This document shows, in pieces, positions 1-64,000 of a DNA stretch of 64,000 bases. The stretch lies in contig SVSY01000001.1 in NCBI GenBank assembly GCA_015064065.1, positions 1,460-65,459 of the forward strand. The letters run 5' to 3'. The stretch's first letter is position 1. Every line of letters begins with the position of its first letter. A program made the translations under genes and the position numbers. The stretch comes from Oscillospiraceae bacterium. GTDB taxonomy: Bacteria; Bacillota; Clostridia; Oscillospirales; CAG-272. The notes under the pieces are model-generated. The model was not told the DNA's origin. It worked only from the letters and a program-made list of their open reading frames with translations, and did not search any database.

Positions 1-128
1 AGCTATATTTTATCACCTTTTCTGCGTTTTGTAAATAGGTAGCAAGTAAGCGGTCGAAATTTGCGGCTAAGAAGTTATTTTTTGCGATCAAGCGGCATAT
101 AATTTGCTCACCGCCAAAGGAGAATGAT

Positions 129-719
129 ATGAAACGTCGCCTATCTATTAAAATACGTGTGAGTTTTTTCGCGCTTCTTATGCTGGTCGCGCTGATATTG
201 AGCGGCTCGGGCATTTCGCTTGCCGCGCTTGTCGCCGCGGTTCTGCACGAGCTTGGGCATATCCTTGCCGCAAAAATGTTAAATACTCATCTCGGAGAGC
301 TGAAGCTCGGAATTTTCGGCGCGTCGTTATCCATAGACAGCGCTGTGACCTCTTACAAAAACGAGATAGCGGTAGCTATAGCAGGTCCGCTTACAAATCT
401 GCTTTGCGCTCTGCTGATATACTGCACGGTCGGTATTGAAGATCGCTTTTTTGAGGCTTTTTTCGTCTGCTCACTTTTTCTCGCTCTGCTCAATCTTTTG
501 CCGATAAGCGACCTTGACGGCGGTAGGATATTACTCTGCGCGCTCTCGCTTTTTCTACCCTGCTACACGGCAAACAAGCTGCTTCGGATATGCTCGTTTG
601 TATTCGTTTTTTCACTTTGGTGTCTGTCAGTATATCTGCTTTTGCGGCTTGGTGCTTCGCTCTCGCTTTTCGTTTTTTCGGCATCACTTTTCTGCAAAAT
701 ATTCCTCAAAAGTAATTAG
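129..719 (+). CDS. Peptidase M50 (site-2 protease family) intramembrane zinc metalloprotease, short SpoIVFB-like form
   Basis: 196-aa polytopic ORF; HELGH (HExxH) inside a hydrophobic helix plus NLLPISDLDGG (NxxPxxxLDG) motif; AAGGAG 6 nt upstream of the ATG. Confidence 0.75.
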   Translation: MKRRLSIKIRVSFFALLMLVALILSGSGISLAALVAAVLHELGHILAAKMLNTHLGELKLGIFGASLSIDSAVTSYKNEIAVAIAGPLTNLLCALLIYCTVGIEDRFFEAFFVCSLFLALLNLLPISDLDGGRILLCALSLFLPCYTANKLLRICSFVFVFSLWCLSVYLLLRLGASLSLFVFSASLFCKIFLKSN

Positions 720-762
720 TAGGATTAGCGAGGATATCAAAGCATATCAAAGGAAAAAGCAG

Positions 763-840
763 TTTTTCTAAAATTTTTCGCAGTTTTTCCCGATTTTTGC
801 CGATTTTTCAAAAATAATCACGGATTTTTGAAGTTTTTTT
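763..840 (+). promoter_or_regulatory. Phased T-tract array (curved-DNA / UP-element-like) upstream of the pot promoter
   Basis: T5-T7 runs start at 763, 774, 784, 794, 804, 825 and 834, about one helical turn apart, ending ~11 bp before the -35 hexamer. Confidence 0.5.
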
Positions 841-850
841 ACAAAAGATA

Positions 851-879
851 TTGCATTTTTATTCGATATCTGTTACAAT
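851..879 (+). promoter_or_regulatory. Sigma-A-type promoter of the pot operon
   Basis: TTGCAT (851-856), 17-nt spacer, TACAAT (874-879) with TGn extended -10. Confidence 0.55.
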
Positions 880-974
880 ATTCGCATATGGATCTGGGGC
901 GCGGATTTTTTATGTTTTTGGACGAGCCTTAACCCCTCCACACAATTATTTTTTTAAGGGAGTTTTTATGTGGA

Positions 975-2096
975 ATGAAAACAAAACTGGTAGAATTAAA
1001 AAACATTTCGAAATCTTTTGACGGTGAGACCGTACTTTCTGACGTAAGTCTCTACATCAACGACAAAGAATTCATCACTCTTCTCGGTCCTTCGGGCTGC
1101 GGAAAAACGACCACGCTTCGTATAATCGGCGGTTTCGAGACCCCCGACCAAGGCGACGTATATTTCGACGGTGCAAGGATCAACGACGTTCCCCCGCACA
1201 AGCGACACGTCAATACCGTATTCCAAAAATACGCGCTCTTCCCTCACCTTAACGTTTACGACAATATCGCTTTCGGTCTGCGTATAGCTAAGGTAAAAGA
1301 AGACGAGATAAGAGAAAGAGTGTCCGAGATGCTTGCACTCGTAAATCTTCGCGGATTTGAAAAACGAAACGTTTCTCTCCTCTCGGGCGGTCAGCAGCAG
1401 AGAGTTGCTATCGCGCGCGCACTTATAAATAAGCCGAAGGTGCTCCTGCTTGACGAGCCGCTCGGTGCACTCGATCTCAAGCTCCGCAAGGATATGCAGG
1501 TCGAGCTTAAAAATATACAGGCAAAGACAGGCATAACCTTTATCTATGTAACACACGATCAGGAAGAGGCACTCTCTATGTCCGACGTCGTTGTCGTAAT
1601 GGCTGACGGAAAGATACAACAGATCGGCACGCCTACGGATATCTACAACGAGCCCGTAAATGCGTTCGTCGCCGACTTTATCGGTGAGTCCAACATTCTT
1701 GACGGCGTTATGCTTAAAGACTACTCGGTAAAATTCGCGGGACACACCTTTGAGTGCCTTGACAGCGGATTTGAGACTAACGAGCAGGTCGACGTCGTTG
1801 TAAGACCGGAGGACGTTGACGTTGTTCCCGTTGAGCAGGGTATGCTTACGGGCAAGGTAACGTCTGTGACCTTCAAGGGTGTACACTATGAGATCATCGT
1901 CGATATCAAGGGCTTTAAGTGGATGATACAGTCAACAGACTACGTAGCTCCCGAGGCTGTTATCGGCGTTTACATCGAGCCCGACGCTATACATATTATG
2001 AAGAAATCCGAATATTCGGATATGTTTGGAGACTATTCGACCTTCTCCGATGAGATGGATCATCTCTCGGATATTATTTCCGAGGAGGAGGAATAA
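975..2096 (+). CDS. potA: Spermidine/putrescine ABC transporter ATP-binding protein
   Basis: Walker [10 protein letters not shown], signature LSGGQQQR, Walker B LLLDEP, H-loop VTHDQ; C-terminal regulatory domain; first gene of a potABCD-ordered cluster. Confidence 0.9.
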
Positions 2097-2920
2097 TGAA
2101 AAATAAGCGTTCATGGTTTGACCGTGTGGCATCCTCGCCATACATCGTGTGGTCCGCGCTGTTTATAATCGCTCCCCTGCTCTTCGTGGCATATTTTGCG
2201 TTTACCGACCGAGACGGCGCATTTACCTTTGAAAATATCCTTTCGCTCTCGTCATATTCCGAGACCTTCATTATGTCGCTCGGCTTTTCGCTCATAGCGA
2301 CCACGGTGTGCCTGCTTATAGGGTATCCGCTTGCTTACTGTATGTCTAAAACCTCGGAAAGAACACGCAACATACTTATGGTGCTTCTGATGCTCCCTAT
2401 GTGGATAAGTCTTCTCATACGCACCTACTCGCTTATGGCTCTCCTTGACAACGGTGGACTCGTAAGTACCTTTTTGACAAGTCTCGGATTTGAAAAGCTG
2501 ACATTTATAGGAACAGATGCCGCGGTAATACTCGGTATGATATACGATTTTCTTCCGTATATGGTGCTTCCTATCTATACCGCGCTTATCAAGATAGACC
2601 GCAGATACCTCGAGGCATCTGCAGATCTCGGCTGTAACAGCCTGCAGACTATATTCAAGGTAACGCTTCCCCTCACTACCCCCGGAATAATTTCGGGCGT
2701 TACGATGGTATTCGTTCCCTCAATAAGCACCTTCTATATCTCGCAAAAGCTCGGCGGCGGTTCGTTCGACCTACTTGGAGATACTATAGAGCGTCAGTTC
2801 CAAAATCAGATCACGTATCATACGGGAGCGGCGATATCTCTGGTGATGATGATACTCATTCTCATTTCGCTCGCGATAATGAATAAGTTTTCGGATAATG
2901 AGGAGGAGATCATAGTATGA
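2096..2920 (+). CDS. potB: Spermidine/putrescine ABC transporter permease
   Basis: Polytopic permease with EAA loop EASADLGCNSLQTIFKVTLP; start overlaps the potA stop (TAATG). Confidence 0.85.
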   Translation: MKNKRSWFDRVASSPYIVWSALFIIAPLLFVAYFAFTDRDGAFTFENILSLSSYSETFIMSLGFSLIATTVCLLIGYPLAYCMSKTSERTRNILMVLLMLPMWISLLIRTYSLMALLDNGGLVSTFLTSLGFEKLTFIGTDAAVILGMIYDFLPYMVLPIYTALIKIDRRYLEASADLGCNSLQTIFKVTLPLTTPGIISGVTMVFVPSISTFYISQKLGGGSFDLLGDTIERQFQNQITYHTGAAISLVMMILILISLAIMNKFSDNEEEIIV

Positions 2921-3753
2921 AATTCCTCTCAAAAGCCTATATATTTATCATATTCGCCCTTCTTTACGCCCCGATACTCGTAGTTATACTCTTCTCGTTC
3001 AACGCATCGGGAAATCTGAGCAACTTTTCGGGATTTACGCTTTATTGGTACAAAGACCTCTTCAGAAGCGGCGAAGCTATTGAGGCACTTAAAAATTCGC
3101 TGATACTTGCGGTGTGCTCATCAGCACTTGCTACTGTCATAGGAACGCTCGCATCCTTCAGCATCGCTCATTCGAAAAACAAATATTATCAGTCGATAAT
3201 GAAGAGCGTTACAAACATTCCTATGATGAACCCCGATATCGTAACCGGTGTATCTATGATGCTGCTCTTCGTCGGTGTCGGACTTATGTTCAAGCTTGAC
3301 AACGTGCTCGGCTTCTGGACTATGCTTATCGCGCATACGACCTTCAACCTGCCTTACGTTATACTCTCCATTCTGCCCAAATTCAAGCAGATGGACAAGC
3401 ATCTTATCGAGGCGGCGCTCGATCTTGGCTGTACGCCGACCCAGACCTTCTTTAAGATAGAAGTTCCCGCGATAATGCCGGGTATAATCTCGGGACTTAT
3501 GATGAGCTTTACTCTCTCGCTTGACGACTTCGTCATCAGCCATTTTGTAAGCTCACCCGATTTCAAGACACTTCCGCTTTATATCTACAATCAGACCGCG
3601 CACGAGGTAAAGTTCAGTATGTACGCGCTCTGTACGTTGATAATCATTACTATCCTCGTTCTTCTTATTGCCGTAAACCTTGCGGGTGCTAAGAAGGACA
3701 AAGCTCCTCGGCGCAAGCCACGCAGGATAGCGAAAGGAGAGCTTGCAAAATGA
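2917..3753 (+). CDS. potC: Spermidine/putrescine ABC transporter permease
   Basis: Polytopic permease with EAA loop EAALDLGCTPTQTFFKIEVP; ATGA overlap with potB. Confidence 0.85.
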   Translation: MKFLSKAYIFIIFALLYAPILVVILFSFNASGNLSNFSGFTLYWYKDLFRSGEAIEALKNSLILAVCSSALATVIGTLASFSIAHSKNKYYQSIMKSVTNIPMMNPDIVTGVSMMLLFVGVGLMFKLDNVLGFWTMLIAHTTFNLPYVILSILPKFKQMDKHLIEAALDLGCTPTQTFFKIEVPAIMPGIISGLMMSFTLSLDDFVISHFVSSPDFKTLPLYIYNQTAHEVKFSMYALCTLIIITILVLLIAVNLAGAKKDKAPRRKPRRIAKGELAK

Positions 3754-5000
3754 AAAAGCTTATTCCTTTTATAGTTATCATCTGCACTACTCTCTTTGCC
3801 TGCCTTGCGCTCTCCTCCTGCTCCTCCGAAGAGGTCACCACGCTCTACGTTTACAACTGGGGTGAATACATCTCCGACGGGTCTGAGGATACGCTTGACA
3901 CGAATAAAGCGTTTGAAGAGTACTATTATGAAAAGACGGGAAAGAAAGTATCTGTAAACTATTCTACCTTCTCGAGCAACGAAAGTATGTACGCGAAGAT
4001 AGAAAGCGGCTCTGCTTCCTACGACGTTATCATTCCCTCCGACTATATGATACAGAGAATGGTAAATGAAAAGATGCTTGCTCCGCTTGATCTCTCCAAG
4101 ATACCGAACTATCAGTATATCGATGAAAAATTCAAGGGAGACAACGTATATTACGAGGACGATAGCGACAACGTCTACTCCGTTCCTTATTTTTACGGAA
4201 TGATAGGCATTATCTACAACACCGACATCGTCAGCGAAGAGGATGCGGCGCTTGAGAGCTGGAGTCTTATGTGGAATGAAAATTACACGCGCGATATTCT
4301 TCAGTTCAACAACAGCCGTGACGCGTTCGGCACTGCACTGTATTGGCTCGGATACGACGTAAACGAAGCCACCGAAGAGCAGTGGAAGGAAGCACGCGAC
4401 CTTCTCATCGAGCAAAAAGCACTCGTGCAGGGCTACGTTATGGACGAGATATTCAACAAGATGTCGAGCGGCTCTGCAGCTATAGCGTCGTACTACGCGG
4501 GCGACTTTATGTCGATGTACGAGGACAACGACGCTCTTGCGTTCTATTATCCCAAGGAAGGCACAAACTCCTATATTGATGCTATGTGTATTCCGAAGAG
4601 TTCAAAAAACTATGATCTCGCGCACGAGTATATCAACTTTATGTGCGAAGAGGAAATAGCTGTAGCAAACGCAGAGTACACCTATTACGCTTCCCCGCTT
4701 ACTACGGTGGTCAACAACGCGGGCTACATCGAGACTATGTCCGAGGTACACCCCGATGCTTTTGAGATACTTTACGGCGAGAAAGCAAATTCAGTAAAGT
4801 CTCAGGCATATCTCAATCTTTCTGCAGACAACCTTGTTCTTCTCAACAGTCTTTGGGAAGAGCTTAAGGTCGAAAACACGATAGGCAACGGAATATACGT
4901 CTGCTGTGCCGTGATACTCTCTACCATCGTCGTTCTGACGGTCGTTCATACGGTCAAGAAGCGCAGAAGAGCAAAGTATTACACGGAGCAGCCTAAGTAA
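3750..5000 (+). CDS. potD: Polyamine-binding lipoprotein (PotD family) with an extra C-terminal transmembrane anchor
   Basis: Lipobox LSSCSS after the signal peptide; PotD-like body (YNWGEYI, VPYFYGMIGIIYN); ATGA overlap with potC; last ~40 aa are a hydrophobic helix followed by KKRRRAKYY. Confidence 0.8.
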   Translation: MKKLIPFIVIICTTLFACLALSSCSSEEVTTLYVYNWGEYISDGSEDTLDTNKAFEEYYYEKTGKKVSVNYSTFSSNESMYAKIESGSASYDVIIPSDYMIQRMVNEKMLAPLDLSKIPNYQYIDEKFKGDNVYYEDDSDNVYSVPYFYGMIGIIYNTDIVSEEDAALESWSLMWNENYTRDILQFNNSRDAFGTALYWLGYDVNEATEEQWKEARDLLIEQKALVQGYVMDEIFNKMSSGSAAIASYYAGDFMSMYEDNDALAFYYPKEGTNSYIDAMCIPKSSKNYDLAHEYINFMCEEEIAVANAEYTYYASPLTTVVNNAGYIETMSEVHPDAFEILYGEKANSVKSQAYLNLSADNLVLLNSLWEELKVENTIGNGIYVCCAVILSTIVVLTVVHTVKKRRRAKYYTEQPK

Positions 5001-5049
5001 AGCAGACTACGATCTACGAGGTCTAACTCTAAATTTTATTGCACAAAAA

Positions 5050-5080
5050 ATAGCGGAGAAACTCCGCTATTTTTTGTTTT
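5050..5080 (+). terminator. Rho-independent terminator of the pot operon
   Basis: ATAGCGGAG / CTCCGCTAT 9-bp stem, 3-nt loop, then TTTTTGTTTT. Confidence 0.8.
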
Positions 5081-5139
5081 CCTATTGAAGAGAGTCGTTA
5101 AATATGGTAAAATATTCATATACGTCCAAAGGAGGTCAT

Positions 5140-5829
5140 ATGAAGGCATTATTTAATAAAAGAGCACTGTACATCATACTTTCCGTAGTGATATGCTCAC
5201 TCGGCATGAGTCTGATAGACGGAATAGTTCAACCGCAATATTTTATAAAATCGCTTGTCAAAATAGCGTTATTTCTGATCATACCCTCAATATACTTTTT
5301 CGTCAACAAGGACGAGCAAAAAAGCCTCAAAGAGCTTTTCAAACCTTCGCGCCGCGATCTCTTGCTTGCACTCTCGCTCGGAGCAGCTATATACGTAATA
5401 ATTCTCGGCGGATATTTTCTTTTGCGAGGCGTTATCGATTTTTCGGGTATCGCGGGCAAGCTTACGGGAGACGTCGGAGTCACAAAAGAAAATTTTCTGC
5501 TCGTCTCACTTTATATTTCCTTTGCCAATTCTCTTCTCGAGGAATTCTTCTTCCGCGGATTTGCTTTTATAACCTTAAAAAAGACCTCCTCACGAAAGTT
5601 TGCACACAGCTTCAGTGCCCTTCTCTTCTCTCTTTATCACGCGGGAATGATGATAGGCTGGTTCAATATAGGAATTGTTCTTCTCGCTCTTGTCGGTCTT
5701 TACGTCGGCGGAGTTATCTTCAACGTCCTCAACGAAAAAAGCGGCAATATATATCCCTCGTGGCTGACGCATATGTTTGCAAATTTTGCTATCAATACGA
5801 TAGGATTTATTCTTTTTGGAATGATCTGA
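5140..5829 (+). CDS. CPBP family intramembrane glutamic endopeptidase (CAAX protease-like)
   Basis: EEFFFRG (EExxxR), FSLYH and THMFANF motifs in a polytopic protein; GGAGG RBS before the ATG at 5140, so the ORF-track start at 5104 is judged too long. Confidence 0.75.
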   Translation: MKALFNKRALYIILSVVICSLGMSLIDGIVQPQYFIKSLVKIALFLIIPSIYFFVNKDEQKSLKELFKPSRRDLLLALSLGAAIYVIILGGYFLLRGVIDFSGIAGKLTGDVGVTKENFLLVSLYISFANSLLEEFFFRGFAFITLKKTSSRKFAHSFSALLFSLYHAGMMIGWFNIGIVLLALVGLYVGGVIFNVLNEKSGNIYPSWLTHMFANFAINTIGFILFGMI

Positions 5830-5846
5830 ACATAAAAGCTATATCG

Positions 5847-5886
5847 CAAAACGCCGATAGCACATTGATGCTATCGGCGTTTTTTG
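5847..5886. terminator. Bidirectional terminator between the convergent CPBP gene and tadA
   Basis: ACGCCGATAGC / GCTATCGGCGT 11-bp stem flanked by an A-run on the left and a T-run on the right. Confidence 0.75.
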
Positions 5887-5904
5887 CCTTCTTTGCTTTA
5901 TAAA

Positions 5905-6366
5905 TTATTTTTCCAACCTTCTGCGTTCAAAAAAGTCTGTCAGAAGCGTTCTACACTCATCAGCGCAAACACCGCTTGTCGTAATAAAGGAATGATTAAA
6001 GGGATATGCGTTGAAGTTTATTACGCTTTTACAGCAGCCCGCGAGCATATCGTCTGCCCCCCAGACGACTCTGTCGAGCCTTGAATTCACTATCGCGCCC
6101 GCGCACATCGGGCAGGGCTCGAGCGTTACGTAGAGCGTACAGCCGTCAAGCCTCCAACTGCCGCGAGCGCGGCAAGCCTCCTCTATCGCGAGTATCTCAG
6201 CGTGTGCCGTAGCCATCTTGTTAGTCTCGCGAAGATTATACGCTTGTCCGATAATTTCTCCGCTGCCGTTATCTACTATCAGCGCTCCTACGGGTATCTC
6301 GCAAAGCTCTGCCGCTTTTTTCGCAAGAGCTATTGCTTGCTCCATATATTTTACGTCTTTATCCAT
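5905..6366 (-). CDS. tadA: tRNA-specific adenosine deaminase
   Basis: HAEILAIEEA (HAE) and PCPMCAGA (PCxxC) zinc-deaminase motifs; 153 aa. Confidence 0.9.
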   Translation of the reverse strand: MDKDVKYMEQAIALAKKAAELCEIPVGALIVDNGSGEIIGQAYNLRETNKMATAHAEILAIEEACRARGSWRLDGCTLYVTLEPCPMCAGAIVNSRLDRVVWGADDMLAGCCKSVINFNAYPFNHSFITTSGVCADECRTLLTDFFERRRLEK

Positions 6367-6370
6367 AATA

Positions 6371-6703
6371 TCACTTTCTGTAATATACGTAGTGTGCGAC
6401 CACCGTACGCACCTTGCCGCCGCTATCGATATCCGGTCCCGTCAGCACGACACCGTCCTTGGAAAGAAGCTCCCATATCTGAAGCTCCTCGACCTTGCAT
6501 CTGAAAACAACGTTTGCCGAGGCGTAAACTATAAATTCGCCGTCGCGGATATTAAGACCGCCGTTTCGTCCGATGACCTCGTCGACCTCGCCGTCCTTTT
6601 TTTCGGTAACGTATTTTATATGCTGTCCTTCGACCGCACGCGCCATTTCCCAACGAAATTTCTTGCTGTTAGGGTCGCTTTTTTTCTTCCCGAAAAGTCC
6701 CAT
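6371..6703 (-). CDS. Hypothetical 110-aa protein with no family recognised
   Basis: GGAGG RBS lies 4 nt before the ATG at 6703, 11 nt after the GH13 stop; its stop is 4 nt before the tadA ATG; no motif I can name. Confidence 0.6.
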   Translation of the reverse strand: MGLFGKKKSDPNSKKFRWEMARAVEGQHIKYVTEKKDGEVDEVIGRNGGLNIRDGEFIVYASANVVFRCKVEELQIWELLSKDGVVLTGPDIDSGGKVRTVVAHYVYYRK

Positions 6704-6714
6704 ACTGCCTCCGA

Positions 6715-8619
6715 TCAAACTCTGCGTAATATAGAAAAGCTCAATGCGCCGACCGAGCCGCGATAAGTCTCACCGCTCACAAGGTCGCGCCATTCTCCGT
6801 CAAGCTTATAGCCTGACGAGCGTCCGCCCGCGTTGGCGATAACGCATATCTCTCCGCTGTTTGAGCGTCTTGAATATACGATAAGTCCGCCCTTTGCGTG
6901 CTTTAGCGAAAACTCACCGTCTGCAAGCACGTCGCGGTTTTGCACTCTGATCGCTCCAAGCATTCTATAGTGCGCCAAGAGCTCACCGTCTTCTCTGCCC
7001 CACGGATAAGGCCTTCTGCAGAAGGGATCGCGATAGCCCTCTACGCCCGCCTCGTCGCCGTAATACACCGACGGGACACCGTATACCGTAAACTGAAGTG
7101 CCGAGGCAAGCTTGAGCATCTCTGCCGCTTTTCTTCTTTCCTCTTCGTCAAGCTGTTTTTTCGCAAGCATACTGCCCGCATCACTGCACACAGCCGCATC
7201 CTGCTTTCCGAGCACGGTAAGTATTCGTTCGGTATCGTGCGTGCCGAGGATATTCATAAGCGAGTCGCTCACACACTTAGGATAGCTCGAATATATCGAC
7301 TTAAGCGTATCCGCGAGCGCGTTCGCATTACGTTTTATAACGAAGTCGAGCACCGCGTTCCTGAAAGGATAGTTCATAACGCTGTCAAGCTGACCGCCGC
7401 GAAGATATCTGCGCCGTTTTCCGTACGCTATCTTCGTAGCCGCGTTTTCCCACACCTCGCCGATAACTACGGCCTCGCCGCCGCTTGCCGATCTTACGCT
7501 GTCGCAAAATTCATCCAAGAATTCATCCGAAAGCTCGTCCGCAACGTCAAGCCTCCAGCCTGCGATACCCTTTTTTATATAATGAGCTCCAACGCCGTCT
7601 TTATCCGTAAAAAATCGGCGGCAGCTCTCGTTTGCGTGATCAAGTCGCGGCAATATCTTAATGCCCCACCAAGACTCAAAATCGTCTCTGTCCTTGCCAA
7701 ATCTGTACCAGTCGCGATATTTCGAGTCGGGCAAGGTATATGCCCCGTCTCCGCCGTATTCGCCGTAGCGGTCGAAATATCGGCTGTTATCTCCCGTGTG
7801 ATTAAATACGCCGTCGAGAATTATTTTTATACCGAGTTCATTTGCTTTATCGACGAGTGCATCAAACGCCGCCTCGCCACCAAACATTGCGTCGATCTCA
7901 AAATAATCACCCGTGTCGTATTTGTGATTTGAGTATGCTCTGAATATCGGGTTCAAGTACAAAACTCCCACGCCCATACTCTTGAGATACTCAAGCTTTT
8001 CGGCAACGCCCCACAGATTTCCGCCGAAGAACATATTGTTCTTAACGTCCTGACCGGGTATCTCCGCATACTGCGGCACGCCGCCGTACCAATCGTCATT
8101 CATTATGACGTCGTCCCTTTTGCCTACCTCGCCCTCGCCTATCGCAAAGCGATCGACGAATATCTGATACATCGTACTGCCCCAGAACCACTCGGGCGTT
8201 TTGAGATCTTTTTTGTGTATCAAAAGCAAGAAGCGGTTTTTCGGGTGCGCTGTAAGCAAAAAGTCCACGTTATTATGCGTGTTTGTGAAAAGCGTATCAA
8301 GTCCGCGCAAAAACAGTATCTCATAAAAAAATATACCGTCCTCTTCCTCACCGCACAAAGCCGCGGTATCGATACAAAGAGTATAGATATCGGCCACTCC
8401 GTCGGTAGAAGTAAAAGAAAACGGATAGTCACGGTCATTTTCTCCGTCCTTACATATGCGCAAGACTACCGCCGAAGCACCGAGTTTTCTCGGTGCTTCG
8501 ACAATAAATTCGGGATATTCACCGTACGCAAAGCTTCCTCTTGCCGAAACGTCGGTACCGTTTATTCTTTTTTTTAAGATCGGCGTACATTTCGCCCAAT
8601 CGGCTATTTGAACAAGCAT
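6715..8619 (-). CDS. GH13 alpha-glucan hydrolase (neopullulanase / cyclomaltodextrinase / debranching-type)
   Basis: All four GH13 regions are intact: DGVFNHTG, GWRLDVADE, IGEVWE, LGTHDTER; no signal peptide. Confidence 0.85.
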   Translation of the reverse strand: MLVQIADWAKCTPILKKRINGTDVSARGSFAYGEYPEFIVEAPRKLGASAVVLRICKDGENDRDYPFSFTSTDGVADIYTLCIDTAALCGEEEDGIFFYEILFLRGLDTLFTNTHNNVDFLLTAHPKNRFLLLIHKKDLKTPEWFWGSTMYQIFVDRFAIGEGEVGKRDDVIMNDDWYGGVPQYAEIPGQDVKNNMFFGGNLWGVAEKLEYLKSMGVGVLYLNPIFRAYSNHKYDTGDYFEIDAMFGGEAAFDALVDKANELGIKIILDGVFNHTGDNSRYFDRYGEYGGDGAYTLPDSKYRDWYRFGKDRDDFESWWGIKILPRLDHANESCRRFFTDKDGVGAHYIKKGIAGWRLDVADELSDEFLDEFCDSVRSASGGEAVVIGEVWENAATKIAYGKRRRYLRGGQLDSVMNYPFRNAVLDFVIKRNANALADTLKSIYSSYPKCVSDSLMNILGTHDTERILTVLGKQDAAVCSDAGSMLAKKQLDEEERRKAAEMLKLASALQFTVYGVPSVYYGDEAGVEGYRDPFCRRPYPWGREDGELLAHYRMLGAIRVQNRDVLADGEFSLKHAKGGLIVYSRRSNSGEICVIANAGGRSSGYKLDGEWRDLVSGETYRGSVGALSFSILRRV

Positions 8620-8645
8620 CGCTCACGGTCCATCCTGTGTTTTGA

Positions 8646-11078
8646 TCATTTATCTGTAAGTCTCTTTATGCCCCAAATATTTTCGGCATATTCGTTTATC
8701 GAGCGGTCAGCCGCAAAGAATCCCGATGCCGCGATGTTCATAAGCGACATACGGTTCCACTTTTCCTTGTTTGCATAGTCTGTAACTGCCTTCTCGTGAG
8801 TCATTCTGTAGGACTCGAAATCTGCAAGGCACATATAGGGGTCAGCCACTCCGGGACCCTTGGTAAGATAATTTGCTATATCCGCGAAGGACTCGCCTGC
8901 AAAGCCGATAGTGAGCGCGTTTATGATGCGCTGTATCTTCTGATTGCAGGTATAGAATTCTGCGCTGTTATATCCTCTCTGCCAGAGATCGTCGACCTCA
9001 GCGCTTGTAAGACCGAAGATATACATATTATCTCTTCCCGCCTCTGCAAGCATCTCAACGTTTGCTCCGTCGAGCGTACCGATGGTCATTGCACCGTTCA
9101 TCATAAGCTTCATACAGCCCGTGCCGCTCGCTTCTTTACCTGCCATAGAGATCTGTTCACTGATCTCAGCCGCAGGAACGAGAGCCTCAGCCATACTTAC
9201 GTTGTAATCCTCAAGGAAGGATACGGCAAGCTTCTTGGAGGCAACGGGGTCTTTCTCTATTTCTTTACCGAGGCAGTATATAAGGTTTATTATACGCTTA
9301 GCGTGGTAATAACCGGGGGCTGCCTTAGCACCGAAGAGGAAGCTTATAGGCTGGAAGTCGACGTTGGGATTATCCTTGATGTCAAGGTAAAGTCCAATAA
9401 TATTTAGAACGTTAAGAAGCTGTCTCTTGTACTCGTGCAGACGCTTGATCTGTACGTCGAACATAGAGTGGGTATCGATGAGCTTTCCTGTCTTGCGGTA
9501 AAGCAGATTGGAAAATTCGATCTTATTCTGATGCTTGATAGCTCTTACACGCTCAAGCACGTCCTTATCGTCGGCATAGCGTGCGAAATTATTGAGCTCG
9601 ATAGGATTGTGACGGTATCCCGTTCCTATAGTCTCGTCGAGAAGTCCTGCAAGCTTGGGGTTAGAATAGCAGAGCCAACGGCGATGTGCTATACCGTTCG
9701 TAACGTTTCCAAATCTCTCAGGATACATAGCGTAGAAGTCCTTAAAGATAGACTTTTTGAGAATATCAGAGTGGAGCTTGGACACGCCGTTTACGTAATG
9801 AGATCCAACTACACAAAGATTAGCCATATGCACCTGACCGTAGCCTACGATACTCATCTTGGAAATTCTGTTCCAGTTTCCGGGGAAAGCATTCCAAGCA
9901 TCTCGGCAGAAGCGCTCGTTGATCTCCTTGATAATAGTGTAAATTCTGGGCAATCTGAGCTTGAAGAGATCCTCATTCCACTTCTCAAGTGCCTCGGGCA
10001 TTACTGTGTGGTTAGTATAAGAGCATATCTTAACTACCATATCCCAAGCTCTGTCCCAAGAAATAAAGTATTCGTCGATGAGTATTCTCATAAGCTCGGG
10101 GATACAGAGTGCGGGATGAGTGTCGTTGATGTGTATTGCGATCTTGTCAGCAAGATTGTCTATAGTTCCGTAAACTGCCATATGGTCGTGAATGATGCTC
10201 TGGCAGGACGCAGATACCATAAAATACTGCTGTGTGAGTCTGAGAAGCTTTCCTTCAAGGTGGTTATCGGAGGGATAGAGCACCTTAGAGATAGTCTCTG
10301 CGTTAGTGCTCTCCTCTACCGCTCTTGCGTACTGTCCCTGAGTAAAAAGACTCATATTGAAGTTTCTGATGTCTCTCGCCTTCCAAAGACGGAGTCTGCT
10401 GACAGCCTTACTGTCCGCACCCGAGATCATCATATCGTAAGGCACTGCCTCAATAGTCTCGCAATCCTCGTAGATGACCTCCATATGACCCTCGCGCCAT
10501 TCTTCGCGGACGTGTCCGCCCATCTTTACCTGAAAAGCGCGGTCGGTTCTCGGAACGAGCCATACCTCGCCTCCGGGAAGCCATACGTCAGGAAGCTCTA
10601 CCTGAATTCCGTCAACGATCATCTGCTTGAAAAATCCGTATTCGTAGCAGATAGAAAATCCTGTTGCGGGATAGTCGAGAGATGCAAGCGAGTCCATAAA
10701 GCAAGCGGCAAGTCTTCCCAGACCGCCGTTTCCCAGACCCGCATCCGGTTCACATTCAAAAAGCTCGTCGAGATCTACTCCGTAATCACCGAGAGCCGCG
10801 CGATATTCCTCGGAAAGACCGAGGTTGCCAAGGCTCGTCTTGAGCGATCTGCCAAGCAAAAATTCCATACACATATAATAAACGCGCTTTGATTTCGTAT
10901 CGTTTACCTCGTGCTTGAAATCGTTTCTTTTTGAAGTAAGCATATCTCTGACTGTCATAGAGACTGCTTTGTACATCTGATCCTTAGATGCTTCTGTAGG
11001 TGTGCATCCGAAATATCTCGACAGCTTTGTTTCGATATTATCCTTCACCTGCAATTTGGTAAGTGCTGTGTTTTCCAT
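8646..11078 (-). CDS. glgP: Glycogen/maltodextrin phosphorylase
   Basis: GT35 length and PLP-lysine motif EASGTGCMKLMMNGA. Start set at MENTALTK; the track start at 11114 is a TTG inside a hairpin, and the start remains uncertain. Confidence 0.9.
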   Translation of the reverse strand: MENTALTKLQVKDNIETKLSRYFGCTPTEASKDQMYKAVSMTVRDMLTSKRNDFKHEVNDTKSKRVYYMCMEFLLGRSLKTSLGNLGLSEEYRAALGDYGVDLDELFECEPDAGLGNGGLGRLAACFMDSLASLDYPATGFSICYEYGFFKQMIVDGIQVELPDVWLPGGEVWLVPRTDRAFQVKMGGHVREEWREGHMEVIYEDCETIEAVPYDMMISGADSKAVSRLRLWKARDIRNFNMSLFTQGQYARAVEESTNAETISKVLYPSDNHLEGKLLRLTQQYFMVSASCQSIIHDHMAVYGTIDNLADKIAIHINDTHPALCIPELMRILIDEYFISWDRAWDMVVKICSYTNHTVMPEALEKWNEDLFKLRLPRIYTIIKEINERFCRDAWNAFPGNWNRISKMSIVGYGQVHMANLCVVGSHYVNGVSKLHSDILKKSIFKDFYAMYPERFGNVTNGIAHRRWLCYSNPKLAGLLDETIGTGYRHNPIELNNFARYADDKDVLERVRAIKHQNKIEFSNLLYRKTGKLIDTHSMFDVQIKRLHEYKRQLLNVLNIIGLYLDIKDNPNVDFQPISFLFGAKAAPGYYHAKRIINLIYCLGKEIEKDPVASKKLAVSFLEDYNVSMAEALVPAAEISEQISMAGKEASGTGCMKLMMNGAMTIGTLDGANVEMLAEAGRDNMYIFGLTSAEVDDLWQRGYNSAEFYTCNQKIQRIINALTIGFAGESFADIANYLTKGPGVADPYMCLADFESYRMTHEKAVTDYANKEKWNRMSLMNIAASGFFAADRSINEYAENIWGIKRLTDK

Positions 11079-11112
11079 TGGTTTGTGAATATCCTTTCTG
11101 ATAATAACACCC

Positions 11113-11146
11113 AAGACACCCGAAGGCGTAACCGTTCGGGTGTCTT
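11113..11146 (-). other. Intra-operon 12-bp stem-loop between glgA and glgP with no T-run
   Basis: AAGACACCCGAA / TTCGGGTGTCTT arms with a 10-nt loop; not followed by a U-tract on the transcribed strand. Confidence 0.5.
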
Positions 11147-11164
11147 GCCGTTATTGCGTTTGTT

Positions 11165-12613
11165 TTAGTTGCTCCAAAGCGGAGAATAGAGGTCAAGATA
11201 GCGCTGTGCAGATACCTTCCAAGAGAAATCTATGCGCATTATCTTGCCTAAGAACTTACGGCGAAGCTCCTCGTTGCACCAGAGGTCTATCGCTGCGTCG
11301 GTACGCTCTTCAAGCTCGTAAGAGCTGTAGTTGGCAAAGGTAAATCCGTTGCCCTTTATTTCGTTTCCGTCCATCCAGAAGCCCTTTATCGAGTCGTAAA
11401 GTCCTCCTGTCTCTCTTACTACGGGAATTGCACCGTAGCGCGATGCGATCATCTGAGAAAGTCCGCAAGGCTCGCTCTTTGAGGGCATCATAAAGATATC
11501 GCTCGCCGCGTATATTCTCTTAGAGAGATCTCTGTCATAGGTAATAAGTGCTCTGACCTTGTCGGGATAGGTCTTTTCAAGTCCTCTGAAGAAGGTCTCG
11601 TATTCTCCCTCTCCCTTGCCGAGAACGACGAACTGAACGTCTCTCTCTCCTATGAGCTTATATATCATCATAGTGACCAGATCAAGTCCCTTATGCGATG
11701 CAAGTCTTGATATGAGCGAGATAACGGGTACGTCTTCTCTTTCGGGAAGTCCGAGCTCCTTTTGGAGTGCGAGCTTGTTTTCGTATTTTTTGTTAAGCGA
11801 GCGCCAAGTGTAATTTTTAGCGATCGCTTTATCTGCTGACGGATCGTAATAATTATAATCTATTCCGTTGAGTATTCCCGAAAGCTTATCTTTTGACTCG
11901 CGGAGTATTCTGTCAAGTCCGTGTGCGTATTCGGGTGAGCATATCTCCTCCGCGTATCTCTGGCTTACGGTCGTAACGAGATCTGCACAGGTTATAGCGC
12001 CCTTCATAAGATTGATACAGCCGTCGTACTCAACGATGTGTTTCGATCTTTCGTCAAGGTCGAAAACGTCACCGAGTATCGCAAAATCGTATTTGCCCTG
12101 ATACTCTATGTTATGGATAGTAAACACCGTTTTGATATTTTCGTATCCGCTGATACCTCTGAACTTTTCGTTGATATAAACGAGAGTCAGCGCGCTTGAC
12201 CAATCGTGTGCGTGAACGACGTCGGGATAGTATCCGACGAGCATAGGAAGCTCTGCGGCAACCTTGGAGAAATAAGCGTATCTTTCGCCCTCGTCCATAT
12301 ATCCGTAGAGCGTATCTCTATCAAAATAATACTTATTATCGACGAAATAATAGGTAACTCCGTCCTTGACGAGCGAGTATATTCCGCAATACTGACGTCT
12401 CCAGGCAAGCTCGATCTCGCCCTCAAAGACCTTAGTCATCTGTGCACGGTAGGTGCTCGAAACTGCGCGGTAAAGCGGCATTACGACCCTTACGTCCACC
12501 TCTCCCTTGCCTGCTTCGATTATAGACGAAGGCAGCGAGCCGAGAACGTCACCGAGTCCTCCGGTGGCTGCAAAGGGCATTGCCTCTGCACCGACAAACA
12601 ATAATTTCTTCAT
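11165..12613 (-). CDS. glgA: Glycogen synthase (GT5)
   Basis: N-terminal FVGAEAMPFAATGGLGDV (KTGGL motif reads ATGGL), HAHDW, SRLASHKG, SEPCGLSQ, ETGGL. Confidence 0.9.
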   Translation of the reverse strand: MKKLLFVGAEAMPFAATGGLGDVLGSLPSSIIEAGKGEVDVRVVMPLYRAVSSTYRAQMTKVFEGEIELAWRRQYCGIYSLVKDGVTYYFVDNKYYFDRDTLYGYMDEGERYAYFSKVAAELPMLVGYYPDVVHAHDWSSALTLVYINEKFRGISGYENIKTVFTIHNIEYQGKYDFAILGDVFDLDERSKHIVEYDGCINLMKGAITCADLVTTVSQRYAEEICSPEYAHGLDRILRESKDKLSGILNGIDYNYYDPSADKAIAKNYTWRSLNKKYENKLALQKELGLPEREDVPVISLISRLASHKGLDLVTMMIYKLIGERDVQFVVLGKGEGEYETFFRGLEKTYPDKVRALITYDRDLSKRIYAASDIFMMPSKSEPCGLSQMIASRYGAIPVVRETGGLYDSIKGFWMDGNEIKGNGFTFANYSSYELEERTDAAIDLWCNEELRRKFLGKIMRIDFSWKVSAQRYLDLYSPLWSN

Positions 12614-12639
12614 ATGCTTTTCCTTCCTTGTCCGAACTA

Positions 12640-13770
12640 TCAGACCATAGCACCCTTTGAGATAAAGAAGGGCATGCTTTCGTGACCCGAGAGCACTCTA
12701 TTGTTTCTTATAACAACGTTCTTATCGGTTATCACGCAATTGAGCGATACGTTAGTTCCCGTAAAGGTATCCTGAAGAAGAATAGAATTCTTTACGACAG
12801 TTCCCTTACCTACGTGAACACCTCTGAATATGATAGAGTTCTCAACAGTTCCCTCTATCACGCAACCGTCAGCCACGTAGGAGTTGATCACCTTAGAGCC
12901 GTTTGCATATACGGTAGGAGCGGAATTGCGAAGCTTTGTATATATTGGGCTTTCCTTAACAAAAAGTCCGTTTCTGACTTCGGGATCAAGAAGCTGCATA
13001 GAGCATCTGAAATAGCTTTCGAGCGAGGTGATCTGCAAATATATTCCGTCGTAATGGTAGCAATTTATTCTCGCGCTCTTAACTCTGCGTGCTATGATAT
13101 CCTTATAAAAATGGTTATATCCGTGTGCGCTTGCGTCGTTTATAGCGTTGAGAAGGAAGAGTCTGTTTGCGATGATTATATTTGTGCTTATCTCTGCCGA
13201 GCGGTCGTAATCGATATAAGCCGACACCTCGGTAGCAAAGCCGTCAGCGTTGCACTTTATCTCGGTAGCACCGTCGCTGGGTATCTCCTTTTTAAAGTTT
13301 ACCGTTCTGGTTACGATAGTAACGTCGGCATTCTTCTCGATATGATCCTCAAGAACTTTATTGAGATCGATGCTGCAGATACCGTCGCAATCCGAAAGCA
13401 CGATATATTCCTCGCTGCACTTGGAGATAAAGCCCGTAACACCCATCAAAGCCTCAAGTCTCGTTGAGTAGAGCTTGCCTCCGTTTGCGCTGTTATAGCT
13501 CGTGATAAAGGGAGGAAGTATTCTTATACCGCCCGAACGGCGTGCAAGATCCCAGTCCTTACCCGTACCGATGTGGTCCATAAGAGACTGATAGTTATTA
13601 TGCGTAATAATACCTATTTTAGTTATACCCGAATTTACCATATTGGAAAGCGGGAAGTCGACGAGACGGTAACGGCAACCGTAAGGCACTGATGCCATAG
13701 TTCTGACGCTCGTCAGCTCGGGCATTGAAGAATTGTGAATGTTAGAAAATATCAAACCTGCTACTGACAT
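12640..13770 (-). CDS. glgD: Glucose-1-phosphate adenylyltransferase, GlgD subunit
   Basis: GlgC paralogue lacking the GGxGxRL loop, with left-handed beta-helix C-terminus; sits between glgC and glgA as in Firmicutes. Confidence 0.85.
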   Translation of the reverse strand: MSVAGLIFSNIHNSSMPELTSVRTMASVPYGCRYRLVDFPLSNMVNSGITKIGIITHNNYQSLMDHIGTGKDWDLARRSGGIRILPPFITSYNSANGGKLYSTRLEALMGVTGFISKCSEEYIVLSDCDGICSIDLNKVLEDHIEKNADVTIVTRTVNFKKEIPSDGATEIKCNADGFATEVSAYIDYDRSAEISTNIIIANRLFLLNAINDASAHGYNHFYKDIIARRVKSARINCYHYDGIYLQITSLESYFRCSMQLLDPEVRNGLFVKESPIYTKLRNSAPTVYANGSKVINSYVADGCVIEGTVENSIIFRGVHVGKGTVVKNSILLQDTFTGTNVSLNCVITDKNVVIRNNRVLSGHESMPFFISKGAMV

Positions 13771-13774
13771 TATC

Positions 13775-14980
13775 TTACGCCTCCTTTACAAGATCGGAGC
13801 TGTTGTTTATCATCGCTCCGTCGGCAACTGCCGTACCTGCGGGAACGGTTATTCCCGTTCCGATAACTGCAATTCCCTTTGCAGCCGAACGCTCCTTACC
13901 TACGGTGCTGTTTTCGCTGACCGTAACTCCAGAGTCGAGTATCGCGTAATTGACCTTCGCACCTGCTTCGATAACGCAATCGTCCATAATTACCGAGTCA
14001 ACGACCTCTGCGCCTGCCATTACGACGACGCCGGAGCCGAGAACCGAATTGCGTACCGTTCCGTATATATCACAGCCCTCTGTAATGCTGCTGTTTTCTA
14101 TAATCGCATCAGGTCCGACGTACTGAGGAGAGTGAGCCGAGTGTCTCGAGAATATTCTCCAAGACTCGTCGCCAAGATTGAATACAGGCTCTTCTCCGAG
14201 AAGATCCATATTTGCCTCCCAAAGAGAATCAATAGTTCCAACGTCCTTCCAATATCCGCTGAAGGAATATGCGTACATTCTCTCGCCGTTTGCAAGCATA
14301 GCGGGGATTATGTTCTTTCCAAAGTCGTTAGAGCTGTTAGGATCTGCGGCGTCTTCATTGAGATACTTGAACAAGCAGTCCTTAGAAAAGATATAAATTC
14401 CCATCGAAGCCTTCGTGCTGTCGGGATTCTTGGGCTTCTCTGCGAACTTATATATTCTGCCTTCGTCGTCAACGCTCATAATGCCGAAGCGGCTTGCTTC
14501 TTCTATCGGAACGTCGATGACCGCTATGGTGCAATCAGCATTCATCTTCTTGTGGTGCTGAAGCATCTTGTCATAGTTCATTCTGTATATGTGGTCACCC
14601 GAGAGTATTATAACGTAGTCGGGAGAATACATATCGATAAACTGCATATTCTGGTATATGGCATTCGCCGTGCCCTTATACCAATCCGCACCGTTCTTGC
14701 CCTGATACGGTGGCAAGATCTTAACTCCGCCTATAGCTCTGTCAAGATCCCACGGAAGTCCGTTACCAACGTAGTCGTTAAGCACAAGAGGCTGATATTG
14801 AGTAAGAACTCCTACGGTATCAACTCCTGAATTGATACAGTTAGAGAGTGGGAAATCGATAATTCTGTACTTTCCTCCAAAGGATACGGCAGGCTTTGCC
14901 GTTTTCTCGGTAAGTGCATAAAGGCGGCTTCCCTGACCGCCCGCAAGGAGCATAGCAACACATTCTTTCTTTTTGAACAT
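13775..14980 (-). CDS. glgC: Glucose-1-phosphate adenylyltransferase
   Basis: [10 protein letters not shown]...[24 protein letters not shown]; GGAGGA RBS before the ATG at 14980, so the track start at 15025 is judged too long. Confidence 0.9.
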
Positions 14981-15078
14981 ATAATCCTCCATATTTTTTT
15001 CGGATAAACCGTATTTTTGTCGCAATTAGAATTTGTTTTTCCTTGATCTTTGTTTGCCTGTTTGTACCGTGTATATTG

Positions 15079-16860
15079 TTATTTATCGCCTATAGGCTTA
15101 AGTATAACGAATGAAAGCGGCGGAATATCTATCTTCAGCATTCCGTCAGATGCTTTCTTCAGCTTAAGTGCTCCGTTTCCTCCAAATCGCAGGTCGTCGG
15201 AATCAAATACCGCCTCGCACATTCTGTCGCCGCATTTGAGCATATAGCCCTCCCGCGCTTCCGCCGAGAAATTTATCACGACGTAAAGTCTGTTTTGGTC
15301 GTCGGCTCTGCGCTCGTATGCCAAGATAGCTCTGTCTGCATCTATCAACGAAAATCCGTCGGCTAAGGCGTCCTTCTTCCACAGAGCAGACTCTGCAAGA
15401 TAGAAATGATCGAGCTCTGCAACGAATCGCTGGAATTTTGCGTGCGTTTCGTATTCAAGCAAGAACCATTCCACTTCTCCGTCGTGATCCCACTCGCGAA
15501 AATGTCCGATCTCGTATCCCATAAAATTCAACTTTTTTGCGGGATAGGTCATCATATATCCGAGAAAGGCTCTCGCACCCGCGAATTTCTGCCAATAATC
15601 GCCCGACATCTTGTCAAGGAAGGAACGCTTTGTGTGCACCACCTCGTCGTGCGAGATCGAAAGCATATATCTTTCTCTTGCGCGATATGTGATCGGATAT
15701 ATCAATTTATCGGTTTGAGATATCTTGAGCGTATTATCAAGGCTTGCATATTCAAGCGAAGCATCGACCCAAGCCATATCCCATTTCATATCGAAGCCCA
15801 GACCTTCGTCCGTGCCTGTCATTTTTAGATCGGAGCTTTCTTCTGCTATCGTTATTACGTCGGGAAATTCTCGCTTTATCTGACGGTTTAATACTTTTAT
15901 AAGCTCAATTCCCGCCGCACGCTTTTGGGTCTTGCCCGAATCGATATACAAAAGAGACGAAAGACCGCCGACCCTTATCCCGTCTATATGAAATTCTCTT
16001 ATCCAATACAGCACCGAAGATATAAGGAAGCTTCTTACCTCGTTTCGCTCAAGGTCGAAGCTTGCGACATCACCGTCATCATCTTTCTCGTAAAGCGGTG
16101 AGCCGTCGAAGCGATAAAGCCCGTGCTCGTCCTTCGGAAAGCCCAACATAGTAAAGTCGAGTATAACTCCGAGTCCCGCCTCGTGCATTGAGTCGACAAA
16201 GCTCTTGAAGTCGTTGACACCTCCGTAGCGCGCCGTCGGCGCAAAGAAGGAGCACACCTGATATCCCCACGACGCATCGTACGGATATTCTGCTATAGGC
16301 ATAAGCTGGACGTGAGTATATCCCATCTGCTTTGCGTAAGGAGCAAGCTCCCGCGCAAGCTCTGTATAGCCAAACGGAGTTCCGTCCTCGTGACGCTTCC
16401 ACGAACCGAGATGTATCTCGTACACGTTCATCGGCAGAGTGTAAAGCTCGGGCACGACCTTTTTTCTGAATGCGAGCCAACCGCCGTCTCTCCAAGTGTA
16501 TTCCTCCTCACTTGGAATAAGCGATGCCGTTTCGGGCATTTTATCGGTACGTCTCGCATAGGGATCTGCTTTATAGCAAACGTTGCCGTTTCCGTATATC
16601 TTAAATTTATACCTTTTTTGTGCAGCTATTTTCGCACCCTCCACAAAGGTCTCCCAAACGCCTCCCGCAGTCACCTTATAAAGACGCGTATCCTCGCTCC
16701 AGCCGTTAAAATCTCCGACAAGGAATACTTTTTGCGCGTTCGGCGCAAAAACTCTGAAAACGTAGCCGCTTCCGGTTTTATGCACGCCAAGGTAATCCTC
16801 TGAGGTATAGTTTGTCCCCTCGTGGAAGAGATACGCTGCCATTTCATTCTGCGTTCTCAT
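15079..16860 (-). CDS. glgB: 1,4-alpha-glucan branching enzyme homologue (GH13/CBM48) with substituted catalytic residues
   Basis: Full-length similarity to GlgB (AEES, SHDEVVH retained), but region II reads IDGIRVGGLSS and region I reads ILDFTMLGFPKD; first gene of the glg operon. Confidence 0.85.
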   Translation of the reverse strand: MRTQNEMAAYLFHEGTNYTSEDYLGVHKTGSGYVFRVFAPNAQKVFLVGDFNGWSEDTRLYKVTAGGVWETFVEGAKIAAQKRYKFKIYGNGNVCYKADPYARRTDKMPETASLIPSEEEYTWRDGGWLAFRKKVVPELYTLPMNVYEIHLGSWKRHEDGTPFGYTELARELAPYAKQMGYTHVQLMPIAEYPYDASWGYQVCSFFAPTARYGGVNDFKSFVDSMHEAGLGVILDFTMLGFPKDEHGLYRFDGSPLYEKDDDGDVASFDLERNEVRSFLISSVLYWIREFHIDGIRVGGLSSLLYIDSGKTQKRAAGIELIKVLNRQIKREFPDVITIAEESSDLKMTGTDEGLGFDMKWDMAWVDASLEYASLDNTLKISQTDKLIYPITYRARERYMLSISHDEVVHTKRSFLDKMSGDYWQKFAGARAFLGYMMTYPAKKLNFMGYEIGHFREWDHDGEVEWFLLEYETHAKFQRFVAELDHFYLAESALWKKDALADGFSLIDADRAILAYERRADDQNRLYVVINFSAEAREGYMLKCGDRMCEAVFDSDDLRFGGNGALKLKKASDGMLKIDIPPLSFVILKPIGDK

Positions 16861-16892
16861 TTTACCATCCACTCTATTAAGTTTTCAAAGCC

Positions 16893-17195
16893 TTATTCGT
16901 ATTCTCCGTAGAATATTATCTCATCGGGGAAACACATTCCAAGCTTTTCGCGTGCTATGCGTATCTTAAAATCGTCGTCAAGCGGAGCTTCAACAAGATA
17001 CTCAAGTCTTTGTATATCGTCCTTGAGCTTATTGACATATTCCTGCTTTTCGACCTTTTTCTCCATCGCCTCGTTGTACTGCATAATACTCCAGAGGAAA
17101 TAGACGAAAGCAAATATCAGCAAAAAAACGAGAAAAGCGCGTATAACAACGAAGGACTTGCTTTTTTTATCGGCAAAATACTTGTTTTTATTCAT
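16893..17195 (-). CDS. divIC: Septum formation initiator family protein (DivIC/FtsB-like)
   Basis: 100 aa with an N-terminal TM helix then a coiled coil; follows yabP-yabQ as in B. subtilis. Confidence 0.7.
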   Translation of the reverse strand: MNKNKYFADKKSKSFVVIRAFLVFLLIFAFVYFLWSIMQYNEAMEKKVEKQEYVNKLKDDIQRLEYLVEAPLDDDFKIRIAREKLGMCFPDEIIFYGEYE

Positions 17196-17833
17196 CCGCC
17201 ATTCTCCTTTTTTTTGATATGAAGTGAAGTTTTTAGATCTGCAAAACGAGAGCCCTTCGGCTCATCCTCGTTTGCAAACACTCCTCCGTCTATATTATAC
17301 AACTTTTTTCTCTTTTTTTCAAGAGTAAAACTATACAAAGAATTGATTTTTTTTACAAATTCATATAATATATAGCCAAATTTTAAAAAAGGTGCGCAAA
17401 ATAATATAAAAATCGACACTGCAAGGTAGCGAAACACTACCACAAGCGGCTCTGCTACGAGCATCACCAACCGCCCGAGCGTATATTTATAAACAAAAAA
17501 TCCCGCAAGAACTCCGAGCACCGTAAAAAAGCGAAATCTTCCGCTGTTGTACGAGTAGTTTAAAACTATTATCCCTGCCGTGCAAAAAAGGACGCATAAG
17601 ATATCTCCAAAAAAGGTTACTGCGCTTTGCCAAACGCTTTCGCTCTTGGGAGCAAGCGTTCTTTTTATTATCGGCAATCTCCACGCCTCTATGCGCTTAT
17701 ATCCTCTTTTTGAATATCTTTTCCCCGCAAGTACCCTCAGCATTCTGCACCCGTCGTAAAACATTCCGACGATCGCGCCAAAGAAAAATGAATACAGTAA
17801 TAAGAGAGACAGAATTACCTGAGATATTTCCAT
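17192..17833 (-). CDS. yabQ: Spore cortex biosynthesis membrane protein YabQ
   Basis: Polytopic ~213-aa protein between yabP and divIC; ATG at 17833 lies 1 nt after the yabP stop. Confidence 0.65.
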   Translation of the reverse strand: MEISQVILSLLLLYSFFFGAIVGMFYDGCRMLRVLAGKRYSKRGYKRIEAWRLPIIKRTLAPKSESVWQSAVTFFGDILCVLFCTAGIIVLNYSYNSGRFRFFTVLGVLAGFFVYKYTLGRLVMLVAEPLVVVFRYLAVSIFILFCAPFLKFGYILYEFVKKINSLYSFTLEKKRKKLYNIDGGVFANEDEPKGSRFADLKTSLHIKKKENGG

Positions 17834-17834
17834 A

Positions 17835-18125
17835 TCAACGTACCCGCCTTGCAAAAAAGCCTTTTTTCTCTTTTGCGTTGTCGTTTGAATAATAGAGCGC
17901 GCTCAACCTTCCCGTCAGAGAAACTATACCCTCGTCGGTATTGAGAGTTCCGATCTTCAGTCCGCTTCCCTCCACGAAAAGCTCTCCCTCGCTCGTTTTG
18001 AGGCGTACATTCTCCTCGTCAAATCCAACTACCTCTTCAACTCCGCTGATATTCATTTCGCTTCTCGCACTCAGCCTTATCTCGTGCTCCTTTTTCCTCT
18101 CTTCACCCGAAACGTATAACGACAT
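17835..18125 (-). CDS. yabP: Sporulation protein YabP
   Basis: YabP-like repeat pattern (NISGVEEVVGFDEENVRLKT...SLTGRLSALYY); GGAGG 7 nt before the ATG at 18125. Confidence 0.8.
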   Translation of the reverse strand: MSLYVSGEERKKEHEIRLSARSEMNISGVEEVVGFDEENVRLKTSEGELFVEGSGLKIGTLNTDEGIVSLTGRLSALYYSNDNAKEKKGFFARRVR

Positions 18126-18193
18126 AAAAAACCTCCGCACACAATGATAGGATATCATTGAATACTATGCGGAGATCTTTATTAATATTACTT

Positions 18194-18436
18194 TTACTCT
18201 ATTATCTCGTACATACTTGACGCATCGGCTTTTGCCACACTGTCCTTGACTGTAAGCACTCTGACCTTGAGAGTCCTCTGACCGAATGTGATCTCAAGAA
18301 CGTCGCCCTCTTTTACGTCATAGGATGCTTTTGCGCGTCTTCCGTTTACGCACACGTGCTCGGTATCGCACGCATCGTTTGCAACGGTCCTGCGCTTGAT
18401 TATACGCGACACCTTAAGGTATTTATCAAGTCTCAT
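18194..18436 (-). CDS. yabO: S4-domain RNA-binding protein (YabO/Hsp15-like)
   Basis: [18 protein letters not shown]4 signature; 80 aa; conserved position upstream of yabP. Confidence 0.8.
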
Positions 18437-18444
18437 TTTTCACC

Positions 18445-18480
18445 TCAAAAAGAGGTCGTTGCGGATAATCGCAACGACCT
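18445..18480 (-). terminator. Rho-independent terminator after hup
   Basis: 11-bp stem AGGTCGTTGCG / CGCAACGACCT with a 6-nt loop, followed on the minus strand by CTTTTTG. Confidence 0.75.
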
Positions 18481-18492
18481 TACAAACTAAAA

Positions 18493-18768
18493 TTACTCGT
18501 TTACAGCGTCCTTAAGAGCCTTACCTGCGGAGAATGCGGGAGTCTTAGAAGCCGCAATGGTGATAGTCTCACCGGTCTTGGGGTTACGACCCTCTCTTGC
18601 TGCTCTTTCCTTAACTTCGTATGTGCCAAATCCGATGATCTGTACCTTGTCGCCTGCCTTGAGAGCCTCGGTGATAGCTTCGTTAGCTGCGTTAACTGCT
18701 GCCTCTGCTGCCTTCTTTGTAAGTCCTGTCTTGGTTGCTACTACGTCAATAAGCTGTGTCTTGTTCAT
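18493..18768 (-). CDS. hup: DNA-binding protein HU
   Basis: MNKTQLID..., [24 protein letters not shown] arm motif; 91 aa. Confidence 0.92.
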
Positions 18769-18821
18769 AATCATTTACCTTTCATTTTAAAATCTCGGGC
18801 AAGCCCTTTGTTTACACTATG

Positions 18822-18850
18822 ATTATAGCACATTTTTTTCGCAAATTCAA
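18822..18850 (-). promoter_or_regulatory. Sigma-A-type promoter of hup
   Basis: On the minus strand: TTGAAT (18850-18845), 17 nt, TATAAT (18827-18822). Confidence 0.55.
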
Positions 18851-18853
18851 TAG

Positions 18854-18910
18854 TTTTTTTTATTTTTTTGCGATTTTTTTATTGTTTTTTCACTATTTTT
18901 GCTTATTTTT
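18854..18910 (-). promoter_or_regulatory. Phased A-tract array upstream of the hup promoter
   Basis: Plus-strand T5-T8 runs start at 18854, 18863, 18874, 18885, 18896 and 18906 (9-11 bp spacing); overlaps the mazG 3' end. Confidence 0.5.
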
Positions 18911-19705
18911 ATCCCATATTGCGTCAAGCTCGGGCATAGATAGCGTATTTATATCCTTTCCCTCTGCCAAAACGGCATTTTCGACCTGTTCAAAGCGGTT
19001 TATGAATTTATCCGTAGCCTTGGAGAGAGCCAACTCAGAGTCGACTCCTATCTTTCTTGCAAGCGAGGTCACAGTAAGTAAAAGGTCTCCCAACTCTTCG
19101 CTCATCTCGTCTTGGTCTTTGCCAAGCATTGCAGTCTTGAGCTCGTCAAGCTCCTCGTATATCTTCTCCACAACAGAGTCGGCATCGGGAAAATCAAAAC
19201 AGCTCGCTTTCTTTCCGACCTTCTGTGCTCTCATAAGCGCGGGAAGCATCGGAGGTATCGCGCGAAGCTTATCGGTGAGTGTAACGCGCTCCTTTTCCTC
19301 GCTCTTTATTATCTCCCAATTCGAGAGCACTTTTTCAGACGTATCTGCCAGAACGTCACCAAACACGTGAGGGTGACGATGTATGAGCTTTACGCAAATA
19401 TCGTTCGCAACGTCATCGACCGTAAATACGTTTTTTTCGGTCTCTATCTGCGCGTGGAACACTACCTGAAGCAAAACGTCTCCAAGCTCCTCACGCAAAA
19501 GCACCGGATCGTCGGTATCGATCGCCTCTATGACCTCGTAAGTTTCCTCAATAAAGTCCTTGCGTATGCTCTTATGGTCCTGCTCTCTGTCCCAAGGACA
19601 GCCCTCTTCGGATCTGAGCACCTCTACCACCCGCACAAGATCTTCAAAACCGTAGCCTTTATCCGCCTTGTCGAGCAGATCCTTTTTCTTATCTGCAACA
19701 GTCAT
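18893..19705 (-). CDS. mazG: Nucleoside triphosphate pyrophosphohydrolase MazG
   Basis: Tandem MazG domains with EExxE/D metal motifs (IEETYEVIEAID, SEELGDLLL); yabN position but without the methylase domain. Confidence 0.85.
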   Translation of the reverse strand: MTVADKKKDLLDKADKGYGFEDLVRVVEVLRSEEGCPWDREQDHKSIRKDFIEETYEVIEAIDTDDPVLLREELGDVLLQVVFHAQIETEKNVFTVDDVANDICVKLIHRHPHVFGDVLADTSEKVLSNWEIIKSEEKERVTLTDKLRAIPPMLPALMRAQKVGKKASCFDFPDADSVVEKIYEELDELKTAMLGKDQDEMSEELGDLLLTVTSLARKIGVDSELALSKATDKFINRFEQVENAVLAEGKDINTLSMPELDAIWDKNKQK

Positions 19706-19727
19706 TTTTCATTCTCCCTTTTTATTA

Positions 19728-21353
19728 TTACTTTTTTACTTTCGCATCTTTGTGTTTAACTATCCTCTCTCCAAACGGCAAGAGTACAATATCCTCTGTG
19801 CTTACACTTCCCGTAAGGAAGCAAAAGAGTGCATACAAGCCTATCGCAACTGCAACTGCAGTACCGAACGATACAATGAGGCTGTCCGTGATATTCTGCA
19901 GATAGCTATACAGCGCGAATGCCGCCCCCACCGATATCGCCGAAGCTATAAACGGCTTAAAAAGTATAGACGGGCTAAGCTCGCTCTGCGTTACCCTATG
20001 CATAAACAGAAAATTGATAAGCGTAACCGTTATATTGCAAAGGAAGCTCCCTATCGGCGCACCCATAACACCTATATCTCGATTTCCCACAAGTATATAT
20101 GTGCTCACTATTTTAACAAGAAGTCCGGCTGCCATTGATACTATCGGCAGACCCGCGTGCTTGTAGGATTGCAATATCGCGTTGGTCGTGGTTATAAGGC
20201 AGGAAAAGAGCACCGAACCGCCGAGCACCGAAAGAAGCGGCGCGCAAAGTATTATCGCCTCACTCTGTCCCGAGAACAGCAGTTCAAGTATGGGGCGCGA
20301 GAAAAGTACGAGTCCCATAGACGCAGGCATAGCCAAAAGCAACGTAAGTCTTGTGGCGTTTTCAATGACAGTCTTCTCGCCGTCTCTGCGCTTGCGCTGT
20401 ATATACGCGGCAAGCTGCGGAACGAGCGCCATTGACACGGGGGCTATGAGCGCGGGGATAAGACTGAACACAGGCACTGCAAGCGTAGTATATGCTCCGT
20501 ATATCCGATTGCTCTCCTCGGCACTCACACCTATCTCCTGCAATCTTCGCATTATGAGTGTCATATCGGCTATTCTCGTTGCGGAAATGAGTGCAGAGCC
20601 GAGCGTTATCGGAACGGCTATTCTGATAAGCTCAGCGAAGCAATTCGTTTTAGAGTCTGTATTTACATCAAGTAAGGCACGCTCTCGCTTCAGTTTTTTT
20701 GAGTGTTTGGCAAAGGACAGGTATATAAGCGAAATAAAGCTTCCGAGCGTAACCCCGAGCACCGAAAAAGCCGAGACGACCCATATCTCATATCCGCGTC
20801 TTATCGCAAAGCCTGCTAAGATAATGCCAAAGCCAAGCTTTCCGAGTGCCTCTATAAGCTGAGATATCGCCGTAGGCGTCATATATTCAAAGCCCTGACA
20901 GTATCCGCGCACGGCACTTCCGAGACAGATCGCAAGGAGCGCGGGTGCTATCGCCGCAATACAAAGATATGCGTCGGGGTTTCCGATAAGCTCTGCAAGC
21001 TGTTTTGAAAAAAGGAGCATAAACGCGCTCGTAAATGCTCCGAGCACAAAAAACGTCACGCTTGCCGTACGGTATATCCGCGCGACTCCGTATGCGTCCC
21101 CTCTCGCTCTTGCAGCAGAGACGAGCATAGAAAGCGCGACGGGCAGACCCGCGGTTGAAATAACGCAAAGCAGAGCGTATATCTCGTATGCCGAATTAAA
21201 ATACCCCATTCCCTTCGTGCCGAGAAATGCAAGCATTGGTATTTTAAATGCAAGTCCTATTATTTTTACGGCAACGGTCGACAAAGACAGCAGAAGCACG
21301 CCTGACATAAAGCTGCGTGCTCCTTTTCTGTCTGTGTCAAGCTCATTGATACT
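19728..21353 (-). CDS. MOP-superfamily polysaccharide/lipid II flippase (SpoVB/MurJ-like, yabM position)
   Basis: ~14 predicted TM segments; conserved position upstream of mazG. Start uncertain: TTG at 21353 after AGGTGGTG, while the track start is 21383. Confidence 0.75.
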   Translation of the reverse strand, partial: SINELDTDRKGARSFMSGVLLLSLSTVAVKIIGLAFKIPMLAFLGTKGMGYFNSAYEIYALLCVISTAGLPVALSMLVSAARARGDAYGVARIYRTASVTFFVLGAFTSAFMLLFSKQLAELIGNPDAYLCIAAIAPALLAICLGSAVRGYCQGFEYMTPTAISQLIEALGKLGFGIILAGFAIRRGYEIWVVSAFSVLGVTLGSFISLIYLSFAKHSKKLKRERALLDVNTDSKTNCFAELIRIAVPITLGSALISATRIADMTLIMRRLQEIGVSAEESNRIYGAYTTLAVPVFSLIPALIAPVSMALVPQLAAYIQRKRRDGEKTVIENATRLTLLLAMPASMGLVLFSRPILELLFSGQSEAIILCAPLLSVLGGSVLFSCLITTTNAILQSYKHAGLPIVSMAAGLLVKIVSTYILVGNRDIGVMGAPIGSFLCNITVTLINFLFMHRVTQSELSPSILFKPFIASAISVGAAFALYSYLQNITDSLIVSFGTAVAVAIGLYALFCFLTGSVSTEDIVLLPFGERIVKHKDAKVKK

Positions 21354-21459
21354 CAAGTCACGACACCACCTTTGCGAACGCATTTTTTATAGTTTATTCA
21401 AAAGTGAATTCCTATATACTTACGCTATGCAAATTAGGCTTTACAAAGGTGTATTTGTG

Positions 21460-22368
21460 TCACACGAACTCGCTGTAGAGATATTCCTCGCGTATGAGCT
21501 CGCAAGGTATGACTTCTATATTCTTAATTGCCTCAAGTATCTGTCTTGATTTTTCAAAATATTCGCTATCCTCCGATACCGTGTTAAGTATCTCGCACAA
21601 GAAAGGCTTGAGAACGCCGAGCTCGTACGGCATAGCCGAATCGATGCAATAATCACTCTCGTCGGCATACGGGAAGATATTCTTTTTTTCATTATCGCGT
21701 ACGCTCTTCCAAAGCTCAAAGGTAAACTCGGGCGAGCTGTTGCGGAAATGATAATCGCGCACAAGTCTTCGCATAAGTCTGAGTCTGTTCGGAGAAAGAG
21801 TAACTCCGTTTACGCTCACGTTCTTCTGCGGTGCGATAAATATGCTTGCCGAGCCGTGCTCGGAGAGCATCTCTTTTACTATTGGATAGCACGCCTGAAT
21901 GCCCTCGAAGATAAAAATATCGTTATCGTCGATAGACAGCGTTTTATATCCCACTCTGCTTCCCGTTTTGAAATCAAATACGGGACAGTGCACCTCGTCA
22001 GACTCGAATATCTCCTTAGCAAAGCGATATAGCTCTTCGGAGTCTATCGTGTCGGGAGAGTCGTAATCAAGTCGGCGAAGCCCCTTTTCTCTCGACCTTT
22101 GCTCCAAGACCTCATGGTTAAAGAAGAAGTCGTCGATAGAAACGAGATGCGCCTTCTTTCCAAAGCTCTCGAACATCGAAATAAGAAGTCTTGCTGCGGT
22201 AGTCTTGCCCGAGCAGGTCGGACCGTAAAGCCTTACTATTCGCAGACCTCTGTTTTTACATATATCCTCGGCTATTCCGAAAAACTGCTCGGAAAACCTC
22301 TTTTCGCAGAGTGCTATCCACTCCGCCTTTTCTGTCAATTTTCTGTCGTCAATATTATATGCCATAAG
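21460..22368 (-). CDS. Uridine kinase / phosphoribulokinase family P-loop protein
   Basis: P-loop GPTCSGKTT, SIDDFF, PVFDFKTGSR, IFIFEGI and RLMRRLVRD parallel Udk motifs; GGAGGA RBS before the ATG at 22368. Confidence 0.6.
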   Translation of the reverse strand, partial: LMAYNIDDRKLTEKAEWIALCEKRFSEQFFGIAEDICKNRGLRIVRLYGPTCSGKTTAARLLISMFESFGKKAHLVSIDDFFFNHEVLEQRSREKGLRRLDYDSPDTIDSEELYRFAKEIFESDEVHCPVFDFKTGSRVGYKTLSIDDNDIFIFEGIQACYPIVKEMLSEHGSASIFIAPQKNVSVNGVTLSPNRLRLMRRLVRDYHFRNSSPEFTFELWKSVRDNEKKNIFPYADESDYCIDSAMPYELGVLKPFLCEILNTVSEDSEYFEKSRQILEAIKNIEVIPCELIREEYLYSEFV

Positions 22369-22402
22369 ATCCTCCATATAGGACCGAGGCATCAAGGACG
22401 GA

Positions 22403-23896
22403 TCACAGCATTCCTCGCTCCGTATAGAAACGAATTGCCGCTTCCGCAAACGCCTCGTTTTTGTCCTCTTTTAAATATTCATACGGATATTTCTGATGGA
22501 ATAGACGTTCGATCTCACGTTTGTTGCAACAATTTCCCGTGTTGTCAACGAGCTTTCCGACAGCTCCCGCTCCCGCGGCAAAGATCGAATGTATCTCCTC
22601 CATCATATAGATGTTATAAAGTCCTTCATATGACGGCTTTGAAAAACCTACGTTTTCGTAGTTTCCAACCGTATTTTTCTGTCTGTACATATAGTACGGG
22701 ATATATCCCGCCTGCTCTGTCTTTATCTGCGAATAGTCGACGCATTTGCCGACGTCGCCGCCTCTGAGCGAATATATCTTCGAATTCTGTCTGAGCAGCT
22801 CCGAGGAGCGTTTTACGCAGAAAGTATGCACCGTGATATTTTCGGGGTCGAGTCTTATTATCTCGTCTACAGTGTGCGAAAATTCACGGAAATTATCCTT
22901 CGGCAGACCTGCGATGAGGTCTACGTTTACAGTTCTTATACCCGATGCTTTTGCAATATCGTAAGCCTCGTAAAATTCCTTTACGGTGTGGCTTCTGCCT
23001 ACACCGCAGAGCACGTCGTCGCAAAGGCTCTGGGGATTGACGCTGACTCTTGTCACGCCGAATTCTTTTGCAATATCAAATTTTTCTTTCGTAATAGTGT
23101 CGGGGCGTCCCGCTTCGAGTGTAAACTCCTCAAGCGCGCTTACGTCGGTCTGTGTACAGATAAATCCAAGCAGATCGCGAAGCTGTGCCCCGTCGAGAAT
23201 CGTCGGTGTGCCACCGCCTATGTATACCGTTTTTACGTTGAGTCCAAGTCGCTTGATAAGCGCGAAATTATCGGCTATATCGCCCTTGAGCTTCTGGAGA
23301 TATTCGGGAATTAGCGAGAGCAATCTTTTCGACGTGTAAGAAACAAACGAGCAATAGGTACATCTCGTGGGACAGAAAGGAATTGAAATATAGACGCTGC
23401 AATCCTTTTTGGAAGGTGCTCCCACTATATTTCGCTCGGCAAGTGCCACGTTTGTGGCAAGAGCCGCCTTTTTGGGTATAACGAGATAATCGCTATTGAG
23501 TATCCTCTTTACCTTAGTCTTACTGTTTCCCGCATCAAGAAGCTCGCTTGCGACCTTTGAAGGACGGACGCCTATCATCATTCCCCACGCAGGTCTGTAG
23601 CCAAGCAGAGCGCCTGCGGCGGCAAGCACAGCCCCGCCTATCGAGAGCTTGAGCGTGCGCTCGCTCGTACGCTCAGCCGTGTACTCTGCAAAATACTCTG
23701 CGCTCTCGCTCTTATCGTCGATAGACACGGTAGCGAAGGCTCTGACGCCTCCTTCTTCCTCTACCGTTCTCAACGACAGCACGGGCTCGCCTTCACGAAG
23801 CTCTTCATCCTCGCCGAAATGCTCACCGGGAAAGAATATCATTCCAAGCGTTTGGACGTAATATTTATTTATCGGTGAATCCAATATTATCTTCAT
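22403..23896 (-). CDS. hemZ: HemN-like radical SAM protein (HemZ type)
   Basis: CPTRCTYCSF (CxxxCxxC) cluster motif; ~500 aa with an N-terminal extension typical of HemZ. Confidence 0.75.
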   Translation of the reverse strand: MKIILDSPINKYYVQTLGMIFFPGEHFGEDEELREGEPVLSLRTVEEEGGVRAFATVSIDDKSESAEYFAEYTAERTSERTLKLSIGGAVLAAAGALLGYRPAWGMMIGVRPSKVASELLDAGNSKTKVKRILNSDYLVIPKKAALATNVALAERNIVGAPSKKDCSVYISIPFCPTRCTYCSFVSYTSKRLLSLIPEYLQKLKGDIADNFALIKRLGLNVKTVYIGGGTPTILDGAQLRDLLGFICTQTDVSALEEFTLEAGRPDTITKEKFDIAKEFGVTRVSVNPQSLCDDVLCGVGRSHTVKEFYEAYDIAKASGIRTVNVDLIAGLPKDNFREFSHTVDEIIRLDPENITVHTFCVKRSSELLRQNSKIYSLRGGDVGKCVDYSQIKTEQAGYIPYYMYRQKNTVGNYENVGFSKPSYEGLYNIYMMEEIHSIFAAGAGAVGKLVDNTGNCCNKREIERLFHQKYPYEYLKEDKNEAFAEAAIRFYTERGML

Positions 23897-23909
23897 AAGC
23901 TTCTCCGTC

Positions 23910-24371
23910 TCAAACGCTCTTTTTGAGCAATACGTTGCTGTCCATAACTATTGTAACGGGACCGTTATTTATCATTTCTATCTCCATATCCGCCCCGAAT
24001 ATTCCCCGTCCCGTATGCTTTATCTCACCTTCTGTGAGCGTACAGAAATATTCGTAAAGGCGATTGGCGTCGTCGGGCAGAGCCGCCGCGAAATAATCGG
24101 GTCTCTTGCCCTTTTTATAGGACGCAAGAAGAGTGAAATTAGATACTATGAGCGCCTCTCCGTCTATGTCCTTGAGAGATAAGTTCATTTTTCCGTTTTC
24201 GTCGGAAAATATACGAAGATTTACTATTTTTTCAGCAAGCACTCTCGCATCCTCCTCGCCATCACCCTTGGCTACTCCGAGAAGTATGCAAAGTCCTTCA
24301 CCGCACGCGCCTACCTCCTTGCCGTCAACGCAGACTGCGGCGCGCTTTACTCTTTGTAATACTGCGATCAT
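23910..24371 (-). CDS. dtd: D-aminoacyl-tRNA deacylase
   Basis: MIAVLQRV start, SNFTL and NNGPVT motifs; downstream of relA as in Bacillus. Confidence 0.9.
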   Translation of the reverse strand: MIAVLQRVKRAAVCVDGKEVGACGEGLCILLGVAKGDGEEDARVLAEKIVNLRIFSDENGKMNLSLKDIDGEALIVSNFTLLASYKKGKRPDYFAAALPDDANRLYEYFCTLTEGEIKHTGRGIFGADMEIEMINNGPVTIVMDSNVLLKKSV

Positions 24372-24403
24372 TTTTCTTCCGTCCTTGTGATCTTAACGTA
24401 ATT

Positions 24404-26623
24404 TTACTGCGAATAGCCTCTGGTTATATCGTTTACTCCGTCTATCGACTTAAGCTTTGAAACGATAGACCGATAATGGTCGACGTTCTTACAGCTTATC
24501 TTGAGGTTAACGATAACGCCCTCAGCTCCGTATTTGGTGGTATTTATCTGCAATATCTGCACGCGCATCTCGGAAAGTGCGACCGATATATCGGCAAGAA
24601 TACCGATACGGTCGAAAACGTAGATACTGATCTGAGCCTCGTAGAAATCAACGGTCCCGCTCTTGCGTTCCTCCCAATATGCATCTACCCAACGGTCTGC
24701 ATTTTCGGGATTTTCTCTGCTGAGAAGTACGTTGGGGCAGTCGGATTTATGAACCGAAACTCCGTGTCCTCTCGTGATAAAGCCTATCACGCTGTCTCCG
24801 GGAAGCGGATTGCAGCAGCGTGCAAATTTAACGAGACAGCCTTCAAGTCCGTCAATGATAACGCCACCGTTAGATTTGATATTCTTAGGCGTAGCGGTCT
24901 TGACCTGCTCGGCGACTATCTCGACGCCCTCGGTCTCTTCGGCAACGGCAAAGGATCTCTCGTATTCGTCCTTGAACTTTCCCGCCACCTTAGAAAGTGC
25001 GATTCCTCCGTATCCAAGCGTGTTGTAGAGGTCGTCGGCGCTCATATAGCCTATTCTCTGTCCTACGACGGCAACTACCTCGTTACGCTGTGTTTCGGTG
25101 TAATTGCGCGCGAAGCGTTTGAATTCGGCATCGACCATATTCTTTCCCGCAACGATATTCTCGGCTCTCTTTTCCTTCTTGAACCAGCTTCTTATCTTTG
25201 TTCTTGCCTCGCTGGTCTTTACGATATTCAGCCAATCTCTGCTCGGTCCTTTTGATGCCGACGAGGTGAGTATCTCTATGATATCTCCCGTCACGGGAGC
25301 TTTTTCTATAGGAACTATCATTCCGTTTATCTTTGCGCCTATCATCGAGTTTCCTACGCCCGAGTGTATAGCGTACGCAAAGTCTATTACCGTCGAGCCG
25401 AGAGGAAGCGCGATAACGTCTCCTTTAGGCGTAAACACGAAGGTCTCGTCGTGGAATATATCGGTCTTGAGCGCGTTGAGAAATTCGTCGGGATCGGTAG
25501 TGTTCGACTCGGTCTCGATAAGTCTCGATATCCACTCGAGCTTATTATCGATATCCGCCTTGGACTTCTCTCCGCTCTTGTACTTCCAATGCGCGCAGAT
25601 ACCGTATTCCGCTACCTGATGCATCTCCCACGTACGTATCTGCACCTCAAAGGGTATACCGTCGCGACCGATTACAGTCGTGTGAAGCGAGCGGTACATA
25701 TTGGGCTTAGGCGTAGAGATATAGTCCTTAAATCTTCCGGGAACCGACTTGAACATCTCGTGGATAAGTCCGAGCGCCGTGTAGCACTCAAGCTCTGTAT
25801 CAACGATTATTCTCATCGCGTAAAAATCGTATATCTCGTCAAAGCTCTTATTCTGGTTAAACATCTTTCGGTAGATACTGTAGACCGATTTTATTCTTCC
25901 CGCAAGCTCGAAATGTATATTGTTTTCTCTTAGCTTCTTGTCTACTATTCCTCTTACGTTCTCGATAAATCCGACGCTCTGTCCGTATTTATCGTCGATA
26001 TACTGACGTATCTCGGCATATCCTATCGGGTCAAGATAGGATATACAAAGGTTTTCAAGCTCCTGCTTGATCTTCTGCATACCGAGTCGGTGTGCAAGGG
26101 GTGCGTACACGTACATAGTTTCAAGCGCGGTAGAGCGTCTCTTGGGGTCGGGCTTTACCGAGAGCGTACGCATATTATGAAGTCTGTCGCACAGTTTTAT
26201 GAAAATGACACGGATATCCTTCGACATCGCGAGAAGCATTTTTCTAAGGTTTTCTATATGCGCTTCTTCCTTGTCCTCGATATAGAGCGCGACCATCTTG
26301 GTAAGTCCGTCGACAAGCATTGCCGTCTCCGCCCCGAATTTCGTCTCGATCACCTTCAAATCGGTCTTATCCGAGCAATCCTCTACCGTATCGTGCAAAA
26401 GCGCCGCACAGATGGAATTGGTATCGAGTCCGAGATCAGAAACTATCTCGGCAACTGCAACAGGATGCGATATATACGGATCACCGCTGACACGAAACTG
26501 CCCCTCGTGAAGCGACTCAGCATATTCGCCTGCCATTCTTATTTTGTCAAAGTCGTATTTTCTTCCTGAGTTGAAAAGCTTTTCCATCAGCTGTTCAACT
26601 GTAGAACATGTATTAGCCGGCAT
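24404..26623 (-). CDS. relA: Bifunctional (p)ppGpp synthetase/hydrolase
   Basis: HD hydrolase (HPVAVA, LLHDTVEDC), synthetase (YRSLHTTV, EVQIRTWEMH), TGS and ACT regions; 739 aa. Confidence 0.93.
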   Translation of the reverse strand: MPANTCSTVEQLMEKLFNSGRKYDFDKIRMAGEYAESLHEGQFRVSGDPYISHPVAVAEIVSDLGLDTNSICAALLHDTVEDCSDKTDLKVIETKFGAETAMLVDGLTKMVALYIEDKEEAHIENLRKMLLAMSKDIRVIFIKLCDRLHNMRTLSVKPDPKRRSTALETMYVYAPLAHRLGMQKIKQELENLCISYLDPIGYAEIRQYIDDKYGQSVGFIENVRGIVDKKLRENNIHFELAGRIKSVYSIYRKMFNQNKSFDEIYDFYAMRIIVDTELECYTALGLIHEMFKSVPGRFKDYISTPKPNMYRSLHTTVIGRDGIPFEVQIRTWEMHQVAEYGICAHWKYKSGEKSKADIDNKLEWISRLIETESNTTDPDEFLNALKTDIFHDETFVFTPKGDVIALPLGSTVIDFAYAIHSGVGNSMIGAKINGMIVPIEKAPVTGDIIEILTSSASKGPSRDWLNIVKTSEARTKIRSWFKKEKRAENIVAGKNMVDAEFKRFARNYTETQRNEVVAVVGQRIGYMSADDLYNTLGYGGIALSKVAGKFKDEYERSFAVAEETEGVEIVAEQVKTATPKNIKSNGGVIIDGLEGCLVKFARCCNPLPGDSVIGFITRGHGVSVHKSDCPNVLLSRENPENADRWVDAYWEERKSGTVDFYEAQISIYVFDRIGILADISVALSEMRVQILQINTTKYGAEGVIVNLKISCKNVDHYRSIVSKLKSIDGVNDITRGYSQ

Positions 26624-26647
26624 TGCTATCCTTCCTTCGAGAATATA

Positions 26648-28846
26648 TCACTGCGAAACGCGATCCGTGCATTGAGACTTCAGTTTTTTAAGTATCGCTG
26701 ATTTATCTATACTCGTCCGTGTCGCGCGGAAGAGCACTTCAAAGCGGTATATATCCTTGTCGAGCTCCTCGACGTAGCATATCTGCAGTTCATTGAATAT
26801 CTCGAATATGTATTTAAGTTTAACGTAATTTATCTCCCTTTGTCCCGCACGATTGAGCTCCTTGAGCATCTTTCGGGTATCGGTAAGACTGTTTCCGTTG
26901 CGGTATTCCTTTCTCAGAAGAGTATAAACTCTCGAGCAATCGTCTCTGTCGGGGACAAATCCGTCGGCGGCGCAGTAGCTTCCGCCATTCTTGAGCTCGG
27001 CATATCTGTGCTTCTGCTCGTTTATCTTCTGAGTATAGGTCTCAGAAAGTTTCGCGTCACGCACTATCATCTGAACCGACTGAACGTTTTTATAGTCGTT
27101 TATATCTACGTTGAACAAGAGGTCGATAACGTCTCCGCTCTCAAAACCGAGCATTCCTTCTCCTATACCGAAGTACATAGCGTTTACGTTTATTCCGTCC
27201 TTTTCAAGATAAAGTCTTGAATGATCGCCGCCCTTGGTGTAGGTGACCTTCTTGACGGTAACGTCGCGCATAACGAACACCGGAGTCGCATTTCCCGTTC
27301 CGTAGGGCTCAAGATACTGTATCTCCTTTGCGAGTCCGATATTAAGGTCCTTCATCTGAAGCTCGCAGTCAACGTCTACCTTTATCTTGAATGCGTCCTC
27401 GTCAAGATGCTCGCGCGCATAAGCATTGATCCTTTCGCGGAAAGCATCGAGATTTCCGCGCTTTACGGTAAGTCCTGCCGCAAGCTCGTGACCGCCGTAT
27501 TTAACGAGAAGGTCCTCACAGTATCCGAGTGCCTCAACGAGATTGAGACCCTTTATACTTCTTCCCGATCCCTTGCCGTCATCAATTGCGGTCTCTTCAG
27601 ATCCGACCGAGCCGTAAAACGAAACGAGGATAGACGGCACGCCGTATCTCTCTGTTATCTTCGAGGAAACTATACCTATGATACCCTGCTGCCATTCGTT
27701 GCTGTCGATAACTATAACGGGCTCGTTTTCAAGGTCAACGCAGTCCTCTATCATTTCGTAAGCCTGTTCGGCTATACGGTTCTCTTCTATCTGTCGCTGG
27801 CGGTTGATCGTACAAAGCTCCTCAGCGTATCGGTCTGCCTCTTCTCCCGCCGTGGCAAGAAGTGTTCTGACCGCGATCGCCGCGTCGGATATTCTTCCCG
27901 CCGCATTTATTCTCGGAGCTATGCCAAAGCCTATAAAGCCCGAGGTTATCTTTCTTTTCTTCGCTGCGTCGTCAGAATTCTTCTTTGATGATGAAGCATC
28001 TATAAGAGCAGCAAGTCCCGGACGGGGGCGCTCTTCCATAAGCTTAAGACCCATACTTACGATAAGTCTGTTCTCGTCTACTATCGGCATAACGTCGGCA
28101 ATAGTGCCGAGTGCCGCCAGATCAGCGTATTTGAGACATACGTTGCGTATCCCGTCTACGATAGCGACTCCCTTATCTCTGCAACGCTTCATCTCGCAAG
28201 CGCAGACGAACTTGAATACAACTCCGACACCTGCAAGCTCCTTGAACGGATAAGGACAGTCGGGTCTGTGCGGATTTACTACCGCGCAAGCCTTTGGAAG
28301 CTCGCTTCTGCACTCGTGGTGATCGGTAACGACGAATTCTATTCCTATCCTCTTTCCGTATTCTACCTCTTCCTCTGCCGTGATACCCGTATCGACCGTG
28401 ATGACCAATTTTACACCGTCGTCCGCAAGCTTGTCAAGTGCGGCGCAGGAAACTCCGTAGCCCTCACCCTCGCGTTTGGGTATCTTCATAGTAACGTCTG
28501 CTCCAAGCTCACGCAAATAGAGATAGAGCATACTTACCGAGGTGACTCCGTCTACGTCATAATCTCCGTAAACGCATATCTTCTCTCCGCTCTCGATCGC
28601 GTCAAACACCCTATCGACCGCCTTTTCCATATCGGCAAGCACATAAGGGTCGTGAAGGTCTGCTTCTTCAAATCGAAGAAAATGCAAAGCACTTTCGGCG
28701 TCTTTATATCCTCGGTTGTAAAGCAAAACCGAGAATATCTCGCTTCTGCCAAGCTTTTGCGCCATATCGCGCACCTCGGCATCGCGCAAGGAGTCACCGA
28801 AGACATAGTGCTCGCACCACACCTTCTCTCTCTTCTTGTTTTTCAT
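26648..28846 (-). CDS. recJ: Single-stranded-DNA-specific exonuclease RecJ
   Basis: DHH family motifs GDYDVDG, TVDTGI, VTDHHE, GGHELAAG; long Firmicute-type C-terminus. Confidence 0.9.
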   Translation of the reverse strand: MKNKKREKVWCEHYVFGDSLRDAEVRDMAQKLGRSEIFSVLLYNRGYKDAESALHFLRFEEADLHDPYVLADMEKAVDRVFDAIESGEKICVYGDYDVDGVTSVSMLYLYLRELGADVTMKIPKREGEGYGVSCAALDKLADDGVKLVITVDTGITAEEEVEYGKRIGIEFVVTDHHECRSELPKACAVVNPHRPDCPYPFKELAGVGVVFKFVCACEMKRCRDKGVAIVDGIRNVCLKYADLAALGTIADVMPIVDENRLIVSMGLKLMEERPRPGLAALIDASSSKKNSDDAAKKRKITSGFIGFGIAPRINAAGRISDAAIAVRTLLATAGEEADRYAEELCTINRQRQIEENRIAEQAYEMIEDCVDLENEPVIVIDSNEWQQGIIGIVSSKITERYGVPSILVSFYGSVGSEETAIDDGKGSGRSIKGLNLVEALGYCEDLLVKYGGHELAAGLTVKRGNLDAFRERINAYAREHLDEDAFKIKVDVDCELQMKDLNIGLAKEIQYLEPYGTGNATPVFVMRDVTVKKVTYTKGGDHSRLYLEKDGINVNAMYFGIGEGMLGFESGDVIDLLFNVDINDYKNVQSVQMIVRDAKLSETYTQKINEQKHRYAELKNGGSYCAADGFVPDRDDCSRVYTLLRKEYRNGNSLTDTRKMLKELNRAGQREINYVKLKYIFEIFNELQICYVEELDKDIYRFEVLFRATRTSIDKSAILKKLKSQCTDRVSQ

Positions 28847-28885
28847 ACATACCTCAATCTATATAAACACAAATTTAAAACAAAA

Positions 28886-30511
28886 TCAATCGCGCGACGG
28901 AGCAAACTCTTCCATTATCTTCAACGCTCCGCGTATTCCGTCGATGGCGGCACTCGTTATTCCGCCCGCGTATCCCGCACCCTCTCCACAGGGATATATC
29001 CTTCCCTTTCCGAGTGCGCGCATATCTTCACCGCGCAGTATCCTTACAGGTGCTGACGTTCTCGTCTCTACGCCCGTCAACACGGCGTCGTCGGCGGAAA
29101 ATCCCGACAGCTTTCTCTCAAAGGAAACAAGTCCTCTGCGAAGCTCGCCGCAAATAAAGCTCGGAAGTACGCCGTCAAGCGCACATTCCCTGACCGCGCC
29201 GCCGCGATAAGTAGGCATAATTCTGCCTATAGCTCGGCTATTGCTCTTTCCGAGAAATGCTCCAACCGTCTGCATCGGTGCGCTGTAGTCGCCCCCGCCT
29301 GCCGCAAAGGCTCTCTTTTCTATATTTCTCTGGAACTCTATTGCCCCCAAGGGCGTTCCGTCATAATCGTTTTTAAACACGCTGACCGCGACGGCTGAGT
29401 TAGAGTTAACTCCGTCGCGCGCGCTTCTGCTCATTCCGTTTACAACGACACCGCCGTCCTCCGACGCTGCCGCTACAACTTCTCCGCCGGGGCACATACA
29501 AAAGGTGTACACACCTCTGCCCGAGGAAGTATCCGAAAGATGATATTCACCCTTGCCAAGCTTTGGGTGTCCTGCCATATCTCCGTAGAGTGCTCTGTCG
29601 ATATCCTCACGAAGATGTTCTATTCTTACGCCTACGGAAAAGGACTTGGCCTCTATAGCGTATCCGTCTTCCAAAAGCATTTTGTACGTGTCTCTTGCGC
29701 TGTGTCCTATTGCCATAAGCACGGACGAAGCAACTATATCGCCTTTACTCGTTTTTACGAGTAAGTTCCCGTCGGCAAGCTCGCGTATGCCTTCCATACG
29801 CGTACGGTACATTACCTTTCCGCCAAGCTCTTCGATCCTAAGAAGCATTTTATCGACGATCTCAAGCAGAATATCGGTACCGATATGCGGCTTTGCCGCT
29901 GTCATTATCTCTTCGGGCGCGCCGAAATCGCAAAATCTACGCAGAACGTAGCCTATCTTTTCATCGTTTATACGCGTAAGCAACTTTCCGTCGGAAAAAG
30001 TGCCCGCACCGCCCGCGCCAAACTGTATATTGGATTCGGCATCGAGAATGCCAAATCTGTAAAAGCTATCGTATTTTTTCGCTCTTTGTCTGACGTCGTC
30101 ACCTCTGTCGATTATTATCGGCTCATATCCGTTCTCGGCGAGCAACAGCGCACCGAAAAGACCCGCAGGTCCCATTCCGACGACCAGCGGCTGTGCGCTT
30201 GCGCGAAGGCTTCCGCGGCATATATCAAGCTCTCCGTCAAAGAGAGCTGATATGCGGTATTTGCCGCTCTTAGTCGGCAAACGTACGGCGCGCGGAGAGT
30301 CAAATCTGCCCGCTACCGAATAAACGAGCCTTATATCGTTCTTTTTTCTTGCGTCGACCGAGCGTTTATATACGCTAAAATGAAGTCGTGCAGGGTCTAC
30401 CCCTGCACGCTTCAGCTCGGTTGCCGCAATTACGCAAGCTTCCTTTTCATCAACATCGGGCGGCAGACTTATACCGCTCACAAGAAATCCGTTATATTTT
30501 CCGTCGTTCAC
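28886..30511 (-). CDS. NAD(P)/FAD-dependent oxidoreductase (COG2509-like)
   Basis: Dinucleotide fold GMGPAGLFGALLLAENG; GGAGGGG RBS 6 nt before the GTG at 30511. Confidence 0.7.
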   Translation of the reverse strand: MNDGKYNGFLVSGISLPPDVDEKEACVIAATELKRAGVDPARLHFSVYKRSVDARKKNDIRLVYSVAGRFDSPRAVRLPTKSGKYRISALFDGELDICRGSLRASAQPLVVGMGPAGLFGALLLAENGYEPIIIDRGDDVRQRAKKYDSFYRFGILDAESNIQFGAGGAGTFSDGKLLTRINDEKIGYVLRRFCDFGAPEEIMTAAKPHIGTDILLEIVDKMLLRIEELGGKVMYRTRMEGIRELADGNLLVKTSKGDIVASSVLMAIGHSARDTYKMLLEDGYAIEAKSFSVGVRIEHLREDIDRALYGDMAGHPKLGKGEYHLSDTSSGRGVYTFCMCPGGEVVAAASEDGGVVVNGMSRSARDGVNSNSAVAVSVFKNDYDGTPLGAIEFQRNIEKRAFAAGGGDYSAPMQTVGAFLGKSNSRAIGRIMPTYRGGAVRECALDGVLPSFICGELRRGLVSFERKLSGFSADDAVLTGVETRTSAPVRILRGEDMRALGKGRIYPCGEGAGYAGGITSAAIDGIRGALKIMEEFAPSRD

Positions 30512-30553
30512 GTCTGCCCCTCCGTTACGCAAATTGCAAAAAAATTAATTCCT

Positions 30554-30775
30554 TCAGCCGTTTTTCTGTTGCTCCGACACCCCATTTAAAGCATCGTAAA
30601 GCTCATCCTGCTTTTGCATTTGACTGTTTTGCACGTTAGTCGCGTGTATCCATATTATAAGCGCAACTATCAAACAGAGCGCGAAGGCAAATATATCGTT
30701 TTTCTTATATTTTTTATTTTTTACCACGAGGCGCTGCTCATTGGCGGCAGCGCTGTTAAGTTCCTTGTCAGACAT
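30554..30775 (-). CDS. 73-aa single-pass membrane protein (CdaR N-terminal-anchor-like)
   Basis: GGAGGAG RBS; one TM helix (IFAFALCLIVALIIWIHATNVQNSQ); sits immediately downstream of cdaA where cdaR normally lies. Confidence 0.55.
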   Translation of the reverse strand: MSDKELNSAAANEQRLVVKNKKYKKNDIFAFALCLIVALIIWIHATNVQNSQMQKQDELYDALNGVSEQQKNG

Positions 30776-30795
30776 ATTCTCCTCCTTAACGTGTA

Positions 30796-31698
30796 CTACT
30801 TGACAGACTTCTTTTTGGAGATCGCCGTCTTTAGTGCCTTTGCGCGAGGCTTTTGAGAATTGTTGGTCTCGGGGATAAGTATCTTTTCAAGAGCAGTGCG
30901 GAGCGAGGTATATGTAAATCCGCGCTCAAGCTCTCCGTCTATCGAAAGCGATATCTTTCCCGTCTCTTCAGAAACGACTACTACTACCGCATCAGTGGAT
31001 TCGGTAGTTCCTATTGCCGCTCTGTGTCTTGTTCCGAGCTCACTGTCTATATCTACACGGTTGGTCATCGGCAATACGCAGGCTGCGGAATCTATTCTTC
31101 CATTTTTGATTATTACCGCTCCGTCGTGAAGCGCTGTTCCCTTGTAGAATATCGAGCAGAGGATATCGGGAGACATCACCGCGTCGACGGCGCTTCCCGT
31201 TCTCTTATACTCCGAAAGCGAATTCTGTCTTTCTATAACTATCAACGCTCCGTGTCCCGCAGAGGAAAGCTTTTGTGCCGCACGGGATACCGACTCGATA
31301 ACGTAATGCGAGGTAACGTCGTCTTTCGTGTTATTTCCGTGTGGATTATGAAAATTGAAGACCTTAAGTCCTCCTATCTTTTCAAGTGCTGAGCGAAGCT
31401 CGGGCTGAAAGATTATCATAAGCGCGATAAGTCCGAGTTGTTTGAAATCTCCGAACACGAACCCAAGAGCCGAAAGGTGCGCCGCATCCACCAAAAAGAG
31501 CGCGAGCAAAAAGAGCATTACGCCCATTATTATCTTCATCGCACGTCTCTTTTTCGCAAAGCGGTAAAGGAAGAAGAATATGCAGGCAAGCGCAAATATA
31601 TCTATAACGTCCTTTATCCCTATGGTAGATAAAGTATGCAGGACTTTGTCGTTCATAAACGAAACCATACTATTCCAAGCCTTCTCAAAGAATCCCAT
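30796..31698 (-). CDS. cdaA: Diadenylate cyclase CdaA
   Basis: Three N-terminal TM helices plus a DAC domain (GALIVIERQ, LHDGAVII, GTRHRAAIG). Confidence 0.9.
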   Translation of the reverse strand: MGFFEKAWNSMVSFMNDKVLHTLSTIGIKDVIDIFALACIFFFLYRFAKKRRAMKIIMGVMLFLLALFLVDAAHLSALGFVFGDFKQLGLIALMIIFQPELRSALEKIGGLKVFNFHNPHGNNTKDDVTSHYVIESVSRAAQKLSSAGHGALIVIERQNSLSEYKRTGSAVDAVMSPDILCSIFYKGTALHDGAVIIKNGRIDSAACVLPMTNRVDIDSELGTRHRAAIGTTESTDAVVVVVSEETGKISLSIDGELERGFTYTSLRTALEKILIPETNNSQKPRAKALKTAISKKKSVK

Positions 31699-31779
31699 CT
31701 ATCCGCCCCCTTCTCATAAAATTGGTTATGATGTCGGCACATATCCAATATGTGACACTAACCCATATTACCTTATAAC

Positions 31780-31808
31780 ATTATATCATACATATTCTGT
31801 TTTTTCAA
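31780..31808 (-). promoter_or_regulatory. Sigma-A-type promoter of cdaA
   Basis: On the minus strand: TTGAAA, 17 nt, TATAAT. Confidence 0.5.
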
Positions 31809-31851
31809 TAGAGTATATAAAAATTTATAATATATTTTTTACCTTCCGCGC

Positions 31852-31892
31852 AAAAAAGCGGTGCGGACAATTTATTTCCGCACCGCTTTTTT
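31852..31892. terminator. Bidirectional terminator directly after the nuclease gene
   Basis: AAAAAAGCGGTGCGGA / TCCGCACCGCTTTTTT arms with a 9-nt loop. Confidence 0.8.
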
Positions 31893-31893
31893 A

Positions 31894-32937
31894 TTAAGTT
31901 CCCGCTCGGCATATACCGCATTTGGTATAGCCCTCGGCGATCAATTCGTCAAGATCTCCGTTATACTCCTGTCGGTTGCCTTCGAGCATTTGCTCCGCAT
32001 TTGAACAGGTAGGTATATGTATCTTTTTGCTGTTTGTGTTAAGAATATACTTCGGTGAGCCGTTTTCGTTCTCAGCCTCTCCATTCTCCGTATTTTCGTC
32101 CTCTTCGGGAATCACCTGCTCTGTCGAGAGCCAATTCTTACCCGTCTTGTAGTCTATCGTTATACCGGGCTGAACGTTGTAGGCATAAACGTTGAAGCTT
32201 ATTCCCTCCCCGTTATCCTCTACCGAGTAAGCCTCCATATGTACTCCGCGTGCTACGAGCTCGTTTTCGTAAAACATCGGCGTTACGCGATACATAACGT
32301 GATTTCCCGTTTCCTTGACGTAGTCGGCTATCATATTTTCAAAGTCGACCATTCCGTCCCAATTCATATAACGAGTTCCGGTAATGAGATTTTTCTCATT
32401 GTCGTTCTCGCCCGTAAGCTGAAATCCGATAAGATGGCATCTGTTATAGAGATTTCCACCGCTCACAAGGCTACTGTCGTATTTGCCTTGTATCCAACCG
32501 GTCGGCTTTATATGTCCTATATCTCCGCGGTCCTCGGTCGGCATCAGGTCTTTACCGATACACGCCATAACGTAGCCGCAACGTCCAAAAGAGTCGAGAT
32601 CGCTGAAAAACTCATAGCTCTTTGTAGTTATCTCTTCTGCAGTAAACGTGGGGGTATTAGAGTTTACTGCGGCAAATGGCTTGTTTGTGAACTGAGGTAT
32701 CCCGAGAAGGTCGCATATCGGGTCTTTTTGCGACGGAGTCGGGTCTTTCTGTTCGCCTGACGTCTCCTGCTCGGCTTCGGTCTGCGTCGGCTTTGTCGCC
32801 TTTTCGGTAGACTCCAATATGACCTTTTCGAGTTCGTCGTCAAAATTCTTTTCTACGTCGCAACCGACAAGCGCAAGGCAAAGTGCCAACAGCAACGCAA
32901 GCAGAGCAAGCGTCGTTCTCTTAAATATACTTCTCAT
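31894..32937 (-). CDS. Secreted DNA/RNA non-specific endonuclease lipoprotein
   Basis: Lipobox LVGCDV; nuclease core YNRCHLIGFQLTGENDNEKNLITGTRYMN; C-terminal H/C cluster HIPTC...CGICRAG. Confidence 0.8.
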   Translation of the reverse strand: MRSIFKRTTLALLALLLALCLALVGCDVEKNFDDELEKVILESTEKATKPTQTEAEQETSGEQKDPTPSQKDPICDLLGIPQFTNKPFAAVNSNTPTFTAEEITTKSYEFFSDLDSFGRCGYVMACIGKDLMPTEDRGDIGHIKPTGWIQGKYDSSLVSGGNLYNRCHLIGFQLTGENDNEKNLITGTRYMNWDGMVDFENMIADYVKETGNHVMYRVTPMFYENELVARGVHMEAYSVEDNGEGISFNVYAYNVQPGITIDYKTGKNWLSTEQVIPEEDENTENGEAENENGSPKYILNTNSKKIHIPTCSNAEQMLEGNRQEYNGDLDELIAEGYTKCGICRAGT

Positions 32938-33344
32938 TTTGTAAAGATCTCCTTGGTTATTTTATCGTGTGACGACCCTTGAAATTCAGAGACCGAAACG
33001 CACTTGAAGCCATGCTCTTCGGGCTCAAGGTCAAAGAAGATATCGGTCGGATAGCTTCTGTTCCAGCGGTATATTATTATTTCTTCGAGCTTATCAATAT
33101 ATCCCGAAAGCGCTCTGTTTTCCACGAAGCAGAGGTCCCCGTCGCCCGCAAGCTCTAAAAAATCCGCGTCGCATACGATATCCGCGCCGCTATCCTCAAA
33201 AAGCATTTTGGAATACGGATCTATAAACAGACGGCTTCCTTTCGACATAGCGACTACGTCGGCGTTGAGCACTCTGTCGCGGCTCTGTCTGCGCTCGTTG
33301 AAAAACATTCCGCGCTTGTCGTCAAGACATACTATTACCTTCAT
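32934..33344 (-). CDS. Hypothetical 136-aa acidic protein (possibly DHFR-fold-like)
   Basis: Intact ORF; ATGA overlap with the nuclease gene and 3 nt after the pncB stop. The N-terminus MKVIVCLDDKRGMFFNERRQSRD only vaguely recalls the DHFR/RibD_C fold. Confidence 0.5.
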   Translation of the reverse strand: MKVIVCLDDKRGMFFNERRQSRDRVLNADVVAMSKGSRLFIDPYSKMLFEDSGADIVCDADFLELAGDGDLCFVENRALSGYIDKLEEIIIYRWNRSYPTDIFFDLEPEEHGFKCVSVSEFQGSSHDKITKEIFTK

Positions 33345-33347
33345 AGC

Positions 33348-34799
33348 TTAGCGTCTTCCGTGCGCCGCAAGCATATCGTGCTTGAGCTTCCAGAGCTTTT
33401 CAGAGAGGTCAACGTAGTAATTGTGAGGATTGCTGAAGCGGCGTACCTCGTCCCACATTCCCTCTATCTCCTCGGCACAGTGTGCTCTTATCTGCTGAAG
33501 AGTGGGAAGCTCATAGACCTGCTCTCCATCCTTGAATATCGGAACTAAAAGCTCGGTAGCAGTAAAGTTCTCAAGCGTCTTACGCTTCCACGTAGCTACG
33601 GGGTCGAATATCTCAAGCGGCTTCGTATCGTCCACGATCTCGTCGTAAACGCATATAAGGTCTGCTTCCGCCTTGCCTGTCTCGCGTCCGCGGAGTCTGT
33701 ATACCTTCTTGAAGTGAGGTGTGGTGATCTTTCCTACGTTTTCGCTTATCTTTATCTTGGGAATAACCGTTCCGTCATCGGCCTCGATAGCGCATACCTT
33801 ATATACACCGCCGAAAACGGGATCGCTCTTAGCCGTGATAAGACGCTCACCTACACCAAAGGAATCTATCTCAGCGCCCTGACGGATAAGCTCGCGGATA
33901 ATGTACTCGTCCATAGAGTTCGAAACCACTATCTTACACTCGGGAAGTCCCGCATCGTCAAGCATCTTGCGGACCTTTTTGGTAAGATAAGTAACGTCTC
34001 CCGAGTCGATACGCACCGCGCAGTTACGTATTCCCTGCGGATGAAGTATAGTCTTGAAAGCCTTTATAGCATTTGGAACGCCGCTCTCAAGCACGTTATA
34101 AGTGTCTACGAGCAGAGTTGCGTTCTTGGGGTATATCTTACAATAGGTCTCGAATGCCTCGTACTCGGTATCGAAAAGCTGCACCCATGAGTGTGCCATA
34201 GTTCCGACGGCGGGAACTCCGTACGCTTCGTCAGCTATCGTGCAAGCGGTAGAACCGCAACCGCCGATATATGCTGCTCTTGCACCGAGCATAGCCGCGT
34301 CAGCACCCTGCGCTCTGCGCGAGCCGAACTCACTTACAGGTCTTCCCTTTGCGGCTCTGGTTATTCTCGATGCCTTTGTAGCTATAAGCGATTGATGGTT
34401 TATCATCATAAGAACGTAGGTCTCGATAAACTGTGCCTCAACGATAGGAGCACGCACCGTCATAAGCGGCTCACCGGGAAATACGACGGTTCCCTCGGGG
34501 ATAGCCCATATATCTCCGCTGAATTTGAAATTGCTCAGATACTCCAAAAACTCCTCGTTAAAGCAGCCTCTGCCGCGAAGATATTCGATATCCTCTTTGT
34601 CAAAGCGCAGATCGTTGATGTACTCAACTATCTGTTCAAGTCCCGCTACTATAGCATATCCTCCGTTGTCGGGATTGTCGCGGTAAAAAACATCGAAATA
34701 AACGATCTTATCCTTCATTCCGTTCACGAAATATCCGTTACCCATAGTGAGCTCGTAATAGTCGCAAAGCATCGTAAGATTTCTCTTGATATCCTTCAT
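33348..34799 (-). CDS. pncB: Nicotinate phosphoribosyltransferase
   Basis: 483 aa; GTMAHSWVQLF phosphohistidine region; full-length NAPRTase-like sequence. Confidence 0.9.
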   Translation of the reverse strand: MKDIKRNLTMLCDYYELTMGNGYFVNGMKDKIVYFDVFYRDNPDNGGYAIVAGLEQIVEYINDLRFDKEDIEYLRGRGCFNEEFLEYLSNFKFSGDIWAIPEGTVVFPGEPLMTVRAPIVEAQFIETYVLMMINHQSLIATKASRITRAAKGRPVSEFGSRRAQGADAAMLGARAAYIGGCGSTACTIADEAYGVPAVGTMAHSWVQLFDTEYEAFETYCKIYPKNATLLVDTYNVLESGVPNAIKAFKTILHPQGIRNCAVRIDSGDVTYLTKKVRKMLDDAGLPECKIVVSNSMDEYIIRELIRQGAEIDSFGVGERLITAKSDPVFGGVYKVCAIEADDGTVIPKIKISENVGKITTPHFKKVYRLRGRETGKAEADLICVYDEIVDDTKPLEIFDPVATWKRKTLENFTATELLVPIFKDGEQVYELPTLQQIRAHCAEEIEGMWDEVRRFSNPHNYYVDLSEKLWKLKHDMLAAHGRR

Positions 34800-34935
34800 T
34801 TTTTCCTCCTTATTTTCAGAAAACTCTGTAAAGTAATATATTGGTTATAGTATAACGCTTTTTCGCAATTTTGTCAATGACCGTGAAGTATTTTTTTACT
34901 TTTCAAAAAATCAAACACATAAATCGTTATGCGAC

Positions 34936-34964
34936 TTGACAATTAACAAAATGAATGGTAGAAT
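34936..34964 (+). promoter_or_regulatory. Sigma-A-type promoter
   Basis: TTGACA, 17 nt, TAGAAT with TGn. Confidence 0.55.
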
Positions 34965-34993
34965 ATATGGGATATATTTTTCAGGAGAACGAT

Positions 34994-35497
34994 ATGAATA
35001 AAGAAGAAGTACGTATTAAAATAGTATCCGAGCTGTATGAGGTCGAAGAATCTCTTTTCTCTACTCTTCCCGAGGACGACGGCGGTCTTGAGGAAGCTAT
35101 AGCGGAGGCTGCCGCTCCCGAAGAAGAATCGGACGTTTTGAAGATAAACACCTGTGGAACGCTCACCGTCGACGGCGGAAGAATCACATATTCTTACGAC
35201 GAGACCGAAAGCACGGGAATGGAGGGCTCTGTCACCTCCGTTACATATATGCAGAACTGCCCTGACGTTGTCACTATGACCCGCGAAGGAACGGTATCCG
35301 CAACACTCGTCTTCGAAGAGGGAAAACGTCACCACTGCATATATAACACGCCTATAATGCCGTTTGAGATATGCGTGAGAACGAAAAAAGTCGTCAACAG
35401 ACTTCACATAAACGGAACGCTCGAACTCGATTACATAATAGAAATACGCGGTGCAAAAGCCGAAAGAACAAGATTTTTTATGCAGGTGCTGAAGTAA
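34994..35497 (+). CDS. DUF1934 (YwiB-like) beta-barrel protein
   Basis: LVFEEGKRHHCIYNTPIMPFEICV...LELDYIIEI pattern; AGGAGA RBS before the ATG at 34994. Confidence 0.7.
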   Translation: MNKEEVRIKIVSELYEVEESLFSTLPEDDGGLEEAIAEAAAPEEESDVLKINTCGTLTVDGGRITYSYDETESTGMEGSVTSVTYMQNCPDVVTMTREGTVSATLVFEEGKRHHCIYNTPIMPFEICVRTKKVVNRLHINGTLELDYIIEIRGAKAERTRFFMQVLK

Positions 35498-35513
35498 TTC
35501 AGCACCTTTTGTT
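35484..35513 (+). terminator. Rho-independent terminator
   Basis: AGGTGCTGAA / TTCAGCACCT stem whose GTAA loop includes the stop codon, then TTTTGTT. Confidence 0.7.
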
Positions 35514-35578
35514 AATTTCTACCAATTTTTACCAAATAACTTTGTTTATTTTTGTAACTGCCAATTTTTGTAAATTCC

Positions 35579-35607
35579 TTGCATTTTACTTTGAAATATG
35601 GTAAAAT
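35579..35607 (+). promoter_or_regulatory. Sigma-A-type promoter of spo0A
   Basis: TTGCAT, 17 nt, TAAAAT with TGn. Confidence 0.5.
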
Positions 35608-35640
35608 ATGGTTGTTGAACAAATATTTGGAGGAACATCT

Positions 35641-36417
35641 ATGAAAAAAGCCATTAAAATATTGATAGCAGACGAAAACCCAAGCGAAAGACTCGCACTT
35701 TGCAATGAACTGCGCCGTGCGGGATTTACAAATCTACTCGAAGCAGGAAACGGAGAGGAAGCGCTCATACAGATAGGCAAGAACCACCCTGACATCGCGA
35801 TAGTTGACGTGTGGCTCTCAAAGCTTGACGGAATAGGTGTGCTGCGTAATGCGCAGAACCTGAAATTTGCACCCGACAAGCCTCCCGCCTTCATCGTAGT
35901 TTCAATGGTATCAAAGCAGAGCACCTTTATCGAGGCGGCTAACGCAGGCGCGGATCTCTGCTTGCTCAAGCCCTATAACGTCGAAAGTCTATGTAAGCAT
36001 ATCACTGCCCTTGCAAAAAGCCGAGACGGAGAGATCGAGCCCGAAGCCGAGGAAGAAAAAGTACCCGATATGGAAACGCAGGTCACGAAGATCATACATC
36101 AGATAGGTGTTCCCGCACATATAAAAGGATATCAGTATCTCCGCACGGCAATTCTGCTTACCGTCAAGGACAGCGACATCATCAACAGCGTAACGAAAAT
36201 ACTCTACCCCAGTGTCGCAAAGCAGTATCAGACCACGACCAGCCGCGTCGAGCGCGCAATACGCCACGCCATCGAGGTCGCGTGGGACAGAGGCGACGTG
36301 GATACGCTCAACTCCTACTTTGGATACACCATTCAAAACAATCGAGGCAAGCCCACGAATAGCGAGTTTATCGCCATGATAGCGGATAATTTGAGATTGA
36401 AGTATAAGATCAAATAA
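35641..36417 (+). CDS. spo0A: Sporulation master regulator Spo0A
   Basis: Receiver domain (IADEN, VDVWLSKLDG, KPYN) plus Spo0A-specific C-terminus (HQIGVPAHIKGYQYLR, SRVERAIRHAIEVAW); GGAGGA RBS. Confidence 0.93.
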   Translation: MKKAIKILIADENPSERLALCNELRRAGFTNLLEAGNGEEALIQIGKNHPDIAIVDVWLSKLDGIGVLRNAQNLKFAPDKPPAFIVVSMVSKQSTFIEAANAGADLCLLKPYNVESLCKHITALAKSRDGEIEPEAEEEKVPDMETQVTKIIHQIGVPAHIKGYQYLRTAILLTVKDSDIINSVTKILYPSVAKQYQTTTSRVERAIRHAIEVAWDRGDVDTLNSYFGYTIQNNRGKPTNSEFIAMIADNLRLKYKIK

Positions 36418-36427
36418 CCTATGAAAG

Positions 36428-36465
36428 CAAAGCTTCCCCTGCAACGATCGCGGGGAAGCTTTTTA
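36428..36465 (+). terminator. Rho-independent terminator of spo0A
   Basis: AAAGCTTCCCC / GGGGAAGCTTT stem followed by TTT. Confidence 0.7.
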
Positions 36466-36576
36466 GTTATTAAAATTCAACAAACTGCTTTACAAAATAC
36501 TTTTAAAGTGATATAATATTGTGGTATAGCAAACGATAATACGCCGTCAAAATACTACTGTTTTAGGAGAAATACA

Positions 36577-37161
36577 ATGAAAAGATACTTAACCGTTGTT
36601 TTATGTCTTGCGTTGCTCGCAACGCTCAGCAGCTGTTCAAAGAAAAACGGAGAGTCAAAAAATGAACACCGTCACGTTTGGGGAGAGTGGACTGTCACAA
36701 AGGACTCTACCTGTGCAGAGGAAGGAGAGGCTGTACGTGTCTGTAAATGCGGTGACAAGCAGACACACCCCATAGCTAAGCTGGCGCACACGATCGACTC
36801 AAAAGAAGTCACCCCCGCGACCTGTCTTAGTGCAGGATACACCACCTACATCTGCAAATGCGGTTATTCGTACAAGTCGGGAGAAATACCTGCAGGAAAT
36901 CACACCGTAAGCGAATGGACCACCACAAAGCAGGGCAATTGCAGCGAGGCAGGCGAGCGCACGGGCACTTGCACGGTGTGTTCGCAAACGGTGACCGAGA
37001 CCTTCTCGTCCGACGAGCACAGATACACGACGGTAACGGTTCCTCCAACCGAAACGGAGCCCGGATATACGACCTTCACCTGCGAGTTCTGCGGAACAGC
37101 TTATAACGATTATTACACAGACCCAACGGGACAGCCCGATCAGGATCAAGAAAACAACTGA
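36577..37161 (+). CDS. Lipoprotein with four His/Cys-rich ~38-aa repeats
   Basis: Lipobox LSSC; repeats of H-x12/13-C-x9-C-x(1,2)-C(G); AGGAGA RBS. Confidence 0.65.
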   Translation: MKRYLTVVLCLALLATLSSCSKKNGESKNEHRHVWGEWTVTKDSTCAEEGEAVRVCKCGDKQTHPIAKLAHTIDSKEVTPATCLSAGYTTYICKCGYSYKSGEIPAGNHTVSEWTTTKQGNCSEAGERTGTCTVCSQTVTETFSSDEHRYTTVTVPPTETEPGYTTFTCEFCGTAYNDYYTDPTGQPDQDQENN

Positions 37162-37179
37162 CAACTTGGAGGCAATTCT

Positions 37180-38031
37180 ATGAAACTCGGAATATCGCTC
37201 GGTAGACCCAATATAAATGCCGACACCTTCAAAAAATGCAGGAACGCAGGCATAGACGGCATTGAAATATCTCTCGGCGCGAAAGAAAATGCCGATGGCT
37301 TTGATTTTTTGGCAGCAAAGGCTCTTGCAGACGAATACGACCTTGAGCTTCACTCCTTCCACCTTCCCTTTCTTCCCTTCAATCTCATAGACGTATCCGC
37401 GCCTGCCGTAGCAGAAAGCTCTGTTGAGTATCTCTCAGCTCTTATCGAAAAGGCTACGGACGTCGGTATAAAGACCATCGTCATACATCCGAGCGGCGAG
37501 CCTATCGCAGAAGAGGACAGACCCGTGCGTATGGCGACCGCCAAGAAGAGCCTTTGCGCTCTTGCTGACCTTGCAAGCTCGCTCGGTGCTACTATTGCCG
37601 TAGAGGATCTGCCAAGGACCTGCCTCGGAAGAAATTCGGACGACATCCTCGATCTGATCTCCGCACACCCTGCCCTTCGCGTTTGCTTTGACACCAATCA
37701 CCTTTTGAATGAAAGCATCCACGACTTCATAATGAAGGTCGAGGCAAGCACCGTGACTACACACGTATCTGATTACGACGCCATAAATGAAAGGCATTGG
37801 CTTGCGGGCGAAGGTGTTATTGATTGGAAGTCACTCAAGAACGATCTGCTTTCGGTGGGCTACGACGGCTATTGGCTCTATGAGCTTGGACTCTCCAAGG
37901 ACAGCAATACTATCACTCGCGACAGATGCCTCACCTACGATGATTTCCGCCGCAATTACGACGAGATAATGGCTGATAAGCCTATAACAACGGTCGGTAA
38001 AGGAAAAAAGGATCTTCCTATGTTTCCGTAA
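37180..38031 (+). CDS. Sugar phosphate isomerase/epimerase (xylose-isomerase-like TIM barrel)
   Basis: 283 aa; AP-endonuclease-2/TIM-barrel pattern (VIHPSG, VEDLP, CFDTNH); GGAGG RBS; 18 nt after the lipoprotein gene. Confidence 0.7.
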   Translation: MKLGISLGRPNINADTFKKCRNAGIDGIEISLGAKENADGFDFLAAKALADEYDLELHSFHLPFLPFNLIDVSAPAVAESSVEYLSALIEKATDVGIKTIVIHPSGEPIAEEDRPVRMATAKKSLCALADLASSLGATIAVEDLPRTCLGRNSDDILDLISAHPALRVCFDTNHLLNESIHDFIMKVEASTVTTHVSDYDAINERHWLAGEGVIDWKSLKNDLLSVGYDGYWLYELGLSKDSNTITRDRCLTYDDFRRNYDEIMADKPITTVGKGKKDLPMFP

Positions 38032-38035
38032 AAAC

Positions 38036-38069
38036 AATAAGAGCTCGGGATCGCTCCCGAGCTCTTATT
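38036..38069. terminator. Bidirectional terminator between convergent genes
   Basis: 15-bp perfect stem AATAAGAGCTCGGGA / TCCCGAGCTCTTATT with a 4-nt loop, abutting both stop codons. Confidence 0.75.
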
Positions 38070-39245
38070 TTATTCCACATATGTATTATATATCGTTTTT
38101 ACCTGATTTGTAGATATGACCTCATTCAAGCCGCTGCCCTTAGGTTTTCCGACGATAACGTTTACGTACTTTCTTCCCGAGGCTCTCGATACGGCATAAG
38201 TAACCAAGCAAACTCCGGATTCATCGATGTATCCGGTCTTTCCAGCAGTAACGGTTACCGTATCAAGTCTCGGTCTGTCGTCGAACCTTCCGCTATACCA
38301 ACTCGAATAGAATTCACATTCTTTTTCAACGTGCTTTTCCTCTTTATTATCCCAAGCCTTAAGCGTCAGCTTATATCCGTTATAGCTCGTCAAAAGCTCA
38401 TAGCAAAGCGGATTATCAAGCGCGTAAGTCATTATTGCCGCCATCTCACGACAGGTAGTATAATTATCCTCGTCGTGAAGTCCCGTGCAATTCGCAAAAT
38501 TGGTATTATTAAGTCCAAGCGAACGCGCTTTTTCATTCATAAGCTTAACGAAATTAGCTTCGCTTCCCGCAACGTGCTCCGCAAGCATAAGCACTGCAAC
38601 GGTATCGGATTGATATGAAGTAAGGTACAAGCAATCCTTAACCGTAAGCGTCTGTCCTGCGACGAGTCCAACTCCCGAACCACCCTCATCGTTCATATAC
38701 TGAACGTGTGCACTGCTGACCACAAGCTTTGTGTTTAGGTTTTTGAGATTTTCGCACGCGACGACAAGCGACATCACCTTAGTCATTGACGCCGGATATA
38801 TCTTCGCGTCGGCACTCTTCTCTGCGATAGACGTGCAAGAGTCACTGCCTATCTCAACGAGTATAGTATTGTTTGACTCGAGATCTATATTGGTAGGCTC
38901 TATCAATCCGTCAAGCTGGTTGACAAAGGGTGACGGAGTCGAAACGTAATTGCTCATTGACTGCACCGTAACGAACATATCCTCATCGGCGTTTTCGTTT
39001 TCCGTGCCATTCTCTGTAGCCTTTGGAGGCAGCTTGTTATTTATATTCCCCGTATTTGAGCCAACGGGTGTACTATATCCGTCTGTTTCGGTCAGCAAAA
39101 ACACGAAAAACGACGCGGTAAAGGATACCAATAAAATTATGGTCGTTATCAAAAGTATCCAATACTTCTGACCCGGCCAGGTCCTCGGCTGTGGGAAAGC
39201 AGTCTTGCTTCGGGGGGTGCCTTTTTTCTGCGTGTTTAAATTCAT
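38070..39245 (-). CDS. D-alanyl-D-alanine carboxypeptidase (peptidase S11) with N-terminal membrane anchor
   Basis: SxxK = ASMTKV, KTG = GKTGY; the SxN position reads S-D-T; GGAGAA RBS before the ATG at 39245. Confidence 0.8.
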   Translation of the reverse strand: MNLNTQKKGTPRSKTAFPQPRTWPGQKYWILLITTIILLVSFTASFFVFLLTETDGYSTPVGSNTGNINNKLPPKATENGTENENADEDMFVTVQSMSNYVSTPSPFVNQLDGLIEPTNIDLESNNTILVEIGSDSCTSIAEKSADAKIYPASMTKVMSLVVACENLKNLNTKLVVSSAHVQYMNDEGGSGVGLVAGQTLTVKDCLYLTSYQSDTVAVLMLAEHVAGSEANFVKLMNEKARSLGLNNTNFANCTGLHDEDNYTTCREMAAIMTYALDNPLCYELLTSYNGYKLTLKAWDNKEEKHVEKECEFYSSWYSGRFDDRPRLDTVTVTAGKTGYIDESGVCLVTYAVSRASGRKYVNVIVGKPKGSGLNEVISTNQVKTIYNTYVE

Positions 39246-39311
39246 TCGCACTTCTCCTTGCATTTCTTTAGTATATTGTACCATATTTTCAAACACTTTG
39301 CAATAGCAAAT

Positions 39312-39352
39312 TCAAAAAAAAATCAGGGTCGTCGCCATATGGCGACGACCCT
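39312..39352 (-). terminator. Rho-independent terminator of rny
   Basis: 12-bp stem AGGGTCGTCGCC / GGCGACGACCCT with an ATAT loop, followed on the minus strand by GATTTTTTTTT. Confidence 0.8.
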
Positions 39353-39444
39353 TTATCCAATTATATAGCCAGAGACGGTGTCTCTTTTTTACCTCATAGT
39401 TCTATATGAAATATATGGATAACGCTCTTTTGAGCGAATTCAGA

Positions 39445-41010
39445 TCACTTTGCGTAATCTATTGCACGACTTTCCCTTATCAGATTTATCTTTATCTGAC
39501 CGGGATACTTTACCTCTTCCTGAATCTTGAGCGCCATCTCTCTGGCAACAAGCTTCATTCCGTCGTCATTGATCTCCTCGGGATTTACCATTACGCGTAT
39601 CTCGCGTCCCGCCTGAACGGCAAACGCTTTGTCTACGCCGCTAAAGCCTTTAGCGATCTCCTCGATCTTTTCAAGTCGCTTGATGTAGTTTTCAAGATCC
39701 TCTCTGCGCGCACCGGGTCTGGCAGCTGAAATAGCATCTGCAGCCTGTACTATAACGGCAGTGATGGTCTGAGGTTCTACGTCTCCGTGGTGAGCCTCTA
39801 TTGCGTGGATCACGTCACGGCTTTCTTTGTATTTCTTTGCAAGATTTACTCCAAGCTCAACGTGTGAGCCCTCCATCTCGTGAGTCTGCGCCTTTCCGAT
39901 ATCGTGCAACAATCCGGCACGCTTTGCGACCGTACTGTCGATTCCGAGCTCGTCGGCTATCATTCCTGCGATAAGTGCTACTTCAATAGAATGTTTCAAA
40001 ACATTCTGTCCGTAGCTGGTTCTGTAACGAAGTCTGCCAAGCATTCTCACAAGATCCGCGTTTATTCCGTGTATTCCCACGTCGAACGTAGCGCGTTCTC
40101 CTGCCTGCTTGATACCCGCTTCTACTTCCTTTGTTGCTTTCTCGACTGTTTCCTCAATTCTTGAAGGATGTATTCGTCCGTCCGAAATAAGCTTTTCGAG
40201 TGTTATACGGGCTATCTCACGGCGTACGGGATCAAATCCCGAAAGCGTGATAGCTTCTGGCGTATCATCGATAATAAGTTCAACACCCGTCAGCTTTTCA
40301 AGCATCTGAATGTTTCTGCCTTCACGGCCTATTATGCGTCCCTTCATATCCTCATTGGGAAGCGACACAACCGAAACCGTGCTTTCTGCCACATGGTCTG
40401 CGGCACATCTTTGAATAGCAAGTGAAATAATGTTCTTCGCCTTTGCATCTGCGTCTTCCTTGAACTGTGTTTCAAGATCCGACAGCCTCTGAGCAAGCTC
40501 GTGCTTCACCTCGGATTCAACTCGGTTGATAAGCTCCTCCTTTGCCTCATCAGCCGAAATGCCCGAAATATCCTCGAGTACCTTAAGCTCCTTTTGTCTG
40601 AGCTCTTCGATCTGCTCGCGAAGAAGATCGTTTTCCTTAAGCTTTTTGTCGAGCATCTCGTTCTTGTGTTCAAGAGCCTCGGATTTCTTATCCAGATTTT
40701 CTTCTTTCTGGGTGATCCTGCGCTCCATTCTTGAAACGTCTGCTCTGCGCTCCTTGAGTTCCTTCTCAGCCTCGTTTCGCTGTCTGAGTATCTCCTCTTT
40801 TGCGCTTATCAAAGCTTCCTTTTTCATGGTCTCTGCCTGCTTTGCTCCGTCATCACGGATACGCTTTGCTTCCTCTTCAGCCGAGCCTATCTCGGATTCG
40901 GCAACTCTCTTTCGAGCGTTATAGCCTACCTTACGGAAGATAATAGCCGAAAGCACGCCTGCAACGACAAAAGCTGCGAGAGCCATTAAAATGGCATAGA
41001 TCAATTCCAC
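39445..41010 (-). CDS. rny: Ribonuclease Y
   Basis: N-terminal TM, coiled coil, KH ([11 protein letters not shown]) and HD (LLHDIGK) domains. GTG start at 41010 follows GGAGGTG; the longer ATG at 41112 lies upstream of the predicted promoter. Confidence 0.93.
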
Positions 41011-41117
41011 CTTAAGCACCTCCTTTTTTATTTTTTTGTCAAAGATTATAAATATATCAAGCATCTTTGCTGTAAAAATTGCAAAGTATTTTAGCGTGAC
41101 ACATATATACATAGTAT

Positions 41118-41146
41118 ATTTTACAATTTTTTTATCATTTTGTCAA
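41118..41146 (-). promoter_or_regulatory. Sigma-A-type promoter of rny
   Basis: On the minus strand: TTGACA, 17 nt, TAAAAT. Confidence 0.55.
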
Positions 41147-41195
41147 TAGTTTTTCCCACAATCTTCTTTTTTTGAGCGTTTTTTTTGCAAAAAAG

Positions 41196-41240
41196 TCAAA
41201 AAAATAGGCACACGCGCCCAATATGAGTACGTGTGCTCTA
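41196..41240 (-). terminator. Rho-independent terminator after rplA
   Basis: GCACACG / CGTGTGC stem (extendable with one bulge), followed on the minus strand by T7. Confidence 0.65.
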
Positions 41241-41255
41241 TTTTATAAGCTTAAA

Positions 41256-41942
41256 TTAGCCGAGCTTTGCCTGATTTACCTTGATGCCGGGACCCATCGT
41301 GCTTGCGATAACGCAGCTCTTGATGTACTGACCCTTAGCAGCAGCAGGCTTTGCCTTGATTACTGCGCCTACGAGGGTGTCGAAGTTCTCGGAGAGCTTC
41401 TCAACGCCGAAGGATGCCTTACCGATCGGGCAGTGGATGATGTTGGTCTTGTCGAGACGGTACTCGATCTTACCTGCCTTAGCCTCAGTAACTGCCTTTG
41501 CAACGTCGGGGGTAACGGTTCCTGCCTTAGGAGAAGGCATAAGTCCCTTAGGACCGAGGACCTTACCGAGCTTACCGATAACACCCATCATATCGGGGCT
41601 TGCGATAACTACGTCGAAATCGAACCAGTTTTCCTGAGCGATCTTCTCTGCGTACTCTGCGCCGCCTGCGTAATCTGCGCCTGCGTCAAGAGCTGCCTGA
41701 ACCTTATCGCCCTTTGCGAATACGAGGACCTTTACGTTCTTACCGGTTCCGTTGGGGAGAACTACTGCTCCTCTGACCTGCTGGTCAGCGTGACGGGAGT
41801 CAACACCGAGACGGATGTGTATTTCGATGGTCTCGTCAAACTTTGCCTTAGAAGTCTGGCATACGAGGTCAAGTGCCTCTGCAGGATCATAAGCCTTGCT
41901 TCTGTCAACGAGCTTTGCGCTGTCAATATATTTCTTTCCCAT
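41256..41942 (-). CDS. rplA: 50S ribosomal protein L1
   Basis: Full-length L1 sequence, 228 aa. Confidence 0.95.
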
Positions 41943-41956
41943 TGTGTTCAGCCTCC

Positions 41957-42382
41957 TCAGTCTTCAACTTCTACGCCCATGCTGCGAGCTGTACCTGCGA
42001 CCATGCTCATAGCGGTCTCGATGCAGGAAGCGTTGAGGTCGGGCATCTTTGTTTCTGCGATCTTGCGTACCTGTTCCTTGGTGAGCTTTGCTACCTTGGT
42101 CTTGTTAGGCTTTGCAGAACCGGACTCGATTCCTGCTGCCTTCTTGATAAGAACGGGAGCGGGAGGAGTCTTGGTGATAAACGTAAAGGAGCGGTCAGCG
42201 TAAACAGTGATAACTACAGGGATGATAAGACCCATGTCGTTCTTAGTTCTCTCGTTGAATTCCTTTGTAAATACGGGAATTGCAACACCGTACTGACCAA
42301 GTGCCGGACCTACGGGGGGCTGAGGAGTTGCCTTTCCGGCGGGCAACTGCAACTTGATATAGCCCATAACTTTCTTTGCCAT
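41957..42382 (-). CDS. rplK: 50S ribosomal protein L11
   Basis: [30 protein letters not shown], 141 aa. Confidence 0.95.
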
Positions 42383-42486
42383 AATTAAAATACCTCCATT
42401 GTGGTAAATCTGCGGGAGAATTCAAAAATTTTTCTCCCTCCCACTGTTGCGGACTTGCCGCTGCGGTCCGTGACCGCGTTTTTTAC

Positions 42487-43023
42487 TTATGCAAGCTTTA
42501 CTACGCTTGCATCAAGCTCAACAGGCATATCGCGGCGGCCTCTCTTAACGAGTACCGTAACGACTTTGAGATCCTCAGAAACTGCCTGAACCGTACCGCT
42601 GTATCCTTCAAACAATCCGCTTGTGATCGTGACGTTGTCGCCTTCCTTGAACTTGAGCTCAACTCTTTTAGTTTCGATATTGAGCGCGTCCACCTCTGCA
42701 TCTGTGAGAGGCGTGGGGCGAGAGCCGGGGCCGACGAAGCCCGTAACACCGGTGATATTTCTGACCGCGTGCCAGCTTTCTTCCGTCATGATCATTTTCA
42801 CGAGAACGTACGAGGGGAATATCTTTACTTCGACCTCTTTTTCCACGTCACCGTTCTTTTCTATAACGGTCTCAACGGGGATCTTGATATCGAATATAAG
42901 ATGTCCGAGTCCGCGATTCTCGACGATCTTTTCAAGGCTTGCCTTTACCTTGTTTTCGTAGCCGGCATAGGTGTGCGCCACATACCATCTGACACCGACG
43001 TTCATCTCATTGATATCACTCAT
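42487..43023 (-). CDS. nusG: Transcription termination/antitermination factor NusG
   Basis: NGN domain (WYVAHTYAGYENKV) plus KOW (GDNVTITSGLFEGYSGTV). Confidence 0.95.
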   Translation of the reverse strand: MSDINEMNVGVRWYVAHTYAGYENKVKASLEKIVENRGLGHLIFDIKIPVETVIEKNGDVEKEVEVKIFPSYVLVKMIMTEESWHAVRNITGVTGFVGPGSRPTPLTDAEVDALNIETKRVELKFKEGDNVTITSGLFEGYSGTVQAVSEDLKVVTVLVKRGRRDMPVELDASVVKLA

Positions 43024-43038
43024 TATAAAACCTCTTAA

Positions 43039-43305
43039 TTAGTTAAAGAGATTAACGATCGCTGCTATACCCTGCGAGAAAGCGAAATCAAGTCCTCCGA
43101 TAGCAACAGCGCATATAGCAACAACGACTACTACGACTGCACTTCCCTTAAGGACCTGCTTCCACGTAGGCCATACGATCTTCTTAAGCTCGCTCTTGAA
43201 GCCCTTCCAAGCATTTTTTACCTTGCCGGGCTCTTTAGCCTTTTTCTTAGCGGGCTTGTCTGCTTTGGTCGCAACTTCAGCAACGTTCTTTTCGTTTTCA
43301 GCCAT
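43039..43305 (-). CDS. secE: Preprotein translocase subunit SecE
   Basis: FKSELKKIVWPTWKQVL followed by a single TM helix; start set at the ATG 9 nt after GGAGGA (the track uses TTG at 43323). Confidence 0.85.
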   Translation of the reverse strand: MAENEKNVAEVATKADKPAKKKAKEPGKVKNAWKGFKSELKKIVWPTWKQVLKGSAVVVVVVAICAVAIGGLDFAFSQGIAAIVNLFN

Positions 43306-43323
43306 CTTCATCAATCCTCCCAA

Positions 43324-43485
43324 TTACTTAGATTCTTTGTGAAGAGTGTGCTTGCGGCAGAATCTGCAGTACTTCTTAAGCTCAAGTCTGTCAGGATCGT
43401 TCTTTTTGTTCTTCTTCGTGTCGTAATTTCTCTGCTTGCACTCGGTGCATACCAGAGTAATCTTAACTCTTGCATCATTAGCCAT
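43324..43485 (-). CDS. rpmG: 50S ribosomal protein L33
   Basis: Hand translation gives [53 protein letters not shown] (CxxC...CxxC); GGAGGTG RBS; 53 aa, so absent from the ORF track. Confidence 0.9.
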
Positions 43486-43643
43486 TTTAGCGGCACCTCC
43501 ATTTTCAAAATATTTAACCGTTCGAAGCGCAAGCGCCTCAGCGGTCAGTGTGTACCTCCCTCACCGAGCAGTGTGCAACGATGCCTCTCGGCTATGGCGC
43601 GTACCATTGCACAACAAAAAAGCCTACTCGCAGAGGTATCGCT

Positions 43644-43672
43644 ATTATACCACTTTTGCAACCGCGTGTCAA
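43644..43672 (-). promoter_or_regulatory. Consensus sigma-A promoter of rpmG-secE-nusG
   Basis: On the minus strand: TTGACA (43672-43667), exactly 17 nt, TATAAT (43649-43644) with TGn; ~150-nt leader to the rpmG ATG. Confidence 0.65.
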
Positions 43673-43723
43673 GGCTTTTTTAAAAGTTTTTTTAGTTTTT
43701 TTCAATATATCCTTCGCAAACGT

Positions 43724-43744
43724 CAAAAGGGGCGTACGCCCCTC
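43724..43744 (-). terminator. Short GC-rich terminator after the acidic-protein gene
   Basis: AGGGGC GTAC GCCCCT hairpin followed on the minus strand by TTTTG. Confidence 0.55.
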
Positions 43745-43756
43745 TTGATATTCTTA

Positions 43757-44212
43757 TTATTCGCCGTCGAGATCCTTAAGATCCTCTTCTGCGATTATGC
43801 ATTCAAACTTCTCACCGCAAGCGGGGCAAGCAAGCTCCTCGGGGTCTATGCTTCCGTCAAAGCAGATGACCTCACCGCAAGCGGGACATTCTACCTCGAA
43901 AAAGTCCTCGTCTGCAAGCTCGCAATCTTCGTCGCAATCGCAGCAATTGCCGTCACACTCAAAGTCGTCGTCATCACAGCAATCGCACTCATCGTCGTAA
44001 AGAAGCTCTTCTACGCTTCCAAGATCCTCGTCAAGCTCCTCAACGTAATCGTTGAGAGTATCGAGATCCTCGTCAAGCTGTTCGATAGCGTCCGCCATAT
44101 CTCCTACGAGATCGAGAAGAGCGGCAATAAGCTTGCCCTCCTTTGTGGTCTCGTCGAGCTCTACGCCGTCAGCAAGTCCCTGAATGTAAGCAGCCTTCTG
44201 TGCAAGTGTCAT
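43757..44212 (-). CDS. Highly acidic, cysteine-rich protein with C-terminal CPACG...CPACG zinc ribbon
   Basis: 151 aa, 54 Asp/Glu against 5 Lys with no Arg or His, and 14 Cys in the C-terminal half; GGAGG RBS placed directly after the efp stop. Confidence 0.6.
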   Translation of the reverse strand: MTLAQKAAYIQGLADGVELDETTKEGKLIAALLDLVGDMADAIEQLDEDLDTLNDYVEELDEDLGSVEELLYDDECDCCDDDDFECDGNCCDCDEDCELADEDFFEVECPACGEVICFDGSIDPEELACPACGEKFECIIAEEDLKDLDGE

Positions 44213-44227
44213 TACACTGACCTCCGA

Positions 44228-44785
44228 TTATGCTCTGGAGAGATATTCACCGGTTCTGGTGTCTATCTTGAGCACTTCGCCCTCGTTGATGAAGAGCGGG
44301 ACCTTGATAACGGCACCGGTCTCAAGAGTTGCGGGCTTGAGGGTGTTGGTTGCGGTGTTACCTGCAAAGCCGGGGTCGGTCTGAGTTACTGCAAGCTCTA
44401 CGAACGTGGGGGGTTCTACGCTGAATACGTTGCCCTTGTAGGAAACGATCTTGCACATCATCTCTTCCTTAACGAACTTGAAGCTTTCGGGAAGCTTGTC
44501 GCTGTTGAGAGGCTCCATCTCGAAGGTCTCCATATCCATGAAGTAATAAAGATCGCCGTCGTTGTAGGAATACTGCATCTCGCGTCTTTCGATCATAGCA
44601 TTCTCAAACTTATCGGTGGGGTTGAAGGTTCTCTCGACAACTGCCCCGGTGATAACGTTTCTGATCTTTGTACGTACAAAAGCTGCTCCCTTTCCGGGCT
44701 TTACGTGCTGAAATTCAACGACCTGGTAAGCCACGCCGTCCATATCAAAAGTAATACCGTTCTTAAAATCGCCTGCTACTACCAT
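44228..44785 (-). CDS. efp: Elongation factor P
   Basis: [17 protein letters not shown] loop with the conserved Lys; 185 aa; GGAGG RBS. Confidence 0.95.
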
Positions 44786-44831
44786 TATTTTTTACCTCCA
44801 AAAGTAAATCTGATTTTTTTCATACGCATTC

Positions 44832-44860
44832 ATTATACCGCATATTCTCAAAAATTTCAA
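44832..44860 (-). promoter_or_regulatory. Sigma-A-type promoter of efp
   Basis: On the minus strand: TTGAAA, 17 nt, TATAAT. Confidence 0.55.
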
Positions 44861-45012
44861 GAGTTTTTTGCATTTTTCTTAAAATCTTTATAACTTTTTT
44901 TAAAATCGCGGTGCTTTTGCAAAAAAAGCTCTTTTTCAGCCGTTATTTTGCTTAAATAATCGGTTCTTTTTATTTTTTTATTGTACATAATTGCTCAAAA
45001 TTCAAAATTTCG

Positions 45013-45041
45013 TTGACAAGAGACGAAAAAAAGTTTATAAT
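45013..45041 (+). promoter_or_regulatory. Consensus sigma-A promoter of the yicC-remA-gmk-rpoZ cluster
   Basis: TTGACA (45013-45018), 17 nt, TATAAT (45036-45041). Confidence 0.6.
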
Positions 45042-45096
45042 ATATTATGTATGTACATTTGAATATCTGCCTTTACATCGAAAGGACGAATAAAAA

Positions 45097-45984
45097 ATGA
45101 TCAAAAGCATGACTGCCTTTGGAAGAGCAAGAAAAACAGTGGGCGGAAAGGATATCACAGTTGAGATAAGATCGGTCAACAACCGTTTCTTCGACTGTTC
45201 GGTAAAGATCCCCCGTTCCTTCTCCTTCCTTGAAGAAAAAATAAAGCCCTATCTCCAGAGCCACTCGGTCTCGCGCGGAAAGGTAGACGTTTTCATCGGA
45301 ATAGACGTCATCAATTCCCCGATACCCGACATAAGCATCGACGAGGGATATGCAGAAGCGTATATAAAGGCTCTGCGTGAGCTCGAGCAGAAATTCGGTC
45401 TGCGCGACGACATAAGCGTTATGCGCGTGGCACAGAATCACGACATCTTCGTAGTCCGCAAGTCAGAAGAGGACGTAGAAAAGGAATGGGCAGACCTTTG
45501 CGAAGTGCTCGATGAAGCTCTTTCGAGCTTTATCGCGGGGCGCGCACGCGAGGGTGAGAATATCGAGCGCGACCTCGTTATGAAGGTCGAGAATATAAGA
45601 AAGCTCGTCGACAGCATCGAAGAGCATTCGCTTGACGACGTAAAGGAATACCGCACGAAGCTCGAAGCCAAGCTTCGCGAGATGCTCTCGGACAACCGTA
45701 TAGCATTCGACGAAAACAGGATACTTACCGAGTGTGCGATATTTGCCGACAGAGTCGCTATAGACGAGGAGCTCGTTCGCCTGCGCTCGCATTTCAAGGG
45801 TTTTGCAGACATTCTCGCTTCGGGAGAGCCTGCGGGAAGAAAGCTTGATTTTCTCGTTCAGGAGATGAACCGCGAGACCAACACCATCGGCTCTAAGTGT
45901 CAGAATTCAGACATCGCAAAAATGGTCGTTGACATAAAGTGCGAGATCGAAAAGATACGCGAGCAGATACAGAACATAGAATGA
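45097..45984 (+). CDS. yicC: YicC/YloC family stress-induced endoribonuclease
   Basis: [11 protein letters not shown] start and C-terminal [15 protein letters not shown] motif; 295 aa. Confidence 0.85.
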
Positions 45985-46006
45985 CAGTAGCATTGAGGAT
46001 ACCGTT

Positions 46007-46267
46007 ATGAAATTTATCAACATTGGATTTGGAAATATGGTCGCAGCCGACCGTATAATCACTATCGTAAGTCCCGATTCAGCTCCCGTTAAAAGACTTA
46101 TCCAAGACGCTAAGGATACGGGAAGAGTTATCGACGTTTCCTGCGGCAGACGCACACGATCGGTCATAATCACCGACAGCGAGCACATCATTCTCTGTGC
46201 GATACAGTCCGAAACTATAGCAAACCGTCTCGATAACGACACTGTCGATGAAGAAGAACCCGAATAA
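46007..46267 (+). CDS. remA: RemA/YlzA (DUF370) regulator
   Basis: [32 protein letters not shown]...[12 protein letters not shown]. Confidence 0.85.
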
Positions 46268-46277
46268 GAGGTACGAT

Positions 46278-46895
46278 ATGGCTATAGAAAACAAAGGAAT
46301 AATGCTGGTCGTCTCGGGACCCGCGGGAAGCGGAAAAGGAACTGTGAACGCTATGCTGCTCCAGCGCGACGATTTTGCGTTCTCGGTATCGGCAACGACA
46401 CGTGCTCCCCGCCCCGGCGAAGTAGACGGCGTCAACTACCATTACATAACACGCGAGGAATTTCTCTCGCGTATAGAGTCGGGCGATATGCTCGAATACA
46501 CCGAGTATTGCGGAAACTTCTACGGCACGCCGAAAAAGGAAGCCGAGGAGGTATTGCATTCGGGCAAGAATCTCATACTTGAGATCGAGGTCGAGGGCGC
46601 GCAGAACGTCAAGCGCAAATATCCCGACGCCGTGCTCGTGCTCCTGCTTCCCCCCTCCTATTCCGTTCAGGAATTCCGTCTGAGAAACCGCGGAACAGAG
46701 ACCGAGGAAAAGATACTCGAGCGTCTTGCACGAGCAAAGGAAGAGATCGCACTTGCCGACTGCTACGATTACGTGGTCTACAATTACGACGGAAAAGCGG
46801 CAGAAGCCGCAGAGCAGATACTTGCCATAGTTACGGCAGAAAAGCTCTCTATCAAGCGCAACGGTGACGTTGCCGCAAAATATCTCAACGCTTAA
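46278..46895 (+). CDS. gmk: Guanylate kinase
   Basis: P-loop GPAGSGKGT, SATTRAPRPGE, YHYITREEF. Confidence 0.92.
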   Translation: MAIENKGIMLVVSGPAGSGKGTVNAMLLQRDDFAFSVSATTRAPRPGEVDGVNYHYITREEFLSRIESGDMLEYTEYCGNFYGTPKKEAEEVLHSGKNLILEIEVEGAQNVKRKYPDAVLVLLLPPSYSVQEFRLRNRGTETEEKILERLARAKEEIALADCYDYVVYNYDGKAAEAAEQILAIVTAEKLSIKRNGDVAAKYLNA

Positions 46896-46932
46896 AATTA
46901 AATCTACATAAAAATCATTCAAGGAGACAAAT

Positions 46933-47250
46933 ATGCTTTATCCTACTATTTCCGAACTTACCAAGGACGAATTCAACCGCTACGAGCTTGCACTTGCTAC
47001 CGCTAAGTGCGCGAGAGTCATTACCGACGAATACGTAAGACAGCGCGAGGCTGCCGAGAAGGCTGCTACGGGCAACAAAGAGGCAGACCGCAATCTCATC
47101 AATATGATCAACAAGGAATACCGTGACGAAAAGGCTGTCAAGAACGCTATCACACGTATCAACAGCGGCGAATACAAAATAGTACGCATCGAAGAGAGCG
47201 AGGCAGAGGTCGCAGCAGAGGCAGAGACCGAAGCAGTTGACGCAGAGTAA
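46933..47250 (+). CDS. rpoZ: DNA-directed RNA polymerase subunit omega
   Basis: NRYELALATAKCAR core; conserved position after gmk; acidic EAE-rich tail. Confidence 0.85.
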   Translation: MLYPTISELTKDEFNRYELALATAKCARVITDEYVRQREAAEKAATGNKEADRNLINMINKEYRDEKAVKNAITRINSGEYKIVRIEESEAEVAAEAETEAVDAE

Positions 47251-47302
47251 TTTCTTCGCAAAGGATTTATAAATAAGCTTTCAGGGGAACGGAGGGGAGA
47301 AA

Positions 47303-49801
47303 ATGGCAGAATATGCAGGACTTCATATTCTGAAAAGTCCTTATCACATAGATAACGAATTCGACTACTTTTTACCTCCCCACCTTCGCGACGAAGTGCG
47401 CGTGGGTGATTTCGTCACCGTGCCCTTCGGAACGGCAAACACAAGGGAGATCGCTTTGGTGGTCTCCCTTAAAGCTTCTCCGAGCAAAGAGCTTCAAAAT
47501 TACAAGCCGATAATATCGGTATGCGACAAAAGGCTTTCTCTGTCGGAGGAGATGCTCGGTCTGTGCTTCTTTATGAAGGAGCAGACGCTCTGCACGGTCG
47601 GAGACGCCGTCAGAAGTATGCTTCCCTCCGCGGCGCTCACAAAGCCGCACGAGATATACAAGTGCACCGATACCGAGCCGAACAGACGCTCGCTTGACTC
47701 GGTGACCCTGTTTATTCTTGACTACATAAGAAAAAAGAAAAAGGTCGACTTTGAAAATCTCAAATCGCATTTCGGTCCTGCCGCAAAGCCTACTGTAAAA
47801 AAGCTGATCGAGACGGGACTTATCGAGAAGGATTACGAGATACGCGAGAGCGCTGTGAGATACGAGCGTTCCTATAAGCTCGCTGTCGACACAGAGACGG
47901 CAAAGCAGATCAAGGACCGCACGGATACCGTGTTCCGTCTGCGCTCTGCCGCACATATTTCTATAGTCTCCTACCTGCTTGACAAGGAAGGAATGGAGAT
48001 ATCCGAAAAACAGCTTACCGAAGACTGCGCGGTTACTTACACTCAGCTTAAAGCTCTTTGCGACAAGGGTATCCTCGAAAAGATATCCAAGCAGGTGGAC
48101 AGAAGTCTGCCTCTCGTGCAGCTTGAGGAATATTTGAACGTCCAAAAAGATCCGATAAAGCTCAACGACGAGCAGAGCACGGCATTCGAGACGCTCAGAC
48201 AGCTTGCCGACAGCGGCGAGCCGAAGGCGGCGCTTCTCTTCGGTGTAACGGGAAGCGGGAAGACCTCGGTAATGATGAAAACTATCGACCACGTTCTTGA
48301 GCAGAATAAGAGCGTTATAGTTCTTCTGCCCGAGATATCGCTCACCCCGCAAACGCTCGACATATTCTGCTCGCGATACGGAAACGAGGTGGCCATAATC
48401 CACTCGGGACTGTCCGACGGAGAGCGACTCGACACGCACAGAAGAATAAAGCGCGGCGAGGTAAAGGTGGTCATTGGAACTCGTTCGGCGGTATTTGCAC
48501 CGCTTGACGACCTCGGAATGATAATCATAGACGAGGAACAGGAGCACACCTACAAATCCGACCAAGACCCGAAGTACCACGCTCGCGACATCGCGCGATA
48601 CAGAGTGAACAAACACTCGGCACTCCTGCTTTTAGCCTCGGCGACTCCCTCGTTTGAGAGCTACACTAAGGCTATTGAAGGAAAATATACACTCGTTCAG
48701 TTAAAAAGCAGATACGGAAACGCAAAACTTCCGCGTGTTTCCGTAGTCGATATGAGAAAAAATTCCTCGGGCACGCTCGCGTCTCCGCTTGGAAACGCGC
48801 TTTGCGAGCGTCTTGTGGAGAACAAGCAGAAAAACGAGCAGTCTATCCTTTTCATCAACAGAAGAGGATACAACAGCTTCGTATCCTGCCGAAGCTGCGG
48901 CGAAGCGGTTTCCTGCCCTACCTGCAGTGTTTCTATGACCTATCACACGCTCCCCTCTTCTTACGAGCAGGGCGAGCTACGCTGTCATTGGTGCGGACGC
49001 AGAATGCCTCTGCCGAAAGTCTGCCCGTCTTGCGAGAGCGAGCATATCTCGAGAATGGGATACGGCACGCAACGCATCGAGCAGGAGCTCGGCACGCTTC
49101 TTCCCGACTCGACCATCTTGCGAATGGATACCGACACTACGGGAACTAAAAACGCCTACGGTGAGATACTCGGAAAATTCAAGCGTCAGGAAGCCGACGT
49201 GCTTCTCGGTACACAAATGGTAACTAAGGGGCACGATTTTCCGAACGTAACGCTGGTCGGAGTAATGCTTGCAGACGCATCGCTCTACCTTGACGACTAC
49301 CGCGCCGCCGAGCGAACCTTCTCTATGCTGACTCAGGTCATAGGAAGGGCGGGACGCGCGGATAAGGAGGGAGAGGCGATAATACAAACGAACAACCCCG
49401 ACAACGAATGTATCCGTCTTGCCTGCGAGCAAAATTATGAAAAATTCTACAAAAACGAGATAAGACTTCGCAAGCAGCTCAAATTCCCGCCTTTTTGCGA
49501 CATAGCACTTTTGTCGCTGTCCTCGGCGGACGAAAAAGAGCTTCTGAAGGCATCAAAAATACTTTCGGAGAAATTCTCCGAGCTCGTATCGAAGGAATAC
49601 AGCGACATTCCGATAATGACCTTCGGTCCTTTCGAAGCTCCCGTATATAAGGTAGACAACAAATACAGAATGAGAATGGTAATAAAATGCAAGCTGAACA
49701 AGCGTTCAAGAGCTATGTTCTCAGAGCTCCTTTGTGATTTCTCACGTTCGGGAGCAAAAGGACTTACGCTCTCGATCGATTTCAACCCCTCAACGCTTTG
49801 A
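47303..49801 (+). CDS. priA: Primosomal replication-restart helicase PriA
   Basis: Walker A GVTGSGKT, DEEH box IIDEEQEH, Cys-rich zinc insertion CRSCG...CPTC...CHWCG...CPSC. Confidence 0.93.
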   Translation: MAEYAGLHILKSPYHIDNEFDYFLPPHLRDEVRVGDFVTVPFGTANTREIALVVSLKASPSKELQNYKPIISVCDKRLSLSEEMLGLCFFMKEQTLCTVGDAVRSMLPSAALTKPHEIYKCTDTEPNRRSLDSVTLFILDYIRKKKKVDFENLKSHFGPAAKPTVKKLIETGLIEKDYEIRESAVRYERSYKLAVDTETAKQIKDRTDTVFRLRSAAHISIVSYLLDKEGMEISEKQLTEDCAVTYTQLKALCDKGILEKISKQVDRSLPLVQLEEYLNVQKDPIKLNDEQSTAFETLRQLADSGEPKAALLFGVTGSGKTSVMMKTIDHVLEQNKSVIVLLPEISLTPQTLDIFCSRYGNEVAIIHSGLSDGERLDTHRRIKRGEVKVVIGTRSAVFAPLDDLGMIIIDEEQEHTYKSDQDPKYHARDIARYRVNKHSALLLLASATPSFESYTKAIEGKYTLVQLKSRYGNAKLPRVSVVDMRKNSSGTLASPLGNALCERLVENKQKNEQSILFINRRGYNSFVSCRSCGEAVSCPTCSVSMTYHTLPSSYEQGELRCHWCGRRMPLPKVCPSCESEHISRMGYGTQRIEQELGTLLPDSTILRMDTDTTGTKNAYGEILGKFKRQEADVLLGTQMVTKGHDFPNVTLVGVMLADASLYLDDYRAAERTFSMLTQVIGRAGRADKEGEAIIQTNNPDNECIRLACEQNYEKFYKNEIRLRKQLKFPPFCDIALLSLSSADEKELLKASKILSEKFSELVSKEYSDIPIMTFGPFEAPVYKVDNKYRMRMVIKCKLNKRSRAMFSELLCDFSRSGAKGLTLSIDFNPSTL

Positions 49802-49837
49802 GAACTGCAGGATTTACCAAAATAAAAGGAGAAAATT

Positions 49838-50296
49838 ATGGCAAAGCTAAAGATAGTTAAAATTGGTGACGATACGCTTCGTTGCGTTTGCCGTCCCGTT
49901 GATAAAATAACTCCCCGCATCATCCGCCTTCTCGACGATATGACCGAGACTATGCGCGCTGCTGACGGCGTCGGACTTGCCGCACCGCAGGTCGGAGTAC
50001 TTCGCAGAATAGTCGTTATCGAAACTCCCGACGAGGGACTTATCGAGCTCATCAACCCCAAGATCATAGCATATTCGGGTGAACAGGAAAGCGAAGAAGG
50101 CTGCCTTTCTATTCCGGGAAGATGGGGCGTTACCCGCCGTCCTATGCACGTAACGGTCAGAGCACTTAACAGATACGGCGAAAGCTTTGATATGACGGGC
50201 TCGGGACTTCTGGCAAAAGCATTCTGCCACGAGCTCGACCATCTTGACGGCAAGCTTTATATCGATTGTGCTATAAGAATGGACAACGACGAATAA
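49838..50296 (+). CDS. def: Peptide deformylase
   Basis: GVGLAAPQVG, EGCLSIPG and HELDHLDG motifs. Confidence 0.94.
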   Translation: MAKLKIVKIGDDTLRCVCRPVDKITPRIIRLLDDMTETMRAADGVGLAAPQVGVLRRIVVIETPDEGLIELINPKIIAYSGEQESEEGCLSIPGRWGVTRRPMHVTVRALNRYGESFDMTGSGLLAKAFCHELDHLDGKLYIDCAIRMDNDE

Positions 50297-50308
50297 CGGG
50301 GTGGCGAT

Positions 50309-51250
50309 ATGAAAATACTTTTTATGGGCACTCCCGATTTCGCGCTATTCTCTCTCAAAGCACTCGTTGAGTCGGGAAAGCACGAGATCTGCGGAGTCGT
50401 AACACAGCCCGACAAGCCTAAAGGAAGAGGATACGCGCTTCTTCCGCCTCCGGTAAAGGTATATGCCGAGCAAGCGGGAATTCCCGTTTATCAGCCGAAC
50501 ACGCTCAGAGACGAAGACTTCGCTTCCCTGCTCGACAGCATCGCACCCGAGCTTATTGCCGTGGTCGCATACGGAAAGATACTTCCAAAAAACGTTATAG
50601 ACTACCCTGAATACGGCTGTATCAACGTACACGGCTCGCTTCTTCCCGAATACAGAGGTGCCGCCCCTATGCAAAGAGCTGTCATAGACGGAAAAAAGGT
50701 AACGGGAATAACGACTATGTATATGGCTGAAGGACTCGACACGGGGGATATGCTTCTCAAATACGAGCTTCCTATCGGCGAGAACGACAATTTTGAGGTG
50801 GTCCACGACTCGCTCGGCGAGCTTGGAGCTAAGGCTCTGCTCGATACCGTAGATCTTCTGGCACGCGGAGAAGCAGTTAGAATACCGCAGGACGACTCGC
50901 TTGCGACCTACGCGAAAAAGATAACCAAGGAGGATTGCCTGCTTGACTTTTCGCTTGACGCACGCACGCTTCACGATCTTATCAGAGGTCTGTCTCCTAT
51001 ACCGCTTGCATACACTCACACCCCCGACGGCAAGCTTCTCAAGGTCATCGAATCGAGAGTCGCTGACGAGAGTGCCGAGCACGGCGACGAAGAATGCGGA
51101 AAGGTGATCTCTCTTGAGCACGGAATTGAAGTTGCTTGTAAGCACGGTTCGATAACTATCCTCCGTCTCCTTCCCGAAGGCAAGTCAAGAATGTCGGCGG
51201 ACGATTTTATAAGAGGAAGAAAAATTGCTATAGGCGATAAGCTTTCCTGA
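50309..51250 (+). CDS. fmt: Methionyl-tRNA formyltransferase
   Basis: INVHGSLLPEYRGAAP and GLDTGDML motifs. Confidence 0.93.
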   Translation: MKILFMGTPDFALFSLKALVESGKHEICGVVTQPDKPKGRGYALLPPPVKVYAEQAGIPVYQPNTLRDEDFASLLDSIAPELIAVVAYGKILPKNVIDYPEYGCINVHGSLLPEYRGAAPMQRAVIDGKKVTGITTMYMAEGLDTGDMLLKYELPIGENDNFEVVHDSLGELGAKALLDTVDLLARGEAVRIPQDDSLATYAKKITKEDCLLDFSLDARTLHDLIRGLSPIPLAYTHTPDGKLLKVIESRVADESAEHGDEECGKVISLEHGIEVACKHGSITILRLLPEGKSRMSADDFIRGRKIAIGDKLS

Positions 51251-51280
51251 TATCGCCTGCAGAAAGGTTGATATATTACT

Positions 51281-51979
51281 ATGTTCGGACTTTTCAGGTT
51301 CGACTGGACTATTCTTTTGGTCATTCCGGGATTTTTGGTCTCGATATGGGCACAGATGAAGGTCTCGTCTACCTTTAATAAATACTCGCAGATGCGCACA
51401 AAACGCGGAATGACGGGCTATGATGCCGCAAGAAAGATACTCGACTCGAACGGACTTGCTCACGTTCGCATTGAGCTTACGGGCGGACATCTGTCAGACC
51501 ATTACGACCCGAGAAAAAACGTAATACGTCTCTCGAACGGCGTTTACAATTCAAGCTCCCCCGCAGCTATAGGCGTTGCCGCACACGAGGCGGGACACGC
51601 GATACAGTACGCGACGCAATACGCGCCGATCAAGCTCCGCGCAGGACTTGTTTCTATAACGCAGTTCGGCTCGGTACTCGCTATACCTCTCTTTTTCATA
51701 GGACTCATTATGGCAAGCGACGGACTTATGCTCGCGGGAATACTGCTCTACTCGGCTATCGCATTCTTTCAGCTCGTTACCCTTCCCGTTGAATTCAACG
51801 CATCTGGAAGAGCACTCAAGGTGCTCTCAAGCTCAGGAATGCTCGACAAAAACGAGCTTGACGCATCGCGCAAGGTGCTTACCGCTGCCGCGCTGACCTA
51901 CGTTGCGGCTCTCCTCACCTCGCTTCTGACACTTCTCAGACTTCTTCTACTCGCTAATAGCAGAGGAAACAGAAAATGA
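51281..51979 (+). CDS. Membrane zinc metallopeptidase (YugP-like neutral zinc peptidase family)
   Basis: HEAGHAIQ (HExxH) plus N- and C-terminal TM helices. Confidence 0.75.
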   Translation: MFGLFRFDWTILLVIPGFLVSIWAQMKVSSTFNKYSQMRTKRGMTGYDAARKILDSNGLAHVRIELTGGHLSDHYDPRKNVIRLSNGVYNSSSPAAIGVAAHEAGHAIQYATQYAPIKLRAGLVSITQFGSVLAIPLFFIGLIMASDGLMLAGILLYSAIAFFQLVTLPVEFNASGRALKVLSSSGMLDKNELDASRKVLTAAALTYVAALLTSLLTLLRLLLLANSRGNRK

Positions 51980-53268
51980 CAAACACACAAAATCCCAGAA
52001 TGCTTGCGTTTGAGCTTTTGCAGAAAGCAGAAAAAAGCAAGCAATATTCCAATATAGCTCTCGATCACGCGCTTGAGGACAGTAATATGAAAGAGGCTGA
52101 CAAGCGTCTTTCGTCTATTCTGTTCTACGGCGTGACGGAGCGAAGGATAACGCTCGATCACCGCATAACCGAGCTATCCTCGCGAAAGCTCGACGAGCTT
52201 GACGGTAAAGTACTGTGCGCTCTGCGCATCGGACTTTATCAGCTTATCTATCTTGACCGCATACCTCCGCACGCCGCTATCAACGAGACGGTCGCACTAT
52301 GCCCTAAGAAAAGCGCGGGATTTGTAAATGCTATCCTTCGCGCGCACACGCGTACTCCGATGACCGCGCCGAAGAGCGACGACCCTGCAACGCTTCTCTC
52401 TCTTACTTACTCGGTATGCCCTGCTTTAGCGAAGAGATTTATAGACGACTTCGGCATTGAAGAAGCGCGCGCGATACTTAGCGGTTTTGACAAGACGGCA
52501 AAGACAACACTGCGAGTCAACACGCTCAAAGTTGACAGAGAGACTCTTCTTGGCGCTATCGACGGCGCACAGACTACTCAAAATTCCCCCGTTGGTCTGT
52601 TTGCAAGCGGATCTGTACGCTCGCTTTACGGATTTGACGACGGGCTCTTCTTCGTTCAGGACGAGGCATCGCAGATCTGCGTTGAGGTGCTTGGGGCGAC
52701 TGAAGGCGATCTTATGCTTGATATCTGCTCCTGTCCGGGCTCAAAAAGCTTCGGCTCGGCAATAAAAATGAAGGATAAAGGTCGTATTATCGCGTTTGAC
52801 CTTCACGAAAACAAGCTCTCTTTAGTAAGCAATGGCGCTGAACGTCTTGGTATAGATATCATAGAAACACACGCCGAAGACGGCAGAAGCTTTATTCCCG
52901 AGCTTGAGCTTTGCGCCGACAGAGTTCTTTGCGACGTTCCCTGCTCGGGCTTTGGCGTTCTATCTAAGAAGCCTGAGCTTCGTTACAAAGACCCCGCAGG
53001 ATCCGCTCGCCTGCCCGAGATACAGTTAGCAATTCTTGAAAACGCATCAAGATACGTAAAGCGCGGCGGAGTGCTCGTATATTCTACCTGCACCCTCCTT
53101 TCCTCCGAGAACGAGGATAACGTGAATGCCTTTCTTTCAAAGCACCCCGAATTCGAGCTTGTCCCCTGGAAGATAGGCGATATATCTGCCGAACGCGGAT
53201 ATCTTACGCTCTATCCCCACGTTCACGGCACGGACGGATTTTTTATCGCTAAACTTATAAGAAAGTGA
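51976..53268 (+). CDS. rsmB: 16S rRNA (cytosine967-C5)-methyltransferase
   Basis: NusB-like N-terminus, then DICSCPGSKS, DVPCSGFG and YSTCTL motifs; ATGA overlap with the upstream gene. Confidence 0.88.
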   Translation: MTNTQNPRMLAFELLQKAEKSKQYSNIALDHALEDSNMKEADKRLSSILFYGVTERRITLDHRITELSSRKLDELDGKVLCALRIGLYQLIYLDRIPPHAAINETVALCPKKSAGFVNAILRAHTRTPMTAPKSDDPATLLSLTYSVCPALAKRFIDDFGIEEARAILSGFDKTAKTTLRVNTLKVDRETLLGAIDGAQTTQNSPVGLFASGSVRSLYGFDDGLFFVQDEASQICVEVLGATEGDLMLDICSCPGSKSFGSAIKMKDKGRIIAFDLHENKLSLVSNGAERLGIDIIETHAEDGRSFIPELELCADRVLCDVPCSGFGVLSKKPELRYKDPAGSARLPEIQLAILENASRYVKRGGVLVYSTCTLLSSENEDNVNAFLSKHPEFELVPWKIGDISAERGYLTLYPHVHGTDGFFIAKLIRK

Positions 53269-53276
53269 CCGTATAT

Positions 53277-54341
53277 ATGGATACACAAAAGACCGACCTT
53301 CTATCGCTCCTTCCCGACGAGCTCGAAAAATTCATCATATCTCTCGGTGAGCCGAAATACCGCTCAAAACAGCTTTTTTCGCAGATGCACAAGGGCGTCT
53401 CTCCCGACGATATGACTAATATCGGTAAGGCAACTAAGGAAAAGCTTTCGAAAAGCGCATACTATTCCTTGCCCGTCATTCGCAGAAAGCTCGTCTCGGC
53501 AATAGACGGCACGGTAAAATATCTTTTTGAGCTTTCGGACTTTAATTCGGTCGAAAGCGTGGTAATGAAATACAAGCACGGAAACACCATCTGCGTATCT
53601 TCGCAGGTCGGTTGCCGTATGGGCTGTGCCTTCTGCGCGTCCACGATCGGCGGCAAGGTGCGCGACCTTACTCCATCCGAAATACTCGGACAGGTGCTCG
53701 TGGCGCAGAAGGACACGGGCGAGCGCATCTCAAATATCGTTATGATGGGGATCGGCGAGCCGCTTGACAACTACGACAACGTAATAAGATTTTTAAGACT
53801 TGTCGGTGCTGAGGACGGTATGAATATCGGATACCGCCACATTTCTCTTTCGACATGCGGGCTTGTCGATAAGATAGCCCGTCTTGCAAAGGAGGATATG
53901 CCGATAACTCTCTCTATCTCGCTTCACGCCTCCGACGACGAAACGCGAAGCGCGATAATGCCGATCAATAAGAAATGGAGCGTTGACGCGCTTCTTTCGG
54001 CGTGCCGCGAGTATTACGCGGCAACGGGAAGACGTATATCCTTTGAATACACGCTTATCGCGGGAAAGAACGACTCACAAGCCTCTGCCGAAAGGCTTGC
54101 TAAAAAGCTCAATTCGGCACTGCGCCCCTCGAGAAGCGACAGCTTTCCGATACACGTAAACCTAATTCCCGTCAACCCCGTTGAAGAGACTGGATTTACG
54201 AGCTCAGGCAAGCAGGCTGTCACGAAATTTGCCAAAACGCTTGAGGACAACGGAATACGCGCGACCGTACGCAGAACGCTTGGTGCAGACATAAACGCTT
54301 CCTGCGGACAGCTGAGGCGCGAAGAGGAAAAGAAAAAATAA
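53277..54341 (+). CDS. rlmN: 23S rRNA/tRNA (adenine-C2)-methyltransferase, radical SAM
   Basis: CRMGCAFCAS cluster motif and C-terminal catalytic Cys (INASCGQL). Start could alternatively be the GTG at 53265. Confidence 0.92.
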   Translation: MDTQKTDLLSLLPDELEKFIISLGEPKYRSKQLFSQMHKGVSPDDMTNIGKATKEKLSKSAYYSLPVIRRKLVSAIDGTVKYLFELSDFNSVESVVMKYKHGNTICVSSQVGCRMGCAFCASTIGGKVRDLTPSEILGQVLVAQKDTGERISNIVMMGIGEPLDNYDNVIRFLRLVGAEDGMNIGYRHISLSTCGLVDKIARLAKEDMPITLSISLHASDDETRSAIMPINKKWSVDALLSACREYYAATGRRISFEYTLIAGKNDSQASAERLAKKLNSALRPSRSDSFPIHVNLIPVNPVEETGFTSSGKQAVTKFAKTLEDNGIRATVRRTLGADINASCGQLRREEEKKK

Positions 54342-54382
54342 CCAAGACCCCTCTGTATACATATTTTTTACAGAGGTGCAAA

Positions 54383-55372
54383 ATGAGATTTCATTTTTCA
54401 AAAAAGAAGGTGCAAGGAGTGCGTCGCTCGCGCGCACTGTCCTTGCACAAGTGCTGTTCTATAGAAAAAATAAGCTCGCTGAGGACGACCGATGAAAAGG
54501 AACGAATAGACCTTTTCGGTGTTTTTGAAGAAGACGCGCCAAAAAAGAGAAGCTCTTTTCTCAAAAAGCTAAAAAAAGCCTTTAGCGTTTTCTTTCACAA
54601 AAAACGACGACCGCCCGCAAATACCGCACGCATCTTCGGTGCTGTATGCGGAGCTTTTGCTCTTACGCTTTGCGCAGGTATATCTACCGTTGCTCTGCTT
54701 TTCGGCAGATACGCGGGAAGCTATACCGAAGTGGTCATTCCCTCTTTCGTTTCGCTTTCTTCAGACGAGGCGCTCGCAACTCAAAGCGAGCTGTTTGAAT
54801 ATTCGCTCTCTTACAGCTTTGACCCTGAGCGCGAAGCGAACGAGATAATATCGCAAGCCCCATCGCCGAACGTAATACGCAAGCTCTATTCAAAAGATCA
54901 AAAAATACGGATCCTTCTCACAGTCAATAAGCCAAAAGAGGATTTCATACTTCCCAAAACGGTAGGTACGCGTACGCGCGATGCCGAGCTGATGCTAAAA
55001 AACGCAGGCGTCGACGCGATCTTGCTTCAAGAATATTCCGACACCGTCCCTCAGGGCACGGTAATATCTTGCTCGCACGTTGCGGGCACGGCATTAAAAG
55101 AGGGAGAGAGGGTCATACTGACCTCAAGCAAAGGTCCTAAGATGCGTTACGTTCAAATGCCCGACCTCGTCGGACTTTGCGAGAGCGAGGCTATAGAACG
55201 CTTAAACGCTCTTGCTTTAAAAGTCGGCAGCATAACCTACTCGGCATCAGGTCTTGCGGCGGGTACTGTGATATCCCAAAGCCAAAAAGCAGGAGATATG
55301 CTTGCCGAAAGAACGGCGATATCGCTGACGGTAAGCGCGGGAAGATATTTTAACACAGATGACAGACACTAA
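54383..55372 (+). CDS. Membrane protein with three extracellular PASTA domains and no kinase domain
   Basis: ~90-aa basic N-terminus, one TM helix (IFGAVCGAFALTLCAGISTVALLF), then three PASTA-like repeats (e.g. PDLVGLCESEAIERLNALALKVGSITY...ISLTVSAG); AGAGGTG RBS. Confidence 0.7.
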   Translation: MRFHFSKKKVQGVRRSRALSLHKCCSIEKISSLRTTDEKERIDLFGVFEEDAPKKRSSFLKKLKKAFSVFFHKKRRPPANTARIFGAVCGAFALTLCAGISTVALLFGRYAGSYTEVVIPSFVSLSSDEALATQSELFEYSLSYSFDPEREANEIISQAPSPNVIRKLYSKDQKIRILLTVNKPKEDFILPKTVGTRTRDAELMLKNAGVDAILLQEYSDTVPQGTVISCSHVAGTALKEGERVILTSSKGPKMRYVQMPDLVGLCESEAIERLNALALKVGSITYSASGLAAGTVISQSQKAGDMLAERTAISLTVSAGRYFNTDDRH

Positions 55373-55388
55373 CAAGGAAGGTTTTTAT

Positions 55389-56366
55389 ATGGGAGAAAGA
55401 CTTCAAGGAAAGATAACTCTCGGAGTCGGCGGACTTTATACGGTCCGCATACTTAGCAGTGAAAACACCGAGCTTCTCACAAAGAGCGTGGTATGCCGCG
55501 CACGAGGCTCGTTTAAACACAATAATATAACTCTGCTCGCCGGAGACAACGTTATTCTATGCCCCGCCAGCGAAGCGGCAGGAGACGTTTTAGATAAAAA
55601 GAACAAGCAAAACACCGACGATTTCGTCATCGACGAGCTTTGCAAGCGCAAAAATTCCCTTATCCGACCTCCCCTTTCAAACCTTGACTATATTTTTATC
55701 ACGATGGCGGCAGCGTCACCCGCGCCGATACTCAGTACCGTCGATAAGCTTATATCTATTGCCGAATTCAACGGAATAGAGCCCATAATAGTTATCACAA
55801 AATGCGAGCTTGACCCCAAATACGCAAACACGCTTGAAGAGCTTTATAAAAAATGCGGCTTTACGGTCTTTTGTCTTTCCGCAAAGGAGGATATTGCAAT
55901 ATCGCCTATCGACGAGTTTATCCGCAACGAGCTTAAGGATGGAAAAACAGCGGCGTTTGCAGGTGCATCGGGTATTGGAAAATCCACTCTTCTCAACCGC
56001 CTTTTCCCCGACCTTGAGCTCTCCACCTCGGAGATAAGCCGCAAGATAGAACGCGGCAGACATACTACGCGCAAAGCAGAGCTCTATCCGCTCTCAGACT
56101 CACAGAATTGCGGTTACGTTGCCGACACCCCCGGATTTTCTATGCTTGATTTTGAACGTTTTGATTTCTTTGAGAAGGACGACCTCGTAAACACTATGCG
56201 AGAGTTCACCCCCTACGTCGGCAAATGTAAGTACACAAAGTGTTCGCATACTAAGGAGGAGGGCTGTGCGATACTCGACGCGCTCAAAGCGGGAGACATT
56301 CCCCGCTCGCGCCACGAAAGCTATTGCGAGCTCTACGACGTACTTAAGACCAAGAAAAAATGGTAA
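55389..56366 (+). CDS. rsgA: Ribosome small-subunit-dependent GTPase A
   Basis: Permuted GTPase (VITKCEL, AGASGIGKSTL) and zinc knuckle CKYTKCSHTKEEGC. Confidence 0.9.
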   Translation: MGERLQGKITLGVGGLYTVRILSSENTELLTKSVVCRARGSFKHNNITLLAGDNVILCPASEAAGDVLDKKNKQNTDDFVIDELCKRKNSLIRPPLSNLDYIFITMAAASPAPILSTVDKLISIAEFNGIEPIIVITKCELDPKYANTLEELYKKCGFTVFCLSAKEDIAISPIDEFIRNELKDGKTAAFAGASGIGKSTLLNRLFPDLELSTSEISRKIERGRHTTRKAELYPLSDSQNCGYVADTPGFSMLDFERFDFFEKDDLVNTMREFTPYVGKCKYTKCSHTKEEGCAILDALKAGDIPRSRHESYCELYDVLKTKKKW

Positions 56367-56381
56367 CGGAGAAATAAACGT

Positions 56382-57008
56382 ATGAAGGCTTTTATCTACG
56401 CAGGCGGTGAGATATTTCCCGACAACATAACCGAACACCCAAAGGCTGACGAGCTTACGGTCGCGGCTGACGGCGGATACAAAAATGCAAAAAGGCTCGG
56501 AGACTCGGTGCAGATACTCGTCGGTGATCTTGACTCGCTCGACCGCTCTGCCATCGACGACAAAGTAAAGGTCGTCACCGTTCCCGCGGATAAGGATTTT
56601 ACCGACACTAAGCTTGCGGCAGACACCGCTATCCGTGAGGGTGCTACAGAGCTTATAATAATCGGCGGGCTTAGCGGAAGACTCGACCATACGCTTGCAA
56701 ATCTCGCACTTCTCAAGGAGCTTACCCTTGCAGGAATATATACCGTGATCACCGACGGCAAAAACCGCGTAAGATATATCGATTCAACGAGCACGCTTAT
56801 AGCGAAGAGCGGATATAAATATCTCTCGCTCATCATCGACAGTGACAAGGTAAAGGGCGTTGACGTCGAGGGCTGTAAGTATCCGCTCAAGAATGCGACT
56901 CTTACCCCTAACGACCAGACTCTGACGATCTCAAACGAGATCATCGGCAACTGTGCGCTCGTCGCAGTAAGACGCGGCGGTCTTTACATCATAGAGAGCG
57001 CAGACTGA
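56382..57008 (+). CDS. thiN: Thiamine diphosphokinase
   Basis: VAADGG, LVGDLDSL and GGLSGRLDH motifs; yloS position after rsgA. Confidence 0.85.
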   Translation: MKAFIYAGGEIFPDNITEHPKADELTVAADGGYKNAKRLGDSVQILVGDLDSLDRSAIDDKVKVVTVPADKDFTDTKLAADTAIREGATELIIIGGLSGRLDHTLANLALLKELTLAGIYTVITDGKNRVRYIDSTSTLIAKSGYKYLSLIIDSDKVKGVDVEGCKYPLKNATLTPNDQTLTISNEIIGNCALVAVRRGGLYIIESAD

Positions 57009-58192
57009 GCGTCGTCACAACCGCTTCTTATCGCCAACTCGCGCGATCGCGCCCACTCGACGCATTGACATAGCATTCCAAGGATACGGACCTCTGCTTC
57101 CGTATCCTTGTTTTTTTCACTTTCAAATCTACGCATAAGATATTCAAGCTTTTTCTCGCCCATGACCGCAACCAAAAAAGACTTTGAGGAAGCGTCCAGA
57201 GAGAAAAATCTCTCCCTTAAAAAAGGAAATAGCGATCCGCTATACCTTTCTGTCTCTTCATCTCTGCGTACCGACGCGCCTACGGCAGATATTCCAAATA
57301 ACGCACCGAGTCTGTCCTGACGCTCATAAGCATAGGAAATACTTTTGCTTCTTGTATTGTCCTCAAAACGAACGAGATCCTTTCCTTTTTTGCGGCAAAT
57401 CTCAAAAAGCTCGCAGAGCGACGGCATATCAACGTCAAATTGAGGATAATCAAAGGCTATCAGCGCATCGTTAAGCGTCTCGCTTATTTTGCCGACATCA
57501 TTTATCGGATATGGTCGTAGCAGCTCTTTATGCTTACCTCTAAATTCTTTTTTATTTGGTCTTTGAGTGCGGTTTTCTCTGTAGCGAAATCTGCTCATTC
57601 CGAACTCGCCGAATATAACGCACTCTCCCGCCAACACCTCGCAAACGTCACAAAATATATTAGTTGCTCTATAGACGCCCATTGGCGCACTCATGTGCAG
57701 AGATAATATCTCACGGCTCACGTTAACTCTTTGCCCTATTGCCGAAAAGATCCCCTTAAGCTCTGACGAAAAGTATATTTTCCCGTCGTGTATCTGATAA
57801 AACAGCGGCTTTTTTCCGTATTTATCGCGTGCAAGCAGCAATATTTTCCGCTCACCGTCGTAAAGTGCCAACGCAAAACCTCCTCCAAGCGAGCCGAGCA
57901 TATCTATTCCGCAAAGCCTGTACTTTTCAAATACCGCGTGGCTGTGGAGCTCTTCTGAATCTATTGAAAGAGCGTAGCTATAACCTCCGCGTTCAAAAAC
58001 TGCGGGCTGTACGTCCTCGTCACTGTCAAATGCGTTCGGCAACGAACTGTTGTATATCATATCCACCGAACCGCCGATATACGCATTACTTCTCTTCCGC
58101 CCTCTCAAGCTCATAGATGCTCTCATTCTGTCAAGTTCGGAAAATGACACTTCCCGACCCTTCATATCCGCAATACCGCCTATAGCACTCAT
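56984..58192 (-). CDS. Asparagine synthetase B-like protein, degenerate (no Cys1, no PP-loop)
   Basis: GATase-2-like core (GGFALALYDGERKILLLARDKYGKKPLFY...FSSELKG), but the N-terminus is MSAIGG rather than MCGI, and the SGGxDS position reads VDMPSLCE; GGGGGTG RBS. Confidence 0.6.
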   Translation of the reverse strand: MSAIGGIADMKGREVSFSELDRMRASMSLRGRKRSNAYIGGSVDMIYNSSLPNAFDSDEDVQPAVFERGGYSYALSIDSEELHSHAVFEKYRLCGIDMLGSLGGGFALALYDGERKILLLARDKYGKKPLFYQIHDGKIYFSSELKGIFSAIGQRVNVSREILSLHMSAPMGVYRATNIFCDVCEVLAGECVIFGEFGMSRFRYRENRTQRPNKKEFRGKHKELLRPYPINDVGKISETLNDALIAFDYPQFDVDMPSLCELFEICRKKGKDLVRFEDNTRSKSISYAYERQDRLGALFGISAVGASVRRDEETERYSGSLFPFLRERFFSLDASSKSFLVAVMGEKKLEYLMRRFESEKNKDTEAEVRILGMLCQCVEWARSRELAIRSGCDDAQSALSMM

Positions 58193-58318
58193 TCTTACAC
58201 CCCCATAATTACCTTATAGAAATATAATATGAAAAAAGCTTTAAAAAAATAAGCACGCATATCAAAAAAAGCATATACTGTAGCAGAAAGACAAAATTTA
58301 TTTTCGGAGGTCTCTGAT

Positions 58319-58405
58319 ATGAAAATAGTTTTACTACATACGCCTAAATTTTTTGTTCCGATACTGAGACGGATATTCGGTGTTGAGAGAAAAAGAGAGA
58401 GATAA
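58319..58405 (+). CDS. Candidate 28-codon small ORF (MKIVLLHTPKFFVPILRRIFGVERKRER)
   Basis: GGAGG 8 nt upstream of the ATG; stop is 4 nt before a 15-bp-stem terminator; no homology known to me. Confidence 0.25.
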   Translation: MKIVLLHTPKFFVPILRRIFGVERKRER

Positions 58406-58409
58406 GCAC

Positions 58410-58449
58410 GCACGGGTGCTTCGATATTTTCGAAGCACCCGTGCTTTTT
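58410..58449 (+). terminator. Strong rho-independent terminator in the asnB-like/ygiQ intergenic region
   Basis: GCACGGGTGCTTCGA / TCGAAGCACCCGTGC 15-bp perfect stem, 5-nt loop, then TTTTT. Confidence 0.8.
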
Positions 58450-58462
58450 GTAGATTATCCGA

Positions 58463-58491
58463 TTGACATTTGTACTCAGTTGTTGTATAAT
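58463..58491 (+). promoter_or_regulatory. Consensus sigma-A promoter of ygiQ
   Basis: TTGACA (58463-58468), 17 nt, TATAAT (58486-58491). Confidence 0.6.
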
Positions 58492-58526
58492 TAGAACTGA
58501 AGTATAAGAGCCCGAAAGGATAATAT

Positions 58527-60479
58527 ATGTCAAACCGTTTTTTACCCGTTACGGCACAGGAAATCAAAGAGCTCGGCTGGGACAGACCCGATTTCGTCTA
58601 CGTCTGCGGTGACGCATACGTCGACCACCCCTCGTTCGGCGCGGCGATAATCACGCGCGTGCTTGAGGCGGCAGGCTTCAGAGTCGCATTCCTCGCCCAA
58701 CCCGACTACAAAAGCTGTGACGATTTCAAAAGATTCGGCAAACCGCGTCTTGCTTTTCTCGTTTCTGCGGGAAATATAGACTCTATGGTCGCGCACTACA
58801 CTGCCGCAAAGAAAAAACGCTCCTCGGATTACTATTCCCCCGGCGGAAAAGCGGGCAAACGTCCGGACAGAGCTACTATAGTATACTGCAACCGCATACG
58901 TGAGGCGTACGGTGACGTTCCGATAATTCTCGGCGGGCTTGAAGCCTCTCTGCGCCGCTTCGCGCATTACGATTATTGGTCGGACAGCATTCGCCGCTCG
59001 GTCCTCGTCGACAGCCGTGCAGATATACTCACCTACGGAATGGGCGAAAATATCCTTTTGCGTATTGCTGAGCTTCTCGACCGCGGCGTTCCCGTAAAGA
59101 AGATTCGCGACGTCAGAGGAACTGTATATCTCTGCTCCGAGGGAGAAAAGGTACACTATCCCGTAGCGGCAGAATTTGACTACGACGTGCTTAAAACAGA
59201 TAAGAAAAAATATGCCGAAGCGTTCGGAATACAGTACAAAAATCAGGACTCTATCAACGGAAAGGCGATAATCGAGCACTACGACGGAAAGATATTGGTA
59301 CAAAATCCTCCTATGCCCCCGCTTGAACGCGAGGAGCTTGACAGAGTCTACGCTCTGCCCTATATGCGTACCTATCACCCGAGCTACGAAGCCGAAGGCA
59401 GAGTTCCCGCTATAGAGGAGGTCCGCTTCTCGCTCACTCACAACCGAGGTTGTTTTGGAGGCTGTAACTTCTGTGCACTTGCCTTTCATCAGGGCAGAAC
59501 GGTTCGCTCGCGCAGTATCGAGAGCGTAGTGGCAGAGGCTAAAAAGATAACCGAGATGCCCGATTTCAAGGGCTATATCCACGACGTCGGCGGTCCGACG
59601 GCAAATTTCAGATATCCCGCCTGTGAAAAACAGCTCCGCGACGGCGTCTGCTCGGCGCGTAAGTGCTTAGCTCCCACACCCTGCAAAAATCTCGTTGCCG
59701 ACCACTCGGAATATATAAAGCTTATCGAGAGCATCGAATCGCTCCCAAAGGTCAAAAAAGTATTTATCCGTTCGGGAATACGCTTTGACTATCTGCTCGC
59801 CGACCCCGACGACAGCTTTTTCAAAAAGCTTGTCCGCGACAACGTCAGCGGTCAGCTCAAGGTCGCGCCCGAGCACTGCTCCTCTGCGGTGCTTCGCTGT
59901 ATGGGTAAGCCGGAGTTCTCGGTCTATGAAAAGTTCCGCAAGCGCTATTTTGAGCTTACAAAATCCATAGGCAAGGAACAATATCTCGTTCCCTATCTTA
60001 TGTCGAGTCACCCCGGCTCAACGCTTGCCGATGCGCTCGAGCTTGCAATATGCCTCAAGCGCGACCATTACGCTCCCGAGCAGGTTCAGGACTACTATCC
60101 CACACCCGGCACAGCCTCAACCGTAATGTTCTACACGGGGATAGATCCGCTCACTATGAAGAAGGTGTACGTGGCTACCGACTATCACGAAAAACAGCTG
60201 CAGCGCGCGCTTCTTCAATACAACCGACCGCAGAACGCTCCGCTCGTTCGCGAAGCGCTTATAAAGCTCGGCCGCGAGGACCTTATAGGCTTCGGGCCCG
60301 AATGTCTCGTGCGCCCCGAGCGCACGGCGCAGGAGCAAAAAAAGAGTCCTTCGCGCAAAGGACAGCAGACAAAAGGCAGCAAAAATCAAACTTCACCCTC
60401 AAAAAACAAACGCACGGCTGTGCCTAAAGACACGCGCAAGCCGAGCGATAAAAATAACAGACAAAGGAGAAAGAAATGA
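58527..60479 (+). CDS. ygiQ: YgiQ family (UPF0313) radical SAM protein
   Basis: NRGCFGGCNFCAL cluster motif, conserved N-terminal DAYVDHPSFG region, Lys/Arg/Gln-rich ~60-aa tail. Confidence 0.88.
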   Translation: MSNRFLPVTAQEIKELGWDRPDFVYVCGDAYVDHPSFGAAIITRVLEAAGFRVAFLAQPDYKSCDDFKRFGKPRLAFLVSAGNIDSMVAHYTAAKKKRSSDYYSPGGKAGKRPDRATIVYCNRIREAYGDVPIILGGLEASLRRFAHYDYWSDSIRRSVLVDSRADILTYGMGENILLRIAELLDRGVPVKKIRDVRGTVYLCSEGEKVHYPVAAEFDYDVLKTDKKKYAEAFGIQYKNQDSINGKAIIEHYDGKILVQNPPMPPLEREELDRVYALPYMRTYHPSYEAEGRVPAIEEVRFSLTHNRGCFGGCNFCALAFHQGRTVRSRSIESVVAEAKKITEMPDFKGYIHDVGGPTANFRYPACEKQLRDGVCSARKCLAPTPCKNLVADHSEYIKLIESIESLPKVKKVFIRSGIRFDYLLADPDDSFFKKLVRDNVSGQLKVAPEHCSSAVLRCMGKPEFSVYEKFRKRYFELTKSIGKEQYLVPYLMSSHPGSTLADALELAICLKRDHYAPEQVQDYYPTPGTASTVMFYTGIDPLTMKKVYVATDYHEKQLQRALLQYNRPQNAPLVREALIKLGREDLIGFGPECLVRPERTAQEQKKSPSRKGQQTKGSKNQTSPSKNKRTAVPKDTRKPSDKNNRQRRKK

Positions 60480-63400
60480 TCTACGAGGATAACAGAAAAA
60501 ACAAAGAGCTCTCAAAAGAGCTTTTTCGAAAGCCCACTTCCGAATACCGCGGAACTCCCTTCTGGGCGTGGAATTGCGATCTTGAGCGCGACGAGCTGCT
60601 TCGCCAGATAGACGTTTTCAAGGAAATGGGACTCGGCGGCTTCCATATGCACGTAAGAACGGGTATGTCTACCGAGTATCTTTCCGACGAGTTTATGTCG
60701 CTTATAAAGGCGTGCACCGAACACGCAAAAGAAAACGAAATGCTCGCGTGGCTCTACGACGAGGACAGATGGCCCTCCGGCGCGGCGGGCGGTATCGTGA
60801 CCAAGGATATAAATATGCGTCAGAGATATCTTCGCTTCACGCCCAACACCGAGCGGGATATTCCCGAGCAGGATAAGCTTATCGCAAGATTTGATATCGT
60901 CCTTGATGAAAATAACTGCCTTAAGTCCTATAAGCTTCTTGGTGAGAATGAAAAGGCAGAAGGCCGCGAGTGGCTCGTTATCCGCGAGATATCGAGAAAC
61001 AGCCCTTGGTTCAACGGACAGGCATACGTAGATACACTCAACCCTAAGGCAATAGAAAAATTCATCGACGTCACCTATAAGCCCTATGCAAAGACGGTAG
61101 GCGACGAGTTTGGCAAGACAGTTCCCGCTATATTTACCGACGAACCGCAGTTCTCACGCAAGGGCGTTCTTCCCTATGCAAACAGTCTGAGCGACGTTAC
61201 TCTCCCATGGACCGACGACCTTGACGATACGTACACTAAAAAATACGGTAGCTCTCTGATACCTCACCTTCCCGAGCTTCTTTGGGATCTTCCCGACGGA
61301 CAGCCCTCGCTCGTTCGCTACAGATATCACGACCACGTTTGCGACCGCTTTACCGAAGCGTTTGCAGACATCTGCGGCAAATGGTGCGACGATCACGGTC
61401 TCGCTCTCACGGGTCATATGATGGAGGAAGGAAGTCTGCATCAGCAAACTCACGCGCTCGGCGAGGCTATGCGCTCCTATCGCGCATTCGGTATCCCCGG
61501 CATAGATATGCTCTGCGGATATTTTGAATTCAGCACGGCAAAGCAGTGTCAGTCGGCAGTACACCAGTACGGACGTACAGCTATGCTCAGCGAGCTTTAC
61601 GGCGTTACGGGTTGGGATTTCGATTTCCGCGGTCATAAGCTTCACGGCGATTGGCAGGCGGCTCTCGGCGTGACCGTACGCGTTCCCCATCTCTCTTGGG
61701 TATCTATGCACGGAAATGCAAAACGCGACTACCCCGCATCTATTCACTATCAGTCCTCGTGGTATAAGGAATATTCCTACGTCGAGGATCACTTTGCAAG
61801 AGTAAACACCGCTCTTACACGCGGAAAGCCTATCGTAAAGGTCGGTGTTATCCACCCCGTTGAGAGCTATTGGCTCCACTTCGGTCCTGAAGAGAACACC
61901 AATCTCGTGCGCTCCGCTATCGAAGCTAACTTCAACAACGTCACACAGTGGTTGCTTCGCGGCTCTATTGATTTCGACTATATCTCCGAGTCGCTCTTCC
62001 CTGCACAGTGCAAAAAGGCAAGCGCACCTATAAAGGTCGGAGAGATGGAGTACGACGTGATTATCGTGCCCGAGTGCGAAACTCTTCGTTCTACCACGCT
62101 CGAACGTCTCGAGGACTTCAAGGCTGCGGGCGGTAAGCTGTTATTTATGGGTGACGCGCCCAAATACGAAAACGCCGAGATCTCCCAACGCGGCAAAGCA
62201 CTCTACGATATCTCCGACAAGGTATCCTTCAACCGTGCTTCGCTTCTTTCGGCTCTCGATGCATACAGGACCATCGACGTACGCTACACCAACGGCGCGC
62301 TCTCAAACGACCTTATACATCAGATAAGACGGGACGAGGACGGAATCTGGCTCTTCCTGTCGCACTGCGACGAGCCCTACAACAAGGATATTTCTAATTC
62401 CAAGGGCTATAACGTAAAGCTTTACGGAAGATATACCCCTGAGCTTTGGGATACGATGAGCGGAGAAATAAAGCCCGTCAGCTTCAGATACGTCGGCAAC
62501 GATACCGTAGTTACCCTCGAGCTTTACGACTACGACTCGGCTCTGCTCTTCTTCAGAAACGCAGATGCAGGCGAAGATCTCGTTCTTCCCGAAGCTCCCG
62601 CAAAGCGTGAGTTTGCACCGCTCCCCGAGCGCGTTGCATACACGCTCTCCGAGCCTAACGTTCTTTTGCTCGACAAGGCAAGATTTGCGCTTGACGACGG
62701 CGAGTTTGAGGACGAGGAGGAGATACTCCGCCTTGACAGTAAGCTCCGTGCCCGCGTCGGTCTTCCTATGCGTGTGAGCAGCGTAGTTCAGCCTTGGGTC
62801 ATCGAGAAAAAGACGCCCCGCTGGAGCGCTACTCTCGAGTTCACTATAAACAGCGATATCGACGTCAAGTCTCCTATTCTCGCACTTGAGGACGCGGAGC
62901 TTGCAGATATCACCTTTAACGGACAGCACGTTGAGTATAAGGATCTCGGCTATTACACCGACATATCTATCCGCAAGACCGCGCTCCCGCCCATCAAGAA
63001 GGGTAAGAATATACTTACGATAAAGCTTCCCTTTGACGAGCGGACCAACATCGAATGCTGCTATATTCTCGGCGATTTCGGCGTCAGCGTCGAAGGCAGA
63101 CACGCAAAGATAACCTCGCTTCCCGAAACGCTCTGCTTTGACCGTATCGACAGACAAGGACTTGCGTTCTACGGCGGTGCCGTTTCCTACGAGCTCCCGC
63201 TCGAGCTTGACGAGAGTGCTGAGGTATATATGCAGACGATGCACTACCGTGCGGCAGTTATGAGCGTTGCGGTCGACGGCAAGAAGGTCGATACTATCGC
63301 TTATCCGCCTTATATCGCAAAGCTCGGAAAGCTTGATGCGGGCAAGCATACTATAACGCTGACGGCTTACATCTCGCGCCACAACTGCTTTGGAAATATT

Positions 63401-63529
63401 CACTGCGCGGACGATAAGTTCAAGTGGCTCGGCCCTGACTGTTGGAGAACGAAAGGCTCGACCTGGACATATGAGTACAGACTTCTCCCCGAAGGACTTA
63501 TCTCGACGCCTATCTTCTATAAGGTATAA
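60476..63529 (+). CDS. Large cytoplasmic glycoside-hydrolase-like protein, family uncertain
   Basis: 1017 aa with no signal peptide; N-terminal RGTPFWAWNCDL...GLGGFHMH motif that I associate from memory with GH106-like / jelly-roll glycosidases; AAGGAG RBS and ATGA overlap with ygiQ. Confidence 0.55.
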   Translation: MIYEDNRKNKELSKELFRKPTSEYRGTPFWAWNCDLERDELLRQIDVFKEMGLGGFHMHVRTGMSTEYLSDEFMSLIKACTEHAKENEMLAWLYDEDRWPSGAAGGIVTKDINMRQRYLRFTPNTERDIPEQDKLIARFDIVLDENNCLKSYKLLGENEKAEGREWLVIREISRNSPWFNGQAYVDTLNPKAIEKFIDVTYKPYAKTVGDEFGKTVPAIFTDEPQFSRKGVLPYANSLSDVTLPWTDDLDDTYTKKYGSSLIPHLPELLWDLPDGQPSLVRYRYHDHVCDRFTEAFADICGKWCDDHGLALTGHMMEEGSLHQQTHALGEAMRSYRAFGIPGIDMLCGYFEFSTAKQCQSAVHQYGRTAMLSELYGVTGWDFDFRGHKLHGDWQAALGVTVRVPHLSWVSMHGNAKRDYPASIHYQSSWYKEYSYVEDHFARVNTALTRGKPIVKVGVIHPVESYWLHFGPEENTNLVRSAIEANFNNVTQWLLRGSIDFDYISESLFPAQCKKASAPIKVGEMEYDVIIVPECETLRSTTLERLEDFKAAGGKLLFMGDAPKYENAEISQRGKALYDISDKVSFNRASLLSALDAYRTIDVRYTNGALSNDLIHQIRRDEDGIWLFLSHCDEPYNKDISNSKGYNVKLYGRYTPELWDTMSGEIKPVSFRYVGNDTVVTLELYDYDSALLFFRNADAGEDLVLPEAPAKREFAPLPERVAYTLSEPNVLLLDKARFALDDGEFEDEEEILRLDSKLRARVGLPMRVSSVVQPWVIEKKTPRWSATLEFTINSDIDVKSPILALEDAELADITFNGQHVEYKDLGYYTDISIRKTALPPIKKGKNILTIKLPFDERTNIECCYILGDFGVSVEGRHAKITSLPETLCFDRIDRQGLAFYGGAVSYELPLELDESAEVYMQTMHYRAAVMSVAVDGKKVDTIAYPPYIAKLGKLDAGKHTITLTAYISRHNCFGNIHCADDKFKWLGPDCWRTKGSTWTYEYRLLPEGLISTPIFYKV

Positions 63530-63547
63530 ATTCAATAAATAAAAATT

Positions 63548-63586
63548 CGCTTTTGCCGTTCCGACCGAATGGCAAAAGCGTTTTTT
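63548..63586 (+). terminator. Rho-independent terminator
   Basis: CGCTTTTGCC(GTTC) / (GAAT)GGCAAAAGCG ~14-bp stem followed by TTTTTT. Confidence 0.8.
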
Positions 63587-63633
63587 AATAAAAAAAAGGG
63601 CTCACGCCCAAAACATAGCAAATTTGTCCTAAA

Positions 63634-63689
63634 ATGAGAGATGACCCTTGATCGCAGTTGTAATCCCGCAACCAAGGGTCATCTCTCGT
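63634..63689 (-). other. Long hairpin; probable terminator or 3'-end structure of a minus-strand transcript entering from beyond the window
   Basis: Perfect 15-bp arms GAGAGATGACCCTTG / CAAGGGTCATCTCTC (63636-63650 / 63673-63687), 22-nt loop with an inner GTTG/CAAC stem; followed on the minus strand by ATTTTA. Confidence 0.45.
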
Positions 63690-63880
63690 CGTTCTTAGTA
63701 TCTAGCATCTTTTGTTATCCTCTCTTTCCTAATCTACCTTTTGCTACTTCTCACAATCCGTAAACACTACACACCAGCTCTATAAGTAGAGCACCCTTTG
63801 TTTATCTGTTGCATCCTTCGCTAAAGGCGAAAACTTTTTTGACTCATATAAAGGCGTTTTGCTTAACGGTCCTATTCTAC

Positions 63881-64000
63881 TTATACTGTCTTCCCTATTG
63901 CTGTCTGAACTTTACTACCTGAGGTTTTATTCGTTCGAGTATTTTTGTTTGTCTGAGCTTTCTTGTTTATCTGAGCTTCTTGTTTATCCGAGGTCCCTGT
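63881..64000 (-). CDS. Possible 3' end of a CDS running off the window (..TGTSDKQEAQINKKAQTNKNTRTNKTSGSKVQTAIGKTV*)
   Basis: Only one minus-strand frame is open from the window edge (39 codons, TAA at 63883-63881). The 17/18-nt DNA repeats inside it are not read in a constant frame, which argues against coding. Confidence 0.25.
   Translation of the reverse strand, partial: TGTSDKQEAQINKKAQTNKNTRTNKTSGSKVQTAIGKTV

Follow-up and report, generated by a model that had tools for sequence, protein, structure and literature searches.

Recurrent loss of catalytic residues from GlgB-like proteins retained in the glycogen operons of Oscillospiraceae

What does a glycogen operon preserve when the enzyme encoded by its first gene has lost the catalytic nucleophile? 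This question is raised by a gene, here denoted glgB' (15079..16860, minus strand; NCBI MBE6592373.1, annotated GlgB), that heads a glgBCDAP operon in the window, i.e. the whole 64-kb stretch of Oscillospiraceae DNA that was analysed. An earlier note on this DNA had described its product as a maintained non-catalytic or mechanistically altered paralogue of the branching enzyme rather than a fresh pseudogene, pointing to an unbroken frame of ~593 codons; the gene indeed comprises 593 codons with no interruption. A second possible start is the GTG at 16872. The ribosome-binding site is apparently weaker than that of glgC, and a promoter and terminator scan gave no signal exceeding the shuffled expectation.

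The 593-aa product is, by its domains and predicted fold, a GlgB-like protein. Pfam detects CBM48 (2e-19) and Alpha-amylase_C, and the Alpha-amylase match is confined to a short N-terminal stretch. The score against the NCBIfam GlgB model NF008967 (620.7, cut-off 577) and that against TIGR01515 (521, cut-off 464) exceed the thresholds of these curated families, which explains the PGAP name "GlgB"; the score against PRK05402 (605) falls below the cut-off of 741. Identity to the canonical GH13_9 enzymes of E. coli (1M7X/4LPC), Cyanothece (BE1, 5GQU) and Rhodothermus (8ZQA) is 35-38%, and the plant isoamylase ISA2 (chain C of PDB 9xvi) was among the matches of the pairwise HMMER search. The AF2 model (pLDDT 86, pTM 0.90), computed from an input alignment dominated by canonical homologues, is predicted to have the GH13_9 architecture of a CBM48, a (β/α)8 barrel and a C-terminal β-domain, and Foldseek superimposes it on solved branching enzymes with TM 0.87-0.93, the upper value being that for Cyanothece BE1. 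The CBM48-like N-terminus recognized in the earlier note corresponds to residues 24-102 (16555..16791, minus strand), where all 13 family-invariant CBM48 positions are present; W54, the equivalent of E. coli W159 in glucan site IV, is retained.

To locate the catalytic positions, numbered here as in E. coli GlgB, we assigned columns by pairwise HMMER alignment to solved branching enzymes, a 119-sequence MAFFT alignment and hmmalign, the latter two alignments both containing E. coli GlgB. All three support the column placement of the earlier note, and the losses that it had reported were recovered with them. Region II of glgB' (HIDGIRVGGLSSL; 15952..15990, minus strand) reads HIDGIRVGGLSS in place of the canonical HIDGLRVDAVAS: R403 is present, A406 is replaced by Gly, and so is the nucleophile D405, through a GGC codon at 15969-15967. 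Region I, DFTMLGFPKD against the canonical DWVPAHFPKD (16129..16158, minus strand), keeps D335 and carries W336F, V337T, P338M, G339L and H340G, the last encoded by a Gly codon at 16143-16141, such that the His and the WVP are gone. The W-(G/N)-T segment preceding region II is shortened as well: the β3-α3 loop (EKDDDGDVAS; 16060..16089, minus strand) has a 7-residue deletion that removes W370 together with the G-T segment. In contrast to these regions, the TIAEESS of region III (15832..15852, minus strand), with the acid/base Glu E458, and the SHDEVVH of region IV (15634..15654, minus strand), with H525 and D526, are present as the note had stated. In total, six of the eight catalytic-site positions (Y300, D335, R403, E458, H525 and D526) are retained in the window protein. 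The earlier note had missed a deletion immediately following region II and changes in the KWNMGWMNDT motif. The deletion comprises 11 residues after β4 (YIDSGKT^QKRAA; 15913..15948, minus strand), among them the equivalents of E. coli G420, W422, P424, N425 and G428.

These changes are not peculiar to one genome. We identified three orthologues, 74-88% identical to glgB' and occupying the same divIC-glgB'-glgC-glgD-glgA-glgP-GH13 slot. The four members of this clade, which are diverged from one another and represented in at least nine independent assemblies, all carry D405G and both deletions and have lost the region-I motif; the Gly-Gly at D405/A406 is likewise found in all four, GGC codon included, which answers the question, posed in the earlier note, whether orthologues carry the Gly. 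Region I itself varies (TMLG, TMLA, NVLG and TLHG), with Gly or Ala at position 340. Y300, D335, R403, H525 and D526 persist in the clade, as does E458 in three of the four members, the orthologue P0002 having Gln at this site. By alignment, then, all four proteins lack the nucleophile Asp as well as H340 and the DWVPxH motif that characterize GH13_9, and the combined loss of D405, H340, W336, W370, W422 and two loops is the essential-residue loss expected of a pseudoenzyme. More broadly, the window clade deviates at 74 of 239 columns with at least 97% conservation among the nearest 117 homologues, a set that includes two sequences since recognized as degenerate.

Despite these losses, glgB' evolves under purifying selection. 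The dN/dS within the clade, another check that the earlier note had called for, is 0.086-0.13, and nonsynonymous divergence lies far under the neutral expectation (binomial P<=1e-38); dS climbs to 1-2, and yet none of the at least nine assemblies shows a stop or frameshift. Neither frame disruption nor a dN/dS near 1, as expected of a unitary pseudogene, is observed. The constraint is nevertheless weaker than that on the rest of the operon, i.e. glgC for ADP-glucose pyrophosphorylase (13775..14980; dN/dS 0.03-0.04), glgD for the non-catalytic GlgC paralogue (12640..13770; 0.01-0.03), glgA for glycogen synthase (11165..12613; 0.01-0.03) and glgP for glycogen phosphorylase (8646..11078; ~0.02), all on the minus strand. 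Compared with the overall range of 0.01-0.04 for these four genes and 0.03-0.09 for canonical glgB pairs, the dN/dS of glgB' is elevated, and the gene accumulates nonsynonymous changes at 5-20 times the rate of its neighbours. In sister genomes with operon neighbours 86-96% identical to those of the window, the canonical GlgB is only 55-57% identical to glgB', and the stem branch measures 0.24 in GlgB versus 0.02 in GlgC, GlgD, GlgA and GlgP combined. Because the canonical glgB of these sister genomes occupies the same operon slot, glgB' is its positional orthologue. Of the description in the earlier note, then, the maintained non-catalytic character agrees with the shared Gly, the dN/dS and the distribution of constraint along the protein, whereas paralogy is not shown and, given the full synteny, we rejected it.

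The relaxation is domain-specific. When regional dN was compared at matched species divergence (win-L001 versus L011-L013), the catalytic face showed 0.087 versus 0.019, in line with a nonsynonymous rate 4-5 times higher than in canonical GlgB, and the C-domain 0.141 versus 0.021, whereas CBM48, β1-β2 and β7-β8 had equal dN in both comparisons. The most constrained segment (residues 401-490, β7-α8; 15391..15660, minus strand; dN/dS 0.01-0.02) contains the counterparts of E. coli W544 (site V), W578 and W586 (site I).

The main new finding is that this type of loss recurs. GlgB has lost catalytic residues independently, with a ~600-aa ORF intact, in at least three lineages of Oscillospiraceae, and probably in five. 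Degeneration is seen in about 50 of the nearest 150 cluster representatives, in a library clustered at 50% identity that over-represents fast-evolving lineages; we give this count rather than 57 because several assignments, namely P0157, P0159, P0205 and P0287, are alignment or fragment artefacts. In L075 (YSHF-EQR), L038 (JAFTQL01; YDGCGRHD), L078/79 (YDCKSDHN; pN/pS 0.19) and L081 (YDCRGEHN), this operon slot is likewise taken by a degenerate GlgB. In all of these lineages the same two loops carry deletions, albeit with different boundaries. A single origin is not supported: the degenerate lineages interleave with canonical ones on trees of the neighbouring genes, and the 119 nearest relatives of the degenerate P0171 are all canonical. 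A canonical sequence is also the best match for 50 of the 67 degenerate sequences, a weak test because the nearest neighbour of a fast-evolving sequence is always a slow one. Long-branch attraction may account for the large cluster of degenerate sequences in the neighbour-joining tree; given the short internal branches of the neighbour-joining trees, the window clade and L075 might share one loss.

Within this series the window clade is a mild example. Lineages with branch lengths of 0.47-0.53 are far more degenerate and have still retained ORFs of ~600 aa, and the remaining catalytic residues are also gone in other lineages with the ORF intact; the AF2 model of P0154 reaches a pLDDT of 84, again from an input alignment dominated by canonical homologues. 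Retention is selective with respect to glucan-binding positions: among 44-49 strongly degenerate representatives, the CBM48 invariants are retained at 96%, W159 at 0.96 and W586 at 0.96, compared to 0.16 for W298, 0.06 for W370, 0.07 for H340, 0.18 for D405 and 0.18 for D526. The combination of recurrent loss and retention of the protein suggests that GlgB has a second, non-catalytic job.

Taken together, these observations are best accommodated if glgB' is a non-catalytic pseudoenzyme under purifying selection, most likely a glucan-binding one, and we consider this reading probable. Having lost its nucleophile Asp and the His of region I, together with three active-site Trp residues or loops, the protein should be unable to run the double-displacement reaction, and from what is known of the GH13 mechanism we would expect branching activity to be absent. 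What selection preserves would then be a non-catalytic role, presumably the binding of α-1,4-glucan via CBM48 and the surface counterparts of sites I, IV and V in E. coli, in the setting of the glycogen or granulose machinery of the strongly constrained glgC-glgD-glgA-glgP. The protein might serve nascent chains or granules as a chaperone or scaffold, or else work with another enzyme as its partner. Because dN/dS on the catalytic face is ~0.1 rather than 1 and six catalytic sites are present, the former cleft may still bind a ligand or support some residual chemistry. Unless the genome encodes a second branching enzyme elsewhere, the storage polymer would be predicted to have fewer branches or none.

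Compared with canonical GlgB, glgB' shares the domain architecture and the first place in the operon, along with regions III and IV, R403, D335, Y300, W159 and W586, and differs in the Gly at D405 and H340, the absence of W336, W370 and W422, the two deleted loops, the altered KWNMGWMNDT motif and the faster catalytic face. Non-catalytic relatives of GH13 enzymes exist elsewhere. The amino-acid transporter heavy chains rBAT and 4F2hc have the GH13 fold and a structural role with no glycosidase activity; unlike glgB', they are eukaryotic, serve membrane transport and are unconnected with glucan metabolism. Closer is plant ISA2, the non-catalytic GH13 subunit of the ISA1-ISA2 debranching complex, which likewise is a conserved homologue of an α-glucan enzyme that has lost its catalytic residues and works in storage-glucan metabolism. 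However, ISA2 is a paralogue whose active partner is known, whereas glgB' is bacterial, recurrent and the positional orthologue of the sole glgB of the operon. In the same operon, two genes downstream, lies glgD, whose product is an inactive GlgC relative retained as a partner subunit (PMC10395257); both proteins are inactive-looking relatives of glycogen-pathway enzymes, but GlgD is an ancient fixed paralogue beside GlgC and glgB' a case of recent, repeated degeneration in place. In the literature we found no account of a catalytically dead GlgB in Firmicutes, the sole precedent being the GlgA-GlgB fusion of Waddliaceae and Criblamydiaceae, in which the branching domain is inactive (Chem Rev 2024, PMC11046441). 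There, too, an encoded bacterial branching module has turned inactive, as the sequence would indicate for glgB'; in the chlamydial case, however, the whole GlgC-GlgA pathway is defective and the GlgE pathway is used instead (PMC11046441), in contrast to the very strong purifying selection on glgC, glgD, glgA and glgP observed here.

Several other explanations have to be weighed against a glucan-binding pseudoenzyme. An error of sequencing, assembly or alignment, to which a metagenome-assembled genome such as that of the window might be prone, has a practically negligible likelihood because independent assemblies and three alignment methods concur: the protein is identical in NCBI and JGI records, and the same substitutions occur in orthologues from independent ENA and Logan assemblies. 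Only slightly less improbable is a gene in decay, the frame of which persists to avoid polarity on glgC-glgD-glgA or for want of time. The first position in the operon, the nonsynonymous rate and the apparently weak ribosome-binding site would fit decay, but the overall dN/dS, the still lower values over 90 residues, the CBM48 evolving no faster than in active enzymes, the absence of stops and frameshifts at a dS of 1-2 and the full-length ORFs of far more degenerate lineages do not; a fresh pseudogene or a frame kept for polarity alone is ruled out by dN/dS and the regional constraint. It is also quite improbable that glgB' remains an enzyme whose mechanism has changed. Under this explanation, E458, D526/H525, R403, D335 and Y300 would, with a Gly-Gly cavity, support chemistry with no covalent intermediate, be it weak hydrolysis or a glycosynthase- or phosphorylase-like reaction that relies on a β-configured donor or an exogenous nucleophile. 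The six retained positions, the invariant Gly-Gly and the dN/dS of the catalytic face are compatible with it, and the Gly-Gly protein may perform nucleophile-independent chemistry like a natural glycosynthase; however, one orthologue carries E458Q, region I is free to vary, two active-site loops and W336/W370/W422 are missing, other lineages lose the remaining catalytic residues, and keeping five sites by chance across such divergence would be only weakly improbable (rough estimate ~0.1). We know of no natural GH13 protein with such a mechanism.

The possibility that glgB' is a regulatory or partner subunit, itself non-catalytic, of some active enzyme, either a second branching enzyme encoded elsewhere or GlgA, deserves more weight than any of these but still seems unlikely. 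The models would be GlgD with GlgC in the same operon and plant ISA2 with ISA1, and catalysis would have been free to be lost repeatedly because the second enzyme made it redundant. Gut Clostridia often have two or three glgB homologues (PMC10395257), and the name of Faecalibacterium duncaniae 'FdBE2' in the PDB implies that this Oscillospiraceae species has more than one branching enzyme. Furthermore, the highly constrained β7-α8 surface would fit an interface as well as a glucan site, and canonical glgB is already the least constrained glg gene in Oscillospiraceae. Against a partner subunit, no second branching enzyme or GH57 was found in the 64-kb window or, within 10 kb, in L075, L038 and L081. 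A partner subunit is, however, a special case of the non-catalytic pseudoenzyme and does not contradict it.

Because annotation pipelines call these proteins GlgB, reconstructions of metabolism in gut Clostridia can be expected to assign them branched glycogen synthesis in error. The repeated loss of catalytic residues with the protein retained amounts to a natural experiment, in which branching would be dispensable in these lineages and a non-catalytic function of GlgB selectable. The graded series from the window clade (two of eight catalytic positions lost) through P0171, L078 and L038 to L075 maps this putative second function onto the parts that remain, namely CBM48, W159, W586 and the β7-α8 surface. 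If there is no second branching enzyme, abundant uncultured gut spore-formers store a different polymer, which, if true, bears on sporulation energetics and persistence. Speculatively, and with doubt prevailing, one could extend the pseudoenzyme reading to a scenario in which gut Oscillospiraceae repeatedly switched off branching and kept GlgB as a glucan-binding granule protein; in place of glycogen, these spore-formers would store an α-glucan akin to granulose or amylose, with few branches or none. The degenerate proteins would then reveal a general, hitherto overlooked non-catalytic role of GlgB as a chaperone or scaffold for GlgA chains or an organiser of granules, in active enzymes too.

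A takeover of branching by the GH13 gene downstream of glgP (6715..8619, minus strand) is unlikely. Its product is a hydrolase of the neopullulanase/maltodextrin-glucosidase type, with all four catalytic regions intact (DGVFNH, GWRLDVADE, GEVWE and GTHDTE), as the earlier note had stated; because relatives with a canonical GlgB carry it in the same slot, it is not a lineage-specific replacement.

The 593-codon GlgB-like frame at 15079-16860 (minus strand; glgB') follows yabP, yabQ and divIC and is itself followed, on the same strand, by glgC (13775-14980), glgD (12640-13770), glgA (11165-12613), glgP (8646-11078) and a GH13 hydrolase gene (6715-8619). Pfam detects CBM48, Alpha-amylase_C and, over residues 174-236 only, the alpha-amylase domain; the score with the NCBIfam GlgB model NF008967 is 620.7 against a cut-off of 577, and the identical NCBI protein, MBE6592373.1 from a Ruminococcaceae/Oscillospiraceae MAG, is named '1,4-alpha-glucan branching protein GlgB'. 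In GH13 retaining enzymes, the Asp of region II carries the glucosyl unit in the covalent intermediate, and the His of region I serves to stabilise the -1 subsite. The earlier note held that this Asp had become Gly, that the His and the WVP of region I were gone and that a loop was shortened. All of this was borne out by HMMER alignments to solved branching enzymes, MAFFT with 117 homologues and E. coli GlgB, and hmmalign, which agree on the column assignment. In E. coli numbering, the changes are W336F, V337T, P338M, G339L and H340G in region I and D405G (codon GGC, 15969-15967), A406G and V407L in region II, along with a 7-residue deletion that removes W370 and, missed in the earlier note, an 11-residue deletion that removes G420, W422, P424, N425 and G428. 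Y300, D335, R403, E458, H525 and D526 are retained. In the MAFFT alignment, 239 columns show at least 97% conservation among the 117 nearest homologues, a set that includes two sequences later recognised as degenerate; 74 of these columns are altered in the clade of glgB' and its three orthologues. Judged by these residues, the product falls short of the catalytic hallmarks that define GH13_9, and it should not carry annotation as an active GlgB.

The gene had been taken for a paralogue, which we correct to orthologue, given that the same neighbourhood holds a canonical glgB, with the complete catalytic set, in relatives. The loci in question come from GTDB genomes and metagenomes; their neighbourhood is complete from recJ and relA past divIC to the GH13 gene and tadA, and their GlgB is canonical. 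The window GlgC, GlgD, GlgA, GlgP and RelA are 84-96% identical to those of the related loci L009, L011 and L077, whereas GlgB' is only 55-57% identical to their GlgB. In neighbour-joining trees, the stem branch below the clade is 0.24 substitutions per site long in GlgB and 0.02 in GlgC+D+A+P. From gene order and sequence, glgB' can be identified as a strongly accelerated orthologue of canonical glgB.

Only three close relatives of glgB' were found among 5.8 billion clustered proteins (88, 75 and 74% identity), the next match, at 58%, being canonical. D405G, a degenerate region I and the two deletions are common to all three, one of which additionally carries E458Q; in region I, positions that used to be invariant differ across the four orthologues (TMLG, TMLA, NVLG and TLHG). 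The identical divIC-glgB'-glgC-glgD-glgA-glgP-GH13 context of the three comes from independent ENA and Logan assemblies, and these shared changes and synteny rule out an error. Within the clade, dN/dS (Nei-Gojobori) of glgB' is 0.086-0.137, compared to 0.01-0.04 for glgC, glgD, glgA and glgP in the same genomes and 0.034-0.093 for canonical glgB pairs of sister lineages. Nonsynonymous differences are far below the neutral prediction (binomial P 1e-38 to 1e-58). Such dN/dS values, and a frame that is unbroken at dS up to about 2, rule out a fresh pseudogene; together with the shared changes, they support the earlier proposal of a maintained non-catalytic protein. Even where it is canonical, glgB is under less constraint in this family than any other glg gene: its dN is about 2-5 times as high as in glgC, glgD, glgA and glgP (comparisons L011-L013, L018-L020 and L014-L016), a hint that selection on branching activity is generally weak here.

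The comparison of the window with the clade relative L001 (dead GlgB) can be set directly beside that of L011 with L013 (active GlgB) because neighbour-gene divergence is equal in the two. The respective dN values are 0.048 and 0.055 in CBM48, 0.030 in both for β1-β2 and 0.005 in both for β7-β8, versus 0.087 and 0.019 in the catalytic face (residues 226-400) and 0.141 and 0.021 in the C-domain. Inside the clade, dN/dS of glgB' is 0.01-0.02 over residues 401-490, 0.10-0.13 in CBM48, 0.10-0.14 in the catalytic face and 0.23-0.33 in the C-domain. Therefore, relaxation is limited to the parts that serve catalysis and the C-domain; CBM48, the barrel core and the β7-α8 segment with the tryptophans of sites I and V are still preserved by selection.

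A full phmmer scan covered 1.84 billion cluster representatives (50% identity), and among the best 150 matches, which were assessed, only 93 have a complete catalytic set; about 50 are full-length (~600 aa) with degenerate catalytic sites, many far more so than the window protein. Counting the window clade, five lineages have genomic context, and in each of them the gene comes first in a glgBCDA operon. P0154/P0304 (loci L075/L076; YSHF-EQR at eight catalytic-site positions) show exact window synteny, with neighbours mostly 78-92% and GlgB' 47% identical to the window's, and Pfam no longer detects their amylase domain. The same positions read YDGCGRHD at L038, from a roe-deer caecum MAG, and YDCKSDHN in P0112/P0098 (L078-L080; pN/pS 0.19, dN/dS ~0.06 between both members). 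P0171 (L081/L082; YDCRGEHN) is encoded in a glgB'-glgC-glgD-glgA operon from another Oscillospiraceae lineage, and its nearest relatives are canonical in 119 of 119 cases. On the GlgC+D+A and dtd+radSAM+spoVB+mazG+divIC trees, degenerate lineages are interleaved with canonical ones, which implies that GlgB catalytic residues were lost independently at least three times, probably five; given the short internal branches, a single loss might account for both the window clade and L075. In every one of these lineages, the same two loops of the active site have suffered deletions, whose boundaries differ. This recurrence adds weight to the finding.

Retention over 44-49 strongly degenerate representatives differs sharply by site: 96% for CBM48 invariants and 0.96 for both W159 and W586 (E. 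coli surface sites IV and I; glucan-binding site assignments from PMC10254366), versus 0.16 for W298, 0.06 for W370, 0.07 for H340 and 0.18 for each of W422, D405 and D526. In AF2 models, both the window protein (pLDDT 86, pTM 0.90; TM 0.93 to Cyanothece BE1) and P0154 (pLDDT 84, pTM 0.86) retain the branching-enzyme fold, with the caveat that the models draw on alignments rich in canonical sequences.

W336 is the counterpart of the donor-chain contact W399 in Cyanothece BE (PMC10254366). Because W336, the region II Asp, the region I His and two cleft loops are lost, branching should be abolished. The preserved CBM48, barrel core and β7-α8 tryptophan segment make a putative glucan-binding pseudoenzyme, working with the strongly constrained GlgC/D-GlgA-GlgP machinery, the best-supported reading. 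Such a protein could work on an unbranched glucan by itself or accompany a second branching enzyme, and both alternatives stand: several glgB homologues are frequent in gut Clostridia (PMC10395257), a Faecalibacterium 'FdBE2' structure exists, and the 64-kb window holds no second branching-enzyme gene. At L020, the locus of one relative with canonical GlgB, a second CBM48/GH13 gene lies downstream of the glg operon, from ~20994 onward, and is truncated by the locus edge; it is 33% identical to GlgB', keeps the catalytic D and has no counterpart in the window. GH13 pseudoenzymes such as plant ISA2 and rBAT/4F2hc are known. A chlamydial GlgA-GlgB fusion, in a pathway otherwise defunct, is reported to have an inactive branching domain (PMC11046441); our literature searches turned up no dead GlgB of Firmicutes that stands alone, is under selection and has arisen repeatedly.

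Elsewhere in the window, the plus-strand frames 41223-42203 (326 aa) and 43436-44893 (485 aa) have no Pfam assignment at a threshold as lax as E<=0.01, and the 1017-aa frame 60476-63529 (+) has only a weak match to part of the GH106 (α-L-rhamnosidase) profile (1.8e-10). The 329-aa product of 54383-55372 (+) has two C-terminal PASTA domains, no detected kinase domain and ~190 N-terminal residues without any match; its gene lies between rlmN and rsgA, the usual place of PrkC and PrpC. A 110-aa frame without a Pfam match (6371-6703, minus strand), between the GH13 hydrolase gene and tadA, keeps its position and length in L002, L075 and L077. In the P0003 lineage, glgD is split into two frames (132 + 224 aa) in one assembly (L004:5112-6255) and intact (376 aa) in another (L005:5465-6595), the split reflecting a frameshift introduced by assembly or else a segregating disruption of the gene. 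The GH13 hydrolase evolves fairly fast (92% identity to the clade relative L002 versus 99% for glgC/D/A/P; dN/dS ~0.10). The organism is a spore-former, given that Spo0A, SpoVB, YabP and YabQ are all encoded in the window, and yabQ (17192-17833, minus strand) evolves much faster than its neighbours, with 80% identity to L001, where the flanking genes reach 96-99%, and 37-62% to the remaining relatives compared.
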